Part shown: piece after piece, positions 1 through 64,000 of the stretch
Numbering within the stretch: position 1 is the stretch's first letter
Layout: every line of letters starts with the position of its first letter
From: an uncultured Nitrososphaeraceae archaeon
Lineage (GTDB): Archaea > Thermoproteota > Nitrososphaeria > Nitrososphaerales > Nitrososphaeraceae
Assembly: GCA_963825865.1 (NCBI GenBank)
Contig: CAWGVG010000010.1
Coordinates: forward strand, 31,683-95,682
DNA length: 64,000 nt
Reading direction: 5' to 3'
Position numbers and translations under genes: made by a program
Notes under the pieces: model-generated
What the model was told of the DNA's origin: nothing
The model's database searches: none
The model's input: the letters and a program-made list of their open reading frames with translations, nothing else

Positions 1-468
1 TCACGCAGTAATGAAATCTGCTGGCTTCATAGCTGCAGCAGCCGTTGCAACTGCGCTTGCTAGTTATAGTCTAGAGAAATATAGGGGCATTGGTCGCAGA
101 ATGCCTATCACTGCTATTGCATTCACAATTTCTTTACTTGCGCTTGCTGGCGTCCCACCTCTCAATGGTTTCTGGAGTAAACTGGTTTTATTTGGTGCTG
201 CAATTAACAGCGGTCCAATGGTGACATGGGGACCATATCTTGCAATTGCCGGCGTGCTTAACAGTGCTCTTTCATGGGATATTATGCATTTATCATTAGA
301 AAGATGTACATGGAAGAAGGGCCAGATATGAGTAAAGTTAAAGAACCGAAAGCGATGGTTGCGGTATTAGTATTTGCAATGGTATTTATGGTAGGTTTTG
401 GTATCTGGCATGCTCCAATACTGGAGTTTGCATCAAAAGCAGTATTGCCTAACATGTCATCTGAATAA
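1..468 (+). CDS. nuoN: NADH-quinone oxidoreductase subunit N, 3' part (5' end outside window; apparent indel near 272)
   Basis: SLLALAGVPPLNGFWSKL and NSALS-(L)GYY motifs of NuoN. ORFs 11..331 and 274..468 join into one hydrophobic protein. Confidence 0.9.
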
Positions 469-581
469 TGTAGTTCCTACAACATCGAATCATCTGAATA
501 ATGTAGTTCCTACAACATCGAATCATCTGAATAATGTAGTTCCTACAACATCGAATCATCTGAATAATGTAGTTCCTACAA
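457..581 (+). repeat. 33-bp perfect tandem repeat, ~3.8 copies (tcatctgaataatgtagttcctacaacatcgaa)
   Basis: Units start at 457, 490, 523 and 556. One frame reads (HLNNVVPTTSN)n. Confidence 0.95.
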
Positions 582-948
582 TATCCAGTGCTTCTTGACT
601 TAATGAATGATACCATGAGTAGTAATATCATTCATAACTTCGACACCAGAAGCTACAATAGTATATGTGTTTCCAGAACATAACCAACACTGAACCCAAG
701 AAATACCCTAGACATGAGCACATTAGAGCACAATAAGAACAAACAACAAGGGTTTTCACAGGGCATCAAAAGGTTATTTCCAAAGATGCTACTTGTATTA
801 GGGGCCATAGCACATGTTAGCGTTAAACTTTTACTATGTGGTAATAGATGTCACAGATATAGCAAGTCGGCGACTTGCTTTGGCACGCAATTTTTAAATG
901 CATATTTTAAAAACACACATTGGCAGCAATGGATAAAAGAATCAAAAT

Positions 949-1862
949 TCAAAACTGGACTGAAGACAAATCTGTTAGATGTTCTAGGTGTTTTTTCGAT
1001 ACACTATCTCTTATCTTTCGTAGCTCATTAATAGCCTTAAAGAATATGACAGATAAAGCTTTTCCATTCTATCAACGAATTCTTTAGACTGATCATTTTT
1101 CTTTACCAGTATATTAAAAAGTCTGTCTTCATTATTCCAATCGATTAAATCATCATGAATTTGATAGGCAATTCCAAGCAAATTACCAAAGGTTGACATT
1201 GCGCGGATCTCATCCTCTTCTCCTTCCCCTAGTATTGCACCCACTTTCGCAGATGTCTCAAAGAGTGAGGCAGTTTTATGTTCAAGAACTTTGATATAAT
1301 CATCCTCTCTAATTTTAGGGTCTTCAGCCAGTTTAATTTCCATCATCTCACCTTCGCTCATTTTTATTGCAGCATTAGAAAGTTCGCTTGAAACACGCGG
1401 GTTATTCAACTTAGAGCCGATATTGAGAATAATACCTAGAACGAAATCGGCAGTAAGAATACTATTATTATACCCATATTTTACATGAAAAGAAGGTTTA
1501 CCACGTCGAAGATTTTCTTCGTCTATAATATCATCATGAATCACAGATTCTGTATGCAAAAGTTCTATAGCAGAAGCAGCCATAAATGTATCTTCGCCAA
1601 GTTTTGAAGAGTTAGCTTTTCCTACCTTTGCACTTTCGGCAGAGAGTACCAGGATAAGCGGTCTAATGCGTTTACCTCCATCGCATGCATATCTTAATGG
1701 TCCATAAAACTCTGACCAAGAATAAAGATCTGAGTTCACGCTTAAGTGCATCATTAATTTTTGACAAGTATTCGCTAAATTGTTCTATCAAAGGATTGGC
1801 TTCCAGGTTTCTTATATTCAAAGATCTGTTCTTGCCTATGGTTCTTTTGAAATACTGAGCAT
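949..1862 (-). CDS. Polyprenyl/geranylgeranyl diphosphate synthase (apparent indels near both ends)
   Basis: GGKRIRP, first Asp-rich motif IHDDIID..RRG, KTASLF and second motif YQIHDDLID in ORF 1011..1754. Termini extended by frame correction. Confidence 0.9.
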
Positions 1863-1925
1863 ATTAATGCTTTACCAAACGAATGACAATTCTAAAATAT
1901 TGCAGATATTTTTTCCATGAAGGAT

Positions 1926-2031
1926 TGCTCCGGCCGGGATTTGAACCCGGGATTTGCGACTCGAAAGGCCACAATGCTTGACCGGATTATGCAGCTGTTT
2001 TCGTTGTTATCAGCTACTACACCACCGGAGC
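1926..2031 (-). tRNA. tRNA-Glu(TTC) with 30-nt intron at position 15/16 (1987..2016)
   Basis: Acceptor stem GCTCCGG/CCGGAGC, anticodon loop CTTTCGA, T-loop GTTCAAATC. The D-arm insert forms a bulge-helix-bulge (GTGT/GCAT helix, AGT and AAT bulges). Confidence 0.92.
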
Positions 2032-2582
2032 GCTTCGTAAAAGTTGGAATTCATTTCACATAAAATCTTTTCTTGTCTGATTAAGAATTTTTGCATTTTC
2101 AATTCTACAGATTATTATTGCAAATTCTATGTATATGCCTCATAGTATTAATGGTTCTTGATTAAATATTGAGTTTCTTCTCTTGCTTTGCTTGCATCAA
2201 TCTCTTAAAGAGAGTGAGTTGTAACCATCTTTCATAGATTACTCATGATAGCAACAACAACAACAATCAACAACAACTTTAATAATAACATATTGGACAT
2301 GAGTTTCTGTCTTTCTTGCTCGATGGAGAGTATATCCTTATCATTTCAGAAAATCTGTGAGTATATTAGTTGGCCAATGTGAATGTAATCAATCATAACC
2401 ATTAATCACTGTCGAATGTAATTCTAAAATGAATTAAAAATTGCATCATTAATTTATATATAATCATATACTAGTGCTAACATGCTTTATGTTCATAACA
2501 ATAATAAAATTCCATTTTAATTCTAAATTCTATTAATTTCATTATCTCGGATTCATAGACCTTACACAAGCTTTTTCTATAA

Positions 2583-3275
2583 GTGATTCTACTTTTCAGC
2601 TATATGGTTAATCATAATCTCCTTGAAAGGATCGACTTTGAAATTGAAAGACGTAGTGTACTAAAACATGCATTTTATCAGATGTGGTCAGAAGGAAAAC
2701 TGACTGTAGATCACCTACAAGGTTATTCAAAAGAATATTTCCAATTAGTAAAAGCCGTTCCTAAGTTTGTAGAAAATATTTCATCCCTTACTACAGATCC
2801 TTCACTAAAGATGGCTGTTAATCAAAACTTGAGGGAAGAATCTGAACATATTGAGCCATGGATCAAATTTTCAGCTGCTATGGGTGTTTCAAGGAATGAA
2901 TTAACAAATTACATTACTACTGAGAAGACAAATGATGCTATTTTTGCTTTAACTCATATTACGACATTATCATTAGAAGAAGCAGTAGCGGCTATGTATG
3001 CATATGAGGTAGAACTGCCAAAGATCAGCAGATTAAAAATTGAAGGTTTGACGAAATTCTATGGCATGAATAGTAGTACCGATGCTACAAGTTACTTTGA
3101 AATTCATGAAGAAGTAGATGTAAGACATGCTTCACTCTGGAGAAATATTCTGCAAAACATTCCTGCAGGAAATGAGGAACCTTCATTTAATGCAGCTGGT
3201 GTATCACTGGATGCGCAGAACAAACTATTAGATTCTGTGCAGGAAAAGTACGTCGGAATACATACTATTAACTAA
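2583..3275 (+). CDS. CADD/PqqC/TenA-like heme-oxygenase-fold di-iron protein
   Basis: LKHAFYQMWSEGKL, EESEH and YFEIHEEVDVRH metal-ligand motifs. Confidence 0.8.
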   Translation: MILLFSYMVNHNLLERIDFEIERRSVLKHAFYQMWSEGKLTVDHLQGYSKEYFQLVKAVPKFVENISSLTTDPSLKMAVNQNLREESEHIEPWIKFSAAMGVSRNELTNYITTEKTNDAIFALTHITTLSLEEAVAAMYAYEVELPKISRLKIEGLTKFYGMNSSTDATSYFEIHEEVDVRHASLWRNILQNIPAGNEEPSFNAAGVSLDAQNKLLDSVQEKYVGIHTIN

Positions 3276-3327
3276 CAGAATTGATCTCGAAACCTTTATA
3301 CCTTTTCCCTTATCGATTTTTATCTGC

Positions 3328-3401
3328 GGGCCCATAGCTCAGCCTGGTAGAGCGACCGGCTCATAACCGGTCGGGCAGGGGTTCAAACCCCCTTGGGCCC
3401 A
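3328..3401 (+). tRNA. tRNA with CAT anticodon, most likely tRNA-Ile2
   Basis: Full cloverleaf GGGCCCA...TGGGCCC-A with loop CTCATAA. A GGGCCC acceptor stem is typical of archaeal Ile2 rather than Met. Confidence 0.88.
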
Positions 3402-3457
3402 CTCCAATCTTGTCCCTTTATTTAGGCCCACATTGCAATATTATATGAATAAACGCA

Positions 3458-4739
3458 TTGGCTGTAATTGAAGTAGAACAACAATGTCATCAAAATCAAG
3501 ACCCATTATCAGTTTTCATGTATGCTCTAAAAGCTTCAGAGACTAGAAGACAATGGCCACGTAGATTTAAGGTATTCTTTGACTTCCTCAAACTCGAGGA
3601 ACCAATTGAAGAGCAAGCAAAACAATTTCTTATAAATGCTAAGCAAAACCAACAATGGACTCAGGATAATTTACTTCGATTTATGAGTTTTCAACATGAA
3701 AGAGTAAGACAAGGCAAAATCTCTGAAGCTACCATTCCAAACTACTACAAGGCTATAAAATTATTTTGCGAAATGAATGACCTAGTATTAAACTGGAAAA
3801 AGGTAACTCGTGGAATGCCCAGGGTAAGACAAAGCGGCTAATGATAGGGCTCCCACAATAGAAGAAATTCAGAAGTTAGTGGAATATCCAGACCGTGGAA
3901 TAAAGCCAATTGTCTGCACCATGGTTTCATCGGGGATTAGAATAGGTGCATGGGAGTACTTGAGATGGAAGCACGTAATTCCCATGACGAATAGTTCAGG
4001 TGAAATCATTGCAGCAAAATTAATCGTATACGCTGGTGATAGAGAAGAATACTATACATTTATCACATCTGAGGCTTACAGCTCTTTAAAGGAATGGATG
4101 GACTTTCGTGCATCTTATGGGGAAACTATAACAGGAGAATCCTGGTTAATGCGTGATATATGGCAGACTACTAACATAGATTATGGTGCCAAATGGGGTT
4201 TAGCAACAAACCCAAAGAAGCTTAAAAGCAGCGGTATAAAACGACTTTTGGAACGTGCCTTATGGGAACAGGGGATTCGTCAACCTCTCAAAGAAGGAAT
4301 CAAAACGTCACGAATGGAAGGCTCACATGGATTTCGCAAATTCTACAAAAGTCATGCAGAGCAGGTTATGCGCCCAATTAATGTTGAGATAACTATGGGT
4401 CATAATATTGGTCTTTCAGCATCATACTATAAACCGACAGAAAACCAGGTCCTAGAAGATTATTTGAAGGCAACTGATTTGCTCACTATCTCCAACGACA
4501 AAGTCATACTAAAAAAGGAAGTTGCAGAACTGCAACAAAAGAGTAAGAACAATGAGTATATCATAAGAGGAAAACTACAAGAGAAGGATGAAGAAATGAA
4601 GACAATGAAAGAACAAGTTAATACAATGCAATCACAATTACAAACATTGATTTCTACACTTGGAAGTATAAAGGACCAAAATCAGGTTAATCAAACTGCC
4701 CAAATGCTTTACAAATCTGGGATATTGAATAACACTTGA
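3458..4739 (+). CDS. Tyrosine recombinase/integrase (split by apparent indel near 3835)
   Basis: SSGIRIG, HGFRKF, MGH and SYY catalytic motifs plus a coiled-coil tail. Starts 57 bp downstream of the tRNA. Confidence 0.9.
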
Positions 4740-4965
4740 GAATACACTGGCATATAATTATTAAATTTTTGAAATCTCCTAACGAGGATCAGAATTGACT
4801 TGATAAAAAAACGATTTTCTGTAACGATTGTGATAGGAATTTCAATTGAGTATCCTTTTCTGGCTTACTGATAGCCATAATGTCATTAAATGATCATCGT
4901 CCAAACAATCTAGACCGCCAACTTTACCCCCCTCTTCAGCAGATAGCGAAGATGATACTGCAGCG

Positions 4966-6261
4966 GTGGTATTTTCAAGTCAGAGAAGCCAGTTTGCAGA
5001 TTACACAACTTGGAAAGGCATTGAGAATAAGACCGGTATTGAACGGGAACATGCCTATGATTTTGTTTTGAAAGAACTTGTGGACAACGCTGTGGACTAT
5101 ATAGAAACTCAACATAATACTACTGCTGCTGATATAACACCAGAAATTCATGTCACTATCAAGAAAACACAACCTCAAGAGAAGTTAATTCGTATAGTGG
5201 TTAGTAATTCCAACTATAATACTACTAGCAGTAATAGTAGCAAAGCCACGTTTTCCAAACAGATGCTAAAATCTATCTTCGATTTTGATAGATATCATAG
5301 CAGCAAACGCAATCAGTTCAAAATAACAAAAGGTGCATTGGGTGATGCTTTGAAGGAAGTCCTGTGCATTCCTCACGTTCTAGCACATGATAATGAAATA
5401 AACAACTGGGATTATCCATTAAAGATATATGCCGCACAAAAAATATTCCAGGTTCACCTTGCTATAGACAGAATTAACCAACTCGTTCATTCAAAAATAC
5501 GTGATGAAGCCGATGATGACGCAGAGGTTACATACTACGATAATACGAAAATAGAAGTCACTCTGCCGGTATTTGATGGTGGCCAAAATAAAGACGACCT
5601 GATAACTAGGCTATATAACTATTTATGTAATTATGCAATCTTTGCAACGCACATAGGATTTTCATTTGAGTATGAAAGCGACCAAGAAGAAGGAATCTTT
5701 ATAGAATTTCCACAACTCCAGACGATCAATCCAAAATGGAAGAATCACAGCAGCATTCATTATTACAAGCGAAATCAGTTCCATGAATTTATTTTAGGAC
5801 TGGAAAACAATGACTCGATAATCTATAGCGTATTGTATAAAACATTCAGAGAAGCAAGCAACTTGAGTAAAAGCGAACTTACAGACATGACCGTAGGTAG
5901 GTTAAAACACTCTCCTGCTCACATAGTTAGGTTATATGATGAACTGCGAAAGCGCATGAGTGCGCCTGCTCCTCTAACATTGCCATTTGATGTAACTAAG
6001 AAAGGTGTTAGAGCACAGGCGTTAAAGCAAAGAGTTGAGCAGCGCTATGGACATTTTTCAGAAATGAAATACAGGTCAGCATCAGGCTCTTGCAGTGAAA
6101 GCGGTGGTGACCAATCTCAATTCCCCTTCTTCTTTGAGATCGCAATATTTCATGACGTACAATATCTGCGTGCTAATCTGGCATTCAAACAGGCCCTAAA
6201 TTGTTCAGCTATACCAAATACTGGCTGGCTTAGATCCTTCCATCCATTGTTATATCTGTAA
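4966..6261 (+). CDS. GHKL ATPase resembling topoisomerase VI subunit B; probably C-terminally truncated
   Basis: LKELVDNAVD N-box, SSK...KGALGDALK G-box, TKIEVTLP, then a transducer-like region. Confidence 0.7.
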   Translation: MVFSSQRSQFADYTTWKGIENKTGIEREHAYDFVLKELVDNAVDYIETQHNTTAADITPEIHVTIKKTQPQEKLIRIVVSNSNYNTTSSNSSKATFSKQMLKSIFDFDRYHSSKRNQFKITKGALGDALKEVLCIPHVLAHDNEINNWDYPLKIYAAQKIFQVHLAIDRINQLVHSKIRDEADDDAEVTYYDNTKIEVTLPVFDGGQNKDDLITRLYNYLCNYAIFATHIGFSFEYESDQEEGIFIEFPQLQTINPKWKNHSSIHYYKRNQFHEFILGLENNDSIIYSVLYKTFREASNLSKSELTDMTVGRLKHSPAHIVRLYDELRKRMSAPAPLTLPFDVTKKGVRAQALKQRVEQRYGHFSEMKYRSASGSCSESGGDQSQFPFFFEIAIFHDVQYLRANLAFKQALNCSAIPNTGWLRSFHPLLYL

Positions 6262-6974
6262 AAATATGAGCATCCAAGTGTTTTAGTGGCTGGATGTCTC
6301 CCTTCATGTTCCTTTATCTTTGTCTTTGGGTCTTCTAGCCACTCGATATACATTTGCTTATTTTCATCAGACATGTAACCTTGAGAAATTTGATCTATCT
6401 TTGCCTCTAGTTGGAGTAATTGTATATCGTTTAAGATAATAATCTCATCTATTCCTAATACAGTCCAAGGAATACCGGTTTCGTGAATAGATGGTGAAGA
6501 AAATAACGGCTGTTTTTCACATCTGACCTCTAATTTTGAATCCTTGATTGATATCTGCTTATTTGCTATTGGACGTTTAGCCATAAAGATAATGTGGATT
6601 CTACCCTTATCCTGATGCCATTCGATCCTAGTCTTTTTAGATAGTTCAATCACATAGTCCCAACTACCACCACCACCACCACCAAACCATTCCTCTACTG
6701 CATCATAACCATCAAAGTCAAGTGCAAATGAATAATAACAGCACTCATTTTTAGCTTTTCCATTACCGTTAATTGGTAACATAGTTTTGCCCAGTATAAG
6801 AGCAATACCGTTATCATATTCACCCTTCTTAAGTTCTGCTTCAAAATCTACTTTCGTGAAGTCAATCTCATTCCAACCTTTCTGATAAATTCCTTTCTTG
6901 GGATAGGTAACAGCCTGAACTATCGGTATATGAGCAGTATATGGCCAATATAATACGGCATTCTGCTCGCTCAC
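6150..6974 (-). CDS. Bifunctional DNA primase/polymerase (AEP Prim-Pol) N-terminal domain, truncated near 6230
   Basis: GIALILG, ALDFDG, GRIHIIF, LEVR and SPSIHETG motifs, then the start of a PriCT-like region (EGRH). No helicase follows. Confidence 0.8.
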   Translation of the reverse strand: MSEQNAVLYWPYTAHIPIVQAVTYPKKGIYQKGWNEIDFTKVDFEAELKKGEYDNGIALILGKTMLPINGNGKAKNECCYYSFALDFDGYDAVEEWFGGGGGGSWDYVIELSKKTRIEWHQDKGRIHIIFMAKRPIANKQISIKDSKLEVRCEKQPLFSSPSIHETGIPWTVLGIDEIIILNDIQLLQLEAKIDQISQGYMSDENKQMYIEWLEDPKTKIKEHEGRHPATKTLGCSYFYRYNNGWKDLSQPVFGIAEQFRACLNARLARRYCTS

Positions 6975-7606
6975 GGGTTAGCTTGGTAATAGTAGTATTA
7001 TTATTATTCTCTACTTCTACCATTTTTCTATGGTGCAACTCCTAGAGAGTAACCATCATGGAAGTCCTCAGGCACTATAGATGTGTCAGTAGTATAGCCC
7101 TTAGTGTTCACTCGTTTTCTGAGCTTGCAATCCGGCTCATGTGCAGAAACATCTATCTGGATTATACCCTTCTCAGAACTAGGACATTCACAGAATTTTT
7201 TATTGGTGTAAAGTCTGCTTGCTTGTAGTCTAGCAATTTCTGGTAATGTGTTGTTTGTCCCTTGCTGCTTGCTGTTGAGACAAAACTTTAATTAAACGAT
7301 AGCCGTGAAAATATTCATCAATCATAGTTCAACATGCTCCTACTCCGGCTGTGTGTCTCTGCTGTGGTTGTATCTGGTCCTGTTGTGCCGGGTGGTTCCC
7401 GGCCAAATTTAATCTAACGATAGATTATGCTCCGGATCTCTACACTCGACGGTAACAGTTTTAAAAATATCCTCAAAAAATCCAGAGCATGGTTTCTGAG
7501 GGTGTTCTGTTACTGTAATGTGCTTGCAACGATGATCTTGTGTCTCTGTTTCTGGTAGTGCTGGAGCAGTTGTTGTTGTTGCTAACATTTTACTTAGTTT
7601 CCTCTC

Positions 7607-7738
7607 TCACTTTTCGTTTTGTTGCTTGCTCCTATTCCTAACCAATTCATTAATTAATTGGTCATACGTTTGATTTTTGTGACCAATTTGCCTTAAGAGA
7701 TCCCTCGTTGTATCTTCCAAAGCAATTGTAGTTCTCAT
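7607..7738 (-). CDS. Small ribbon-helix-helix-type DNA-binding protein (43 aa; not in ORF track)
   Basis: Hand translation MRTTIALEDTTRDLLRQIGHKNQTYDQLINELVRNRSKQQNEK* matches the archaeal TTI..TR..L...G.K..TYD..I..L pattern. Confidence 0.75.
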   Translation of the reverse strand: MRTTIALEDTTRDLLRQIGHKNQTYDQLINELVRNRSKQQNEK

Positions 7739-7805
7739 TATGTTGCATTATGCACATTACATAACGATATATATTATCCATAGACAATAGACAATACCTA
7801 GACAA

Positions 7806-8645
7806 TTGATTGCAAGTGAAGAGAAATCTAAGGATTTAGAAAACCAAATACAACTCCTCATTACAACGTTGCAGAATTTTAAAATAAGCAACAATAATAA
7901 TCAGATTCAAGAATCAAAATATTATCAAAGAACACAAAATAATAATAGTGATCTAGGAAAAAAAGATAAAGAAATATTTGAATTTATAGCAGATAATCAA
8001 GATATTCATCAGGAGGGCATCGTCGAGCATTTTAAAACGAAAACAGGTTTTTCAAGAATGCCTGTCCTTAAATTAATAAAAGAACTAGAAGAAGATGGTT
8101 ATATCATTCGTAGTAAAAAAGGCAAAGGAAATGTATACAGTCTACGTGTAAATGAAAATAACGTTCTATTAATTGTAAAAAAAGAAATGGATGATTTCAA
8201 GAAAAAGTTCTCTATTTTACTGAAGAAATTAAAAAAAGAGATAATTGATAGCATGAAAAATGAAGAAAAAGAAAAGATGCTTTCTTTTTTGCATAAGGAC
8301 ATTTATGAGAAGTTAGTTTTAATATACATGTTCAGAGCAATATTTGCTTGGAGTAATAAAATAAAAGACGAACAAACATTGTATAACTTATATCAAATTG
8401 TCATTTCAAATATCATAGAAATTCAACTCGAATATAATAAATTTGGTAACAGGAAACATGTATCTCTTTTATCCATACCTTATGATCATGATATATGCAT
8501 ACAAGACGACGATAGAGACGAAAAGATACAGATTTTTAAAAATAAGGGATTAGAAAAAGAGACTAGATCACTATTATCAGAGTTAGACAGAATTAATTAT
8601 AGATATTCAAGTCTAGAAAGACTGATGAGAAATATTTCAAATTAA
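7806..8645 (+). CDS. Winged-helix DNA-binding protein
   Basis: IFEFIADNQDIHQEGIV...SRMPVLKLIKELEEDGYIIR wHTH pattern. Confidence 0.6.
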   Translation: MIASEEKSKDLENQIQLLITTLQNFKISNNNNQIQESKYYQRTQNNNSDLGKKDKEIFEFIADNQDIHQEGIVEHFKTKTGFSRMPVLKLIKELEEDGYIIRSKKGKGNVYSLRVNENNVLLIVKKEMDDFKKKFSILLKKLKKEIIDSMKNEEKEKMLSFLHKDIYEKLVLIYMFRAIFAWSNKIKDEQTLYNLYQIVISNIIEIQLEYNKFGNRKHVSLLSIPYDHDICIQDDDRDEKIQIFKNKGLEKETRSLLSELDRINYRYSSLERLMRNISN

Positions 8646-8824
8646 TACACAATCCTTTTAATCTTATCATAATTCACTCTGTATTTGTTGATACTTTCAA
8701 AAGATCATTATTCAGTAATGATTGTGCCAAGGATAGGCTTTTGCCATCATAATGACAAATATATCTTATTGTTACTAATAACTTTTATTATCAATATAGA
8801 TAAATGAAAGTAGGTTTTTCCATT

Positions 8825-10172
8825 GAATCAACTATTATTATTATTTGTCTTAGGTTTTAATATTCCTGATGCAGCTAATGATTTTGCTAATACATTAAGC
8901 TGGTTTTGATCTGTAGTAGCTGATGATAGACTTGTAACTAACTTCGTAAACATATTTTGCAGCTTGGCTATAGCTTCAGAGTTAGATGCATCATGCTGCC
9001 TTTAACTGTTCGATCTGTATGTCCTTCTCTAATAATTGCTTCTTTACATTCTGACCAGTTGCTTCTAATGCTGAATAGTCTAAATAAGTAAAGTATTTCA
9101 TAAGTTGATGTCTATATATTGACCTTCGTTGTTCTTCTTTTAGCTGATAATATGTAGATTTTGTAGCATGACCTAGAAACCATTCACTATATTCATATCC
9201 TACCTGATTTGATATTGTTGACTTTACAAATCGTCTGAAACTATGTAAAGAAACTTTACGACGTTTAAAACACCCCTCTTCTTTACGTGCTATAAAACCA
9301 GCAGTATCTAACACCTTTTGAAACTCAATAAGTATTTTAAAATATAATACTCTTGGAGATGGGTGTTTAGCATGTATGATTGCAAATATTAAATCATTAT
9401 CATCTTTAACTCTATTTTTCATATACCTGTGTTCTGAATGTCTATCTCTATATTTCCAATCTATCCATTGCTTCTGTAAAAAGTTAGAAGCTTCGTCTGA
9501 TATGTAAACATCTCTAGCCGATCCTGTTTTTGCAAATTCTTTTCGTATGTGTAATGTAGTTGGATTAGTAGAAAAGTTTACATCCTTTAATCTTAATGAC
9601 AAAAGTTCTACAGCCCTGCAGCCACTTGAAGCAAGACATAACAAGTAAGCTTTTAACCTTCGATTATTGCATGCTAATAAAATCTGTCTGATATCTTTAG
9701 CATCAATAGCTAGCTCATCTTCTCTGTAGATCCTTGGCATTTTAACCATATACTTGAATTTTGAGGGTATGACATCAATGCCACTATATGCAAAATATGA
9801 TCTGGCAGTAGTGACATACAGCTTAATACTTAAGGCAGTTAGATCACCATTGCCATTACTTCTTCTTATAATATTATTATTATTATTTGTCTGTTGTAAA
9901 TACTCTACAAACTTATCCAGTAGTGTGTATACATTGATCTTACCTTTTTCTAGAGGTTTTAAAATGGTTTGAATATTGTCGTTGCCGTTTCCATTTCCAT
10001 TTCCATAAGTCTGACTTATGAATTTGTTTAAATGACCTAAAGCATAATAATAAGCAAAAGCAGTTTGTTTTGACCTTCTAGATAAACTTGATAAAAAACT
10101 TACAGCATTTGTAAATCCTTTGTCTTTATATTTTACTAAAAGTACCTCCAACCTGTTTATTACGTTAGGCAT
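8825..10172 (-). CDS. Second tyrosine recombinase/integrase (tail frameshifted near 8990)
   Basis: SSGCRAVE, AKTG, LHSFRRF, LGH and STYY motifs. Corrected tail DQNQLNVLAKSLAASGIL resembles the first integrase tail DQNQVNQTAQMLYKSGIL. Confidence 0.9.
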
Positions 10173-10571
10173 ATCTCCTAGGATATATATTATGTTAATA
10201 TCTCTTTCTGTGTATGGTTAGCTGGAGTTATGTTGTTACCTGCAACAATTGCGGATATATCTCAGAAGAAAAGTTACCTAAGGTAAAAGCAAAGAAGCTT
10301 TTACAGACACACCTAAATAGTGTTCAAAACTGTACTCGTGGACGCATTAAGCTGATGAAAGTAAGGACATAAAAATTACAAATGTATAAAATTTATCATC
10401 CAGTGACATCGAATCCCATCACCCCCCCAATTTATACAATCGGCCCGGCAAAATATCGAATCAGCATTACATTATTTTAGATAGCAAGAAAATCAAATAT
10501 AAGCATACTACTAGTATAGCATTATACTAGTTTAATTACTGATTATTGTTGTCTAGCCCAACGTATAAAGT

Positions 10572-10665
10572 ATGAATATGTTGGAATTTGTAGGAGAGGT
10601 TATTCTTTTGTCGACTTCTGGTGTACTATCCCCTGGCCATTTATTTTTTACTAATCTTATTTATG
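10572..10665 (+). pseudogene. LysE-family transporter N-terminal fragment
   Basis: LEFVGEVILLSTSGVLSPG.LFF.NL matches the LysE N-terminal SG.LSPGP motif, then is cut off. Confidence 0.6.
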
Positions 10666-10862
10666 AAGGGTATCCCAAAATACTGTATAGTCGAAGGAAC
10701 AAGGATAAAACCATAATTTCTGTAATAAAACGGAGGTTTGGAGAGCACCTGATGTCTAGGTTGATTCGAACACAGAACACAACTATCTCTTAGATACATG
10801 GCCTACAACATGCATAGATTAGCCAACATCATCATAATATTGATGATGGTTTCTACAAAGCC
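10666..10862 (+). mobile_element. IS5-like transposase 3' remnant with probable right end
   Basis: YSRRNKD(K)TIISVIKRRFGEHL.SR is the degenerate YREK helix, followed by AYNMHRL. Ends ggtttctacaaagcc. Confidence 0.7.
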
Positions 10863-10956
10863 GTATTCTGGATGTCTATAACCGAAGAAGTGTACTAATA
10901 ATAATAATAATAATATTAATTGTTAAAATTTGGCTTTTGTATATTATTATTTCGAG

Positions 10957-11620
10957 ATGAGAGAAATATCTATCATATCTAGGCTAATGGTGATTTTATG
11001 CTTGATGTTAGCAGTATTAGACGATAATCCTATCTTTTCAGTAGCTCGCACAAGTGAATAAAGCCAACGCCCAAAGATCTAATAATCTTAATGCAATTAG
11101 AAACATGACAAAACCAAGCAGTATCCAAGACTCCTTCTCTGAAAGGGGAACAATAAATTCATTGGTCTATTTACCTTCTGGCGATGATAAGAATTCTACC
11201 CTAGGTGCTGCTAAAAAATTTATTCTCTTTGGCAATTGGAACTTGATCGTCCATCAAGGGGTTGTAAAGAACTTTCAAGCAAAATTTATTAATGTTCTTC
11301 CTGACGGAACACGCTGGCATTCCCATAAATTGGTTAATTTCACAATTGACAACAACAATACAAAAATTCACGCGATGGGAGATAACAGCATATCTATATC
11401 CGGGACTGTCGATGTCAAATTAAATGATGCTGATGCATGGAAAGGATTAAAAACAAATATTATAATTTCTAAAGGCAACATAATTTCTATCTTCTTTGAT
11501 AACCTTGCTACAGGAGAACACTTTAGAGGACAGCCAATCTATGGTTAAGTGCAGTCAATAAAAGATAGTAATGGAAATGAAACTAAAAAAATGACAGAGA
11601 AGCAGCCTGTGCTGCAAATA
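10957..11620 (+). CDS. Secreted beta-rich hypothetical protein (interrupted at both ends)
   Basis: ORF 11054..11548 with an upstream hydrophobic leader in another frame. Ends HFRGQPIYG at a premature-looking stop. Confidence 0.5.
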
Positions 11621-12016
11621 TAAAGGATGAGCAACAATAGGCTAGCCTGTAGGTCAATTCATTTATGAAATACTCCATAATATTGTTAGCGATAGTGGTC
11701 GATTATAGGTATGGATAATAGTATCGTTGATGCTACTACTACTAAAACAATAAGGCAACTCATTTTTTCCCGAGTAGATAGAGACCCTCTGTATCTTCTC
11801 CTCCCCCCATAAGATAGGAGGCATGACTCTGTCTACTACCACCTATTTCCATGTCGTCAGAATCACTTTATAATACCTTTATTCAGATATGTGACATGCA
11901 CAGTGTAATTGCAAATGTAAGTTAACTTTGTTAACTAATCTTTTAATTATCCAATTATCTAAATATGTATTGCATTAGCCTATAATGCAAACCGTATCTA
12001 TGTTCAACACATTAAA

Positions 12017-12432
12017 TATGCCTATAAGGATGAGTTTTATTGCTGTTGTAATAGCAATAGCAGCTATTGGTGCGGTATTGGAAATTGGAATTATTAATGT
12101 AAGCCAGGCCCAAGTACCTACAAAAAACACCTCCTACTGCCCCATCATTATCCACTTCGCCTCCTCCTTCTCCTACTAATACCAGTGTATCACCAGAGGT
12201 AAAATCAAAACTATGTGATCCTAATAACCCAAAACTCAGGTTTGTTAATGCAACTGAGTCAAAAATATGTGGTATTCCAAAAACAATGAAAAATGTCACA
12301 ACAACAACTCCAGCACCCACTTCTATACCTTCACCTACACCAAAGCCGATATCGCCTTTATCACCAAACCCAATAACACCACCACCTTCAGAAAATCCAC
12401 CACAAGAGGCACCTATACCTGGAATACTGTAG
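12017..12432 (+). CDS. Secreted Pro/Thr-rich protein with a two-Cys loop (indel near 12125)
   Basis: Signal-like N-terminus, then hand translation SPEVKSKLCDPNNPKLRFVNATESKICGIPKT and a Pro-rich tail to TAG at 12432. Confidence 0.6.
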
Positions 12433-13259
12433 GGAGAGCATCATCCTTTAGGATTTTGACCTGATTTAAGTCGCCAAAGCCCTCTGCCTTGTACATCTCT
12501 CGACTATCCTCTTCTTTTCCTCAAGACCCTTTGTAGATTTTGTACTGTGTTATACGTGCATAGGCTATTCTGTGGCAAAAAAAGGGTTATGAAACAAGGC
12601 ATGCAAAGCAAGTCTTTAACTAAAAAAATTGAACAAATATTAGAAAAGACGTGTTGAGACTGATTATAAAGGCCTGTGGGAACTTGGAACCATATACACT
12701 TTCTTGCCTAGTTAAATTCATAACCAAAAATATAGTCAAAGGTGCAAAAAGGGGCTTGAAAAAGAGCGCAAAGCAAGTTCAAAAAGTAAAAAATATTTTT
12801 ACTTCGATATCACAGGAGAAATTGCCAAAACCCAAGATAGTCGAGAATACCCAGACAGGAGAAGGAAAGCCCTTAGGAAATAGTGGACGATCCGATGCTT
12901 ACGAAATTAGGGGATTCACAGAAAACGCTTATGTAATTGTATACTTCCTAAGCGTAAATATTCTTGCGGCTCTGCTGCCTTCTTGACAAGCTTCTCTATA
13001 GATAGTAGAATACATAAATTTATTTACAATAAGTTGGTTTTGAATCTTGTTGCTTTCAAGCTTTTTCTAAGGCATATTTTTTCCATTTTATTTTCTTAAG
13101 TATACTGACCAAACTTTTTTGGCTTTTCTCTCTGTGCTGTATAAAAGAAAGATTACTGCACTTATAGAAACATGGCTGTGAACAAAGAGAACCAGATAGA
13201 CAGCCCTAGAGCAATGAAGGATATCATCAAGAACAAAATCGATGACTATAACAAATGCA

Positions 13260-13540
13260 CCGCCAATACCGCCTGCGATGTAACCTGTTTTACCCATTTT
13301 ATTATAGAAGAGCAAAAGAGAGTAATAGGACAGCATCAGAGAATTTTCGTTAATGTTCCTTCGTCTACTTCTATAGCAGTAGTTAGTAGTGAAAAACATA
13401 CAGTATCTACAACGTGGCTAATTGTCAATGCAAAAATAACTTTCCAATGGCTCTAGATGAGGGCTAATCATCGTATGTTTGTTGGCACAAGAGATCCTCC
13501 AAAGCTTTTGATTTTTGATACTAATTCAGGTAAAGTACAG
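13260..13540 (+). pseudogene. YncE/YVTN beta-propeller internal fragment
   Basis: RIFVNVPSSTSIAVV...TW...FPMALDE.NHRMFVGTRDPPKLLIFDTNSGKV read across frames. Confidence 0.6.
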
Positions 13541-13564
13541 TAAGCAATAATCGAGAATAAGTAA

Positions 13565-13590
13565 TAATGTTTCCCATAGGTTTCTATAAT
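13565..13590 (+). repeat. 26-bp direct repeat, copy 1 (taatgtttcccataggtttctataat)
   Basis: 25 of 26 bases match 18142..18167. Confidence 0.85.
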
Positions 13591-13905
13591 ATGTTAACAA
13601 ACGGTACTTTCTGAATACTTATCATGTTGTGCCCAAACAATATTATTCTTATCTTCTCTTATCTTACCTGCAGCCTTAAGATTCATGATAAAATCGTAGT
13701 TAGAAGGTTCCATGATTAACCTTGTTTTTAAATTTGAATACTTATTCGAATTTGAAAGGAAAAATTGCTTCGTATTGCAATGTAGATAATTGAAAAATAA
13801 AGACAATTTGGGCTATAAAAAGTGCAAGCGGGCCTAAAACATAAAGAAAGTATGCAGAATACAGTATTATGTATGTAAATATTATATAAACTATAACAAT
13901 CAATT

Positions 13906-14103
13906 ATGATTATGTCTGCTACAATATATGCTAGCCAGACAGAGGATTCGCTAGTGTTACCACTGCCTCTTACTATTTGTCCTAAGTGCGGACGGTTGGT
14001 TAAAATCGACGGTCATTGTGAATGTGAAGCAATATTTTTTGCACCTTTTAATCAAGCTAATGAGAAAGAAAATGCATCGAAGCCTTTAGCTACCACAATA
14101 TGA
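13906..14103 (+). CDS. Small Zn-ribbon protein
   Basis: CPKC...HCEC. Confidence 0.4.
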   Translation: MIMSATIYASQTEDSLVLPLPLTICPKCGRLVKIDGHCECEAIFFAPFNQANEKENASKPLATTI

Positions 14104-14204
14104 AGAAAGTCTTCCACTAAAGCAGCATGAGAAGTCATATACGTCCGTAGGATAACAATCTAAAAACGCAATCCTTAAAGCTTACCTACTAGCAAAACCA
14201 ACTT

Positions 14205-14345
14205 TAGGATAATAGCAGAGATGAACGGTTCATTAAAAAGGATTAGCGACATATCCTATATAATAAATTCCCAATCAGATAATGGTTTCTACAACGTTAA
14301 TTCAAATGTATTAGGCTGGAATTGCTCATGCCCTGACCACTAGTG
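14205..14345 (+). pseudogene. SWIM Zn-finger N-terminal remnant, probably of an archaeal DDE transposase
   Basis: Hand translation IAEMNGSLKRISDISYIINSQSDNGFYNVNSNVLGWNCSCPDH*. Confidence 0.5.
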
Positions 14346-14609
14346 TTAATACCTCAGTATCAGCATCAGTTTCGTCTTACTGCTACACTCTGAAGGAGCC
14401 TAACTATGAAAATCAATATCTTGCAAGTAACAATTTAAATCTATTACAAAAACGAATAAAGACAAGTTTAGCCGATTAAAAGATGATACAAAAACTATGG
14501 ACTTGCATTACCTTTTAAGCGCAGAAATTGAATGCCACTTTAAAAGAAGCATGGTGAAATTGAACATTTGAGTCTACTAATGGAACATAAACAAAAACAA
14601 GAAAATGAA

Positions 14610-14965
14610 AGTGACAGAATTGATTGGCGCAGAAACAAAGTTCAGGAGCTAAGCAGCCAGGGAGATAGCCAGAGGGAGATACCACAGATATTACAGATAT
14701 CAAATGACACTGTTAACAGAGACTTGTCATACCCTTAGGCAGCAGGCAAAGTCCAATATCAGAAGATACATTGGCGAAAGGCTGCCAGAAGAGTACCAGA
14801 AATGTCTTGTCGGGTTGACAGCAATCCTGAGGGAAGCTGGAGTACTTCGCAAGCTGCAGAAGACAAGAGAGAGAAGATACAAGCCTTGTCATTGGCCAAA
14901 GATTGCTATTCGATGAAGCTAGACTTGCTCACGAATGCCACAGTAGTTGACGATGCTATCAGGAG
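14610..14965 (+). pseudogene. Degenerate HTH protein, small-terminase-like
   Basis: Across frames: WRRNKVQELSSQG.SQ...LQISNDTVNRDL..LRQQAKSNIRRYI.ERLPEEYQKCLVGLTAILREA...MKLDLLTNATVVDDAIR. Confidence 0.55.
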
Positions 14966-15012
14966 TTGGTAGTAGGATATTATTATTATTGTTATTATTT
15001 GTCCACGATCAC

Positions 15013-15765
15013 TTAGATTTGTGCCATACCCCCATCTACGAACAGTTCGATACCGGTGACATAACTGCTGTCATCCGACGCGAGGAATGAGACGACTTTC
15101 GCGATTTCGTCGGAGCTGCCCATACGCCCCATCGGCACGCTGGCCACAAGGCTCGTCTTTATCTGCTCAATCTGTTCCTTAGTCTGCGCCAAGCCATTGA
15201 CGCCCGGAGTGTCGATCGGACCAGGGCTGATAGCGTTGACTCGGATCTTGCGGTGTTTCAGATCGACTGTCCAGGTGCGCGCGAACGACCGTATGGCGGC
15301 TTTGGTTGCGCTGTAAACACTTAACGCCTCGGCTCCTTTGGATGCAGCGATCGAAGCATTCAGAATGATCGAACCGCCGCCGTCCTGAAATAGCGGAAGC
15401 GCTTTTTGAACACTGAACAGAAGCCCTTTCACATTAATGCCGAACGTTTTGTCAAAGTGAGCTTCGGTAATTGCTCCCAATGGAGCGAATTCTCCAATGC
15501 CGGCGTTGGCGAACAGAATATCGATGCGCCCTTCTGCTCCTTCACCGTGGCATATAACCGATCAAGATCTGCGAGATTTGAGACGTCGCCCTGAACACCG
15601 GTGATTGTTTTTACCAATCTGCTTGACTGCTGCATCGAGTTCGCTTTGGCGGCGACCTGTAATGAAAACATACGCGCCATCTGAGACGAACCGCTGTGCC
15701 GTGGCAAGGCCTATGCCGCTGCTTCCGCCTGTGATGACTGCGACTTTACCTTCAAACTTTTTCAT
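15013..15765 (-). CDS. SDR-family NAD(P)-dependent oxidoreductase (two apparent indels)
   Basis: [31 protein letters not shown] and VDGG motifs. Visibly more GC-rich than its flanks. Confidence 0.92.
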
Positions 15766-16363
15766 GATTTTTTACTCTCGCGTTGATAAGATTTAAGTTT
15801 GATCTACGGTATTAATTACACAAAAGTAATATTTTTTTAGAGTTCATCAATAATAGTATTATCTAACTGAGTTAGTATTTGAAACCTAAGTCGATAAGTT
15901 ATAACTAACCACCGTCAGTTGGGCATTGAAGTACATGGCTATACATAACAATCATGGAATGAAGAAGTTGCAAAGAATGGCTAGCATTTCGCGCAAGCCA
16001 ATAAAAAAGAAAGACTAGCTAAATTCTTTTTCTTTATTTTTGATTTTCTATTTCACCTTGTTGTAACATACTCCAATCTTACAAACGATGGCGTTCCACT
16101 CATTGCCGACTTGGGTGCTTTAATGTTAAAGACGCCGGATTGAAATGACTTTAGCTTTGCAGGGCTGATTGGTACCTGCTACAGTCCCTCTAACCGCTGC
16201 CTGTTTTTGCTCTCTAGATCTTATTGTACAGATTTCGATCTCTGATTTTAATTTTAATTTAAACACCTATGCTGATTAACATTATTTATTGCCAAATATA
16301 ATAGAAAGCTTCTAACGCAACCTATTCTTGTATACTAATGTCAGTGTGAAGTTCAAAGATCTG

Positions 16364-16713
16364 TCATAACGGGACTTCAACTGCTACATCAAATTTTGTA
16401 TAATACCTTTTCACTTAGCCATATTTAGAGTTGAATTTCCTCACGATATCGTCAGCCCTACTACTGTCTGTTATTAGTTTACCTCTTGCAGGTATTTCTA
16501 CGCTGTTTACAGAAATCTTCAATGTTGGATCGACTAGCACGTTCTTATACCAATTGGTGTCAGAGCCGTGATTTGGAAGGAGATACAGCGTGTTGCCTTA
16601 TACGTAAACCAGACTGGCCGAGGGATATCTCTGCTTGATTTTCTACCTCTAACACTGAGTGTTATCTCGTATGCGCTATAGTGTAGTCTCTGGTGAAGAT
16701 CGGCTTTGGACAT
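16364..16713 (-). pseudogene. F420/deazaflavin-dependent oxidoreductase-like split-barrel gene, disrupted (not in ORF track)
   Basis: Hand translation EITLSVRGRKSSRDIPRPVWF..GNTLYLLPNHGSDTNWYKNVLVDP...KFNSKYG* with a frameshift and an internal stop. Confidence 0.65.
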
Positions 16714-16974
16714 GACATTCTATGCTCCATATGTCAGATATGGGTTTCAAGTGTTGCACTCTATATCTGAATGCTGCTGTAAGCCAGTTTGCTATTACTA
16801 TTGGAAAAGAACTATTCAACATGCAACTTATTACAAACTTGCTAGTTATTTTTTAAGAATGGCGGAACTTGCCTTAGTTGACTATTTTGTTATGGTGAAT
16901 AAAAAAGAGAGAAAACGATACCGTACTATAAAGCATAAATTAATAATTCTGAACACAAATTCATAATTTACAGA

Positions 16975-17250
16975 GTGCCAGATCCTACTGTACGTGGAGG
17001 ATTTGCTATGAAATTAGAGACATATGTAGACGAAACAGGCAGTGGCAAGAGCTTTAAGAAAGTGTTAGAAACATTAGACAATGGCGAATGGGGGCCCACT
17101 AAATCCGGTAATTCTGCATGTGATAGTAGTGAATACGTAATGTTGAATATGGAGCGTGTAGTGATTGCCATAAGAGTAGACATTATGAAATCATTCAAGT
17201 GGAAAGATTTGAGTATACGCTCAATTGACCCATCAAAAAAGCTTATTTGA
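16975..17250 (+). pseudogene. Probable C-terminal fragment of a larger hypothetical protein
   Basis: 91-aa protein-like ORF with a GTG start and no N-terminal domain. Confidence 0.35.
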
Positions 17251-17399
17251 GTTTGTAAAAACTATGGGCGTTAGTTCTAGATTTTTCTATTGCTAACCTG
17301 AACGTATGGTATTCTATTCTAGGTGTTTATGGACCTGCACTTAGTATACCGCAATGTGAAAATGCAATAGACCAACTAGCTAAAAAGACGATCCCATCC

Positions 17400-17800
17400 G
17401 CAATTTCCTTAGCCTGATAAAGTTACATTTATTCACAAGTGTTATTGTGGTAGATGATGTCATAAAGTTTGTATCTGACAAATCATCATCTACTGACCCC
17501 AAATTAGAAAAAGAAAAACATAAAGTTGATGACGTTGTTACTGTAAACAGGAAACATAATAACAATGGCATTCAAAGATCTGAAGAAGAGGATAAGCAGG
17601 TCCAATCAACAACAAACACAGTCTTTGGACAAATTACAGAACTAACCATTCTGGATCTGGAATATAGAAGAGCATAAGATGGAAGATGTCCGGACAAAAG
17701 GAGAGTGCTGTTTTAATCACATAATCGGCTTACCAACAAAAGAGGGATTAGAAAAACCAATTTTCGACTATTAGGAATTGTTGTATGAGGTTTTGCTTTC
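17400..17800 (+). pseudogene. Second remnant of the HTH family plus start of a terminase-large-subunit-like gene
   Basis: VVDDVIKFVS parallels VVDDAIR at ~14950. Then CCFNHIIGLPTKEGLEKPIFDY*ELLYEVLL; family assignment is from memory. Confidence 0.5.
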
Positions 17801-18141
17801 GCCAGCCTCCAGTTGTTGGATAGTCTTTATGATTAGTTGTATGCAGTTCTCAGTACAATGTTTGTTATGATCGGCAGTGTCTAAGTAGGGTCTAGAGGTC
17901 TTAGAATATAAGGAGAACATGGAAGAAATAGTAGATTACGCCATGAACATATCTTCATTTAAAATATAAAAATACCACTGCATTTTTTTACTGCAATCGA
18001 ACGTTCTATCGTCAAAGATATTTTGATATGTATACGCATTTTCTATCATATCTCTTTCTCTTTTAAATGGCATGATGCCAACATCATCATAACAGTTGGC
18101 CAACTAGTGATAGAGTTAGTCAACCAGCTAAATAATGCTAC

Positions 18142-18167
18142 TAATGTTTCCCGTAGGTTTCTATAAT
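18142..18167 (+). repeat. 26-bp direct repeat, copy 2 (taatgtttcccgtaggtttctataat)
   Basis: Matches 13565..13590. Confidence 0.85.
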
Positions 18168-18394
18168 GCATAGAGAATGTTTACAAAAAATAAAATGACT
18201 TTATCTAATATATATACTCCTTTTACTTGTCTTGGCAATGAAGTATTGATTCCGATGTTAGGAAAGGCTATTTACAACATAGAAATCAAATATCAAAGTA
18301 CTTGGATAAAGATATTTTTGGAATTATAATTATGATGTCATTTAAAATAGTGTGAATATGCATAATAACTATTTTAACAAATGATGGACGCAAA

Positions 18395-20060
18395 TTGTCT
18401 GGCAATACAACAAGCTTCGATGGCTATGGCAATCAATCAAAACCACGTACCAGGTTTGGCGAGAATACATTTGGTAATTGTATAACATTTACCATTGATG
18501 GACAAGAAAATTTTAGATTAATGTATGAAAAGATGCTACAAGCAAAAAACTCTATATATATAGCAAACTATGATCTGGACCCCGAATTGCGTCTTATAAG
18601 AGGAAAAGGGGATCCACAGTCGTTTCAGATGTCAGATTTTATTGTTTCACCTTGTCTGTCAGAATCAGATAATGGAAACGATAAGAAAAAAAATACACAT
18701 AATGGCGAATATTATACTCTACAAAACCTTTTGATTGAAAAGGCAAAACAAAAAGTAGATATCAAAATCATTGTATGGGAACCAAGACTTATTGTCAGAT
18801 CATTTCCACTCGCCAAAAAACGAGGATTAGAAGGAAGGGCTAAAAAAGTTGAATCTATGAGAGAACTTGCAAAGCATTATGGAATTGAAGACCATATAAC
18901 AATACGACTTGATAGTAAAGCACCTACTCTTACCTCTGGTTTTCATGAAAAAATTGCCATAATAGACAATAAAATAGGGTTTTGTGGTGGACAAGATTTA
19001 TCACAAGATAAATGGGATACAAGCGATCATGATTTTGATAACTCATTAAGAGACCAAGACGGAGAGCCTTGGCATGATGTTAATGCAATGATTAAGGGCC
19101 CAATAATATGGGATTTAATTTTCCATTTTAATCAGAGGTGGATTTATTCTCTTACAAAAGATATCAAACAGGTTAAAAAAGCAAAAATTAATTCATCAGG
19201 CTCCTTCCTTTCATCGTCTCTGTCTTCATCAGGCAGCATTAGCACCTTTTACTAATCGTGACAATGAAGGAAATATAGAGATTTCTGCATTACGGACTTG
19301 GAAGCAGTTAAAGGGAAATATTGGAGACAAGGATGATAATGAAGATGATGGTGATAGTAGTAGCAGTAGCAGCGTACGAGCATGGTATGATACTATGTTT
19401 AGAAAAGCAAAACATAGCATATACATAGAGGATCAATTTCTCTTTCAAGATAAAATTATAACCCAGATTCTTGTCAAAAGGCTTGAAGAAGAACAGGATC
19501 TGAAAGTTATAACAGTAGGCCCAATGGAACCAAATCTTCCAGGCTTTTTCTTTAGTATCTTATCAAAAGAAAGCATCAATGATATAAACAACAATTTGGC
19601 TGCTTTACGAAAAGCAGGGAAAAACCGAGTTAGAACATATTGTTTGATATCGCAACATAGTGCAATCAAACAAAAAAGAAAACAGATCTATGTTCATTCA
19701 AAAATCATGATAACTGATGATAGGTGGATTATAATTGGTTCTGCAAATACAGATAGAGACGGTTTTAATGATTCGACAGAATTCGATTTAGGAATAACAT
19801 CCGAAACACTTGCGCAGCAGCTTAGAGCAAAGTTATGGCGTGAACATTTGAAAGAATACATCTCTTCTAATAATAATATCAATCTGAAGGATTTTAATAA
19901 AGGATTTGAAGCTTGGGATAAAGTAGCAAATGATAATGGAAAAAGAGTTCAAAAAGGTGAATCTATACAGGGACACATCTATTACTATAATTTTGAAGAA
20001 ATGAATTTTCCCCCTCCTTATACAGATGCAAAAGGAGGTAACAAATTTCGATTTTTTTAA
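18395..20060 (+). CDS. Phospholipase D family protein with two HKD motifs (apparent indel near 19250)
   Basis: HEKIAIID...GFCGGQDL, PWHDV, IYIEDQF and IYVHSKIMITDD..IIGSAN. Confidence 0.9.
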
Positions 20061-20502
20061 GTATTAAAATAATTTCTTATGCGCCCTTCTGAAGGGCTTT
20101 TCTTTCGTTAATTGCTCTCCCATTAATGATGCTAAATAGCGAGTTTGTTTGTTTTTTTATGAAATGGGTCGGCGTCAATGTATACCATATCTGACTATAT
20201 ATGATAGAATTTTAAAATATTTCTGTAATAAATCTCCAAAAAACAAGGCTAAGAAGAATATTCAAGAAAAATTGATAAGAAAATATTGCATGTTACAAGC
20301 CATTTCCGCACTTTATTACAAACTTTTATAAAATCAAAAAATATTAGATAGTGTATAAAGACAAAACTAGAGAAATTTCTTTCATAAAAAAACATTGTAA
20401 GTACCAATTAAAACCAATTGAGGTCAAAAAAGTTCGCTCTTTAGGGCATTTTATGCTCAGCCTTAAAAAGAATCCGGATTTACCTTGCGTGATAAGTGAT
20501 AA

Positions 20503-21156
20503 ATGTCTAACAAAAAAAGGAAAGAACTTATTTCAATTGGTTTCAGAGTTAACGAAGTTCACAATTATTACAAGCTAATGCATCTCTTCTGTAATTTCTA
20601 TAGACTTTTGTTTGCTAATATCTATGCAAACTTCTCTCATTACTTGTATTACACGTGGGTTAATTTCTCCTGCTGCTGGCCTTATTCCTCTGAACTAGCA
20701 GTAACTATCCCACTAGATATATGTGTGTGTGCATATATCTGATAATTAGATCTGACTTTGTTCTTTGATGGAATATCTGAAGCATTGTTTGACGAGATAC
20801 CAAAGCCACCATTGGCCAGATCCAGAGTATTGTTAGATATTGAACGATTCGACATTGGACAGAGTTATGTTACAGCTAAAGTACAAAATAGATATGGCGA
20901 CAAGGTCACTATCAACATACAGGGTGGACTTCCCGGAATAGAACTACAAGAAAGCCTTTTCAAAATTAAAGATCTTGAAAAAGGAGATCGTCTAAGTTAC
21001 GCTTATTTATTAACAAAACTGATACAAACTGATAAGATACTTGTAAGAAAGCTGCCTGTTATTGGTATTAGGGATTGGTTATTAATTTATGAGGATACGT
21101 TAGTTGAACTTTCAGTAAAAGATGCTTATGATGAATTAGAAATCATTGTAGTTTAA
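20503..21156 (+). CDS. Hypothetical protein, probably membrane-anchored (frameshifted)
   Basis: Protein-like ORF 20758..21156 preceded by hydrophobic coding-like sequence. Confidence 0.4.
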
Positions 21157-21445
21157 AGAATTCTTTAGTATGGCATCGAATTAAACACAAAGATATAGAG
21201 AAATTTCGAACTCTGCTTATCCTGCAGATAAGAACCAAGACTAAGTCTTGTGCATATATCATAACGATTAAAGGAAATTGGTGAAACTGAAAAACCTTCC
21301 CCTTCAAGAAATACTAAATTTATAATTGAAAAATATTATTCTATTTGAATATGGATTTAAAACTGGTTGCCTAGTCATCATAAAGGCAAAAAGCCATCCC
21401 TGTACATAAACAGACACTAAATACCCTTTGGATAACGTTTTTAGT

Positions 21446-21467
21446 TATATATATATATATATATATA
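21446..21467. repeat. (TA)n microsatellite
   Basis: Run of about 11 TA units. Confidence 0.8.
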
Positions 21468-22277
21468 TTTTATATGATAGACTGATATTTTATAATGATT
21501 TTTTTTGAACATAAGATATCTTTTATAATTTAAAAAAATAAAAATGTGTTAGGAGTTTAATTTGTCTCCTTTAGTATAGTACCAATAGCCTAATCATCCC
21601 TTGTTGAATCATAGACATTTGTGTCTACAATCTATGAACACAACTGTTGAATTCGGACCGCCTGGACACTTATATACTGGCCCTTCACGGCTGCCTGCCT
21701 AGGTGTCATCATGAGTGATCCTTGAATTAAATCAAATAGTATATATCTACATAACAAACAAAATCAATTCTGTTCTTAGTCTATTATCATAAGAAAGGCC
21801 GTAGCCTGATAATATTTGTCAGAGGAAACTAATTCCATTTGAATGTAGTATTGTAGTGTTTTACCATTATTGCTTTTCTTGAATATGTTTTTGCCAAGGC
21901 TCTTTTGTAATAAGACTACCTTCTTTGTTTTCTGCTCTCCGTATTCTATTGACATCTAAGTCCAGCTACGCCAAAGTCATTGTAAATAACATTAATTTGA
22001 ATGTGATACAATACTCTTGAGAACTATTTCACTAGGTTATGCATGTTACATCATCATCCAAAAACTTTAGCAGACTTTTTTTGACGACATCATCCAATGC
22101 TTGCTTGGGCTCATCCATAATAAACATCTTTAAGTGCACTGTATTACATTATCATCTATCTGAAGATATTCTGCTATTCTCGGTCTAAATCTGCCTCTGA
22201 ACCATAGAAATGAGTTGACTATAATATAGCATAGATTGATTCAATATCCATGAAAAAGGACAAAACCTTGTTTTTTA

Positions 22278-22505
22278 CTAGTATGCGTGATATTCTTGTT
22301 TATGCCGCCTTAATTCTTTTAATGCCATAAACAGACTATCACATTTTTCGCATTTCCAATGGTTTATGCTTGGCTGCTCATACCTACCAGCAGAGGTTTC
22401 TTTAGTTTTTTTATAAAATCCAGTTTTATCGTTATAGCTAATATAATTATAGTTGAGTTTGTACTTGTTAAAACCTCTATGCTCAACTTGTGACAGTCCT
22501 TTCAT
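22278..22505 (-). CDS. Small C2H2 zinc-finger protein
   Basis: WKCEKCDSLFMALKELRRHKQEYHAY. Start overlaps the upstream stop (ATGA). Confidence 0.7.
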   Translation of the reverse strand: MKGLSQVEHRGFNKYKLNYNYISYNDKTGFYKKTKETSAGRYEQPSINHWKCEKCDSLFMALKELRRHKQEYHAY

Positions 22506-22729
22506 TTTTGCATCTTATCCCTATAGCAGGTTTTATAATCATGAATGAAGGCTTGTTTTAGATCATCAGTAAGATCTTCAAGTTCTTGACTATTTTTTGA
22601 TTCGCTTTTATTACTACTACCACTTGTTTTAATTCCAAGCGAATCCAGTTCATTTATCCACCAACTGCCATTTTCAGACTGCTCATTACCATTGACGGTA
22701 GCGCCGGTAAGCTTTTTGTTTTTTATCAT
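22502..22729 (-). CDS. Small hypothetical protein
   Basis: 75-aa ORF coupled to the Zn-finger gene, with an upstream gagtga RBS-like sequence. Confidence 0.55.
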   Translation of the reverse strand: MIKNKKLTGATVNGNEQSENGSWWINELDSLGIKTSGSSNKSESKNSQELEDLTDDLKQAFIHDYKTCYRDKMQK

Positions 22730-22743
22730 TTTTTCTCACTCGT

Positions 22744-23058
22744 TTAAATTAAAAAAATTATGGAGATGTAGATTGTCCTGCTGCCTTGAGCCTGACTACT
22801 GCGCTGGCTACAGATCACTGCCATACATCCTTGATCACCCCTTTGTGTCTGACTGTTGGTTTGAGTAAAACTACTAGATGATCCAGGATGCAGTTTTTGT
22901 GTATCACGAGTTGCATCTGTTTGTCCTCGGCTGCATCCACTTTTGGCGAATGCTTGTCGTGTAATCGTTGTTGTTACTCTCATTAAGCTAGCTGGTACTA
23001 CAAGTAACATCAATATTACCAATTGTTTTGTTGTTGTAATTTTCATTTTACATCCCAT
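22744..23058 (-). CDS. Small secreted hypothetical protein
   Basis: Hydrophobic leader ending AFA, then a Gln/Ser-rich body. Confidence 0.4.
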   Translation of the reverse strand: MGCKMKITTTKQLVILMLLVVPASLMRVTTTITRQAFAKSGCSRGQTDATRDTQKLHPGSSSSFTQTNSQTQRGDQGCMAVICSQRSSQAQGSRTIYISIIFLI

Positions 23059-23640
23059 TTTTCCTTTATTATCTAACTTATCTAACTAATAGAGATATAC
23101 ACTCTATCTAGATCCATTCTACACGGTACCAAATTTTAGAGCCTAAACAAAAATCATGTCAGTGGCTAAACTATGAAGTTATTAAAGATTCCACCATTAA
23201 GGAATTATGCGTGTGTGTGTGTGTACGTGCTGCGGCGTGACCTTCTTGCTCTCTCTATATGTGTTATGTATATCGCGTTATACATAGGCATTCTGAAACA
23301 ACAAACTGACTGTTGACTCTATATAATAAACGATATAGGTTAGTTTTGTTCTTGTTTTTGAAGTATTTTATGAAAGAAATATTAAATTATATTTGTCTTC
23401 ATTTGATTTTTTACCCCTGGTAAAAAGATGCTGTTGTGTTTGTAGTTGTTAACTACTCTATCATTTTATGCATAGTTGTATATGTATATTTATAAATTAA
23501 TATAATGTGTTATTAATTATTGGTGACATTAATCAATTGAAGACTTTATAGAACCTTGTATTTACAAGTTAGTTATCAAGAATATTTACTATCAATAGAT
23601 AAATGAATAATTTCACCTATAATTATTGATATTCGTAATA

Positions 23641-23710
23641 ATTATACTAGATAAGTCAGCATAAACTTCCTTAAGTCAAATATATAGATGACATTGTAAT
23701 GCTTGTGACA
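23641..23710 (+). promoter_or_regulatory. Orphan copy of a repeated promoter-like module
   Basis: ttatactaRataagtc...aagtcaaatatatagatgacattgtaatgcttgtgac is shared with ~28581..28661, ~30369..30460 and ~31215..31290. Confidence 0.7.
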
Positions 23711-23881
23711 CTTGTTATAATTCCTTCCTGACTTGAGCACGATTTACTAGCAAAGGATAAAATGAATATGATACATCAGGGTTGATAAAAAAATTATAGT
23801 AGTAGATACGAAAATTTCTTACTATCATCTGTCTTTATTATTGCCATCGCGATAATTTTTTATGTTTTTCAAAATCAGATA

Positions 23882-24223
23882 TTATATGGGAAATTTGAGT
23901 GTGGACTTCTCGATTTTTATGATAGGAACGTATAACGATTGGGTGTCGGTACCGATACTATCGACAAAACTGAATTCGCCACTCAGTCGCTTTAACTCAA
24001 TGAATTTCTTGCTTGGTTTTTCATTCTGTACAATGTAATTGATGATAATGCCTCCGCCTGCTCCAGTCAGGATGAATAGGATCTGTTGATTATTGTAGTT
24101 GATATAGTACAGCATTGGAGTTAAGCCCAGTGCCGATTGAGCAGAGTATACTATCACTTTGAGCAGGTCTTCTAAGGTTTCATACTTTAGGTAGGTTGTA
24201 AACCTCCCTTCGCTTTGTGACAT
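23882..24223 (-). CDS. Hypothetical protein, archaeal conserved-type
   Basis: Intact 113-aa globular-looking ORF. Confidence 0.7.
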   Translation of the reverse strand: MSQSEGRFTTYLKYETLEDLLKVIVYSAQSALGLTPMLYYINYNNQQILFILTGAGGGIIINYIVQNEKPSKKFIELKRLSGEFSFVDSIGTDTQSLYVPIIKIEKSTLKFPI

Positions 24224-24359
24224 ATGGAATTGTCAGGATATATCTATATCAATATAATCTTAGTGTTGTCCACTTTTTAGCTAATAATTCGGCATTGGAT
24301 ACAGTAAGTTAGTATATCAACATATAAAGCAACTGATATCGATTAAATTATCTTTTAAA

Positions 24360-24733
24360 CCTCGCGGGGTAGATATTAACAGAAATTATGATTTTCTTTG
24401 GGATAGTGGCATTGGTACTAGTATATTCATAAAAAAGATTTAGAATGGTATCAATCTACAGGTAAAAGAATTAGAAATGCTATAGCATCAGTACGTGGAA
24501 GAGTCTATGAAGCAGAGCCAGGTATGGGTCTTTATCCTACATCTGGAACATGCGATGATTTTGTGTATACTCTAAGATATAATGGTGCTAATAGAAACAT
24601 AAATGGATTTACCATAGAAGAAGGTACTAGGTTCCAGCCGGATTATTCAGAAGCAACAAATATTATGTCCGAATTATCTGCAGGTCTGGTTGAAAGCTGC
24701 TTGGTACATGTACTGGATGATACTACGCCATAA
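24360..24733 (+). pseudogene. M14 zinc carboxypeptidase remnant
   Basis: RGVDINRNYDFLWDSGIGTS at ~24365, internal deletion, then LYPTSGTCDDF...GFTIE.G..FQP. Confidence 0.7.
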
Positions 24734-24839
24734 ATTATTCTAAATCGGCTTTGTAAAAGAAGCTGGTTTAGAGATCATTTACAAGGAAATAGCTAAAAAA
24801 GCATGCTCTGATATGATTCACTCATCCTTTAGGCCTATC

Positions 24840-25891
24840 TTTTTTTACCACTCCTATGGCATCCTTTAGCATTTCCTCATAAATCGACATTGCCGCGAGT
24901 GTTCCACTTGCTGCCTGCCAATACAATATAATGCCTATCTGTATCTATATCACCAGCAGCATACACATTGGGTACTGTTGTTTGCTGGGTTGCATTTACC
25001 TTAACATAACCTTCATCAAGTTCACACCCAAGTTGTTCTGCAATTTTATTTTGAATTTTATGCTCTAGGTGGTAAAATATGACATCTGCATCAAAAGTTC
25101 TTTTACTCTTAGAAATGACTCCTTTGATAAGTCCTTTTCCGTTGCCAATAATTTCTGTCACATCATCATTTTCAATTACCTCAATACCCAAGGTGTTGAC
25201 TTCAGTCCTTTCCTTATCTGTCAACTCTCCTGGTATAAAGAGTTGGATATTTTTGGTCCACCCCAAGAATTCTTTTGCATAGCGTATGGCCTCTTCATTC
25301 TTTCCCGGATGTAATTATTGCCAGTTTCTTGTTAATAGTTTGAAAGCCATCGCAATGAGGGCAATGCCATGCTCCGTCTCCATCAAACCTTTCAAAATTT
25401 TTTATATTGGGTTTAACATCCTCTATTCCAGTTGCGATTATAATGTACTTTGCTTTGACTGGTGTTCTTCTGGCTCCTCCTCCTCCTCCATCTCCTGCTG
25501 TCCTCAATAAAAAAAGTTGATCACTTCTCTCAACTGTTTCAACTCTTTCCTTTACCAACTTAATTGAATCATATTGACGCACGTCATTCCAAGCCTTTTG
25601 AATGAATTCTTTTGGTGAAGTATTTTCAAATCCTAGATATCCATGGACTTGTTTGGTCGTAGAGTTTCTTGTTTTTCCCGCGTCAAAAATTACAGTGGGA
25701 CGAAGATACCTACCAAGCAACAATGCTGCAGATAAGCCCGCAAATCCTGCTCCCACAATTGCCACATCAAAAATGTTATTTTGATTGTCTTCATTCTCTT
25801 TTCTTTTTTCATCTATTATGTTATTATTATTAATATGATTTGTTTTTATTACATTACTTGTAGTAATAGATGAATCTTTTTTTCCTTCCAT
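24840..25891 (-). CDS. Thioredoxin-reductase-like NAD(P)/FAD oxidoreductase (apparent indels)
   Basis: VGAGFAGLSAA, IIATG, WHCPHCDG and VYAAGD motifs in ORFs 25295..25930 and 24877..25266. Confidence 0.88.
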
Positions 25892-26412
25892 ATTTAAGAT
25901 TACGCTATAAATGATTATGCAATATGACATATAATAGATCAGAGAAAGAATGTGTGCGTGTCTGTTAGGTAGCTTTAATTAGAAAAAATTTAAGATTATA
26001 GTCATCATATTATTATATTAGAAGTCACCACCTTGTTATAGAATAGTATTATTTATTTAGCATAAATATTAATGAATACAATATGTTTATAGCTTAGCTT
26101 GTTTTATTGATAGCAAATGTTAACAACAGCTAACGTTAGTCACCATCTTGAAAAATATATCAAAACCATTAATACGATGAATAAAGCTACTGCTAAAGTA
26201 TATAATTTTAGACGCACATCAACACCTTATGATTTGTAAAGAGCACTGTTTATAGATACACAATTTTAACAGACATTCTAGCATATACGCTTAATGTTAA
26301 GGCTAAGATAATGACATCATGATGATGATGATGATGATGATGATGCTTTTTTAGCACTTTGCGAAACATTTAACCTACTGTTTTTATTCGTATTCTTTAA
26401 TAGCGCTACTAC

Positions 26413-27579
26413 TAAGTGAAGTGTCTGAATTTATGTCGTTATTTGTTCATTACATAACCTAGATTTGGAAATAGTTAAAGCTTAGTAAATGAGATATTTT
26501 CATTCTGTGAATCATCCTTTCAAACTCAAACTTACCATAGGACAGAGGAACAAATTAAAGTCATTTATGAAGAATACGGGTAACAAAAAAGAATACCGCA
26601 GGCTACTGGCTATACTCCAAAAAGCTGAAGGTAGAACTTACGAAGACATAGCAAATGAACACGGAGTCAGCAGCAGGTCTGTACAGAGATGGGTTGCTGC
26701 CTATATCCAAAGTGGGATAGATAGAATAAAGATGAAGAAACCTGGCGGAACAAAATCTGGCATAACAGATGAAAACAGAGAGATTATTCTATCAGCATTA
26801 TTTAACGACCCGCACATCTTTGGTTATCTTAGAAATACATGGAGTCTGAGATCACTTGCAAACTGTCTGACAAATGAGCTAGGAATCCCAATCAGCTTCA
26901 AGCACCTGCAGAGAATAACAAAAGATTTAGGAGTTAGGTGCAAAAGACCAAAACTGGAACTGCTACATGGAGGAAAGGATTATGAAGAGGGAAAAGAGAA
27001 AGTGCAAAACTACAAACAGATAGCTTCAGCTCTGAAAAAAAGGGAGTTGTAGTAGCATTTGAAGATGAGACTATTATAACACAGAAACCTTGTATTCGAA
27101 AATCCATGAGTTTTGAAGGTGAGCAACAAAGGATAGAACATACTGGTAGTAGAAAGAAGTTCTCTGCATACATATCCATGGTATGGCCTGAAGAGAAATT
27201 AATGACGTATGATTTCTATGATAAAATGGATTCTACGAATACTATCGACCATCTAGAGAATCTCAAGACAAACATTATGAAAAATGATTGGTGGAAAAGA
27301 CTGGTACTCATATGGGATAACGCTTCATATCATGTAAGCCTAATGGTACGGAATTATATCAATGCACAGAGAAAGAAGACTGGCTGACCATAATCCACCT
27401 TCCAAAGAAAGCACCATACCTAAATCCGAATGAAAGGAAAGTAAACCAGCAAATAAAGTCAGATGTATGTGCGAATAGATTCTATGAACATATGGAAGAC
27501 CAGAAAGCTGCAGTATCAGAATATTTGGACAAACGATTTGGAAGATGGTATGACGACATTAGTTATGACACTTGACTTA
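26413..27579 (+). mobile_element. Complete IS630-family insertion sequence
   Basis: Imperfect 27-bp TIRs including the terminal TA: TAAGTGAAGTGTCTGAATTTATGTCGT versus reverse-complement TAAGTCAAGTGTCATAACTAATGTCGT. Encloses HTH and DDE ORFs. Confidence 0.92.
26489..27575 (+). CDS. IS630 transposase; HTH orfA and DDE orfB joined at an AAAAAAAGGG slippery site
   Basis: orfA has HTH and WS motifs. orfB has AFEDET, LIWDNASYH and LPKKAPYLNPNE. Extra indel near 27370. Confidence 0.9.
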
Positions 27580-27590
27580 TCACTACTACA

Positions 27591-28218
27591 TTAATCCAAC
27601 TCTGCCGATAATCTTTTAACCAAATATTCTATTGAAACTGGCTTTTTGATAAAACATCCTAAACTTACATTTGGATATACCTCTCTTAACGCCTCAATAT
27701 TAGATTCTCCTGCAGTCATAAAGCAAACTCTAACGTTGACATCTAACTCTGATATCTTTTGACAAAACTCAAGGCCATTGATATCAGGCATGTTAATATC
27801 AATTAGCAATAGATCGTAAAAGTTTGGTTTGAATTCTGATAATGCTACTAAAGGGTTATTGTATGTGTATACTTGAAATCTTATTTTGTTTTCATTATCG
27901 TCCTCATAACCTTCATAATACGTTTCTAAACCTAACTTGTAGGTAAAAGTGGTATCATCATTATCATCTACAATAAGGATTCTTTTGTAAAGTGGCTCCT
28001 TTGCTGTTTTTATATCGATAGTATTTGATTCGTGATTTTGTAGAGGAGGACGAACAGAAGAGGGGGTGAAAGATTGAGAATGGTAGTGCTGATTATTCTT
28101 ATGATTATTATGAGAATCATAAAAATTGTCATTATCTGAGATTGCAGAATAATAACAATCCTTTTTACCTTGTATGGTAGTTGTGCATAGATTAGTTAAT
28201 AATTGCCATCATCCCCAT
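27591..28218 (-). CDS. Response regulator receiver protein with low-complexity N-terminus
   Basis: Frame stays open upstream of the 72-aa ORF: KRILIVDDNDD...DLLLIDINMP...FMTA...IKKP. Confidence 0.85.
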
Positions 28219-28580
28219 ATTATTTTCCATATTTTACTACTCTAAGCCAACATATATCAACTTATGTAAAGTTATAATGGCAAAGCAACAATAAATTCAC
28301 CAATAATCTTAGACCATTCTATTTTAAAGACATATTTTTCGATAATTTTGAATTCATGAAAAAATCATCGCATAAATTATTACTTAATTATTTAGCATAA
28401 TTATTATCGATCTATATAGAGAGATTATTTGATATAACAAACAACGATTTGTGTACATACCTTTTCAGAAAATTGTATTACTATTAATAGATATATAAAT
28501 AAGTTCTAATAGTTTGGTAACATTAATAATTATATCAAACAATTTAGCAGCAAATTACTTTACAGAAATCAGGTACTAGA

Positions 28581-28661
28581 TTATACTAAATAAGTCTGTA
28601 ATAACAAACAGTAATAACTTGCACAAGTCAAATATATAGACGACATTGTAATGCTTGTGAC
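28581..28661 (+). promoter_or_regulatory. Repeated promoter-like module with TATA-like AAATATATAG
   Basis: Lies directly upstream of ATG AAC AAC; same arrangement at two paralogues. Confidence 0.7.
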
Positions 28662-28670
28662 GAAATCTAA

Positions 28671-28997
28671 ATGAACAACACAAAATCACTAGCAATAGTT
28701 GCTGTCTTAATAGCGGCAACATTAGTAGTAGGAGTAACGTTCGCAGCGACAACACCAACAGCATCAGCAGCATATGGTCATAAGAAAGGAGACAAGAGAG
28801 ATGACAAGAGAGATGCTAATGGTAACACAATTACCGCTCAGATAAATGCACAAAAAGGGTATGTAAGCGGATTTGATAACACACTAGAACAAGAAGCACA
28901 AAACGTGATATGTACACATCCAGGCAGCAATGCAACCTGTGTAAGTGAAGGCAGCGAATCTACTGCAACTGACACAACTGACAACGGCGGAGAATAG
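28671..28997 (+). CDS. Small secreted protein, MNNTK family paralogue 1
   Basis: Signal peptide; GNT.T.Q...Q.G.VSGFDNT.EQE.QNVICTHP shared with the gene at 30469. Confidence 0.8.
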   Translation: MNNTKSLAIVAVLIAATLVVGVTFAATTPTASAAYGHKKGDKRDDKRDANGNTITAQINAQKGYVSGFDNTLEQEAQNVICTHPGSNATCVSEGSESTATDTTDNGGE

Positions 28998-29175
28998 AAT
29001 AGCAGCTGTAGCTGTTACTATGTGGTAAGGTAGTTACTTTACCTTTTTTTCTTTTTTTGCAATAATGTTATAATTAAATAATTCTCCTTGATGACATGGT
29101 CATGATTTATGTATGTGGTGTAATATCACAGAGACATTTTTTACAAAAAATCGATTTTTGAATACTGTAATATAT

Positions 29176-29589
29176 TTAACCCTTAATTATCCCAAGAGTA
29201 AATCCCATTGCTGTACTACCGGTTAATGGAATACCAAGATTTGCCATTGTAGATGTTATTGGTAAGATATGAGTAGCAGCTGCAGTTACAGTTGAATTAT
29301 TGCCTAAAATAGATTGAATTGGCCCCACTCCTCCACCTGTAGTAGTTGTCGCATTTGTTGTTGTTGTAATCGTTGATAAAACACTATTTGATATTATTTG
29401 CAGCTTATCCCAGTTTACATTCAGTATATGCTGAGATTCCAAATACATAAGGGCAGCAAAAAACACTCCTGCTATTACAGCTAGTATTTTCATTATCCGT
29501 TTTAAAGCAAAGCCAACCAAGAAACCTGCTATACCACCAAAACCAATAGTACTGACAAATGGCATGATATTACTCTCAATGCCGCTCAT
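29176..29589 (-). CDS. FUN14-family membrane protein
   Basis: IGFGGIAGFLVGFALKR.MK...YL....ILNVNWDKL and terminal GFTLG. Confidence 0.85.
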   Translation of the reverse strand: MSGIESNIMPFVSTIGFGGIAGFLVGFALKRIMKILAVIAGVFFAALMYLESQHILNVNWDKLQIISNSVLSTITTTTNATTTTGGGVGPIQSILGNNSTVTAAATHILPITSTMANLGIPLTGSTAMGFTLGIIKG

Positions 29590-29593
29590 TTTT

Positions 29594-29812
29594 CTATTTC
29601 CTCCTACTTTTGGTTGCTTTGTTGTAATTGTCGTTGTTGTCTATGTCTTTACTACTATTACCAAGGTATCTTTCAATTGCCCTCCGAATATACCTGCTCC
29701 TAGGAATATCGCCACGCTTTTGGTCGATTTTCTGTATTATTGATTTAGGTAAAGTGATTCCTAGCTTTACAGTCATATCAATCGTAGCAGCAGCAATCGT
29801 ACTACTTGTCAT
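29594..29812 (-). CDS. CopG/RHH transcriptional regulator
   Basis: VKLGITLPKSIIQKIDQKRGDIPRSRYIRRAIERYL. Confidence 0.85.
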   Translation of the reverse strand: MTSSTIAAATIDMTVKLGITLPKSIIQKIDQKRGDIPRSRYIRRAIERYLGNSSKDIDNNDNYNKATKSRRK

Positions 29813-29814
29813 AC

Positions 29815-29829
29815 TAGTACAATGTACTA
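29815..29829. promoter_or_regulatory. Perfect palindrome TAGTACA-A-TGTACTA, candidate RHH operator
   Basis: Lies 2 bp upstream of the probable RHH start codon. Confidence 0.55.
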
Positions 29830-30368
29830 CACACATAGCTAAAAGGTTTTCGATAGCAGATTGTTTAAGATTATTATGGTATTATATTGCGTATATTGAT
29901 TAACTTTTTTTTCTGTATGTATTAGAACAATATATCTATTAAATTAAAATACACAATTGCTAATCAGAATCACATATTCAAGTAGAATAGCTATTTTCTA
30001 AAATTACAATCTTTACACTTTATTACAAGTGCTAACCGATTGTCATAAAACACCAATAATAGCTAAATGAATAACCTCACTTGATTTTATATAACGCATA
30101 TAGCTAAAATATTTTCGACAGCAGATTGTACTAAATTATTATAGTAGTATATGATGTAATTAGATTATCAATAGATATATTGAAAGATAGTATGCTTTTC
30201 CTTTTATTTCGTAATATCCAATAATAGATAAATAGATAGTTATCACCGATTACTGGCTATAAACAGTAAAAATATCCAGTAATAGATAATAGCCAATATA
30301 CTATTAATTAGAGAATATAACTGATAATAGACAACTGAGTTTTTTACTTAGTTTGATATCGTCAATAG

Positions 30369-30460
30369 TTATACTAAATAAGTCAGCATTAAATCATATT
30401 AAATAAATCATAATTAACTTACTCAAGTCAAATATATAGAATAATTGTAATGCTTGATAA
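30369..30460 (+). promoter_or_regulatory. Repeated promoter-like module
   Basis: ttatactaaataagtcagc...aacttactcaagtcaaatatatagaataattgtaatgcttg. Confidence 0.7.
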
Positions 30461-30468
30461 CGAGTATT

Positions 30469-31111
30469 ATGAACAACACGAAAACTCTAACAGCAATAGC
30501 TGCTATATTAATAGCGGCAACATTAGTAGTAGGAGGAACATTAGCATCATCAACAACAACAGCATTTGCTTATAAACAAAAGAAAGGAGGGTCACAAGAA
30601 AATAATAAAGATGGTAACACAGTTACCGTCCAGAAATGCAAACAAATAGGGTCAGTAAGTGGATTTGATAACACAGCAGAACAAGAATGTCAAAACGTGA
30701 TATGTACTCATCCAAGCGAGCGGTGCAACCTGTGTAAGTGAGCCAGGTCAAGCAACACCACCAGCTACGGCAACCTTATTAGTCAAAAAAGTCGTAAAAT
30801 GTCTACAAGATACAATAACAACAGATGGCTGTCAGAACCAAAAGTTCAAAATAACAGTAACAGATACCAATCCTGACCCATCTTCATTCGATCTTGGAAA
30901 TGGCGGCACTCAACTTGTGACATTAGATGCGGGTATCTTACACAGTAAGTGAACCTGAACATGCAGGCTTTAATGTTACTTTCTCTGGTGATTGCAACGC
31001 AACTGGCGAGGTACCATAGCTGCAGGCGTACACCAGACATGTACTATTACAAACACAGAACATACAATGTGTGCGTTTGTGTTAGTGCAACACCAAAAAG
31101 AAATCAACTTA
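30469..31111 (+). CDS. Secreted MNNTK-family paralogue 2 with added beta-sandwich (prealbumin/Cna-B-like) domain; several indels, end approximate
   Basis: Shared N-domain, then across frames ATLLVKKVV...ITVTDTNPDPSSFDL..GGTQLVTLDAG.YTVSE...VTFSGDC...CTITNT. Confidence 0.7.
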
Positions 31112-31307
31112 ACCTGCCAACATCCTTTTTTTTATTTTTTAAGATTCAATCGGTAATAATTAATACTATTATCAATCGGTAAGTGAATACTTCACTAAAT
31201 TTATATCGTCAATAGTTATACAAAATAATTTAGTAGTACATCATATTAAATAAATCAGCATTAACTTACTCAAGACAAATATACAGATGATATCATATTA
31301 AGAAAAT

Positions 31308-31678
31308 ATGAACAACATAACTACAAAAAATCTAGCTGTAGCTGCTGTCGTAGGCAGCAATACTAGTAATGGGAGGAACATTTGTAGCACTACAACCTGC
31401 AAATGCTATCGATGAAGTATACTCTCATTCTACCACAACAATATGTATAGATGATACACCGTGTGTCACAAAAATTTGTATAAATGACGAACCATGTCAT
31501 AATGCTGTCACATCAAATCCTACAAATACAGGCCATAATGCTGTCACATCAAATCCTACAAATACAGGCCATAATGCTGTCACATCAAATCCTACAAAAT
31601 ACAGGCCATAATTTAACTAATAATAATAATAAGGAAGGTCATACCTTATTTTCACTTTTTCCTCAAGAAAACAAATAA
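31308..31678 (+). CDS. Small secreted Cys-containing protein with related leader (frameshifted)
   Basis: MNNITTKNLAVAAVV leader, TTTICIDDTPCVTKICINDEPC and the same upstream module. Confidence 0.6.
31498..31612 (+). repeat. 36-bp tandem repeat x3 encoding HNAVTSNPTNTG
   Basis: cataatgctgtcacatcaaatcctacaaatacaggc repeated; third unit has one extra A. Confidence 0.9.
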
Positions 31679-31974
31679 TTGATATCGGATAAATAAGTAA
31701 TGAGGTTAATTGTTCTATGCGCTTTGCATTGCATGTGTGTTATTAATGGAATATATACAAATGGAGCTCCTCTTATTTTTTATTAACCTTGTGGCGTAGA
31801 ATCTGTCAATATAGATAATATCCTAGAAAAAGAGAATTTATAAAAAGCCTCAGTTTTTTTGTCTGGATTACCATCAAGTTGCTACTGCTTTGTAGCTACT
31901 ACTAGTGATGTGATTCCAAAACTAATATATCAATAATGAGAATGTTATAATGTAATATTGTTATGTTACCAGTT

Positions 31975-32843
31975 ACTAGTAACTTACATTCGTATCATTC
32001 TAATTTTCCCTCTGTCAATGGCCTTATAGGGACCTGGTCCTTTCTTACTTTGAGTTTATCGAATATGTCTGTGCAGATTGAGGAGATTGCTCCTCTGTTA
32101 TTTCTAGACCCAATTCGTTCTTTATCACATCCTTTCCTTCCCTTGCACCAATTAGTATTATCTGTGCATTCTGATAGTCTATGAATTTTGTATCCTTAGC
32201 AAGAGATACAAAGTTCTCAGTCTCATTAAATTCCTTTAGCACCTCCTGTGGATATTTTGGCGGTTCCTCTGTGCTTGGATAACCTGTTGGGGCTGGCCTT
32301 TTAGGATTAATAACTGAAATAATATAACTTGCTTCCTTTTCGATACCTAGTTCTTTTTGAGCTTCACCAGGTTGTTCTGGCATTTCTAAAATATATGCAA
32401 GTTCTGCATGGTTTTGATGTCTTACTATGGCATATTTTCCTTCACCGACTGGTCTAGCTGCATCACCTTTTCTAAATTCATCTGACAAGAGACTCTTTTG
32501 TGAGCTCATTAGGATCATTAAAAATACCACCTACTCTAGCCCAATACCGCTCAGACGCTCTGGCCTCACTCTTTCTGATCTCGGGGAGTGATTTTTTACC
32601 TATAACAAATAGCCTATAAAACTGATTTTTATCACCACTCTCTTTAGTATTTTCTGATTTTTCAGGGGCAGTAACCATAAAAAAGCGCCTAACATCCTCA
32701 ATGCCCTTTACCTCATCCGCACCTTTCTTGGGCCTATAAAAGAAATAGATATCACCTTGTTCTAGAATTTCAGGTTTAGTATTATCACCATTATTATTAT
32801 TAGCATTCATTTGATTTTCTTGTTGTCTTTGTTGTTGGCTCAT
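31975..32843 (-). CDS. Conserved hypothetical protein (apparent indels near 32500 and 32070)
   Basis: ILEQGDIYFFYRPK...RLFVIGKKSLP...ARPVGEGKY...LAYILEMP...SYIISVINP in two overlapping ORFs. Confidence 0.75.
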
Positions 32844-32869
32844 AATTAAATTCTCCCTCTCTTTCTTTT

Positions 32870-33139
32870 TTAATTTATTAAAAGTGACAAATTACATTCT
32901 TGACAAAAGTAGCAGAGCCCATTAAAATCAGATGATAATGACATTATATCATAACAGCGAGGACATTCAATTTCCTGTTCTAGATCTTGTAGCATTTTCT
33001 TTTCTCCATTGTTATCCTCAGTTTCTTTCTCATATTGCAAAGGATTAGGATCGAGTCGCTGTTGTTGTCGTTGTTGTGTTGCTGTTGCTGATGATGCTGC
33101 AATAGCAATTTCTTGCTCCTCATTTTTTTGGACTAGCAT
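32870..33139 (-). CDS. Small Zn-ribbon protein
   Basis: IECPRCYDIM...YFCQECNL. Confidence 0.65.
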   Translation of the reverse strand: MLVQKNEEQEIAIAASSATATQQRQQQRLDPNPLQYEKETEDNNGEKKMLQDLEQEIECPRCYDIMSLSSDFNGLCYFCQECNLSLLIN

Positions 33140-33320
33140 TGATTAGATTGAGTTGCTATTATATCCTGAATCACCATAAGGGGAGGGAGTCTCTATTTGT
33201 ATTGTACCTAATTGAAATGGTATATTACGATCAATGTACCTCTCTCTCCCTGTCCCCAAGTAGCTTTCCTAGTTATATGCAAGACAAAGCCAATGCAATA
33301 TCAAGAGGTCAGATAAAATC

Positions 33321-34429
33321 ATGTCTCATGTCAGTGAATTGCGACTAGAGGACCTACCTGATGTTGAACCATATTTGATAAATAAACTAAAAAGAGCTGG
33401 AATACAATCAGTTTTAGACCTAGCCGCATCAATCCCCATCGAACTTGCAGGAGGAGGAGATTATATCGATGATGACAACTCAGCAATTACAGCTGACATA
33501 GAGACAATATCACAACTTGTAGGTAAGGCCAAAAAAGCCCTTATAGATTCTGGCTCACTTAACAAGGAGTTTTGCACAGCTGAAGAGTTCCTTGAAAGGA
33601 GAAATAATCTTGTCAGATTTACAACAGGATCTGTAAACCTGGATGCATTCTTGAAAGGTGGAATAGAATCCCAAGCAATTACAGAGATTGCAGGGGAATT
33701 TGGTTCAGGAAAAAGTCAGTTATGTCATACTTTATGCGTTACTGCTCGGCTAATAATAATAAAGAGAAAAGAGGAAAACTGGGACGAGGAGGAGGAACAG
33801 TAGCAGGAGACCTTAGCAGAAAAAACTAATAATAATATAATATTCATAGATACAGAAAACACTTTCAGACCAGAGAGAATTCACCAGATAGCAGAAGGCA
33901 GAGGACTCGAGCCAGAGGAAATAATGAAAAGAGTGTTTGTATGCAAAATATACAATAGCGCTCACCTTGAAGCTATAATAAAAAATCTTGGCAAATCTAT
34001 AGAACATTACAAAGCCAAGCTTGTTATCATTGATAGCATTATCTCGCTTCACAGAGCAGAATTTCCAGGAAGGGAGACCCTGGCTGAAAGACAGCAGAGG
34101 CTCAATGTTATGTTACATAGACTGATAAGGCTAGCAGAAATTTACAATGTCGCAGTAGTTCTTACAAATCAAGTTCAGTCACAACCAGATAATTTTTTTG
34201 GCGGTATTGGTGGTGGTGGAAGCGATCCAACGTGTGCAGCTGGAGGTAATATTATGGGACACGCCTCTACATACAGGATTTTTCTAAGAAAAGCAGGTCA
34301 TGACAGAATAGCAATAATGCTTGATTCGCCACACCACGCATACGGTCAAAACTAAGTTTACAATTAGTGAAAAAGGAGTACAAGGATACTAGAGGAGGAG
34401 GAGAAAGCAAGATCAGGGAACAGCAGTAA
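33321..34429 (+). CDS. radA: RadA/Rad51-family recombinase paralogue with N-terminal HhH domain (apparent indels near 33750 and 34350)
   Basis: LEDLPDV HhH, TTGS..LD..L.GG, Walker [22 protein letters not shown], Walker [30 protein letters not shown]. Confidence 0.9.
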
Positions 34430-34477
34430 CAAATACAGTGAGTCTGGCTGGTAGGTAGGAGGTAGTAGCATAGCAAC

Positions 34478-36350
34478 ATGACCCCTGGGGACAACAACAT
34501 ATTAAGAACAATCCCTCAGGAAAAAGATTATCCTCTTGATCCAAATACAATTCCAGTACCACCATCATCCCAGCAGCCAAGACCGCAGGTAACATTATCC
34601 GAATTAATTCCGGGAAATATGTCTCTACTAGCGCAAGAGTAGTTTATCTAAAGACTATTGAAAGACAGGATGCTCTTGGAAGCAAGATGCTATTTTCTGG
34701 AATATTAGAGGATTCTACTTTTAAAGTTCCTTTTATCAGCCACAGGATTTCATATCCTTTGATAAGGAACTCTGTCTACAAATTTGACTCGGCTTATGTA
34801 CATGAATTTTCGTCCTCAGATAAATCGCTTTTACTAGTAATAACAGAGCATACAAAAATAGACTCCAAGAATATTGACGATTACAGGGAATTTATTTGGA
34901 GCCCAAAGATAGAATCGATAAAGAGGCCAGTTAGAAACCTTACTTTGCAGGGATTAATCACAACAGTACATAGTAATTCTGGACTGGTCAAAAGATGTAA
35001 CAAATGCAAATCAATAATCTATGATTCATGTCCCAATAAATGTCCTCAAGAGGAGGGTTGGGGCTGGGACCTCAGAGTGTCCTCAAGGCTCTACGATGGT
35101 TCAGGGTCAATAAAGATGGTTTTGACAAAGGATATAGCATCAAAAGTGTTGCACATGAATTTAGCAGAGTTAATTTTACTTGCAACAACAACAACAGCGT
35201 AGTAGTAATGTTCCAGCCCAAAGCTACAGCAACGACCAACACCATCACCAATTTCAACCACCATCTGTATTTACAATAAAGATTCCTGATAGCATCGATA
35301 TAATAGAGGCAGTAACAGAGGACAATATTTTGTCGTCCTCTTATAGGAGCAGCGAAAAGCTCATAGTAACTGATGGACGAAACCTTGTCTATTTCCCACA
35401 AAATGAGGAGAATGAGCAAAAGTTCTCAGAATCATTCAAGAGACCATTAAAGACCTCTGATGTGAGGATAAAAAAATAATCAAAAGGCTGATTGAAAAAG
35501 CAGTCGATATCAACATCAGAAAAGTTACTGGCAAAAGGATGATGCAGGGGATTTATCTCCTTGAGGAACCTATTTCCCTTTATAGATGTGAAAGGGCGAA
35601 ATTATACCTTGGATTTTCAGTCAGGCTGAATATAAAAGAAAAGGAAAAAGAACAACAAGATAACGCAGCAACTGTAACAACGACTGCTGCTGTAATTGAA
35701 ACAACTCCACAAGCCTACGTAAGAGAAAGCGTGCTTGATTATATTAAAATGAGAAGGGAGCGTGGTGCATCTGCAAATGCCATTATACGTAACTTGTTAA
35801 CATATAGAAATAAGGTGGTTGTGGCCCCATCTGGAAACTATGGTAGTATTGTTGATGTAATCATAAGAAAGGCAGAAACCCAACTCGTTTCAGACACCGA
35901 CAAGAGAAACTTGGTAGAATTCTGGAAGCAGATATATGATATTGACATATCAGCTGATGAAATTCCACTACTAAAAGTAAAGATGATGAATTCTGAAAAT
36001 ATCTTTACCTACCCTCCCAAGTATGTGCTTTTTTGGGAGCGAATCTTTACTTATTCAAGCAGACGTTCAAAAATTCATTGAGAGCAAAAAGTCCACACTC
36101 AAAGCAAGAATGGATGATAGTTATCAAAAAGGCAATAGTAACACAAGATTTGGCTATAGGACCTACAAAACTAGAATTTGAAGAGGAACAGAATGGTTCA
36201 CAAGGGCAGCGGCAGCCAGGTGACATTCAAAGCCACATTCTGCAAGAAATAAGACAGAAATTATTTGGGAGGAACGTTACAGCTAGAGGTTCGATCATGT
36301 TTGTTCATGATGAGCTTTGGTTCTTTCCATACCAATTGCAGCTTTCATAG
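34478..36350 (+). CDS. RPA-like multi-OB/Zn-finger ssDNA-binding protein with an inserted Argonaute N-L1-PAZ-like region (one gene reconstructed across about five apparent indels)
   Basis: OB motifs SGILEDSTFKVPF and LQGLITTVHSNSGLVKRCNKC...C...C...DLRVSSRLYDGSGSI. Insert has TDGRNLVY, LYLGFSVRL, ESVLDYI and NLVEFWKQIYDIDI...PLLKV...YPPSMC. OB completion IRQKLFGRNVTARG. Confidence 0.75.
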
Positions 36351-36353
36351 AAT

Positions 36354-37215
36354 GTGAGTGGTGATGAGGTAAGAATGAGCATTTATACAATCAATGAACC
36401 AAGTAATAACAATAATCAAATCTCATTTGAAATGCATTCGGCCTTAGAGCAATTCAATGATCACAGAAATACTTTAAAGATGACCACAGGATCGGCCGAC
36501 CTTGACTCGTTAATAGATGGTATACAAGAAGGGTTGTTCTATCTATTTTATGGCAACAACAACTATGCGGTACAGGATTCCCTTGTATACAGATTCCTTG
36601 TTAACTGTGTACTGCCAATAAAACAAAAACATGGTTTTGAATCAATGGGCGTTTGTTTTAATAATGCAGATTATTACAATAGTAGAAAGACATCTCTTAG
36701 CCCAGAAAAGTTAGGAGTTGCAGCAAAATGTGCTAGCATAGATCCAAAGATTGTTTTTAAGAACTTGTACATCCATACCGCATATAATGAAGCAGCAACA
36801 GCTATTAGTTGCAGAACAGGTTGCTGACCTAATAGAATCTAACAAGGACATCAAGCTGCTAGTAGTTAATAGATTAACAAGATTTTTCAAAGAATCAAAA
36901 AAGAAAATGGAAACTGCCAATGTCTTGAAGCAGGTTGTAGGAATAATTTGCAAGGCTTGTGCTAAGGGTAAAGTAGCACTAGTATGCACTGGTGATTCAA
37001 ATTTGACAAGCAAAGGTGTAATACCAAGGCCAATAGGTGGAATATACCTAAAACATGCGGCAAATGTGATTGTACATATTAAAGAATATCCTAACAGCAC
37101 TGCTGCCATTCCTTCATTTAAGGCAACATTGGTTAAACACCAGTATATGAAAACTCCAAAATCAGCAGTTCTTTACCTTAGAAAGTTTAGTGGAGGAATG
37201 ACACTTTTAGATTGA
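36354..37215 (+). CDS. RadA-like protein with degenerate Walker A/B, probably inactive (indel near 36790)
   Basis: MTTGSADLDSLIDGIQEG and PIGGIYLKHAANVIVHI...ATLVKH are retained. Walker A reads YGNNNYAVQD and Walker B reads LLVVNR. Confidence 0.8.
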
Positions 37216-37252
37216 ATTCTGAACCAAAAAAATTGATAGGTGGTGTTGATAT

Positions 37253-37625
37253 ATAGGCAGAATAACGCCATCATTTCGTCAACTATATGAGGAAACAATA
37301 TCAGAGCTAAGAACAGAGCTGCAGGCAGCACTTGTAGATTTAGGTCACAAGAGTGCATTTGACTTGCTGTTAAAGGAAGCCTGGAATCCAGAACAGGCTC
37401 GCTATGGGCAATTCTACCTTACCCACGGTTAGTGACAAACTAAATGTCATGGCATCAATACACAACAGAAAGCTTATTGCAGTATTGGCAAAGGAATTGA
37501 AGGAAAAGGATGTTGGGATAGAGGAACTCAAGCAGAATATCGCTTCACTTCAGGATAAATTAAATGAAATATACATTGAAATGAAACCCAAGGGAGACAA
37601 GCAACTACCCCAACAGCAACAGTAG
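37253..37625 (+). CDS. PolB2-associated small helical protein (arCOG07300-like), copy 1, with coiled-coil tail
   Basis: Hand translation (I)GRITPSFRQLYEETISELRTELQAALVDLGHKSAFDLLLKEAWNPEQA, joining ORF 37404..37625 through one indel. Similar to 40239..40505. Confidence 0.7.
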
Positions 37626-37656
37626 TAGGAATAATTGGAGCCATAATATAATAACA

Positions 37657-40104
37657 ATGTCAAGTTGTACCGGCTGGCTCTTTGATATTTCTATAGAACA
37701 TAATCAAGCTGTCCTGTGGATAAAAACTATCGATAGACAGATCCTTAAGCTAATAGACACTTATCAGCCAAGGTTCTACATATTACCCAGAAATGAATCT
37801 GATGGATTACATCTTTTCCAAGTATTATCTCAACAAACCATAGTGGCCAAAGTTAGATGGGAGGAGGACAAGCTTACAAATCTTTTTGATCATGATTATA
37901 CTACAACAAAAAAGAAAAAACTAATTTGTGTTTACCCCCAATCCACACAGTATTATGTACCCATTCTAAAAATATTAGAAAAAGACCATAGAGTAAAGCA
38001 ATTGTTCAATACAGATCTCTCACATATCCAGCAATATTTGTTTACCAGATTGAGAATTGAACCTACAAGTAAAGTTGAAGTGGAGTATGAGGGTACTACG
38101 ATAATTAGAATAAGCAAAATTGATGACGAACAAGAGGTATCTCCACCTCCCTTTTCTTTACTATATATTGACGTTGAAACATTTTCAGGAAAATTTACTT
38201 TTGATGATCCGATTAGAATGATAAAGACTAGGTATGAAATTGGTGATGAAAAGGAGAATAGAGAACATGTTTCATTCCAAAGCAATGAGGAAAATATCAT
38301 CCTTCAGGATTTCTCTAATTACGTGCTTGCTAAAGATCCCGACATCGTTGTTTGCGTGAGAGAGTCTGAGAGTAAAATATTTCATTACCTCTTTACACGA
38401 ATAAAGAAACTTGGGCTTAACTTGCAACTTGGGCGAGAGGTCCCATCAGAGGATCTCGTGAGTTTAAAGCGCCCAGTGTCAGAGTGGATCAGAGGTAGAA
38501 TTTGCATTGAAAGCAGTGATGGTAGTGGTGGGATTAATAGACAACAACAACAACACTCAACATTTGATAGTTTTGGGCTTGCAGGATTAATAGAAAGATC
38601 AAAGTTCGGTTTTGTTCCTTTGAGAATAGCTGCAAGATACGGTATAAACCGTCTAATAGATAGCAGGAATTGTTATGAATTAATCCAGAGAGGCTTTGTT
38701 ATTTCAAAGAATAATCATTCTGGTGGAAGCAAGAACAATAACGATAACAATCATGAACGAATCAGGACCTTAGAGGAACTGGTTTCAAGGGATAAGGGCG
38801 GTATGATAATATCTCCTCAGGTTGGCTTGCATGAAAATGTTGTATCACTAGATTATGACAGCGAATACGCAAATCTAATAGTGAATCATAACTTGAGCTA
38901 TGAAACTGTTACCTTACAAGATGGAGGAGTAGTCCTACAACAATTCAATGACAACAAAAAAGGCTTGTTGCCTACCGTTGTAGAGAAATTTCTCAAAAGA
39001 CGGCTCTATTTCAAGAGATTATTAAAAGAACTACCAAAGGAGAGCATGGAGTCTCTCTGTTGCGAACAGCGTGTCAATTCATTAAAGAACATACTAGTTT
39101 GTCTTTATGGTGCAACTGGTTCTCTCTGGAATAGATATGGTAATGTGCTTGCTTTTGAGGAAATAAACAAAATATCTAGGGAAATATTGATAAAAACAAA
39201 GGATATTGTTCAGCAGTTAGGCTATGAGCTGGTATATGCAGATACAGACTCTGTATTTATTAAAAGGAAAGATGCTGCGATAACCACTGTAATGCAACGA
39301 CAATAAGCCGATCATGAACAAGTTGTAGATATATTATCCAAAGAAACAGGCCTTTCAATATCTGTCGATTATAATTACAAGTTTTTGGTGCTATTGCCTA
39401 TTGAAGCTGATGAAAATATAGAGGCATTAAAGCACTACTATGGAATTACACAACAAGGCGAGTTAGTTGTCAGGGGTATAGAAATTAGGAGACACGATAT
39501 TCCAAACTTTATAAAACAATTTCAAACTGAATTACTATACACACTTTTTAATTGCAAAGATTCAGCTGAGGTAGTAAGCAAAGGATATGAAAATTGTCTT
39601 TTATTGGTTACCAAAGCAATAGATAAAATAATGACAGGTGAAGGCGTTCACCAAGAGGATCTTGTAATCTCTAAATTACTTGGACAGGATATACAAAAGT
39701 ACAAGAGTTTATTTCCCCATGTCTCTGCTGCTATTCAATTATTAAACAATAAAGGAGGAGGGGGTAAATATCCAACAAAAGGCGACACTATCCGATATAT
39801 TTATACAAATTCACAACACAACAACCCCCTTTGCAGAGTTGTACCTTTAGAGATTTTACAAAAAGGAGAAAAAGACGGTAAGGAGAATGGTAAAACTCTG
39901 AATTATGATAAGGAAAAATATAGGGAAATGATACTTGATGCTGCAGAAACTGTTCTAGGTTATTTCGGCTTTAATAGGACTGTTTATGAAAATCCTAGGA
40001 ATAATAGAACGAAAAAAAAGAAATGGTATGATGAATTGCAGGGAGAAAGAACAAAAGATATCCAGACAGAGAGAATGATGGAAAACAATAAAGCGTACAT
40101 TTAA
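37657..40104 (+). CDS. polB2: Family B DNA polymerase, PolB2-like (apparent indel near 39300)
   Basis: DKGGMIISPQVGLHENVVSLDYDSEYAN (motif A), KNILVCLYG (B), YADTDS (C), KHYYG, VRGIEIRRHD, YDKEKY. Confidence 0.9.
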
Positions 40105-40238
40105 TCAAATTATACCTTTTACAGGGATCAGCACAACCAAAACCATATCATTGAGTTGCAGAAACTAGTTGTACATCTCCTACAATAATCTACGAATCCG
40201 TATTATGCGCATGTAGAGAGACTAATAATAATAATGAC

Positions 40239-40505
40239 TCAGAGATGGTCTTTTTTTGTGTTTGCTTCTATTTGTTTAGCAATCATTCTAAGTTGTTCGT
40301 AGTGATGAAAGATAATGGACATAAAAATTGGATTTATCCTTATAGGATTAGCAGCATAAGAGCAAGCAGAATTATACAAATGTGCAATATCAAACATGTT
40401 GTCGAACACCTTTCTGTCTGATTTATTCAAACTTTTGCGAAATACTTTCCATTCCTTTTGTTCCATCATGCTAGCTATTCGAAATGAAGGAATAGTTCTG
40501 CCCAT
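40239..40505 (-). CDS. PolB2-associated small helical protein (arCOG07300-like), copy 2
   Basis: MGRTIPSFR...EWKVFRKSL..SDRKVFDNMF...P..I.MSI pattern. Confidence 0.8.
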   Translation of the reverse strand: MGRTIPSFRIASMMEQKEWKVFRKSLNKSDRKVFDNMFDIAHLYNSACSYAANPIRINPIFMSIIFHHYEQLRMIAKQIEANTKKDHL

Positions 40506-41054
40506 ATGTTAAAGACCTGTTTGATGAAAGCTGTATAGCAGCTAATAAATCAGGCACACAGCGATTAAAACAATCGTATATTTACTCATCAATAACACAT
40601 TATTTATGCTAATAATAATAAATTACCTTGTAGGCTCAGCAAGATTCCTTTGCTCCTTATTCAGAAATAAAGTTCCTCTCACCTACACTACGAGGTTTCT
40701 CTGCATACTAGCAAGATATTTCGTAAGTCTTACCCTACTACATATCCTGTTCGCACACAGATATACTCATTTACCTTTGCGCACTTATTAGCATTTGATA
40801 AGCGATTTCTAACATCAACATTCATTGTTCAGATGCTGTAGATCCTAGGTTATAGATTTTTGTTTGAACAGTTTAAATTTAAAAAGTAGATATTTGTATA
40901 TAAGATAGAGATTTCTATTTCTATAATCTATCTATGAAAACACAAGGTAGTATGAAATTATCTGTATTCTTAATGTTTAATGCATATTAAACAGTATTGT
41001 AGATTAATAAAATACAAACTCTTTTTAATTTTATTGTATTGGTAATCCATATAC

Positions 41055-41315
41055 ATGACAGAATCATCATCAACAACAACAAAGCATGAAACCACTAGAC
41101 TAGAAAATTCTACCTTTAATATTCTAATAGCACTTGGAAAAGAAGCCCAATTTTTGTATTCTACTATTGATACCTACACAAGTGATGCTCAAAAGGCTAA
41201 CAGATCAGATTTGGTAAATATGTGGAATACAATAAAACAGGATAGACAAAAGCATATGCAGATGTTAAGACAGGCTCTGGAAAAAGAAGCAAAGGAAGAA
41301 AAGCTGAGTAAATAA
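41055..41315 (+). CDS. Small ferritin-like helical protein
   Basis: LGKEAQFLY..IDTY..DA...WNTIKQDRQKHMQML. Confidence 0.6.
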   Translation: MTESSSTTTKHETTRLENSTFNILIALGKEAQFLYSTIDTYTSDAQKANRSDLVNMWNTIKQDRQKHMQMLRQALEKEAKEEKLSK

Positions 41316-41444
41316 TAAATAATATAAACACTCAGCATCATGCAAACAAGAGAATAAAAAGTAAAAATTTCCATTATTTTTGCCTGTTAGTAAAACCACA
41401 CTTTTTACATTAAGTCAAAAAACAGAGATTCAACTTATTCAGTA

Positions 41445-42530
41445 GTGGTGGTCAAGAGTTATGTGAGTAATTCTATGGTAAGAAAGGTTCAGTCAAAGTT
41501 TTTAAAGTCTGTACGTAATGAAGTAGTATACAACTTGGGAAAACTTACTTCATGGCTTTTAAAAACACCAGAAGGAGTAGTGATTACATTAGACAAATGC
41601 ATATTGTTTCCTTTAAAAATTATTTATTTAGGTGTGAGAGTTTCTTTAAGAATATTTTTAGGCAAGAAAAGAAGGAATCAATCATATATTGTACAAAAAC
41701 TACGATATATTAGCAATTATTTTAGTCCTTCATTTTCCTTGTTTAGCTATTTGTATAAAGTAATCAGGTTTTTAAGGCTGGGCAATCCAAGGCTATTAAA
41801 AATTAATGTCCCAAAATACAACTACAAAGCCTATTGCCCAATTAACAAACATGATTTTATAAATATGACTGCGCGGGAAGATGAAATAATAGAACACTTT
41901 AGCCCCGAAGATGGAGATATAGTCGTAGATGTTGGTGCACACATAGGCCGCTATACAATAATAAGTTCAAAACGTGTTGGCCAAAATGGAAAAGTAGTTG
42001 CTATAGAGCCTGAACCAAGTAATTTTGAAATACTAAATCGCAACATAAAGCTAAATGGATTAACAAATGTTATCCCTTTAAATTATGCAGTAAATTCTAA
42101 ACAAACAAAGCTAAAACTCTACTTGCCAGTTGAAGAATCTGGATTCACCATATACAATACAATAATGGTTAACAGAACAGCATCTGAAGGAAAATTCATA
42201 GAGGTAGATGCTAACACACTAGATAATCTATTATTACAACCACAACAAAATGGAATAAATCATGCAGATATTAACTGGATAAAAATAGATGTTGAAGGAG
42301 CTGAATTTGAAGTATTAAAAGGAGCTACTAGCATATTATCTAAAAGCAAAGATATCGCACTTTTAATAGAAGTTCATAATCTTCATGGCGGTACTAATCT
42401 TTATAGACAGATAGTAGAATTCCTTAACGTATATAATTTCAAAATAGAATTTGAAAATACATATGAAAGTGGAGAGAAGCATGTAATTGTACGAAAAAAT
42501 CTACCTGATTCAAGAGTATGTGACAAATAA
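41445..42530 (+). CDS. FkbM-family methyltransferase
   Basis: VDVGAHIG, VVAIEP, WIKIDVEGAEFEVLKG. Confidence 0.92.
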   Translation: MVVKSYVSNSMVRKVQSKFLKSVRNEVVYNLGKLTSWLLKTPEGVVITLDKCILFPLKIIYLGVRVSLRIFLGKKRRNQSYIVQKLRYISNYFSPSFSLFSYLYKVIRFLRLGNPRLLKINVPKYNYKAYCPINKHDFINMTAREDEIIEHFSPEDGDIVVDVGAHIGRYTIISSKRVGQNGKVVAIEPEPSNFEILNRNIKLNGLTNVIPLNYAVNSKQTKLKLYLPVEESGFTIYNTIMVNRTASEGKFIEVDANTLDNLLLQPQQNGINHADINWIKIDVEGAEFEVLKGATSILSKSKDIALLIEVHNLHGGTNLYRQIVEFLNVYNFKIEFENTYESGEKHVIVRKNLPDSRVCDK

Positions 42531-42562
42531 TATGTCCTGAAGATAAAATCTAAAATTGTTAA

Positions 42563-43552
42563 TCATTGTTTTCTAAAAACAAGCATTATTGAAGTAAATA
42601 GTATGTTTCTAGCTCTTATAAGTATGACTGGGTGAGTTTTTTTGTAGTCATTATCCAACTTATCCCAATTCGAATCAATAGTGAAAAAATCTATAACTGT
42701 ATCCAAAGTTTTTGTTGTTATTCTCAGATCAAGAGGCTCTACAAGTTTCAGTCTTTCTAATTTATCTATCAAATCAGAATATATTGTTCTTTTATTGAAG
42801 AACTCTGGATGCTCCTTGTCATTGATTATGTATTCTGTAGTTATTACAGCTAATCCACCAGGCTTTAATACTCGTTCTATCTCTCTTAGGCTTCTTAAAG
42901 CACCAGAATGATTCCTTCCACCACCACCAAAATGTTCTATAGATGAAAAGGAAAATGCGATATCAAAACTCTCTGAAGGAAATTCTAGATTAGTACCATC
43001 CATCCTCATTACTGTTAAGGCGTCTTCCTTGTACGGAAAGGGTGCATACTTCTTTGGGTTTTCAGGAAAATCTGATGGTGCTGCTCTTTTCCACCCGTCA
43101 TTTTGTCCATAAAGATCAGTTGCATAAACATGCTTGACCATATTTGCTAGGTAGAACGGGACTGGCTCTGTACCCGCTCCAACGCCTATTGCAGTACTTT
43201 TTTCATTTAATTTACCAAATCTGCGCATAGCAATTATGCCAAGGGCCCATTCCCAATCTTTTCTATGAATAAAACCTTCTAAGCTTAACTTTTGTAGTTC
43301 AGTAAGTGCTTTCTTTATTTCACTATTTTCCCAATCTTCAACATAACACAATCTGTTCAGCTTTGATTGATCATTTGGATTTATCATGTGATAAGGTGAA
43401 GTTCGTTTCAAATAAGACGTAAATTCAAAGGCTTCTTTTTCGTCTAGTTTCCGAGATTTATCTTCTATATATACCCAGTTTTTGGCTTTGAGAATGTCTG
43501 CCATTAATGAAGGATGACGCCTGATAGAGTAGATCTTCGCTTTTAAAGTCAT
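42563..43552 (-). CDS. Class I SAM-dependent methyltransferase
   Basis: HRKDWEW, GVGAGTE, FSFSSIEHFG, RVLKPGG. Confidence 0.9.
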   Translation of the reverse strand: MTLKAKIYSIRRHPSLMADILKAKNWVYIEDKSRKLDEKEAFEFTSYLKRTSPYHMINPNDQSKLNRLCYVEDWENSEIKKALTELQKLSLEGFIHRKDWEWALGIIAMRRFGKLNEKSTAIGVGAGTEPVPFYLANMVKHVYATDLYGQNDGWKRAAPSDFPENPKKYAPFPYKEDALTVMRMDGTNLEFPSESFDIAFSFSSIEHFGGGGRNHSGALRSLREIERVLKPGGLAVITTEYIINDKEHPEFFNKRTIYSDLIDKLERLKLVEPLDLRITTKTLDTVIDFFTIDSNWDKLDNDYKKTHPVILIRARNILFTSIMLVFRKQ

Positions 43553-43815
43553 AATATTCGGTTAAGGATTCGATACAATTATTATTCTTTAACCCTTAAA
43601 ACAGACTAAAAAGACGATAAAAAACTATAATTCTGATTTCTCTTTTACATACACAATTAAAGTTTATTATTATTATTATTATTAGTGGGCCACATTATGA
43701 TATTCCTTTTTTTGAATTCGTTTTTATATGTATATCTTCTATGTTTGAAGCCTAGCTTAAAAAAAAGATAGCTTGTTATTCTTAATAAGCTTGTGTGAAT
43801 TGAAAAAGTATACAC

Positions 43816-44860
43816 ATGTCAAAGGATCTAAGGGTAGTTTTCATAGCCTGGGCCCCTTATAGCCCTAGGTCGAAAAACCTGTCTGAACGTTTAGATGCTC
43901 ATCTTTATCTAATCAGCTACAAATTTAAGAGAAAAATTTATTCGATAATCAAATACCCATTATTATTCGCAAAGACTGTTTATATCTTAAAAGAGAAAAA
44001 CCGGAAATAATATTATGTCAGAGCCCACCTATATTCTGTGCTCTGGCTGCTATGGTATATCAGGTACTTGACTGGGAGGAAAAATAGCACTGTATTAATT
44101 GATGCCCATACACAATCGTTTGACAAGCCTTGGTCATATTTTAAAGCATTGAACAGATTAGCTATGAGAAGAGCATCCACGGTTATAGTTACAAATGTGG
44201 AATTACAAAGTAAAGTTTTACACAATTATGGTATAAACCCGATAATATTGGAAGACAGAATTCCTGATTTTGATAGTCGTCGTCGTCATCAGGATACGAT
44301 GATGTTAGAAAAATTAGCACAAAAGAAAGAGATGATGATGGCGACAATGTTTTTTTCAAGGTTGCTGTCATTTCCTCATTTGCAGCTGATGAACCTTTGG
44401 AAAATGTTCTTGATTCAGCTGAAGATCTATCGGATGTAAAATTTTTCATTACAGGCGATAAATTAAAGGTAGACAAGCAACTTTTAAAGAGGAAGAAATT
44501 AAATAATGTAATTTTTACTGGATTCTTAGATCATGACGTCTATATTTCTTTACTTCGAGATGTTGACACAATAATGGTTCTTACAAAGAGAGATAGGACA
44601 ATGCTTGCAGGTTCCTATGAGGCGCTTGCACTCGAAAAACCTTTGATAACCTCTAACTGGGTTCCCTTAAAACAGTCACTTTAACAAAGGCGCTATTCAT
44701 GTGGATAATTCCACCGAGGAGATCAAACAAGCAATTAAGATAGTACCAAAGAAAAAAAGAGGAATTAGCTAAAGATATGCACCAACTCAAGATTGAAAAG
44801 ATAAATGAATGGGAAGGCAAATTCAAGGACTTTAAGAAGCATTTGACAAGCAATAATTAG
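43816..44860 (+). CDS. GT-B glycosyltransferase, GT4-like (several apparent indels)
   Basis: IDAH, VIVTN, SFAADEP, VIFTGFL and SYEALALEKPLITS across four ORFs. Confidence 0.8.
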
Positions 44861-45428
44861 TAGTAGCGACAAAATATGCTATTACATTGCATAATGGTAT
44901 CTAAAAATAAACACGAAGAATAAGAGGAGGATTAAAATCTTTTATTATGTATATATATTTGTGTCATTAATAACTCACTTTACAAAAAGGTAATGTATTC
45001 TTAAGATCAACCCGTTTGAGCTTTATTTATTATTAATTTCTTTTTAGGCCCACCATGTTGATTTAATCCAATCAAATAAAATTAGCTGCACCGCATGCTA
45101 CAATAAATACAACTTATTGTTTTGATGTACATGCAGTATGATGATGGATAAGAGAAGCAGGAGCAGCAGAAGTTAACGACCACCAAATAATATCAAGAAA
45201 TGCTTATCGTATTTTTGTTTACTCTATAAAATCACCAGAACCAGAGCCAAAGGTTTACGATACTTTATACATTGTAAAAGTAGATGACTGAGACATCTTT
45301 TAGAGTAATATTTGATATGAAAATACTTTATTAATACGCTTAAACACTTTACCATACTACTCTTTATATTTACCAATACTCTTGTTATTTGTTGACAGCG
45401 TACGAAAAATAAGCAAAGGACTACTGTA

Positions 45429-47153
45429 TTGCATAATGCTGAAGTAATAAACGTGCTATTGCAGATTTTCTCTAACGCCCAGTCTGGAATAGACATTTGT
45501 GGGAATTCCAAATTTCCATCTAAAGTGTTATCATTTAATTCAGTAAATGACTTGAGACTTGATACTTGTAAAAGAAAAAGTGCAAGACAAAGATACATTT
45601 TCGAAATTACAAAAGAAAATATCAATTACTGCAAGAGTCTGATGAAGGTGATCGAGCTCCGTCATTTAGAGGAAAACGAAGCAAACTTTGCGGTAAATGA
45701 GATAGAATGTCTTAGTTTTGTAACAATGCAAAAAGGATCACTACAAGCTACTTACAGTAATATTGCAGAAATCGTAGAACAACAGCAGTCCGTATTTGAA
45801 GCCCTTTGGAATAAGGCAATTCCAGCAGAAAACAGAATAATGGAAATTGAAAACGACATAGAACCGGAATTCGTCGAAGTCATATCAGACCGCAAAAAGG
45901 CAACTGAGGTTTATATTGACCTAGCAAAATCAGTGGAGAAAGAAGCTCTAGTACTCTTCGCTAATAGTAAAGCTATGATTAGAGCAGATAGGCTAGGAGT
46001 CTTGGATTGTTTGATTAATGCCTCAAAGAATAAAGGAGCTCTAGTAAAAATTATCTCTCCTATGACAGAAGAGAATTCACAAATTGTAGAACAAACTTGT
46101 GAGAAGGCTCCGGATATCCAGATTCTCAACGGTGGCAGTTCTCATTCAGGCCTATTGGTAGTTGATAATGCAAGGTTTATCAGGTTTGGACTCAAGGAAC
46201 CCAAAGCTGAAGTATTTTCCGAAGCAATAGGATTTGTAGAGTACTCAAACAGTAAAGTGGGTATATATTCATCGAGATCATTTTTTGAATTGCTGTGGAA
46301 TGAACATATCCAATATGAAAAACTTAAAGAAGCAGATAAAATGAAGAATGAATTTATCAACGTAGCTGCTCATGAATTACGAACTCCTATTCAGCCAATA
46401 CTTAGTTTATCCCAAGTTCTTCAATCCAAGATAAACGATACCAAACAGCTAGAGCTATTAGAAGCCATCGTAAGGAATGCAAAAAGACTGCAACGCCTTA
46501 CAGATGACATACTAGACGTTACAAAGATTGAAAGCAAATCACTAAATCTGAACAAAGAAAAGTTCAATCTAAATGATGTAATATTTAATGTCACAAAAGA
46601 TCTTAGCAATCACAATGAGAAGACTAATAATAATAATAATAACGGAAAATTAAAATTACTTTACGAACCTAACAAAGAGGATATTTTTGTAGAAGCTGAT
46701 AAAGAAAGGATAACTCAGGTGGTTTCAAATCTATTAAACAATTCTGTTAAATTTACTGAAGAAGGAACTATATCTATCGATGCAAAAGTACAACAAGAAG
46801 ATAACAATAATAACAATAACAATAGTGGTCGTGGTCATGATATTGTTGTAGTTAGTATAAAGGACACTGGCGAAGGTATAGATGCTGAAATTCTGCCAAA
46901 ACTATTTACAAAGTTTGCATCAAAATCTTATCAGGGAACAGGATTAGGGTTGTATATCTCCAAAAGCATCGTGGAAGCCCATGGTGGTAAGATATGGGCT
47001 GAAAATAATGATGCTGATGATGATAATAATAATATTGTTGGTAGAAAAAAGAGGGTAAGAGGAGCGACCTTCAGTTTTAGTCTGTCAATAATGGATACAT
47101 CATCTAATCAACAAAAACAAAACAAGACACTAATTGGCAATAGGGAAGGATGA
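45429..47153 (+). CDS. Soluble sensor histidine kinase (HisKA + HATPase_c) with duplicated N-terminal domain
   Basis: AAHELRTP, NLLNNSVKF, DTGEG, GTGLGL. Two N-terminal repeats end in FE.LWN. Confidence 0.92.
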   Translation: MHNAEVINVLLQIFSNAQSGIDICGNSKFPSKVLSFNSVNDLRLDTCKRKSARQRYIFEITKENINYCKSLMKVIELRHLEENEANFAVNEIECLSFVTMQKGSLQATYSNIAEIVEQQQSVFEALWNKAIPAENRIMEIENDIEPEFVEVISDRKKATEVYIDLAKSVEKEALVLFANSKAMIRADRLGVLDCLINASKNKGALVKIISPMTEENSQIVEQTCEKAPDIQILNGGSSHSGLLVVDNARFIRFGLKEPKAEVFSEAIGFVEYSNSKVGIYSSRSFFELLWNEHIQYEKLKEADKMKNEFINVAAHELRTPIQPILSLSQVLQSKINDTKQLELLEAIVRNAKRLQRLTDDILDVTKIESKSLNLNKEKFNLNDVIFNVTKDLSNHNEKTNNNNNNGKLKLLYEPNKEDIFVEADKERITQVVSNLLNNSVKFTEEGTISIDAKVQQEDNNNNNNNSGRGHDIVVVSIKDTGEGIDAEILPKLFTKFASKSYQGTGLGLYISKSIVEAHGGKIWAENNDADDDNNNIVGRKKRVRGATFSFSLSIMDTSSNQQKQNKTLIGNREG

Positions 47154-47157
47154 CGAC

Positions 47158-48892
47158 ATGAACTCATTATTATTACATAAATCCAAATCCTTATTGCATT
47201 CTAAATATGAAATATTAATTAAGTATACACTCGTACCATCAATTCCTCTTTCAATCATAGCGATTCTATCTGCTAATCCTAATACTTGGGTGGCATCTGA
47301 AATTCATCACTTCTACATTGAGTTGATTGCAGTAATACTTGCTGCCTGTATTGGCATTCTACTATATATCAAGAGCACGTACACTAAATGATAAATTTAG
47401 TCTATTTATAGGAGCAGGATTCCTTGCTAGTGCTTTAATTGATTTGCTGCATGTAATAGTATCTTTTGTTGCTATTAGTGATCCTGTTTTCCTGAAGTAT
47501 TTCATTCCTCAAACATGGTTTGCTGGCAGAATATTCCTTAGTGCTATGTTAGTTATAGCAATCGCAAAATTTTCTTCTTTATCTTCATCAAAAGGAGATG
47601 AACAAGAAAGAAAGGAACAAGAGATAAAAACAGCACAGAAGCGACGGACTAAAAAGTTACAAAAAACTGTCATAGTTTATTTAGCGATACTTGCAATTCT
47701 TGCAGCAAGTGTTGCCATAAGTTCACTATTCTTTGTTTTACCTGCGAGCGTCATAGATGATTATTCTATACATAGACCATACGAGATTCCTTCACTTGTA
47801 TTATTTGTAGTTGCCTTGTTTTATTTTTATAAAAATCAGCTTTATAAGAGAAATGATGCCTTCTATAAAGGAATATTGGGTTACCTGATAGTAGAAATCT
47901 TTGCCCAAATCATAATGTCTTATTCCACTCAATCATTTGACACAGCACACAATGTAGCTCATGTTCTCAAAGATGCTGGTTACTTTATCAATATTATAGC
48001 GTTAGCATTATCAAGTATTCAGTACAATGCAGAGTTGAGAGAAATAAATCAAAGATTGAAGGAAAGCAATGAGAGATTAAGAGAAGGAGAAGAGTTAATC
48101 CGTGTTCAATATGAAAAGCTAAAAGAATCAGATAACATGAAGAATGAATTTATTAATGTAGCTGCTCATGAATTACGAACGCCTATTCAACCTATACTCG
48201 GTTTGACTGAAGTTCTTCGCTCCAAAATAAGAGAACCTCAACAACAGGAATTGCTAGATATCACAATTAGAAATGCAAAAAGACTGCAACGCCTTACAGA
48301 TGACATACTAGACGTTACAAAGATTGAAAGCAAATCACTAAACCTAAACAAGGAGTTTTTCAACTTAAATGATATAATAACAAATGCCATAGAAGATATC
48401 ATAGCAAAAATTGCTAAGAAGAGCCACCATGCAAATCTTATAAAATTGGCATATCAGCCTCATGATATCTTCATAGAAGCTGATAAAGCAAGAATAACTC
48501 AAGTAGTTTCCAATATACTAAGTAATGCAGTTAAATTTACCGAAACAAAAATCAACGAAGAAGAAAGAGGAATTATAAATATTAGTGCTGAAAGGGTTGA
48601 TGGTCAGGCTATTGTCAGCATCAAGGATACTGGTGCAGGAATAGATCCTGAGATAATGCCTAGGTTATTTGAAAAGTTTGCATCAAAATCTTATCAGGGA
48701 ACAGGATTAGGGTTGTATATCTCCAAAAGCATCGTGGAAGCCCATGGAGGTAAGATATGGGCAGAGAATAATATTGATAATAAAGATTGTAAAGGAGCGG
48801 GAGGAGCTACCTTTAGATTCAGTTTACCAATCAGCAAAGAAAACAGCATCAAACGCAACAGTAAAGTAAATCAGCTCGTGACAAAACAATGA
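47158..48892 (+). CDS. Membrane sensor histidine kinase with MASE3-like input domain (indel near 47345)
   Basis: HHFYIE, DLLH, WFAGR and AHVLK transmembrane motifs; AAHELRTP; GTGLGL. Confidence 0.9.
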
Positions 48893-49314
48893 ATAATGAT
48901 AATGACAATAACAATAACAATAACGATAGCAATAGCAATAATAGGAATACACGAATATTGCTTGTAGATGACGAGTATGATATTGCCTTAACTTTTAAAA
49001 TTGGTTTAGAAGATAGTGGATTTGTAGTTGACTCGTTCACCGATCCTTCTTCTGCCTTGCTAAACTTTAAGACTAATTCGTATGATTTGTTACTGCTTGA
49101 TGTAAAAATGCCAAAAATAGATGGCTTTGAATTATGTAGACAAATGAAAAAGATAGACGATAAGGTCAAGGTCTGTTTTATGACTGCGTTCGATGTACGC
49201 AAAAGCGACTTAAAAGTAGATCCTACAATATTCAATAATAATAGTAAACAGATCATTCAAAAACCAATTTCAATAGATGATTTAGTAAAGCAAGTAAAGG
49301 CAGAACTATCTTAA
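48889..49314 (+). CDS. Stand-alone response regulator receiver protein
   Basis: ILLVDDE, LLDVKMP, FMTA, QKP. Confidence 0.92.
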   Translation: MNNDNDNNNNNNDSNSNNRNTRILLVDDEYDIALTFKIGLEDSGFVVDSFTDPSSALLNFKTNSYDLLLLDVKMPKIDGFELCRQMKKIDDKVKVCFMTAFDVRKSDLKVDPTIFNNNSKQIIQKPISIDDLVKQVKAELS

Positions 49315-49671
49315 ATCAAAATAAGCAACTTATACAGGTTAATCTATCTATCTATCTATCTATTGAGATTCTAGAGGTCTATTTGAATGCAACATGCCTC
49401 GAAAAGAATTGTTAGGTTACGCGCGGGTGTCATAGTTTAGAAGATTTTGAAAACAATATTCAAACAAGCTTGTTTTTGAATAGGCTCAACATCGAAAATC
49501 AATATAAATTGTAAACCATTCTAGTACTATATTTGGTATGGTACTTCCATGGCGTTGGCTGGTACATAATTATGTTCCAAGCTTTAATAATTTGTCTGAC
49601 GAATCAATACAGTCAATCGAAAAGTGTCAATCTGCATTAATGAGACAGAGCCATAAATTATTAATTTATCT

Positions 49672-50028
49672 TTACTGTAGCGCGATCTCTCCACACTGTT
49701 TTGACCCGATATCGTAAGCTTCAAAAATATCTTTGACAAAGATTTTACCATCTGAAGCTGAGCCTGTACTTAAATTTTTGATGAGATCATCAACAAGCCG
49801 TTTTGCCAATGGATCTGATACCAATACGTCAATCTTAGTTCTACTTCCAAATTCTGGAACATATTTCTTTCCATAATTATATGCATCTGTGTTAACTGGC
49901 ACTTCTCTTTTCACTCGACCTCTGCCTTTTATATCATAAAACATCATTCCGCCAACATTGTGTTTATACAAAATGGCATTTACTTCAGAAAGTCTTTCAT
50001 GTGCAATAACAACTTCTATTTGCTTCAT
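49672..50028 (-). CDS. P-II family nitrogen regulatory protein
   Basis: MKQIEVVI, KGRGR, DGKIFV. Confidence 0.88.
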   Translation of the reverse strand: MKQIEVVIAHERLSEVNAILYKHNVGGMMFYDIKGRGRVKREVPVNTDAYNYGKKYVPEFGSRTKIDVLVSDPLAKRLVDDLIKNLSTGSASDGKIFVKDIFEAYDIGSKQCGEIALQ

Positions 50029-50218
50029 TCTGTTAATTTGTACACATCTTATGTAGATAACGATCTATAAGCAGCTCTGCCTACTTATAATAAATGGGTT
50101 TTATTATAGCACAAATGATATCGGAGAGATTGATCTATATACTTTCAGATAAATACATTTCTTAATTTGTGAATCATGTTATAAGAAGTCAACAAGATCT
50201 TTAACTAAACTTAAAAGA

Positions 50219-51559
50219 GTGACTTGCAAAACTATTCTTGTATTGGCAGAAGAAGAAAGGGAGGGATCTGAAGAAGAGGAACGGCAGAAGAAAAAAGAAG
50301 AAGATGATAATGAGATATCCTTCTCTAGTAAATCACAAAGCTATTGTGTCTGTTTTGTGAGTATGATAGATTCTATCGAAACCACATTTGAAATTAAAGA
50401 CTCTGATAAAATTAGAAGATATTATTCTGTATTTATTAACACGATAGCTGCGATAGCCAGAAACTTTAGTGCAAAAGTTATTAAGAATACTGGTACTAGT
50501 CTAATATTTTATTTTCCAAAAACATCTGACTCTTCTAACATCGCTGCTTTTAGAGATGTAATAGATTGTGGCATCACAATGATGGCAGCAAATAATGTTA
50601 TCAATGCCAAGTTAAATGAAGAAGAATTACCACCTCTGCACTACAAGATTAGCGCTGACTATGGTACAGTAGAGATAGCCAGATCGTTAACTTCTCCAGA
50701 TACTGACGATCTGTTTGGTTCTACTATGAATGTTTGCGCAAAGATAAACTCTTTGGCTCCTCCAAATGGAATGGTAATAGGTAGTGATCTATATTATATT
50801 GCAAAAAAATCTGCTTTTTCCAAGAATGATAAATGCTCTTTCAAAAAAATTGGACAATATTCAATTGCTGCTAGCTTTAGACATCAATATCCAGTATATT
50901 CTGTAGAAGTAGAAGTAGGAGGAGGAGGAGACGTTAGTTACATAGGTTTGGATAAGCAGATTCCAAAATTACAGAATCCTTCTCCTCCTTCTGCTCGTCG
51001 TATACAAGATAGCAATAATTATTCCGCTATCTCTTCTATTGTTACTCCCAAGATAGATAGGAAATTAAAGCAACCTGTCAACTATGAAGGACGTCACCCT
51101 CAGAATCAACTGTTAGAACGAGAAGGAGAAGGAGAAGGAGAACAATCAACAACAACAACAACAACAGCAAAAGAAACATTCTCATGTCATCATGCTGGTA
51201 GACGATGAACCGGATATACTCTTAACTTATAAGACATTTTTGTTGGCTCTGCTACTGAAGGTTATAATGTAGATGCATTTACAGAATCTCACAAGGCATT
51301 ACAACAATTTGCACAAGTAAATCCTTCTTACTATGATTTGGTAGTTATGGATATCAGAATGCCTGGCCTTAATGGGCTTCAATTATATTACAGACTAAAG
51401 GCAATGAATCCAACCATCAAAGTGCTTTTTGTATCAGCTCTTGATGCAGCACAGGAAATGATAAGTATACTGCCTGGCGTGAAATTAGATGATGTTGTCA
51501 AAAAGCCGGTAAACCAAGAACAGTTCCTTTACAAGGTAAAAACAACACTCGCGCAATAA
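50219..51559 (+). CDS. Class III nucleotidyl-cyclase-like domain fused to a receiver domain (apparent indels near 51150 and 51245)
   Basis: YCVCFVSMIDS, KNTGTSLIFYF, YKISADYG, DLFGSTMNVCAKI; then IMLVDDEPD, VMDIRMP, FVSA, KKP. Confidence 0.85.
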
Positions 51560-52157
51560 TAATATATTCATTTAAACATGTAAAATATCGCGACACTAAG
51601 GGACAGCACTCAACTCTCTCTCTCTCTGTGTGTGTGCTCAACTAGGATCATGTGTTGAATATTTTAATAATAACGCAGTATTATCAGATCCGCTTGAGGG
51701 ATATATTAGAGAAAAGGATGCATTATATGCTATAAAGAAGAAATTCAGGAAGAATTACGTGACCATATGAAAAAGGCATCTTAAACGTTTTGGTGCCAAA
51801 GAGTTCCTTAATTCAATGTTTGAAAAGACATGATAAAGATTATGGGTGTTTGCAATACCTACCACAGTATTTGGCTCTAGAATTCCTTTTACTACTTTGA
51901 TAAATACTGATGATAATAATAATGATAAATGTCCCATTTGATGAAATGTCTTAGTATTGTTGACGTGTGTATCTATATTCAAGTTGTATACCTTGTTTGG
52001 TTATTCATATTTGTTAGCAAGTTGACTTTTATAATATAATAAACAGGAGTTCATTTGAAAATATCGTTGGAGATCTTAATTGGCAATAGTTCGTCATTTT
52101 TTAGCAGTAGGGGCAGATGACATTTAATTTTATTTAGCTGTACTACATATCACAGCA

Positions 52158-53330
52158 TTAACTATTCCGCGCAAGCCATTCTATTATAAATGACTTCATT
52201 TTTTCCCGGAAAGATTCCGCCGAGAACTTCTTTGCATAGTCGCGTAATTTTTCTGCCTCTGCAAGATTCCATGTACTAAGTGCATCATTAATCGATGTGA
52301 CAGCACCGTCCACATCTGAGTACCTAAATCGTTCAGGAACAAGTCCATCAACTTTAGCGGCCCCTGAATCATGCGCCACTGGTATGACCCCCGCACTCAT
52401 TGCTTCAACTAGTGCGATTCCAAAATGTTCTCCTACAAAGGAATGTAGTAAAACCTTGGATTTCTTTAGAACATCTATTTTTTCTTTTACAGTTGCGTTT
52501 ACATGGAAGGTCACATTTTTAGGAGCATTTTTCATTAATTTTTCAAGATATGAAACTTTGTCTAAAGTGACACTTCCAACTAAGTCAAAGCGTATGTCAT
52601 GTAGTCTTGCTGCTACTTCAAGTATTGTCTCATACTCCTTCTCTGGAGTAAATCTTCCTAAAGAACATACAACATCCTCTTTTTCTTCTTCTTTTTGATT
52701 GCTTAGTAATGGAAATGAATACTGTGGACATGGTGGATATATTACTGTAGCATCCGTTCCCCAGGCCATTTTTATTAAAGCTTTTGTATAGTTACTGTTT
52801 GTAATTATAGTAGCTCTTTTGATATAATCGAGGTTATTTGAAATAAATCGCCATGGTCTGATGTAAATCTTTTTCTTTCTACTGTTCAGATAGCGCTGAT
52901 GGGCAACCTCTAGATCTATGGGAAAGTGAACATATACAAGGGTCTTGTCTGCCATGGCGCTAGGAATAAGTGTAGATCCTCCTGTTACAAGAACAAAATT
53001 AAGTTTATGTTTCTTGATAAGTTTTTTAAAAAAAAAGTAAGAATAAGTCATTCTTTGATATGCTCCAAGGAATGGGAGAATCTCATTTCTGCCAATAGCC
53101 TTGACAAACCCATCTATGTAGCCACTGACATCAATCCCTATTCTCTTGATAGTTTCATCTCTTTCTGGATATACACTAGCACAGAGGAAAACCTTCAATC
53201 CCATTTCATGTAGCGCTTTAATAGAGTGTAATCCAACATGCTCGCCCCATCCGGGAATCTTTCTTTAATGATTCTCTCCGTAGGCCTCCATGTTATAATG
53301 TACTACTCCAGCGCTGATAGCATCAGCCAT
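52158..53330 (-). CDS. GT4 glycosyltransferase, ALG11-like
   Basis: YVHFP, TNSNYT, VIYPP, GRFTPEK, EHFGIALVEAMSAG. N-terminus frameshifted. Confidence 0.9.
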
Positions 53331-53608
53331 ATTATTATTATCTGACCTTCATCATTGATTTTTTATTTCCTTGCATAATCATTTATCATTTGTTTGAACA
53401 TACAAATAGTAAATTGAAGCTTTTAAAAAACTATATTAATACTTTTTTCTACTAGCAGTATCCTTTTTTCTATGCATTCTAAAATAAAAGAACCTAATTA
53501 CTGATATGAGAGTTGATATTGAGTAGAGTATAATCAAAGCTGTTGGTCTCTTAATGCCCATTCTCTATAACAGAGAAAGTTGTTATTGTGTCCTCCTAAT
53601 AATTTAAC

Positions 53609-54157
53609 ATGGTAATCATAAAAAAACTTACACTTAAAAAGCTGTTGTACTTAGTTTTGAGAATGAGAATAGATAGTTTACTTAATTATGGCAAAATAGC
53701 ACAGTGGAGCGGAAGAAGATTTTGGGAGTCTAGACAATTTTATGCTTCATACATAGCATTGTTCATAGCTATAACAAATTGGATTACAATTCAGTACAAG
53801 TTACTGTTAGAGCATATACCTTTTCTTAATATACTATTTTCAAACATATGGGTTTTTATGGTTGTAGCAGGCATAGTTTTTAGTTTACTCAGCATTCTTG
53901 GAGGACATTATATACACCGAAAAAGACAGTTCAGATTAGAACAAGCTGTAGCTACCGAAGAGAATCCCTATCTGTATAAGGCGATACCAGGAAAAGAAAA
54001 GGACTTGATGATACCAGTATCAATATTTCATCTAGAAGTCTTACAAGATTTATTAGCATCTAATAATGCATTGACTGAAGAAAAGAGGAAACAATTTGAA
54101 ATATATATACAAGGTCTCATAAAATTAAAGGAAGGTCATACTATGCGAATGGCATAG
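53609..54157 (+). CDS. Two-TM membrane hypothetical protein
   Basis: Intact ORF with two hydrophobic helices and an ENPY motif. Confidence 0.65.
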   Translation: MVIIKKLTLKKLLYLVLRMRIDSLLNYGKIAQWSGRRFWESRQFYASYIALFIAITNWITIQYKLLLEHIPFLNILFSNIWVFMVVAGIVFSLLSILGGHYIHRKRQFRLEQAVATEENPYLYKAIPGKEKDLMIPVSIFHLEVLQDLLASNNALTEEKRKQFEIYIQGLIKLKEGHTMRMA

Positions 54158-54225
54158 CAAGTACAATAGCCTCTAAAGATTGTAAATAGAATGATAAAAT
54201 TGTAGGTAAAAAGGTAAAAAGCTAA

Positions 54226-55429
54226 ATGCGAATATTGATGGTGTCTACAGAATATCCTCCGATGCCTGGAGGCGTAGGGCGTTATACTGCAATCCTTACA
54301 AGAGAGCTTCGAAAATTAGGATTTGATGTCTATGTTGCATGTAATGATAAGGGTAAAGGAGAGTTCTCTGGTATATCACCTGGGAACGTGAAGAATTCAG
54401 ACGTACTTTTAGAAATAGTTGATAAAATAAAGCCAGATGTGGTACATATTCAATTTGAACCAGGAATGTACGGATTAATAATAGATACAAAAGATCCCAG
54501 AAAAAGCGGGACATATATTGATTCGTTCTATAGAAAGTGTAAGACACCAATAACTACAACTTTTCACTCAGGATATACTCTAACCCAATGGATGAACCAA
54601 GCGTCATTGATAAAAAAGAGTGGTAGAATAGGAAGACTAGGGATACCACTGCGTTTCTTAATCAGGTTTTGGAAGTATTTTCTAAACTACAAAGCTTTCA
54701 AGAATCTAAACAAAGACAAGCTTGGTCTGAGCCGTGCTGGAATCGTATTCTCGTGCTACATGTCAAATATACTTGGTGGAGGCAGAGTGATTTATCACGG
54801 AGCAGAGCCATCTATACCCCCAAACCCTGAAAATAAGAGAAATGCAAGATCCATGTTTTCTCTACCTCAAGATGGCCGAATAGCTCTTGCTCTTGGATTC
54901 AAGACTAGTACAAAGGGATGGGATATCATAAAAAAGATAGATATTCCATCAGGATGGAGAATAGTAATAAATTCTTCAAAAAGTTACTATAATACTGAAA
55001 ATTATGATGAAAAATGGGATGAAGATAATAATAATAATAGTAATAATAATAAAAATAATATCATTGACCTACAGAGGGGCCTTCTTAGCGAAGAAGAACT
55101 TTCTATGCTATTCTATGCCGCCGACGTAGTAATATTACCATACAAAGTAACTGCAGGTTCAGGCGTAATGTTTGATGCTCTTGCTCACGGGTTACCTTTT
55201 ATAGCGACTAACTTGGGGTTCTTCAAAGAATTTGCTCGCCCTAGGATTAGGCATGACTGTCAAAAGAGATCCTAGTGAATTTTCAAATGGCATTAAAAAT
55301 CTTGATAGGAATTACTCTAATTACACAAAATCGATAAACGCATTTAAACAAAAGCTGAAATGGGATTTTGTTGCTAGCCAGCATGCATCAATATACCAGT
55401 TTGCTGCAGGTAAGGGGCAAGAGCGATAA
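54226..55429 (+). CDS. GT4 glycosyltransferase (indel near 55237)
   Basis: EYPPMPGGVGRYT, VILPY, SGVMFDALAHGLP. Confidence 0.9.
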
Positions 55430-55463
55430 TAGTTGTAGTAATAGTAAAGTGTAATAAAACTAT

Positions 55464-56594
55464 ATGCGGATTGCAATTGTTGCTGATGATATAGTGCAGG
55501 AAGGAGGCACCAAAGAAGTTATTAAACATATGAAGAGGACACTTGATGATAATGATAATCAACTATCCATTGAATATGTCAATAGCGAAAAATATTTTCC
55601 CAGGTATCTACCAAGTAAATGGAAGGATCTATTTAGAATCTTTTATTTAGCTAAAATATCAAATACTGACGATTTTTCACAATTTGACGTAATTATAACT
55701 CTACAACCTGACTCGCACTGCATAAGCCATAGAAATCACATTGTTTACTTTCAACATCATATAAAACAATACTATGATCTATTTTGGCAATCATTTAGAC
55801 AGAGGAAAAGATTAAAGAAAAAAATGGTATTTCTTTTATTAACAGCAGTAGCCCGTCTTGCTGATAGAATTTACCTTACTCCTAATCTCAAAAGAGCATC
55901 TGTCATAGTCAACAGCCAAACTGTAGGCAAAAGGCTAAAAAAGTATAACCAAATTTCGAATTTTAGCGTTATTAATCCTGGTTGTAATAATACAATGGTA
56001 TCACCATCACCATTATCCAAGGACCAAACAATGACGCTAAATAATAATAATAATACTTTGCATAAAAAAAATGAACCGTACTTTTTACTGGCTTTTTCTA
56101 GGCTTAATGTAATGCAGAAGGGTATCGATATCATACTAGAAACTGCGTCGATAATGCCCCATCATATCTTTGTTATAGCTGGGCCATACGATACTACAGT
56201 CGAAAGTATTGATAAAAGACATCTCCCGCCCAATGCACAGCTAATAGTTAGAGAATTTTCTGATGAAGCAAAAGCAGAACTTTTCAATAAATGTGATGTC
56301 TTCCTGGCGCCATACATAAAGGAAGACTTTGGGCTTACGCCTCTTGAGGCCAATGCCTATGGAAAACCAGTTGTATATTGTGATGATAGTGGGGAAATTA
56401 CGTATACGCAGAAACACAAAGAGACAGGATTCATGTGTAGAAGAAATCCGCAAGCGATGGTTGAAGGAATAGAATACTGTATGGCAAATAAAGAACGCAT
56501 GAAGCTGGCCTGTATAGATAACGCAGCCAAATATTCATGGCAGACGTTTGAAAAATCTTTACGAAGCTATATCGATAATTTGAAGATATGCTAA
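55464..56594 (+). CDS. GT4 glycosyltransferase
   Basis: SRL...KG, EDFGLTPLEANAYGKPV. Confidence 0.92.
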   Translation: MRIAIVADDIVQEGGTKEVIKHMKRTLDDNDNQLSIEYVNSEKYFPRYLPSKWKDLFRIFYLAKISNTDDFSQFDVIITLQPDSHCISHRNHIVYFQHHIKQYYDLFWQSFRQRKRLKKKMVFLLLTAVARLADRIYLTPNLKRASVIVNSQTVGKRLKKYNQISNFSVINPGCNNTMVSPSPLSKDQTMTLNNNNNTLHKKNEPYFLLAFSRLNVMQKGIDIILETASIMPHHIFVIAGPYDTTVESIDKRHLPPNAQLIVREFSDEAKAELFNKCDVFLAPYIKEDFGLTPLEANAYGKPVVYCDDSGEITYTQKHKETGFMCRRNPQAMVEGIEYCMANKERMKLACIDNAAKYSWQTFEKSLRSYIDNLKIC

Positions 56595-56950
56595 ACACAG
56601 AGAAACAATAAATATATTTATTTTTAATGTTTATTATATCTGATTAAAAAATTAACAATTACATTAATTTTTTGAAAATAGGTTATAACACTTAGTGGTT
56701 GGGATTCTCTCTCCTGTATTTGGTATCATTTCTTTTTTGCAAGAAATAATGAATGAATGAATGATATCTTGGATTGCAAACGGCTAACGAAGAGTTTTTT
56801 TATTAATATCTACCTACAGGTATATGGACTTGCTTGCTTCTATACACAATTTATTCATGCATATTCGTCAATATAAGATACCCATATGCAAGTAGTGAAT
56901 TCACAAACTATCACCATAGAAAATACTATCATGGGTGACAAGCCTTATAT

Positions 56951-57868
56951 CTATAAGAAACAGGACTTTCGTGCGATTATATGCCTCCAATCTCCATTCT
57001 CATTACTCCTTTCAAATTCTATTTTGAAATTATATATATTGAGAAATTCTATTACTGGTCTATAATTATTTAGACCATGAATTTCCACAAAAAGTGCAAT
57101 ATTTTTACTATTAGATAATATATTGATAGTTCCTTTTAATACTTCAAATTCAGCTCCTTCAACATCTATTTTAATCCAATTTGCATATCTTATTCCATTT
57201 TGTTGTAACAGGTAATCTAATGTGTTAGCATTTACCTCGATGAATTTTTCTTCGGGTTTTGCCCTATTAACCATTATTGTATTGTATATGCTGAATCCAG
57301 ATTCTTCAACTGGCAAGTAGAGTTTTAGTTTTGTTTGTTTAGAATATGCTGCATAATTTAAAGGAATAACATTTGTCAATCCATTTAGTTGTATGTTACG
57401 ATTTAATATTTCAAAATTAGTTGGATCAGCCTCAATAGCAATTACTTTTCCTTTTTGGCCAACACGTTTTGAACTTATTAGTGTATAATGTCCTGCATGT
57501 GCACCAACATCTACGACTATATCTCCATCGTTAGGGTTGAAGTGTTCTTCTATCTCCTCCTCATGTCCCGTCATAAATGTATAGTCTTCATTGTTAATTC
57601 TACAATAGAATTTGTAATTGTATTTTGGGACATTAACTTTTAACAGAATAGAATTTCCTACGCTAAAGAATTTAAGGAATTTATACAAGAAAGAATTAAA
57701 ACCAATATTTCGTTTAATATATAGCCTATCTGTTCTTTTTTTGCCTAATGCTATTCTAATTGAAACCCTTAAAGCCAAATAAATAATTTTTAAAAAAAGC
57801 AATATGATTTTATCTAACAAGGTCACTCCTGTTGTTTCCTTTAGAAGCCAAGAAGCAAGTTTTCCCAT
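56951..57868 (-). CDS. FkbM-family methyltransferase
   Basis: VDVGAHAG, WIKIDVEGAE. Confidence 0.92.
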   Translation of the reverse strand: MGKLASWLLKETTGVTLLDKIILLFLKIIYLALRVSIRIALGKKRTDRLYIKRNIGFNSFLYKFLKFFSVGNSILLKVNVPKYNYKFYCRINNEDYTFMTGHEEEIEEHFNPNDGDIVVDVGAHAGHYTLISSKRVGQKGKVIAIEADPTNFEILNRNIQLNGLTNVIPLNYAAYSKQTKLKLYLPVEESGFSIYNTIMVNRAKPEEKFIEVNANTLDYLLQQNGIRYANWIKIDVEGAEFEVLKGTINILSNSKNIALFVEIHGLNNYRPVIEFLNIYNFKIEFERSNENGDWRHIIARKSCFL

Positions 57869-58293
57869 GCCTTATCTACCTAAGTTGAATATGAATATTA
57901 AAACTGACTGTAAATCCTTTGACATACTTGTCGTATTCTATAGAAAAACTGACATAAAGTGAAGTTCAGTAATAAAGGATGGTGATTTTTATATCGAGTT
58001 TATTTGTCATGATGATCATGGTATGCTGAAGGCACTTGCCAATACGAACCATTACTATGGACAATTTTCAAGCGACTGTTACTTCATGTGCATGATTAAA
58101 CGATAGGTTAAAAATACTTAGTTGTTGATAATTTATATGATAAAAACCCATTAAAAGAAAGCAAAGAAAACCTATTTTTGATTATGAGAAATAACCCACC
58201 ATGATTCTTTACCTATGCCTGATTTTAACATGCATTAAATCATAATTTCGAAACAAATGCATATGGGTAGGAAAATCCAACTAAGTCCAAAAA

Positions 58294-59299
58294 TTAAAAG
58301 AGTATTTCATAGTTGTTTTGTACAACTATGTGTCTCTCTCCACCATCATGGGTTTTTTCAAATTCTATTTTGAAATTATATACATTAAGAAATTCAACTA
58401 TCGGTCTATAAAAATTATTACCGCCATGAAGATTATGAACTTCTATTAAAAGTGCGATATCTTTGCTTTTAGACAACACATTAGTAGCTCCTTTTAATAC
58501 TTCAAATTCAGCTCCTTCAACATCTATTTTTATCCAGTTAATATCTGCATGATTTATTCCATTTTGTTGTAATAGATTATCTAGTGTGTTAGAATTTATC
58601 TCAACAAACCTATCTTCTTTTTTTGCTCTATCTGAGAGTATGGTATTGTAAATTGTATGACCCAATTGTTGACCTGGTGTATATAGTTTTATTTTTGTTT
58701 CTTTGGAGTATACAGCAGAGTTCAAAGCTATTACATTGGTTAATTTGTTTAGTTTGATATTTCGATTTAATATTTCGAAATTATGTGGATGAGCCTCAAT
58801 AGCAATTACTTTTCCCCTGGAACCAACACGCTTTGAACTTATAATGGAATATCGACCTATATGGGCACCAATATCTACAATAACATGTCCTGTTTTAGTG
58901 TGAAAGTGTTCTATTATTTCATCTTCGCGAATTGTCATATTTATTATATCATCTTTGTTAATAGGACAATAGGCCTTGTAATCATACTTTGATACACTGA
59001 TTTTTAATAGAAGGGGATTATTGTTATTGGCTAATCTCAAAAACTTGACAACAGCATACAAAAATTTAATTATAAAAAGTGATGGAATTGCATTATACTC
59101 ATAACTAAAATTGATGCCTTTCTTGAAAAATACCCTATCTCTCCTTTTTCTACCTAATACTATCCTGAGTGAAAACCTTGAAACCAAATAGAAAACCAAA
59201 TACATAATTTTATGCAAAAATACTAAGACCTTATCTAATACCTGCAAGATGCATTGGTTCTTGTCTTGTTAACCAAGAAGTCAGTTTTTCCGTTTGCAT
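58294..59299 (-). CDS. FkbM-family methyltransferase
   Basis: VDIGAHIG, WIKIDVEGAE. N-terminal KLTSWL lies in a shifted frame. Confidence 0.92.
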
Positions 59300-59791
59300 C
59301 TCTTTTACATTCAACTATAAAACCTATATGGATTAATATGTATTGAGATCGGTTGCTTTTTGACCTCATTATAGAATAGGATCTGTTTTCTGTATTCACC
59401 ATTTATATACAGATATAAGAACGACACTTGTAGGGTTATTCTAAAATCTGTAAAGATAAAGCCATTAGAATACTTATATATATATATATCGTGTAATGAA
59501 TCTAAAAAAATGATATGTAGAAAAATGAAAGTATAATATTAGGGCTCGTCTACACAACTATCAATAACAAATTAAAGAAGAAGAATAGATAAACAATTTT
59601 TGAACTTAGTTTCATGTGAATCATTTTGAGCCTTGTTTTTCTTCATCATTATCATTACTATTATTATTACTACCTGCTTCATTGTCATCCCGTTAACTAA
59701 CTCGAAAGCTTTGCCATCGAGCAGACATCAGTAGTAAATCACCGTAACCATTTGCTTTTATCATTTGTATTGACAAATTGCACTTCAATTC

Positions 59792-60174
59792 CTAACGCCT
59801 TAACACAATTAATATTTGAGTTACATTGTTAAATTGATTTCTTACAATTATATGCTTATCTCCACTTTCATATGTATTTTCAAATTCTATTTTGAAATTA
59901 TATGCATTCAGGAATTCTACTACCTGTCTAGAACCATCTTGACCATGAATTTCCACAAGAAGCGCAATACTTTTACTATTGGATAATATGTTAGTAGCTC
60001 CTTTTAATACTTCAAATTCAATCCCCTTCAACATCTATTTTTATCCAGTTAATATCTGCATGATTTATTCCATTTTGTTGTTGTGATAATAGATTATCTA
60101 ATGTATTAGCGTTTACTTCTACAAATTTGTTCGTATATGTGGAGGATGATGGAGCCACCGAAGGTGAGTTATAT
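59792..60174 (-). CDS. FkbM-family methyltransferase, 3' part only; 5' part lost at the composition junction
   Basis: KFVEVNANTLDNL...WIKIDVEG.EFEVLKG...LLVEIHG. Confidence 0.85.
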
Positions 60175-60260
60175 CACTCAGTTTGCTGGCCGTCAGGCTG
60201 TGTTCAATAGGCTGAAATAGGTTCATCCCGTTTTGCACCTCCTAGTATCCCAGCAGTGGG
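60135..60260. other. Junction between archaeal AT-rich and bacterial GC-rich sequence
   Basis: Abrupt composition change that truncates an FkbM gene; no att site, TIR or integrase nearby. Confidence 0.9.
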
Positions 60261-60326
60261 CATCAGAAACCCGGCGCGTGGGGGCGTGTCTTTCCCCCAG
60301 TTGGGGCGCAGTCCGATTCGACTCTC

Positions 60327-60480
60327 AACCCACGGCTTGCGCCGTGGGCTACATTCTTCGCGCGCTCCGCGGCTAGCCCTTTACGGCGTTCCGCGCTAGT
60401 CGAAACCCGGACGAAGTATGGCACGGACCAGAGCCGCGTAGCGGCGCAGAAAATATAGCCCACGGCGTAAGCCGTGGGTT
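60327..60480. repeat. Inverted pair of ~48-bp REP-like palindromic elements
   Basis: 60327..60374 is an imperfect reverse complement of 60432..60480. Each contains the hairpin CCCACGGC-n4-GCCGTGGG. Confidence 0.8.
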
Positions 60481-60533
60481 GAAAACCACCTAAATGGGAA
60501 TAGCCCCGAAGGGGCGGAAGACACGGACGACGG

Positions 60534-61695
60534 GTGAAAACCCAAACTTTTGTTCTGACTAGAAGGGAAGGCGACTTGGCCAGAAGAATCATTGCCTGGA
60601 TTGTTGCTGCGAACTGTCTCACTCTGGTTGCCTGCTGCGCCGTGCCGCTGTTTGCGCAGACAACTTCAAAAGCGGCGGACAAGAGTGTCCGCCCCACACA
60701 ACACGGGAGCGCGAACTCGTCCTATGAAGCCTATGTTCCAGACACAGTCTCCCCGAATCTCAACACGTTCTTCGGATGATGACCGGGCCGCAAGGCCTTC
60801 CGTTCCGGGACCCGATGACGTTGAAGGTTGGAAAAAGATTCAGTACTTACGTTCCGTCCGCAATTGAAGGCGATCGGAAAGGACCGGAAGTATCCCGGCG
60901 AACATCGGAAACCATGAAGCGTTACCCTCGACCAGCAAGAATCGGGAGATCGCCGGGGTGCCGGTGGTGGAGATCGTCTCGCAAAAATGGAAGGACAACG
61001 GGAAAATTCTGGTCTATGTCCACGGCGGCGGGTACGTAACTGGCGGCCCCGATTTGGCCTTGGTGGCTGGGTCTCGGCGAAACCGGACTGCGTATCATTT
61101 CGGTTGGCTACACGCTGGCTCCCGAAGCGAAGTGGGAGCAGGTACGACCAGGTGGTCTCCGTGCTGCACGCACTCGAAGAAGAAGGCTATGCTCCGAAAA
61201 ATATTGCGGTGCTGGGCGACTCTGCTGGAGGTGGTCATGCCGCCGGGGCCGTGCTCAAGATGCGGGACCAAGGGCTCGGCATGCCGGGCGCGGTCGTCCT
61301 GTGGTCGCCTTGGGCTGATATCACCGAGACTGGCGACACCGCCGTCACTCTCAAGCAGCGCCGATCCCACTGCCTGACTACGAGAAAGTCCTCTAAAGAA
61401 GGCCGCGGACGCCTACGCCGATCCCAAGGACCAGAAGCATCCCTACGTCTCGCCGGTCTACGGCGATTATTCCAAGGGGTTTCCGCCGACCCTGATCCAG
61501 GGCGGCACCAAGGAGATTTTCCTCAGCGATTTCGTCCGTGAATATCGCGCCATCGACAGCGCGGGCGGGACGGCGGTGCTGGATATCTACGAAGGCATGC
61601 CCCACGTCTTTCAGGGAATCGTCTTCGGCACGCCCGAGACGGAACAGTCGATGGTGAAGATGAAGAAGTTTCTTGCGCTCTATCTGGGGAAGTGA
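60534..61695 (+). CDS. Secreted alpha/beta-hydrolase, HSL-family esterase (many apparent indels)
   Basis: VYVHGGGY, LGDSAGG, WSPWADI, FPPTLIQGG..E, YEGMPHVF; signal-like N-terminus. Confidence 0.88.
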
Positions 61696-64000
61696 CAGGT
61701 GTCAGTCGAAGCGGGCTCGGCTGTTGGGCGTCGTTTGCCGGGAGTCTTAGGGCTGCGCGAGATGACCGGCGGAGTGGCGACGCTTACTACGGCAGGGTTG
61801 TCCCTGAGCTTCACGTACAACTGTGTTCCGCTCGGTCGCGGGACAGTGATCTCGGAACTCACAAATCCCAACGGTACCGAAACACTGTTCGCGAAAGTCT
61901 CGTCCGATGCGACCGAGTCGATCAGGAAAAGATTCGAGCCGCTTAGGAGTGCATTCTTTGGCGGACCTCCAGGGCAATGAATTGCAGTAAGGGAGGGAAC
62001 TCGTACCAGGGTGGCGAGAGGTTGCCAGTCGCCTTTGATTTCCCCTGCACCGCACGGAATCGAACGGACCGAAGGCAGAGCGACCGAACAGCCGCGGGTC
62101 CAGTTCTGCGATCATGTTTTGAGAATCCTCCAGTATCAGCGTCCCATCATCAAGGCTCAACACGACTTTGAAAGATCCATCTTCCGTTTCAACCTCGATC
62201 TGCTGATTGCGAGGGAATGTTGCGGACTTCGGCTCGCAGAATGAAGGAAAGCTTTCGCGTCCTGAGGAAGTTGGTCGTCGCCGCAGGCGAATGGTTTCTT
62301 CACTTGGTCCGGGGTCAATCGTTCTCCCGATCAATGCGACCTTCGGCCGGGGTGGCCGACGACGGTCGGCAAGATCAGTGATCGTCCGTCTTTGAGAGCG
62401 ACGCGGGCGATGACTTGAATCGCCGGCACGAAGCGTGATGGAGTTCGAGTCCCCGGCTGACAGGCGTAACTCGTCCTGTCGTAGAACGCGAGAGAGGCTG
62501 AGCCGGGCTGAAGCGGTGGCTCCAGGTCGATAGCGGCAACCTGGTCCAAGCGGGTCCCTTTGAGTTTGCCTTCCTGATCTCCCTCGTGGATTTCGAGAAC
62601 TCATCCAAGCGCCCGGCCTCGGAATAGGCTTGCAAGTGAATCGTGTCCGGTTGGTCCATTCCGTATTGTCTTACCAGAACTGTGATCGGATCCGGCGCTG
62701 CTTGTCCTTGAGCGGGAGCTGCACGGTGAGCCGGCCGGGCTTCGGGGATTTCCAGTCGATGCCGACTTCACTGCCGTCTCGATCTTTCATCGTCACCGCT
62801 TGCACACAGGCGGTATCGTCTCCCTGCAATCCGACAGTGTCCTCACGGCCCACGATAATTCCAGTCTGATCGGATGGGGCAACTCTCCAGTTTGTCGGGT
62901 GTGCATTTCTCAGCTGAAAACTTGGACCGTCAAGGGTACAAATCCCCAGTATGCGCGAACGGTCCCGGTAGTGACTGCATCCAGCGCTTCGGCGTGAAGT
63001 CTCCGAGCGTCGATGACGTATCCTCCGCGCGCAGGATTGGCGTGACCGGAAGGTCCACGCTGCCCAGACCTGGCTTTGACGCGAAGGACACTATCATGTG
63101 CCAAATCGGTCACGTACAGCAGTGGAGCACCCTCAACCGGAAGCACCAGTGAAGGTTGTTGCAGACAAAATTCGCTGCTTAGATTTGGAGCGTGCAGGGA
63201 GGGAAGACGGCGGCTCAATAGGCGGCAGAGTGAAGACCAGCACAGACATGGGCTTCTGGAAAGATGGGGGATTGTTGAGCTTTAAATTCAATTGACCTTC
63301 GCGGGGAAGAGCCAGGGCTGGAATGTACTGATACCGGGCGGTGCGGAAGCCCTCCAGCAAGCGGGCCAAATCGACGAAAGCGCCGACGTACGGACTATAG
63401 GCGCCACCACCGGCGACGCGAGATGTGCTGAGCTGACCGATTAGATCGGAACCCGCTCCCGACGTCAGGGTAGAAACCATCGACTGGTTATGCCCATCTC
63501 CATCACCAGCTGTTCTGTATTTTGCATCAGGCAGGGCGCCTGTTGTTCGCTCGGCTTGTCAAAACACTGCTCATCCAGCTTGATATTTAAGCTGCGAGCC
63601 AAGAGTACTGACCGGTCGTGGAGCACCGCGGGATCGTTGTCAGATGTTTCCCGGATCGCATTCAAATATCCGTCCAAACGCGAACGAGCCAGGCTGGCCC
63701 GGTTCAAGTCCTGCGACGCTCGGACAAGTCCCGGGCTTTCCCAGGACCGCTGACCGTAGCGTGCTGAAATCACCGCTGGTTTCGGGAGCCAGGAAAAGCA
63801 GAAGCTGCTGAGCATCTTTCGGAACGGTGAGAACGATGCCTTCTTCCCGCACCTGCCGATTCCAGGTTTCTACTTTGGTAAACCAGGTTGGGGGCGGGGG
63901 ATTGGTGACGCCGCGAAGAAATGCCGCGACCAGGATGTAATGAACGGATTGCTCATCGGGCAGGTTGGGGTGAACCCCAGATCGAACTGGCCTGCAGGTT
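61680..64000 (-). CDS. Large bacterial hypothetical protein (5' end outside window; many apparent indels)
   Basis: Chain of overlapping minus-strand ORFs with protein-like segments (FLAPETSGDFSTLRSAV, FVRASQDLNRASL, YQYIPALALP, QLYVKLRDNP). Confidence 0.7.

Follow-up and report, generated by a model that had tools for sequence, protein, structure and literature searches.

What are an additional recombinase gene and a gene for an RPA-like protein doing beside the PolB2 genes of an uncultured Nitrososphaeraceae archaeon, and do they form one functional unit with them? PolB2 is required for damage-induced mutagenesis in Sulfolobus, and we know of no account of how the PolB2 complex finds and holds primer ends. 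PolB2 has been described as forming a complex with an inactive RadA (iRadA) and a PPB2 trimer, a mutasome linked to DNA-damage-induced mutagenesis (PMC11791011), and the corresponding PolB2–iRadA–PPB2/arCOG07300 operon occurs in archaea and some bacteria (PMC4104785; PMC11791011). We analysed a stretch of 64,000 nucleotides from one contig of the archaeal genome (G000), hereafter the window, and use cassette for the series RadA–X–iRadA–PPB2–PolB2, the protein labels being our own. With a probability of roughly 60%, we propose that this genome carries a conserved unit, made up of a divergent zinc-ribbon gene and RadA–X–iRadA–PPB2–PolB2, in at least four paralogous copies of which the region is one, and that the unit serves recombination-coupled damage tolerance. 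Judged by its sequence, the cassette appears to be a real variant of the known PolB2 mutasome with a new extension of RadA, X and the zinc-ribbon gene, and we infer its mechanism from these parts.

The five cassette genes are co-oriented, with intergenic gaps of 3 nt (X-iRadA), 37 nt (iRadA-PPB2) and 31 nt (PPB2-PolB), and a convergent ORF of 88 aa lies sixth (Table 1). The original prediction had described five tightly spaced co-oriented genes and a convergent sixth, and our coordinates, strands and gaps agree with it in content, order, strand and spacing; its six gene identities hold as well, through the Walker motifs, the P-loop loss, the PPB2 arm, the RPA and PAZ matches, the PolB2 type and a 49% PPB2 identity. 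The genes are not intact ORFs, however: in the sequence as given, all five co-oriented frames are broken.

Table 1 Features of the cassette and its flanks, in window positions
Feature	Position	Strand	Evidence
Small divergent zinc-ribbon protein, 89 aa, C-terminal CPxC...CxxC	32870..33139	-	tblastx conservation as cassette neighbour
Inverted repeat, one arm purine-rich and the other pyrimidine-rich, divergent promoter region	33179..33252	.	RNAalifold
Cassette RadA, HhH N-domain and Walker A/B, interrupted in the window copy	33321..34454	+	Pfam Rad51 1.7e-67, read through
Protein X, RPA-like OB folds and zinc ribbon fused to an Argonaute-like N-L1-PAZ-L2 lobe (predicted), four frameshifts	34469..36350 (start/end approximate)	+	tblastn, NCBIfam, Foldseek
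iRadA, RadA-like without P-loop, one frame change near 36780	36354..37215	+	Pfam Rad51 8.1e-5 on first piece
PPB2 (arCOG07300-type), frame shifted by a window-specific extra C at 37400	37253..37625	+	Identity to G022 PPB2
PolB2-type family B polymerase, motif C YADTDS intact, D(K/R)GG motif, in-frame TAA 39304-39306	37657..40104	+	Pfam DNA_pol_B 4.3e-31
Orphan canonical-type PPB2, convergent, 88 aa, start MGRTIPSFR	40239..40505	-	49% identity to G014 canonical PPB2

The gene order is kept elsewhere, as a gene-neighbourhood comparison revealed: it recurs in 18 of the 19 loci examined, which are drawn from 16 other genomes. All genes lie in open frames at 5 of these relatives' loci, and 5 more are intact up to the contig end; one relative, G022, has a complete and intact operon. 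Of the 15 loci that extend as far as PolB, 14 have iRadA-PPB2-PolB in the order seen in the window, and locus L013 has this order too, with a 2.6-kb gap. This arrangement is far beyond what chance could plausibly give. Between intact copies, dN/dS is 0.06-0.19 for all five genes (approximate values, as dS is mostly >1), which points to purifying selection on every cassette gene in other genomes. RadA and X, singled out beforehand as the unusual addition, are thus both conserved under such selection. Nor are the cassette radA and polB the only ones of the genome, where further radA and polB genes were found.

Cassette RadA has the features expected of an active recombinase. The window gene, read through its interruptions, is 47% identical to the intact G022 gene, which matches NCBIfam RadA at 8.7e-93, above the cut-off of 259 bits. 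In the window, the Walker A motif reads GEFGSGKSQ, with GSGKS intact, and is accompanied by a Walker B hhhhD motif; residues G119-Q127 are invariant in 13 cassette RadAs. With an HhH N-domain, a Walker A of the form GxxxxGKS/T and a Walker B, the protein is by sequence a RadA of the active type. In a RadA tree, the cassette RadAs fall into one clade (support 98/95) that includes one RadA without an adjoining X (G126_C10b). The intact Walker motifs that had been noted for an extra full-length recombinase were found, in a reading frame that is interrupted in the window copy.

Protein X, 613 aa long in the relatives' open-frame loci, combines two parts. An intact homologue matches the NCBIfam RPA/SSB family NF005554 over residues 47-236 (8.1e-18, below the equivalog cut-off) and Pfam PAZ over residues 451-513 (E 0.0024, 18.3 bits against a cut-off of 28.8). 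We searched an AF2 model of X (pLDDT 81.2) with Foldseek and obtained, on the RPA side, P. abyssi RPA and 8oej at 3e-10 (8oej_A, 3.3e-10) and 8aaj_A at 2.1e-9; on the Argonaute side, Hili, Mili, Siwi and prokaryotic Agos were matched at 1e-8 to 1e-5 over 350-430 columns. In the predicted fold, the part that matches Piwi/Ago chains comprises residues ~257-613, with low TM scores (0.2-0.35), as the alignment is confined to one lobe. The Ta0387 OB domain matches as well (1.4e-5). A sequence alignment also contains a zinc ribbon (CxxC...CPxxC), so that X is predicted to carry OB folds with an inserted zinc ribbon of the RPA/SSB type. The PAZ assignment is provisional, drawing on sub-threshold sequence matches and the predicted fold: direct alignment to the PAZ of Piwi-like 2 in the PDB is weak (E 0.85), and the language-model neighbours of X are PAZ and ArgoN-L1-PAZ clusters (score 0.92). 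The forecast of a dedicated RPA with a PAZ-like domain is borne out by the NCBIfam RPA match together with the Foldseek matches to RPA and to Piwi/Ago.

In the model, then, X resembles Piwi/Ago over one part and archaeal RPA over the other, and differs from Argonaute in having no MID/PIWI half. No Pfam Piwi match was found in X, which ends after the PAZ-containing lobe, and the aligned Argonautes are 700-820 aa long, so that the matched columns cover only part of them. X is not an Argonaute, but a protein with a predicted Ago-like N-PAZ lobe that lacks MID and PIWI; without that half it has no guide 5'-end pocket and no slicer. A fusion of an Ago-like lobe to RPA-type OB folds was not described in the literature we found on the PAZ domain with RadA, PolB or Thaumarchaeota, or with archaeal replication protein A. 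A metagenome protein search returned 863 relatives of X, all unnamed or annotated "hypothetical protein".

The remaining three genes correspond to the mutasome core. G022 iRadA matches Pfam Rad51 (2.2e-8) and NCBIfam RadA (2e-14), and the position of Walker A reads FYGNNNY in the window, with no GKS/T in either the window or G022. The protein has 308 aa and its profile match starts at RadA position 62, which marks it as a RadA/Rad51 core without the ATPase residues and without the N-terminal helical domain. G022 PPB2 starts MGRITPSFR and so has the MGR..PSFR arm with R3 and R9; window PPB2 is 81% identical to its residues 1-52 and, in the next frame, 56% identical to residues 50-111. In the G022 clade, another PPB2 gene is found further downstream, and its product lacks this arm.

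Read through, window PolB is 40% identical to the G022 protein over its full length. Motif C reads YADTD[SA] in 9 of 9 cassette PolBs, and a D[KR][GA]G motif about 150 aa before it (DKGG in the window) is present in 7 of 9 cassette PolBs, that of the window among them, and in all 7 canonical PolB2s, but in none of 7 PolB1-type genes. From its spacing, this is probably the published D(K/R) motif, which belongs to the loop preceding motif A and in S. islandicus PolB2 lies 148 aa before motif C (PMC11791011). Inspection of the exonuclease region by eye revealed DVE at Exo I in the window, not in G022, and no visible N..FD Exo II motif; the polymerase keeps its catalytic DxD and seems to have a decayed exonuclease. 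A PolB tree without an outgroup resolves into three clean clades, namely cassette, canonical PolB2 and PolB1, and with only three clades a sister relation to canonical PolB2 is not readable from it; cassette PolB aligns over its full length in BLAST only with canonical PolB2. Around ten PolB 3' fragments all end near 40085-40097. LINE-like 5' truncation was considered for these and dropped; the fragments include several open frames (250-287 aa) and one that stops where its contig does.

At the two edges of the locus, the neighbouring genes differ in how closely they belong to it. The convergent protein matches the PPB2 of the canonical PolB2 operon of G014 (5e-34) and shares only the 9-residue N-terminal arm with cassette PPB2. 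A PPB2 gene of this kind beside the cassette is absent from the other loci searched; its proposed membership does not hold, and it is by sequence an orphan canonical-type PPB2 rather than a conserved cassette part. The zinc-ribbon gene, by comparison, is found by tblastx in most loci, on the strand opposite to RadA and 150-500 nt upstream of it, and is inside the block duplicated on contig C9. Its G022 counterpart has 79 aa and the same Cys pattern, and no Pfam family matches the protein. The inverted repeat between this gene and RadA has 22 pairs, 4 of them with compensatory change, across 6 window-type loci, while in the window alone it is not significant (z = -1.6); a C/T-rich motif upstream of RadA is present in 17 of 17 loci displayed. 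We regard both features of the divergent promoter region as a lead only.

The broken frames of the window copy bear directly on whether it still works. The five co-oriented genes contain, in 6.8 kb, two in-frame stops and no fewer than 13 indel events, leaving 0 of 5 ORFs unbroken. RadA is interrupted by an in-frame TAG (33801-33803), and the acidic C-terminal tail of the protein (ending SESGW) is split over three frames; by tblastn, the pieces of X run through frames 2, 1, 2, 1 and 3; iRadA has an extra A at 36790 that is absent from copies C9a and C9b and from soil contigs; the extra C in PPB2 gives GCTCGC where three other copies have GCTGC; and the PolB stop lies within a short out-of-frame stretch between two compensating indels, as compared with copies C9b and C54. 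We dropped the readings of TAG and TAA as sites of programmed recoding or as sense codons of a different genetic code, both codons being in short out-of-frame stretches between compensating indels in a genome with frameshifts throughout.

We give a sizeable chance, somewhat short of even, to the reading that the copy in the window is a genuine pseudogene of recent decay, any functional copy being elsewhere or missing from a genome that is 82% complete. Beyond the number of lesions, 8 frame or stop interruptions are detectable in the window copy against 2.1 expected from the conserved single-copy background (Poisson P = 0.0016), and the window differs from C9a by 41 indel events, 35 of which are not multiples of three. 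Copies C9b and C54 are 5'-truncated, and broken copies are found in other genomes too, at 7 of the 19 loci; in one of these, 2.6 kb are inserted between PPB2 and PolB. The assembly, for its part, splits 24 of 78 assessable conserved genes across frames, with GCWGC or GCTCGC/GCGAGC at 13 of 30 frame junctions (control mean 2.1, maximum 7, 2000 resamples). This signature is seen at 3 of the 8 window interruptions and is absent at the other 5, which again favours decay, whereas the PPB2 frameshift is exactly the GCTCGC form found at frame junctions of conserved genes, and the RadA TAG, inside a G000-specific insertion common to the window and C9a, lies at a GCAGC-like site and is shared unchanged by these two copies, which are 8% diverged. 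Repeats in this assembly are noisy in any case: even between IS copies of 99% identity there are about 2 indel events for every kb, a density equal to that seen here. Moreover, window and C9a show a dN/dS of 0.13 at dS 0.25, no higher than for intact orthologues, so that neutral decay would have had little time to act. The view of the locus as a pseudogenised element lost weight on this low dN/dS between paralogues and on the frame breaks in conserved genes.

External data are of limited help here. The best public DNA runs carry at most 0.22 of the stretch's words, and the short soil-metagenome contigs that are 90-97% alike come from relatives, not from the source sample, and so cannot settle whether the indels are real; no public RNA runs were listed with this stretch. 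In an assembly this rich in frameshifts, where repeats have a similar indel density, the window copy can be called neither dead nor alive, and pseudogene calls made from this genome would mislead, its frames being untrustworthy.

Across genomes, X is present in 38 of 201 Nitrososphaeraceae (a tally that includes the unpublished genomes G176 and G092, on which nothing else here depends), in 9 of the 18 genera of the family and in 1 of 398 other genomes searched. One genome of another family has X with the mutasome genes and without RadA, so RadA is not obligatory for X. In other genomes, too, many of the additional copies are broken. This patchy distribution, with at least four copies in G000 and several loci each in G126 and G070, would fit a selfish or mobile unit, or the core of one, that propagates within a genome and from one genome to another, perhaps by means of the recombinase and polymerase it encodes, instead of acting in host repair. 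Flanks are not syntenic between genomes except for the zinc-ribbon gene, the region is rich in repeats and IS copies, the outer gene ends (32848 and 40085) are exactly where the duplicated block stops, and a PolB2-type operon has been reported on an integrated element of Nitrososphaera gargensis (PMC6563490). Nevertheless, we consider this unlikely: no integrase, transposase, terminal inverted or direct repeats or target duplication was found at the block boundaries, where only low-complexity TAATAAT occurs, and the suggestion that the cassette is mobile gained nothing from them. PHROGs and PADLOC contain no family matching X, iRadA or PPB2, and strong purifying selection with a stable order also fits a host accessory operon spread by ordinary recombination.

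The Argonaute-like lobe, in a patchy, multi-copy unit of a repeat-rich accessory region, also brings to mind a defence or conflict system, with the PAZ/OB protein as a putative sensor of free ends on invading DNA. This is very improbable in our estimation, as PADLOC gave only generic matches for RadA and PolB and the cassette has no PIWI or other nuclease. Its core is the PolB2 mutasome with its link to induced mutagenesis (PMC11791011), and in G612 the locus adjoins Orc1/Cdc6, as at other PolB2 operons.

Damage tolerance, our preferred reading, draws on the comparison with the published mutasome (PMC4104785; PMC11791011). The cassette shares with it the iRadA-PPB2-PolB2 order, the PPB2 N-terminal arm with R3 and R9, an arm-less second PPB2 in one clade, an iRadA without P-loop, an exonuclease that by eye looks decayed, the D(K/R) motif and an intact DxD, the last of which is reported there for some TACK PolB2s. 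It differs in adding an upstream RadA paralogue of the active type, X and the divergent zinc-ribbon gene, in having a polymerase clade separate from the canonical PolB2 of the family (HGIVDS, 23-27% identical) and in being present besides the canonical PolB2 operon, often in several copies. That operon, iRadA–PPB2–PPB2b–PolB2 with DUF72 nearby in G014, has the same protein families, and the convergent ORF of the window is of its PPB2 type, but it contains neither RadA nor X and its motif C has lost the first aspartate. A PolB of the canonical size class occurs about once per genome in the relatives searched, the operon context being that of G014. RPA, OB-fold and PAZ are absent from the main text of PMC11791011, whose supplementary operon tables may list such interspersed genes, and literature on PolB2, arCOG07300, iRadA and PAZ/RPA in archaea, such tables excepted, yielded no description of the RadA-RPA/PAZ extension.

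Parallels in bacteria are of a more general kind, and the cassette sequences set it apart from them. ImuA-ImuB-DnaE2 ties a translesion polymerase to a RecA-family subunit. So does E. coli Pol V (UmuD'2C-RecA-ATP), an analogy drawn in PMC11791011. Their polymerase families are unrelated to that of the cassette, they have no PAZ/OB component, and it is the cassette operon itself that appears to encode an active recombinase.

We posit that the OB folds of X would bind single-stranded DNA and its PAZ domain a free 3' end, that cassette RadA would build a filament on the strand held by X, and that the PolB2-iRadA-PPB2 complex would then extend the 3' end, across damage or from an invaded template, the result being damage tolerance coupled to recombination. 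The original prediction of 3'-end capture, strand invasion and extension may describe the same steps. A bolder version, which we hold to be quite unlikely, is that RadA and X turn the PolB2 mutasome into a 3'-end-guided, recombination-primed synthesis machine, in which X captures the 3' end, RadA invades a homologous or diverged template and a PolB2 with intact DxD and without proofreading copies with errors. If true, the many paralogous gene families in the surroundings could owe templated diversification to this machine. It could also place copies of the cassette at further sites, and this would account for there being several copies per genome, for the boundaries at gene ends and for the lack of an integrase.

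Taken together, this analysis suggests that the operon hard-wires an active recombinase, and a protein with predicted single-strand and 3'-end binding modules, to the PolB2 complex. X would be a PAZ-lobe protein working without a PIWI half, in a family that is common in soil ammonia oxidisers, and the cassette as a whole may connect translesion synthesis with recombination in archaea in a way that is concrete and testable.

Between 33321 and 40505 of the window, where the original prediction described five co-oriented genes and a convergent sixth, an ORF listing and three-frame analysis do not reveal five clean genes. X (the RPA-like/PAZ-like protein), iRadA (an inactive RadA) and PPB2 (an arCOG07300-type small protein) are split over frames, and RadA and the PolB2-type polymerase (PolB) are interrupted by stops. 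With these stops read through as an unknown residue, the Pfam matches are Rad51 for RadA (1.7e-67) and DNA_pol_B for PolB (4.3e-31), while the pieces between them give weak matches (PAZ 0.006, Rad51 8.1e-5). Using tblastn with the cassette proteins of a relative, G022, we placed every piece and located the frame-change sites; all five predicted genes are recognisable, in broken frames.

Features of the cassette region, its copies and its surroundings, with the intact G022 counterparts (locus L011)
Feature	Sequence	Coordinates	Strand	State or remark	L011 counterpart
RadA	window	starts 33321	+	TAG in frame at 33801-33803	gene 1, RadA, 348 aa
X	window	directly after RadA	+	four or five frame pieces	gene 2, X, 613 aa
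iRadA	window		+	two frame pieces	gene 3, RadA-like (iRadA), 308 aa
PPB2	window		+	two frame pieces	gene 4, PPB2, 124 aa, N-terminus MGRITPSFR
PolB	window	37657-40104	+	TAA in frame at 39304-39306	gene 5, PolB, 735 aa
Sixth gene	window	40239-40505	-	88 aa, N-terminus MGRTIPSFR	
Repeated block	window	32832-40085		91.6% identical to C9 copy	
Full copy (C9a)	C9	13868-21048			
Partial copy	C9	38057-41408		inverted	
Partial copy	C54	49531-52349			
PolB C-terminal fragments	C47; C52; C57; others	103-880; 35090-35938; 109854-110745		homologous to window 39193-40091	
Inverted repeat	window	33179-33252		between zinc-ribbon gene and RadA	
IS element	window	26407-27582		~1.17 kb	
~350-nt family	window	28580-28950; 30350-30740; 31150-31400		three neighbouring copies	
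PLD-like ORFs	window	18395-20060		adjoining, 286 and 221 aa	
High-GC end	window	60100-64000		end of contig C10	
Acido-Lenti-1 match	window	60432-60478	-	Rfam, 41.6 bits	
Example frame junctions	C14; C3; C25	38794-38804; 54297-54299; 1865-1867		conserved genes	
X locus L133	G612:C90	280-6220		X as 359 + 84 aa	

Forty relatives were searched with the N-terminal half of PolB, and a few genomes hold closer homologues. At L011 of G022 the five genes are tightly packed and overlapping, with an 85-aa gene downstream. We surveyed 19 loci from 16 genomes other than that of the window, and the order RadA-X-iRadA(-PPB2-PolB) occurs in 18 of them, so the predicted gene order is kept outside the window genome. 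All five frames are open in five loci (L011, L031, L032, L033, L035), a further five are intact up to the contig limit (L039, L040, L041, L042, L044), seven contain broken genes (L034, L036, L037, L045, L046, L047, L013), L038 has a 1.6-kb gap ahead of PolB, and in L043 X alone is visible. When intact copies are compared, all five genes show dN/dS of 0.06-0.19, values that are approximate since dS is mostly >1. A small, divergent zinc-ribbon gene lies upstream of RadA in most loci; beyond it, no flank conservation was found across the loci compared. The window also carries an inverted repeat upstream of RadA, one arm purine-rich and the other pyrimidine-rich, with matching repeats in L037, L045, L039, L013 and C9a, and a C/T-rich motif stands ~75-95 nt upstream of RadA in 17/17 loci printed; these elements may represent an operator or structured leader.

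Within the window genome, G000, the cassette block is repeated on contig C9, with partial copies on C9 and C54 and ~10 PolB 3'-end fragments scattered elsewhere. Homology between the window and C9a begins just past the 3' end of the zinc-ribbon gene and ends just short of the PolB stop codon, with no terminal repeats at the block boundaries. The PolB fragments, several of which are stop-free reading frames of 250-287 aa, share a common 3' end; they could be remnants or else independent genes encoding just the polymerase C-terminus. A ~350-nt sequence family with >50 diverged copies genome-wide (65-95% identity) often lies a few hundred nucleotides upstream of such fragments, e.g. on C47, C52, C57 and C29. 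The window IS element, whose transposase has an HTH_23/HTH_28 N-terminus, occurs in 14 full-length copies, most ~99% identical and one only 78%, in which indels are nearly as frequent as substitutions. The cassette genes are not the only radA and polB of the genome: further RadA genes lie on C62 and C32, and further PolB genes on C27, C31, C3 and C26.

The window copy and C9a are 41 indel events apart, 35 with lengths not divisible by three, and plain decay was our first reading of the breaks. Four results weaken it. Between the two copies, dN/dS is 0.13 at dS 0.25, as low as between intact orthologues. Next, 400 kb of a relative's complete genome supplied 143 ORFs of >=250 aa, and for 89 of these the best match reached >=45% identity: 54 aligned in one piece, 24 across several frames and 11 only in part. 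Frameshifted conserved genes occur throughout the window genome, with 24 of the 78 assessable ones split. GCWGC, or its one-base-expanded form GCTCGC/GCGAGC, was present at 13 of the 30 frame junctions in these conserved genes (control mean 2.1, maximum 7, 2000 resamples), which suggests that base calling errs systematically where a motif is modified. Finally, 13 IS copies, most ~99% identical, hold ~30 indel events in 15 kb (~2 per kb), a density equal to that of the cassette. Together these results argue for assembly noise as the source of most breaks. The motif signature marks three of the eight main interruptions of the window copy; the PPB2 shift reads GCTCGC against GCTGC in three other copies, and the iRadA shift abuts GCAGC. 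The RadA TAG sits in a CAG-TAG-CAG context, the same in both full copies.

We give somewhat less than an even chance to the window copy being a true pseudogene, since it has eight interruptions where single-copy genes predict 2.1 (P = 0.0016) and five of them lack the GCWGC-type signature, whereas the low dN/dS between the copies, the equal indel density of IS copies and the splits in conserved genes speak for assembly noise. An extra A at 36790, in iRadA, is absent from C9a, C9b (the other copy on C9) and soil-metagenome contigs, the last being relatives only. Neither gene calls nor pseudogene calls made on this assembly can be relied upon. Elsewhere in the window, two ORFs with PLD-like domains may belong to a single phospholipase D/nuclease-family gene that a frame error has divided. 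At its end, GC rises in the space of 300 nt from ~0.28 to 0.55-0.63, a level kept until the contig ends, across an Acido-Lenti-1 RNA match and an alpha/beta-hydrolase ORF; the probable explanation is a chimeric fusion to bacterial DNA or recently transferred sequence.

The RadA of G022 scores above the NCBIfam RadA equivalog cut-off (8.7e-93), and in 13/13 cassette RadAs the Walker A stretch is invariant, as is the Trp that closes the acidic C-terminal tail (..ESGW or ..DSAW). The iRadA C-termini bear a conserved hydrophobic tip (MLFILD or MMLLD); these tails and tips look like docking peptides. Cassette RadAs form one clade (support 98/95); its sister group (100/100) is a second RadA paralogue found in Nitrososphaeraceae, and a third clade, with one member per genome, stands apart. 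The genes iRadA, PPB2 and PolB fit the PolB2 mutasome as defined in PMC4104785 and PMC11791011: they share the order iRadA-PPB2-PolB2, a RadA core without a P-loop, a PPB2 N-terminal arm with Arg3 and Arg9 and, in the G022 clade of cassettes, a second, armless PPB2. The D(K/R) motif is present in 7/9 cassette PolBs, 7/7 canonical PolB2s and 0/7 PolB1-type genes, and motif C reads YADTD[SA] in 9/9 cassette PolBs, HGIVDS in canonical PolB2 and YGDTDS in PolB1; PMC11791011 reports PolB2 with an intact DxD from TACK archaea. The PolB tree, which is unrooted, resolves three clean clades.

The sixth gene shares 49% identity with the canonical-operon PPB2 of G014, a cassette-free genome with the order iRadA-PPB2-PPB2b-PolB2 and DUF72 nearby, and has only the N-terminal arm in common with the cassette PPB2. 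No counterpart adjoins the cassette in the other loci searched. Its identification as a second arCOG07300-like gene stands, but it is not a conserved part of the cassette. Parts of the canonical operon of G000 itself are spread over several contigs.

In X, residues 47-236 match NCBIfam RPA/SSB models (8e-18) and residues 451-513 weakly match Pfam PAZ (0.0024). An AlphaFold2 model built from 21 sequences of 25-84% identity (mean pLDDT 81.2) was compared to the PDB by Foldseek, retrieving RPA structures (8oej_A, 3.3e-10; P. abyssi RPA 8aaj_A, 2.1e-9; the Ta0387 OB domain) and Piwi/Argonaute proteins (Hili, Mili, Siwi, human Ago1-3 and prokaryotic Agos; 1e-8 to 1e-5 over 350-430 columns). At the sequence level, a profile search against the PDB matched the PAZ signature to the PAZ domain of Piwi-like 2, a marginal hit (E 0.85), and a language-model atlas, as a lead only, placed residues 257-613 near PAZ and ArgoN-L1-PAZ clusters (0.92). 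From these matches X reads as a two-part protein: RPA-type OB folds that include a zinc ribbon, then an Argonaute-like N-PAZ lobe; unlike Argonaute, it is without the MID and PIWI half.

X occurs in 38/201 sampled Nitrososphaeraceae genomes and 9/18 genera, a count that takes in the unpublished G176 and G092. At phylum level it occurs in 2/401 genomes, G000 itself and G612, from another family, where a shorter X precedes iRadA-PPB2-PolB without RadA and a divergent Orc1/Cdc6 gene adjoins; a divergent wHTH gene also adjoins this locus. Named genome records yielded 25 loci, all of them in Nitrososphaeraceae or Nitrososphaerales soil MAGs, some labelled only Thermoproteota, with Candidatus Nitrosopolaris among them. 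A set of 5.8 billion proteins contains 863 relatives of X at E <=1e-5, all unnamed or "hypothetical" among the matches listed, and 311 representatives match in a 50%-identity library, only ~10 of them full length and the others fragments. Because G612 combines X with the mutasome genes in the absence of RadA, the polymerase complex probably has X as its primary partner, with RadA added later.

Domain content, conservation, selection and operon structure of the cassette are established here. OB folds bind single-stranded DNA and PAZ domains bind 3' ends, RadA forms filaments for strand invasion, and the PolB2 complex acts in damage-induced mutagenesis. Given these roles, X would hold a single strand together with the 3' end of that strand, RadA would pair the strand with a template, and PolB2-iRadA-PPB2 would extend the paired 3' end. 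The PolB2-iRadA-PPB2 operon is already known (PMC4104785, PMC11791011), and PolB2-type operons are in print on thaumarchaeal integrated elements (PMC6563490). No description of the RadA-X extension, or of an RPA-OB + Ago N-PAZ architecture, was found in the literature searched, which covered the main text of PMC11791011. We rate the cassette as the known operon, with the RadA-X extension and the architecture of X as its new part; X is a new component of the system.

What the first reader, a model, noticed from the sequence alone, without database searches (positions are those of the whole stretch)
34478..36350. RPA-like ssDNA-binding protein with an Argonaute N-L1-PAZ half inserted inside its last OB fold
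Seen: after correcting about five single-base indels, one ~620-aa gene runs 34478..36350. The first ~240 aa are OB folds with a C4 Zn finger (SGLVKRCNKC..C...C..DLRVSSRLYDGSGSIKMVL...LAELILLA). The last ~35 aa (HILQEIRQKLFGRNVTARG...LWFFP) look like the closing helix and strands of that same OB fold, as in euryarchaeal Zn-finger RPAs. Between them, bounded by Gln/His-rich linkers, are ~330 aa (about 35260..36190) with, in Argonaute order: TDGRNLVY (cf. N-domain FDGRKNLY), KLYLGFSVRL...ESVLDYI (L1), DVIIRKAETQ and NLVEFWKQIYDIDISADEIPLLKV...YPPSMC (PAZ; cf. TVAQYF...LPCLQV...YLPLEVC), and an L2-like helix. No MID or PIWI is visible in the window. Established: PAZ binds 3' ends of single-stranded nucleic acids; the Ago N domain wedges duplexes apart; short pAgos keep MID-PIWI, the opposite half. 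Inference: an Argonaute lobe co-opted as a 3'-end or ss/ds-junction sensor on an RPA. I know of no description of this architecture.
Basis: partly seen in the sequence, partly recalled or inferred. Interest (0 to 1): 0.93.

Follow-up and report, generated by a model that had tools for sequence, protein, structure and literature searches.

The report
RPA protein carrying an Argonaute half
A conserved archaeal gene encodes a single-stranded-DNA-binding protein with the front half of an Argonaute (including the 3'-end-binding PAZ domain) inserted into it, and it sits inside a DNA-damage polymerase operon, an arrangement I did not find described.

Summary
Window 34478..36350 is one gene broken by exactly five single-base indels. 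It reads through to about 623 aa.

- **Family:** intact single-ORF homologues of 570-630 aa exist in the same genome (another contig) and in relatives. There are 887 database hits, all "hypothetical protein".
- **N-terminal third:** it matches replication factor A models (E about 1e-16).
- **Insert:** an AlphaFold model of the 322-aa insert alone (pLDDT 91) gives only Argonaute/PIWI structures among the 50 listed PDB hits. E reaches 6e-11 and the alignments span the whole insert.
- **No partner half:** no MID-PIWI gene was found in six carrier genomes.
- **OB closure:** the C-terminal tail is predicted to close the interrupted OB fold, with weak support only.
- **New context:** the gene lies in a conserved operon, RadA - this gene - inactivated RadA - small PPB2-like protein - PolB. 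This is an extended form of the described PolB2 translesion "mutasome" operon. Close relatives have the same operon without this gene.
- **Likely role (inferred):** an ssDNA and 3'-end reader for that repair complex.
- **Frameshifts:** probably assembly errors. The copy evolved under strong purifying selection (dN/dS 0.04).

The parts
33321..34355 (+). RadA recombinase gene (N-terminal HhH domain, Walker [10 protein letters not shown]), first gene of the operon; one in-frame TAG at 33801
   Evidence: Pfam Rad51 on both halves; alignment with intact RadA; stop codon located; tblastn single HSP 33318-34343
34478..36350 (+). The gene of the finding: RPA-like protein with an inserted Argonaute N-L1-PAZ-L2 lobe. 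Broken by five 1-nt indels near 34612, 35196, 35464, 36015 and 36120
   Evidence: intact homologues
34595..34875 (+). OB fold 1 (residues about 40-133 of the intact paralogue)
   Evidence: AF2 strands 48-131; PDB sequence hit to the OB domain of Ta0387, E 5.7e-6; NCBIfam replication factor A models; coordinates
34909..35197 (+). OB fold 2, first part: beta1, zinc ribbon, beta2, beta3, two helices. Cys codons at 34996, 35005, 35029 and 35041
   Evidence: AF2 elements 152-238; C174, C177 and C185 invariant in 20 sequences; the fourth Cys (C189) is conserved in most rows and invariant in the closer set; NCBIfam RFA match to residue 231-238
35198..35248 (+). Low-complexity linker 1 (disordered, pLDDT <50)
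   Evidence: residues 242-255 below pLDDT 50; variable and gapped in the alignment
35249..35461 (+). Argonaute N-domain-like part of the insert (approximate boundary)
   Evidence: Insert-only model and its whole-length alignment to Ago/PIWI chains. Sub-boundaries were set by me from the order of DSSP elements, not from a residue-level superposition
35462..35730 (+). L1-like part: long helix and long beta-hairpin (approximate boundary)
   Evidence: PADLOC pAgo model match begins at residue 312
35731..36046 (+). PAZ-like domain with helix plus beta-hairpin subdomain. The Pfam PAZ match maps to 35863-36037
   Evidence: Pfam PF02170 E 1.5e-4, 0.002 and 0.0024 in three homologues, all below the cut-off; 3 of the 120 listed homologues carry a precomputed PF02170 hit; PIWIL2 PAZ alignment
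36047..36149 (+). L2-like helices that end the insert
   Evidence: AF2 helices 527-554, 273-300 of the insert model; Foldseek alignments cover the whole insert
36150..36224 (+). Linker 2 (variable, partly disordered)
   Evidence: pLDDT <50 at residues 572-579; variable in the alignment
36225..36346 (+). C-terminal helix plus beta-hairpin, predicted to supply beta4-beta5 of OB fold 2
   Evidence: AF2 H582-594, E598-608, E611-621 with pLDDT 87-94; two-chain prediction 0.56 vs best control 0.01, 'weak support'; conserved in all full-length homologues; no sequence hit to RPA models
36354..37215 (+). Inactivated RadA paralogue (iRadA): no N-terminal HhH domain, Walker A replaced; frameshifted in the window
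   Evidence: Pfam Rad51; alignment showing loss of GxxGSGKS; tblastn pieces 36432-37209
37253..37589 (+). Small PPB2-like protein (conserved N-terminus GRITPSFRQLYEE); frameshifted in the window
   Evidence: tblastn 37253-37399 and 37401-37589; alignment A6. Identity with PPB2/arCOG07300 is inferred from size and operon position (PMC4104785, PMC11791011)
37657..40104 (+). Family B DNA polymerase with DVE and YADTDS motifs present; one in-frame TAA at 39304. PolB2-like by operon position
   Evidence: Pfam DNA_pol_B; translation and stop; tblastn 37648-40083; NCBIfam type B polymerase models below cut-off

Best explanation
The window holds one copy of a conserved gene of Nitrososphaerales and other TACK archaea.

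**Protein architecture**
- A short disordered N-terminus.
- One complete OB fold.
- A second OB fold with a Cys4 zinc ribbon, as in archaeal replication protein A.
- About 320 residues with the fold of the N-terminal lobe of a long Argonaute (N, L1, PAZ, L2). They are inserted into the second OB fold between its helix and its last two strands.
- There is no MID or PIWI domain in the protein, and no Argonaute gene in the genomes that carry it.

**Operon**
The gene is the second of five: RadA - this gene - ATPase-dead RadA (iRadA) - small PPB2-like protein - family B polymerase. This is the described PolB2 translesion 'mutasome' operon preceded by an active-type RadA. This gene is an optional extra, since close relatives have the operon without it.

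**Most likely mechanism (inferred)**
- The OB folds hold single-stranded DNA.
- The PAZ pocket holds a free 3' end.
- The N/L1 part abuts the duplex.
- The protein would therefore mark a primer terminus or an invading 3' end next to ssDNA, and hand it to the RadA/iRadA-PPB2-PolB complex for damage-tolerant or recombination-associated synthesis.

**Frameshifts**
The five frameshifts in the window copy are more likely consensus errors of the assembly than real decay.
For: **Shown**
- *Single conserved ORF.* Open frames of 631, 611 and 621 codons. 887 hits of about 490-650 aa, all unnamed. Full-length members down to 33-40% identity keep the same order of blocks. Members are labelled Thaumarchaeota, Bathyarchaeota and Thermoprotei MAGs.
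- *RPA part.* NCBIfam replication factor A models match at E 2.7e-16, 3.1e-16 and 1.4e-9 over residues 36-238. The best whole-model Foldseek hits are Pyrococcus abyssi RPA 8oej_A (E 3.1e-10) and 8aaj_A. Three Cys are invariant in 20 sequences.
- *Ago lobe.* The full model has pLDDT 84 and the insert alone pLDDT 91, pTM 0.86. All 50 listed PDB hits of the insert are Ago/PIWI chains. These include Hili 7yfx (5.9e-11), MILI 9ij4 (TMq 0.62), KmAgo 8xhv (TMq 0.52), PfAgo 1u04 and Asgard HrAgo1 8r3z. The alignments span 325-404 columns for a 322-aa query.
- *No Piwi.* PF02171 gave 0 matches in the own genome (82% complete) and in 5 other carrier genomes (4 of them 97-98% complete). A full-length pAgo model hit only this gene itself.
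- *Operon, in 38 loci of species-representative genomes*:
  - RadA directly upstream in 27 of 28 loci with enough flank.
  - iRadA directly downstream in 23 of 25.
  - PolB downstream in 15 of 19.
- *iRadA.* It lacks the N-terminal domain and Walker A.
- *Optional gene.*
  - The PPB2-like gene is in 31 of 301 genomes of the class.
  - This gene is in 5 of the same 301.
  - All 5 of those are among the 31.
  - In G044, G041 and G073, RadA is followed at once by iRadA-PPB2-PolB with no gene between.
- *Selection.* On the window branch there are 28 synonymous and 4 non-synonymous changes, dN/dS 0.039.
- *Indel sites.* Contigs of four soil metagenome runs carry the compensating indel at all five sites.

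**From papers**
- PolB2, iRadA and arCOG07300/PPB2 form a predicted operon and complex induced by DNA damage (PMC4104785 and PMC11791011, passages read).
- PAZ anchors the guide 3' end (PMC6299218, passage read).

**Inferred**
- The 3'-end reading.
- The hand-over to the polymerase.
- The identity of the small protein with PPB2.
- Membership of the polymerase in the PolB2 clade.
Against: - The Argonaute assignment rests on predicted structures. Sequence support is weak: Pfam PAZ is below its cut-off in all three proteins scanned, the PADLOC hit is E 0.0019, and the PDB sequence hit is E 0.34.
- TM-scores to whole Argonautes are moderate (0.25-0.62 on the query, rmsd 6.6-13.9 A). This is expected for a flexible multi-domain lobe but is not proof.
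- I could not see model coordinates. The N/L1/PAZ/L2 sub-boundaries and the placing of the C-terminal hairpin in OB fold 2 were therefore not inspected.
- The two-chain test is only 'weak support', and the tail has no sequence match to RPA models.
- No binding, expression or interaction data exist.
- The conserved PAZ-region residues (W482, E494, P496, P512) were not mapped onto the known 3'-end pocket.
- The polymerase did not reach any NCBIfam cut-off, and its PolB2 membership is untested.
- The family is patchy (5 of 301 genomes) and multi-copy in some genomes. That would also fit a selfish or mobile module.
- Against assembly error: the neighbouring RadA and PolB carry in-frame stop codons made by substitutions, and the indels are not in long homopolymers.
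Confidence: 0.55

Rival explanations
1. The window copy is a real pseudogene. It would be one decaying copy of a duplicated five-gene block, with function carried by the intact paralogue on contig C9.
For: - There are five frameshifts in 1.9 kb, none in a long homopolymer.
- The flanking RadA and PolB each carry an in-frame stop made by a substitution.
- iRadA and the small gene are frameshifted too.
- The genome holds several further broken copies of the block, on C9, C27 and C54.
- Some short-read assemblies also show broken copies: 4 of 30 loci against 5 of 8 loci whose contig names suggest a long-read assembler (my reading of the names).
Against: - On the window branch there are 28 synonymous against 4 non-synonymous changes (dN/dS 0.039). 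The copy was under selection for nearly all of its divergence, and five indels without relaxed substitutions is an odd pattern for decay.
- Only 48% of the whole genome lies in open frames of 150 codons or more, and completeness is 82% for 5 Mb. This fits an indel-rich consensus.
- The C9 block is also broken in RadA, iRadA and PolB.
Confidence: 0.3
2. The protein is part of a defence or mobile-element system. It would be a PIWI-less Argonaute-like module that captures small nucleic acids or invader DNA ends, carried on an integrated element together with its own polymerase and recombinase.
For: - Patchy distribution: 5 of 301 genomes of the class.
- Several copies per genome.
- A related PolB-small protein-inactivated RadA operon was reported inside a cryptic integrated element of Nitrososphaera gargensis (PMC6563490, passage read).
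- A weak hit to a PADLOC pAgo model.
- A transposase-like HTH ORF at 26489-27052 in the window.
Against: - No nuclease, PIWI, Sir2/TIR or other effector is in the operon.
- The PADLOC hit covers only the N-lobe and is weak (E 0.0019).
- In G076 the block lies between thermosome/NadA and AP endonuclease/PRTase/P-type ATPase genes, with no integrase seen.
- There was no structural match in the viral library at E<=0.001.
- The operon partners are those of a DNA-damage polymerase complex (PMC11791011).
Confidence: 0.1
3. The insert binds RNA, not DNA ends. The protein would recognise RNA primers, R-loops or small RNAs, and would regulate recombination-dependent replication or the loading of the polymerase, rather than read DNA 3' termini.
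For: - The best structural matches are RNA-guided PIWI-clade and eukaryote-like Argonautes: Hili, MILI, Siwi, hAgo2, HrAgo1.
- A role of the PolB2-iRadA module in alternative replication initiation or its regulation has been suggested (PMC4104785, passage read).
Against: - DNA-guided pAgos (KmAgo, PfAgo, MjAgo, CtAgo) match about as well.
- Fold similarity does not tell the sugar preference.
- The rest of the protein and the operon act on DNA.
Confidence: 0.12
4. The Argonaute likeness is an artefact of structure prediction or a convergent fold. The insert would be an unrelated domain set.
For: - Identity to Argonautes is 10-17%.
- Pfam PAZ is below its gathering score.
- TM-scores are moderate.
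Against: - All 50 listed hits are Ago/PIWI, at probability 1.00 and covering the whole 322-residue query.
- Independent sequence signals point to the same family and to the right part of it: Pfam PAZ positions 46-102, PADLOC pAgo positions 70-273 of 666, PIWIL2 PAZ.
- 3 of the 120 listed homologues carry a precomputed PF02170 hit.
- The model is confident (pLDDT 91).
Confidence: 0.04

Closest known systems
Archaeal replication protein A / replication factor A with a zinc-ribbon OB fold (e.g. Pyrococcus abyssi RPA, PDB 8aaj/8oej; NCBIfam PRK06386, PRK07218, PRK07217)
   Same: - Two OB folds, the second with a Cys4 zinc ribbon.
- Sequence match at E about 1e-16.
- Best whole-model structural hits.
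   Different: - Scores are far below the family cut-offs (59.8 against 556 bits).
- About 320 residues are inserted inside the last OB fold.
- The gene is encoded in a RadA/PolB operon, not as a housekeeping RPA.
- Patchy distribution (5 of 301 genomes).
N-terminal lobe (N-L1-PAZ-L2) of long Argonaute/PIWI proteins (e.g. MILI 9ij4, Siwi 9nhd, KmAgo 8xhv, PfAgo 1u04, HrAgo1 8r3z)
   Same: - Same order and fold of domains over the whole insert.
- PAZ with a helix plus beta-hairpin subdomain.
   Different: - No MID and no PIWI, in the protein or in the genome.
- The lobe is embedded in another domain.
- Identity is only 10-17%.
Separate N-L1-L2 (APAZ-type) proteins that pair with MID-PIWI Argonautes, e.g. 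AfAgo-N of Archaeoglobus fulgidus (PMC10954474, abstract read; APAZ in PMC2743648, passages read)
   Same: An Argonaute N-lobe encoded apart from MID-PIWI.
   Different: - Those lack PAZ and are always next to a MID-PIWI gene with which they form a heterodimer.
- This one keeps PAZ, has no MID-PIWI partner in the genome, and is fused into an RPA.
PolB2 mutasome operon iRadA-PPB2-PolB2 (PMC4104785; PMC11791011)
   Same: - Gene order iRadA - small protein - PolB.
- iRadA lacks the N-terminal domain and the ATPase motif.
- iRadA-small-protein fusions occur, as described in the paper.
- TACK polymerases with an intact DTD motif are mentioned in PMC11791011, and YADTDS is present here.
   Different: - An active-type RadA precedes the operon in Nitrososphaeria (27 of 28 loci).
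- In a subset, this RPA-Ago gene is inserted between RadA and iRadA.
- The main text of PMC11791011 has no occurrence of PAZ, Argonaute, RPA or OB-fold. Its supplements could not be seen.
Long pAgos with an extra N-terminal OB-fold domain (8 proteins in PMC6299218, passage read)
   Same: OB fold and PAZ in one polypeptide.
   Different: Those are complete Argonautes with MID-PIWI, and the OB fold is an N-terminal appendage. Here the OB-fold protein is the host and the Argonaute part is a PIWI-less insert.

Membership tests
Replication protein A / replication factor A (NCBIfam PRK06386, PRK07218, PRK07217) | Whole-protein score above the curated cut-off of the family model | tested here: not met
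   59.8, 59.4 and 37.7 bits against cut-offs of 556, 447 and 353. It is a homologous region, not an equivalog.
Replication protein A / replication factor A | Tandem OB folds, one with a Cys4 zinc ribbon | tested here: met
   AF2 strand pattern; Foldseek RPA hits E 3e-10; C174, C177 and C185 invariant and C189 mostly conserved.
Replication protein A / replication factor A | Last OB fold completed by beta4-beta5 after the helix (here: by the C-terminal 40 residues) | tested here: inconclusive
   - Element order fits and the tail has pLDDT 87-94.
- The two-chain prediction gave a median of 0.56 against a best control of 0.01, 'weak support'.
- The tail has no hit to RPA models.
Replication protein A / replication factor A | Binds single-stranded DNA | not testable with these tools
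   Needs a binding assay.
Argonaute/PIWI family | PIWI (RNase H-like) domain | tested here: not met
   No Piwi hit in the protein. The protein ends in OB strands. PF02171 gave 0 matches in 6 carrier genomes.
Argonaute/PIWI family | MID domain with a 5'-end pocket | tested here: not met
   No residues are left for it. The full-length pAgo model matches only positions 32-273 of 666.
Argonaute/PIWI family | N-L1-PAZ-L2 lobe | tested here: met
   All 50 listed PDB hits of the insert-only model are Ago/PIWI chains, covering the whole query. This is at the level of predicted fold.
PAZ domain (Pfam PF02170) | Score at or above the gathering score of 28.8 bits | tested here: not met
   22.1, 18.5 and 18.3 bits in three homologues and 16.5 for the window piece. 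3 of the 120 listed homologues carry a precomputed PF02170 hit.
PAZ domain (Pfam PF02170) | 3'-end binding pocket residues | not tested
   Conserved W482, E494, P496, Y511, P512 and F518 lie in the region but were not mapped onto a solved pocket.
PolB2 mutasome operon (iRadA-PPB2-PolB2) | Gene order iRadA - small protein - PolB on one strand | tested here: met
   Window and 3 further loci. In 38 loci, iRadA is present in 23 of 25 and PolB in 15 of 19.
PolB2 mutasome operon (iRadA-PPB2-PolB2) | iRadA lacks the N-terminal domain and the ATPase site | tested here: met
   Alignment A4.
PolB2 mutasome operon (iRadA-PPB2-PolB2) | Small partner is PPB2/arCOG07300 (three-helix protein with a conserved N-terminal arm) | tested here: inconclusive
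   About 105-130 aa with a strongly conserved N-terminus. No Pfam or NCBIfam model matches. No reference PPB2 sequence or fold was compared.
PolB2 mutasome operon (iRadA-PPB2-PolB2) | Polymerase belongs to the PolB2 clade | tested here: inconclusive
   The best NCBIfam model is NF004416 at 208 bits against a cut-off of 516. That model did not pass its cut-off in any control genome. No tree was built.
PolB2 mutasome operon (iRadA-PPB2-PolB2) | Induced by DNA damage | not testable with these tools
   No RNA run was listed.
APAZ / N-L1-L2 partner proteins of short or split pAgos | Adjacent MID-PIWI gene | tested here: not met
   The neighbours are RadA and iRadA. There is no Piwi in the genomes.

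The most novel reading that the evidence does not exclude
The N-L1-PAZ-L2 lobe exists in TACK archaea as a working module of DNA repair without any PIWI partner. There it would read primer or invading-strand 3' ends for a RadA/iRadA-PolB2 complex. This could reflect the older job of the lobe, with long Argonautes having arisen when such a 3'-end-reading lobe was joined to a MID-PIWI nuclease. It would also give the PolB2 mutasome a dedicated substrate-recognition subunit, analogous in role to the RecA filament tip for Pol V.
Probability: 0.12. Interest if true: 0.95.

Novelty: new variant of a known kind. Interest (0 to 1): 0.8.

Why it matters
- **A new setting for PAZ.** PAZ and the Argonaute N-lobe are known from Argonaute and (PAZ only) Dicer. 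Here a complete N-lobe is found without MID-PIWI, threaded into an RPA-type OB fold, and conserved in hundreds of archaeal sequences that are all annotated as hypothetical.
- **A testable role.** Its fixed place between RadA and the iRadA-PPB2-PolB genes links Argonaute-type end recognition to translesion or recombination-associated DNA synthesis. This suggests a concrete job: finding the 3' terminus next to ssDNA.
- **A natural comparison.** The operon occurs with and without the gene in related genomes, which offers a ready comparison for function.
- **Evolution of Argonautes.** The finding bears on how Argonautes were assembled from lobes.
- **Annotation pitfall.** In indel-rich assemblies the gene is split into pieces and is easily missed.

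Tried and rejected
No earlier notes were used.
- **The search for related loci with the 20-row alignment A1** failed because no stretch was conserved enough. I repeated it with the closer 8-row alignment A5.
- **Insert-less relatives.** A search for shorter relatives with residues 36-245 gave 464 hits among 558 candidates. The 120 listed are 69-95% identical fragments of the same family. The five such proteins that I read end in unrelated tails at different places (a sixth sequence fetched there is a C-terminal fragment). There is no evidence for a natural split, and no uninterrupted ancestor was found.
- **The C-terminal tail against NCBIfam.** Five homologues at E<=10 gave no RPA model.
- **Foldseek alignments of the whole model to RPA70 chains** with 634-646 columns have rmsd about 30 A. 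I do not read them as showing that the tail aligns to DBD-C.
- **BFVD viral structures:** 0 matches at E<=0.001.
- **NF004416 as a marker of PolB2:** inconclusive, no control genome passed its cut-off.
- **Sequencing runs:** no RNA holder listed. No run holds half or more of the words of the stretch (best share 0.23). What was laid are contigs of relatives.
- **ESM Atlas** returned only the family's own unnamed cluster.
- **Paper searches that found no description of the architecture:**
  - 0 papers each.
  - 2 papers, both unrelated.
  - only the general pAgo surveys.
  - 0 papers.
  - papers on thaumarchaeal integrated elements and on family B DNA polymerases.
  - the two PolB2 operon papers.
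  - The main text of PMC11791011 has 0 occurrences of PAZ, Argonaute, RPA or OB-fold.
  - Supplements are closed. Supplementary Table S1 and data file 1 of PMC11791011 (Pfam domains near polB2) may list this gene, and I could not see them.
- **PADLOC scan of the operon proteins** gave no defence-system assignment beyond the weak pAgo N-lobe hit.


Full report
**1. The observation**

Window 34478..36350 (+) has no single long ORF.

A search of relatives with the PAZ-like piece found an open frame of 631 codons on another contig of the same genome (G000:C9), 94% identical in protein. It also found open frames of 611 and 621 codons in two other genomes. These translate to proteins of 628, 609 and 613 aa.

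A global DNA alignment of the window gene to the C9 gene gave 1749 matches, 118 mismatches and 8 indel events:
- Five single-base frame-breakers in the window copy, near 34612, 35196, 35464, 36015 and 36120.
- One in-frame 3-nt insertion.
- One 1-nt difference near the stop codon, where the window keeps the family-typical end.
- An end gap.

So "about five single-base indels, about 620 aa" is exact. The gene reads through to about 623 aa.

**2. Is the window copy alive?**

The window is G000:C10:31683-95682. About 7.2 kb of it (window about 32865-40088) is 91.8% identical to C9:13894-21052.

Evidence that the copy evolved as a working gene:
- I used a third genome as outgroup. The window branch has 28 synonymous and 4 non-synonymous changes (dN/dS 0.039). 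The C9 branch has 26 and 7 (0.074). The window copy was therefore under selection for nearly all of its separate history.
- No public run holds the stretch (best share of words 0.23).
- Contigs of four soil metagenome runs, 90-99% alike, carry a compensating insertion or deletion at each of the five sites.

Evidence about the assembly as a whole:
- Only 48% of the genome lies in open frames of 150 codons or more.
- The genome is 5.0 Mb in 62 contigs at 82% completeness.
- In the 38 related loci, the gene is broken in 5 of 8 loci whose contig names look like those of a long-read assembler. It is broken in 4 of the other 30. The reading of the contig names is mine.

I take the frameshifts to be consensus errors (about 0.6). 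Against this:
- RadA has an in-frame TAG at 33801 and PolB an in-frame TAA at 39304.
- The indels are not in long homopolymers.

Real recent decay therefore stays possible (about 0.3).

**3. The family**

- The word-indexed search gave 887 proteins at E<=0.001. The 120 listed are 488-653 aa and are all unnamed or "hypothetical protein". Those with an organism label are from Nitrososphaeraceae. Three carry a precomputed PF02170 hit.
- The exhaustive search of cluster representatives gave 352 hits (71 at E<=1e-30). Full-length members at 33-40% identity align from about residue 30 to about residue 618.
- A 20-sequence alignment keeps all blocks, including the C-terminal block LLxEIRQKLFGRxVxARGS...F.P.
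- Cluster members carry the labels Thaumarchaeota/Nitrososphaerota, Candidatus Bathyarchaeota and Thermoprotei. One is labelled Methylomirabilota, and I suspect mis-binning.
- In a sample of 301 genomes of the class, the family was found in 5.

**4. The RPA part**

- Pfam finds nothing in the first 240 residues.
- NCBIfam replication factor A models match residues 36-238 at E 2.7e-16, 3.1e-16 and 1.4e-9. This is far below the family cut-offs.
- A profile of the family hits the OB domain of Ta0387 (2k75, E 5.7e-6) among PDB sequences.
- The AlphaFold model of the 628-aa paralogue (68-row alignment) has mean pLDDT 84 and pTM 0.73.
- Its best PDB matches are Pyrococcus abyssi RPA 8oej_A (E 3.1e-10) and 8aaj_A.
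- Three cysteines (C174, C177, C185) are invariant in 20 sequences. The fourth (C189) is conserved in most and invariant in the closer set.

**5. The insert**

The model shows a disordered linker (242-255), a folded block from 262 to about 554, a second poorly ordered linker (572-579), then a helix and a beta-hairpin (582-621).

Structural evidence:
- I modelled residues 255-576 alone. The result was pLDDT 91 and pTM 0.86.
- All 50 listed PDB matches are full-length Argonaute or PIWI chains. They include Hili 7yfx (5.9e-11), MILI 9ij5 and 9ij4 (TM on query 0.53 and 0.62), Siwi, KmAgo 8xhv (0.52), PfAgo 1u04, Asgard HrAgo1 8r3z, MpAgo and CtAgo.
- The alignments span 325-404 columns for a 322-residue query, at 10-17% identity.
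- The whole insert therefore maps to the N-L1-PAZ-L2 lobe.

Sequence signals are weak but consistent:
- Pfam PAZ positions 46-102 at E 1.5e-4, below the cut-off.
- A PADLOC pAgo model, positions 70-273 of 666, at E 0.0019.
- PIWIL2 PAZ at E 0.34.

The PAZ region has the helix plus hairpin subdomain. My sub-boundaries between N, L1, PAZ and L2 come from the order of elements and are approximate.

**6. No other half**

- The Piwi model PF02171 found nothing in the window's genome.
- It also found nothing in five other carrier genomes, four of them 97-98% complete. It did ring in control genomes known to carry Argonautes.
- A full-length pAgo model hit only this gene, and only with its N-terminal positions.

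This is therefore not a split Argonaute of the AfAgo/APAZ kind (PMC10954474, abstract read; PMC2743648, passages read).

**7. Does the tail close the OB fold?**

The second OB fold has beta1, the zinc ribbon, beta2, beta3 and two helices before the insert. It has a helix and two strands after it, which is the order expected for beta4-beta5. The tail is confident, with pLDDT 87-94.

I ran a two-chain prediction of residues 140-241 against 578-623:
- It scored 0.57, 0.56 and 0.56, against 0.00, 0.00 and 0.01 for three controls. The tool rates this "weak support".
- The mark was reached by 58 of 80 solved complexes and by 2 of 110 mismatched pairs.
- At 0.60 or under, it was reached by only 7 of those 80 solved complexes and by both of the passing mismatches.
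- The runs agree in at least 90% of contacts, and the partner's pLDDT is at least 76.
- Because these are two pieces of a common fold, a pass may reflect likeness to solved OB folds.

The tail has no sequence match to RPA models, and I could not inspect coordinates. This point is likely but not shown.

**8.

In the window the order on the + strand is:
- RadA (33321-34355; HhH domain and Walker A present).
- This gene.
- A Rad51-family protein without the N-terminal domain and without Walker A (36354-37215).
- A small protein (37253-37589).
- A family B polymerase (37657-40104).

These assignments rest.

The same order holds in G076, G022 and the C9 copy. In G076 the block lies among ordinary genes: thermosome, NadA, AP endonuclease, PRTase and P-type ATPase.

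In 38 loci from species-representative genomes (all Nitrososphaerales MAGs):
- RadA is directly upstream in 27 of 28 with at least 1.1 kb of flank.
- The dead RadA is directly downstream in 23 of 25 with at least 1.2 kb of flank.
- The polymerase follows in 15 of 19 with at least 3.8 kb of flank.
- The exceptions are L040, L055, L056, L064 and L072.

This is the operon described as PolB2 - inactivated RadA - arCOG07300 (PMC4104785, passages read). It was modelled as a PolB2-iRadA-PPB2 "mutasome" that is induced by DNA damage, with the order iRadA-PPB2-PolB2, with iRadA-PPB2 fusions, and with some TACK PolB2s that keep the DxD motif (PMC11791011, abstract and passages read). A similar operon sits in an integrated element of Nitrososphaera gargensis (PMC6563490, passage read).

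None of the passages I read mentions an RPA-like or PAZ-containing neighbour. The main text of PMC11791011 has no occurrence of PAZ, Argonaute, RPA or OB-fold.

**9. The gene is an optional part of that operon**

- The small PPB2-like protein was found in 31 of 301 genomes of the class.
- This gene was found in 5 of the same 301, and all 5 are among the 31.
- In G044, RadA is 86% and PolB 76% identical to those of the carrier G076. There RadA ends at 8913 and the dead RadA starts at 8972, with nothing between.
- G041 and G073 are alike in this.
- Genomes that lack this gene and the PPB2-like gene (G001, G014) have only distant polymerase matches, at 27-28% identity.
- Several genomes carry two or three copies of the whole block.

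**10. How it most likely works**

Shown:
- The architecture, at the level of sequence families and confident predicted folds.
- The operon.
- Selection on the gene.

Established elsewhere:
- RPA-type OB folds bind ssDNA.
- PAZ anchors a 3' end (PMC6299218, passage read).
- PolB2 with iRadA and PPB2 is a damage-induced translesion and extender polymerase complex (PMC11791011).

Inferred: the protein sits on ssDNA with its OB folds and captures the adjacent free 3' end in PAZ, with the N/L1 part against the duplex. It would so mark a stalled primer terminus or an invading strand, and recruit or position RadA and the iRadA-PPB2-PolB complex.

I put 0.9 on the architecture, about 0.85 on operon membership, and about 0.45 on this mechanism. 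That gives 0.55 for the statement as a whole.

Rivals:
- A real pseudogene (this concerns this copy only).
- A mobile or defence module.
- An RNA-end binder.
- A prediction artefact.

**11. Comparison and novelty**

The protein works like an RPA joined to an Argonaute N-lobe, but it is a member of neither family by their own criteria:
- It scores far below the RPA cut-offs.
- It lacks MID and PIWI.
- It is below the Pfam PAZ cut-off.

The nearest described things are:
- Long pAgos with an added N-terminal OB fold (8 proteins in PMC6299218). These are complete Argonautes.
- Free N-L1-L2 proteins that pair with MID-PIWI. These lack PAZ and need the partner.

Eight paper searches found no description of a PIWI-less N-L1-PAZ-L2 lobe inside an RPA or beside PolB2. 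I rate it a new variant of known kinds, with high interest.

Noticed in passing
window 60001-64000 (last 4 kb of contig C10): G+C jumps from about 0.30-0.35 to 0.56-0.58. Position 60432-60478 (-) matches the bacterial sRNA family Acido-Lenti-1 above its gathering score (41.6 bits). The contig end may be a chimeric join to bacterial (Acidobacteria-like) DNA.
   Followed up: partly
window 33801 and 39304: RadA and PolB of the operon each carry one in-frame stop (TAG, TAA) with homology continuing in the same frame on both sides. These are substitutions, not the indels that break the other three genes.
   Followed up: partly
G000 contigs C9 (13894-21052 and, inverted, 38057-41408), C27 (about 88614-88826), C54 (about 49500-52300): The genome holds several further whole or partial copies of the RadA - RPA/Ago - iRadA - PPB2 - PolB block, many with stops or frameshifts. 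Other MAGs also carry 2-3 copies, two of them 20 kb apart on one contig.
   Followed up: partly
L006:2384 onward (C9 copy) and window 36339: The otherwise intact C9 paralogue has a 1-nt difference near its end. This replaces the family-typical C-terminus ...QLQLS by ...QLRAFIECGWS and makes it overlap the next gene.
   Followed up: no
window 26489-27052 (+): ORF with HTH_23/HTH_28/HTH_32 domains, as in the N-terminal part of some transposases.
   Followed up: no
window 12001-16000, 20001-24000, 28001-32000: Stretches with almost no open frame of 150 codons or more: 0.14, 0.01 and 0.17 of bases, against 0.48 genome-wide. Their content was not examined.
   Followed up: no
residues about 17-30 of the protein (window about 34526-34567): A conserved proline-rich motif (YPDPxxLPxP) lies in the otherwise disordered N-terminus. 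It may be a docking peptide for a partner.
   Followed up: no
L026:10909-12400; L079; L080; L081: The C-terminal part of iRadA is homologous to the small PPB2-like protein. Some genomes therefore have an iRadA-PPB2 fusion plus a second free PPB2-like gene. This matches the 'two copies of a small protein' noted for NitGar-E5 in PMC6563490.
   Followed up: partly
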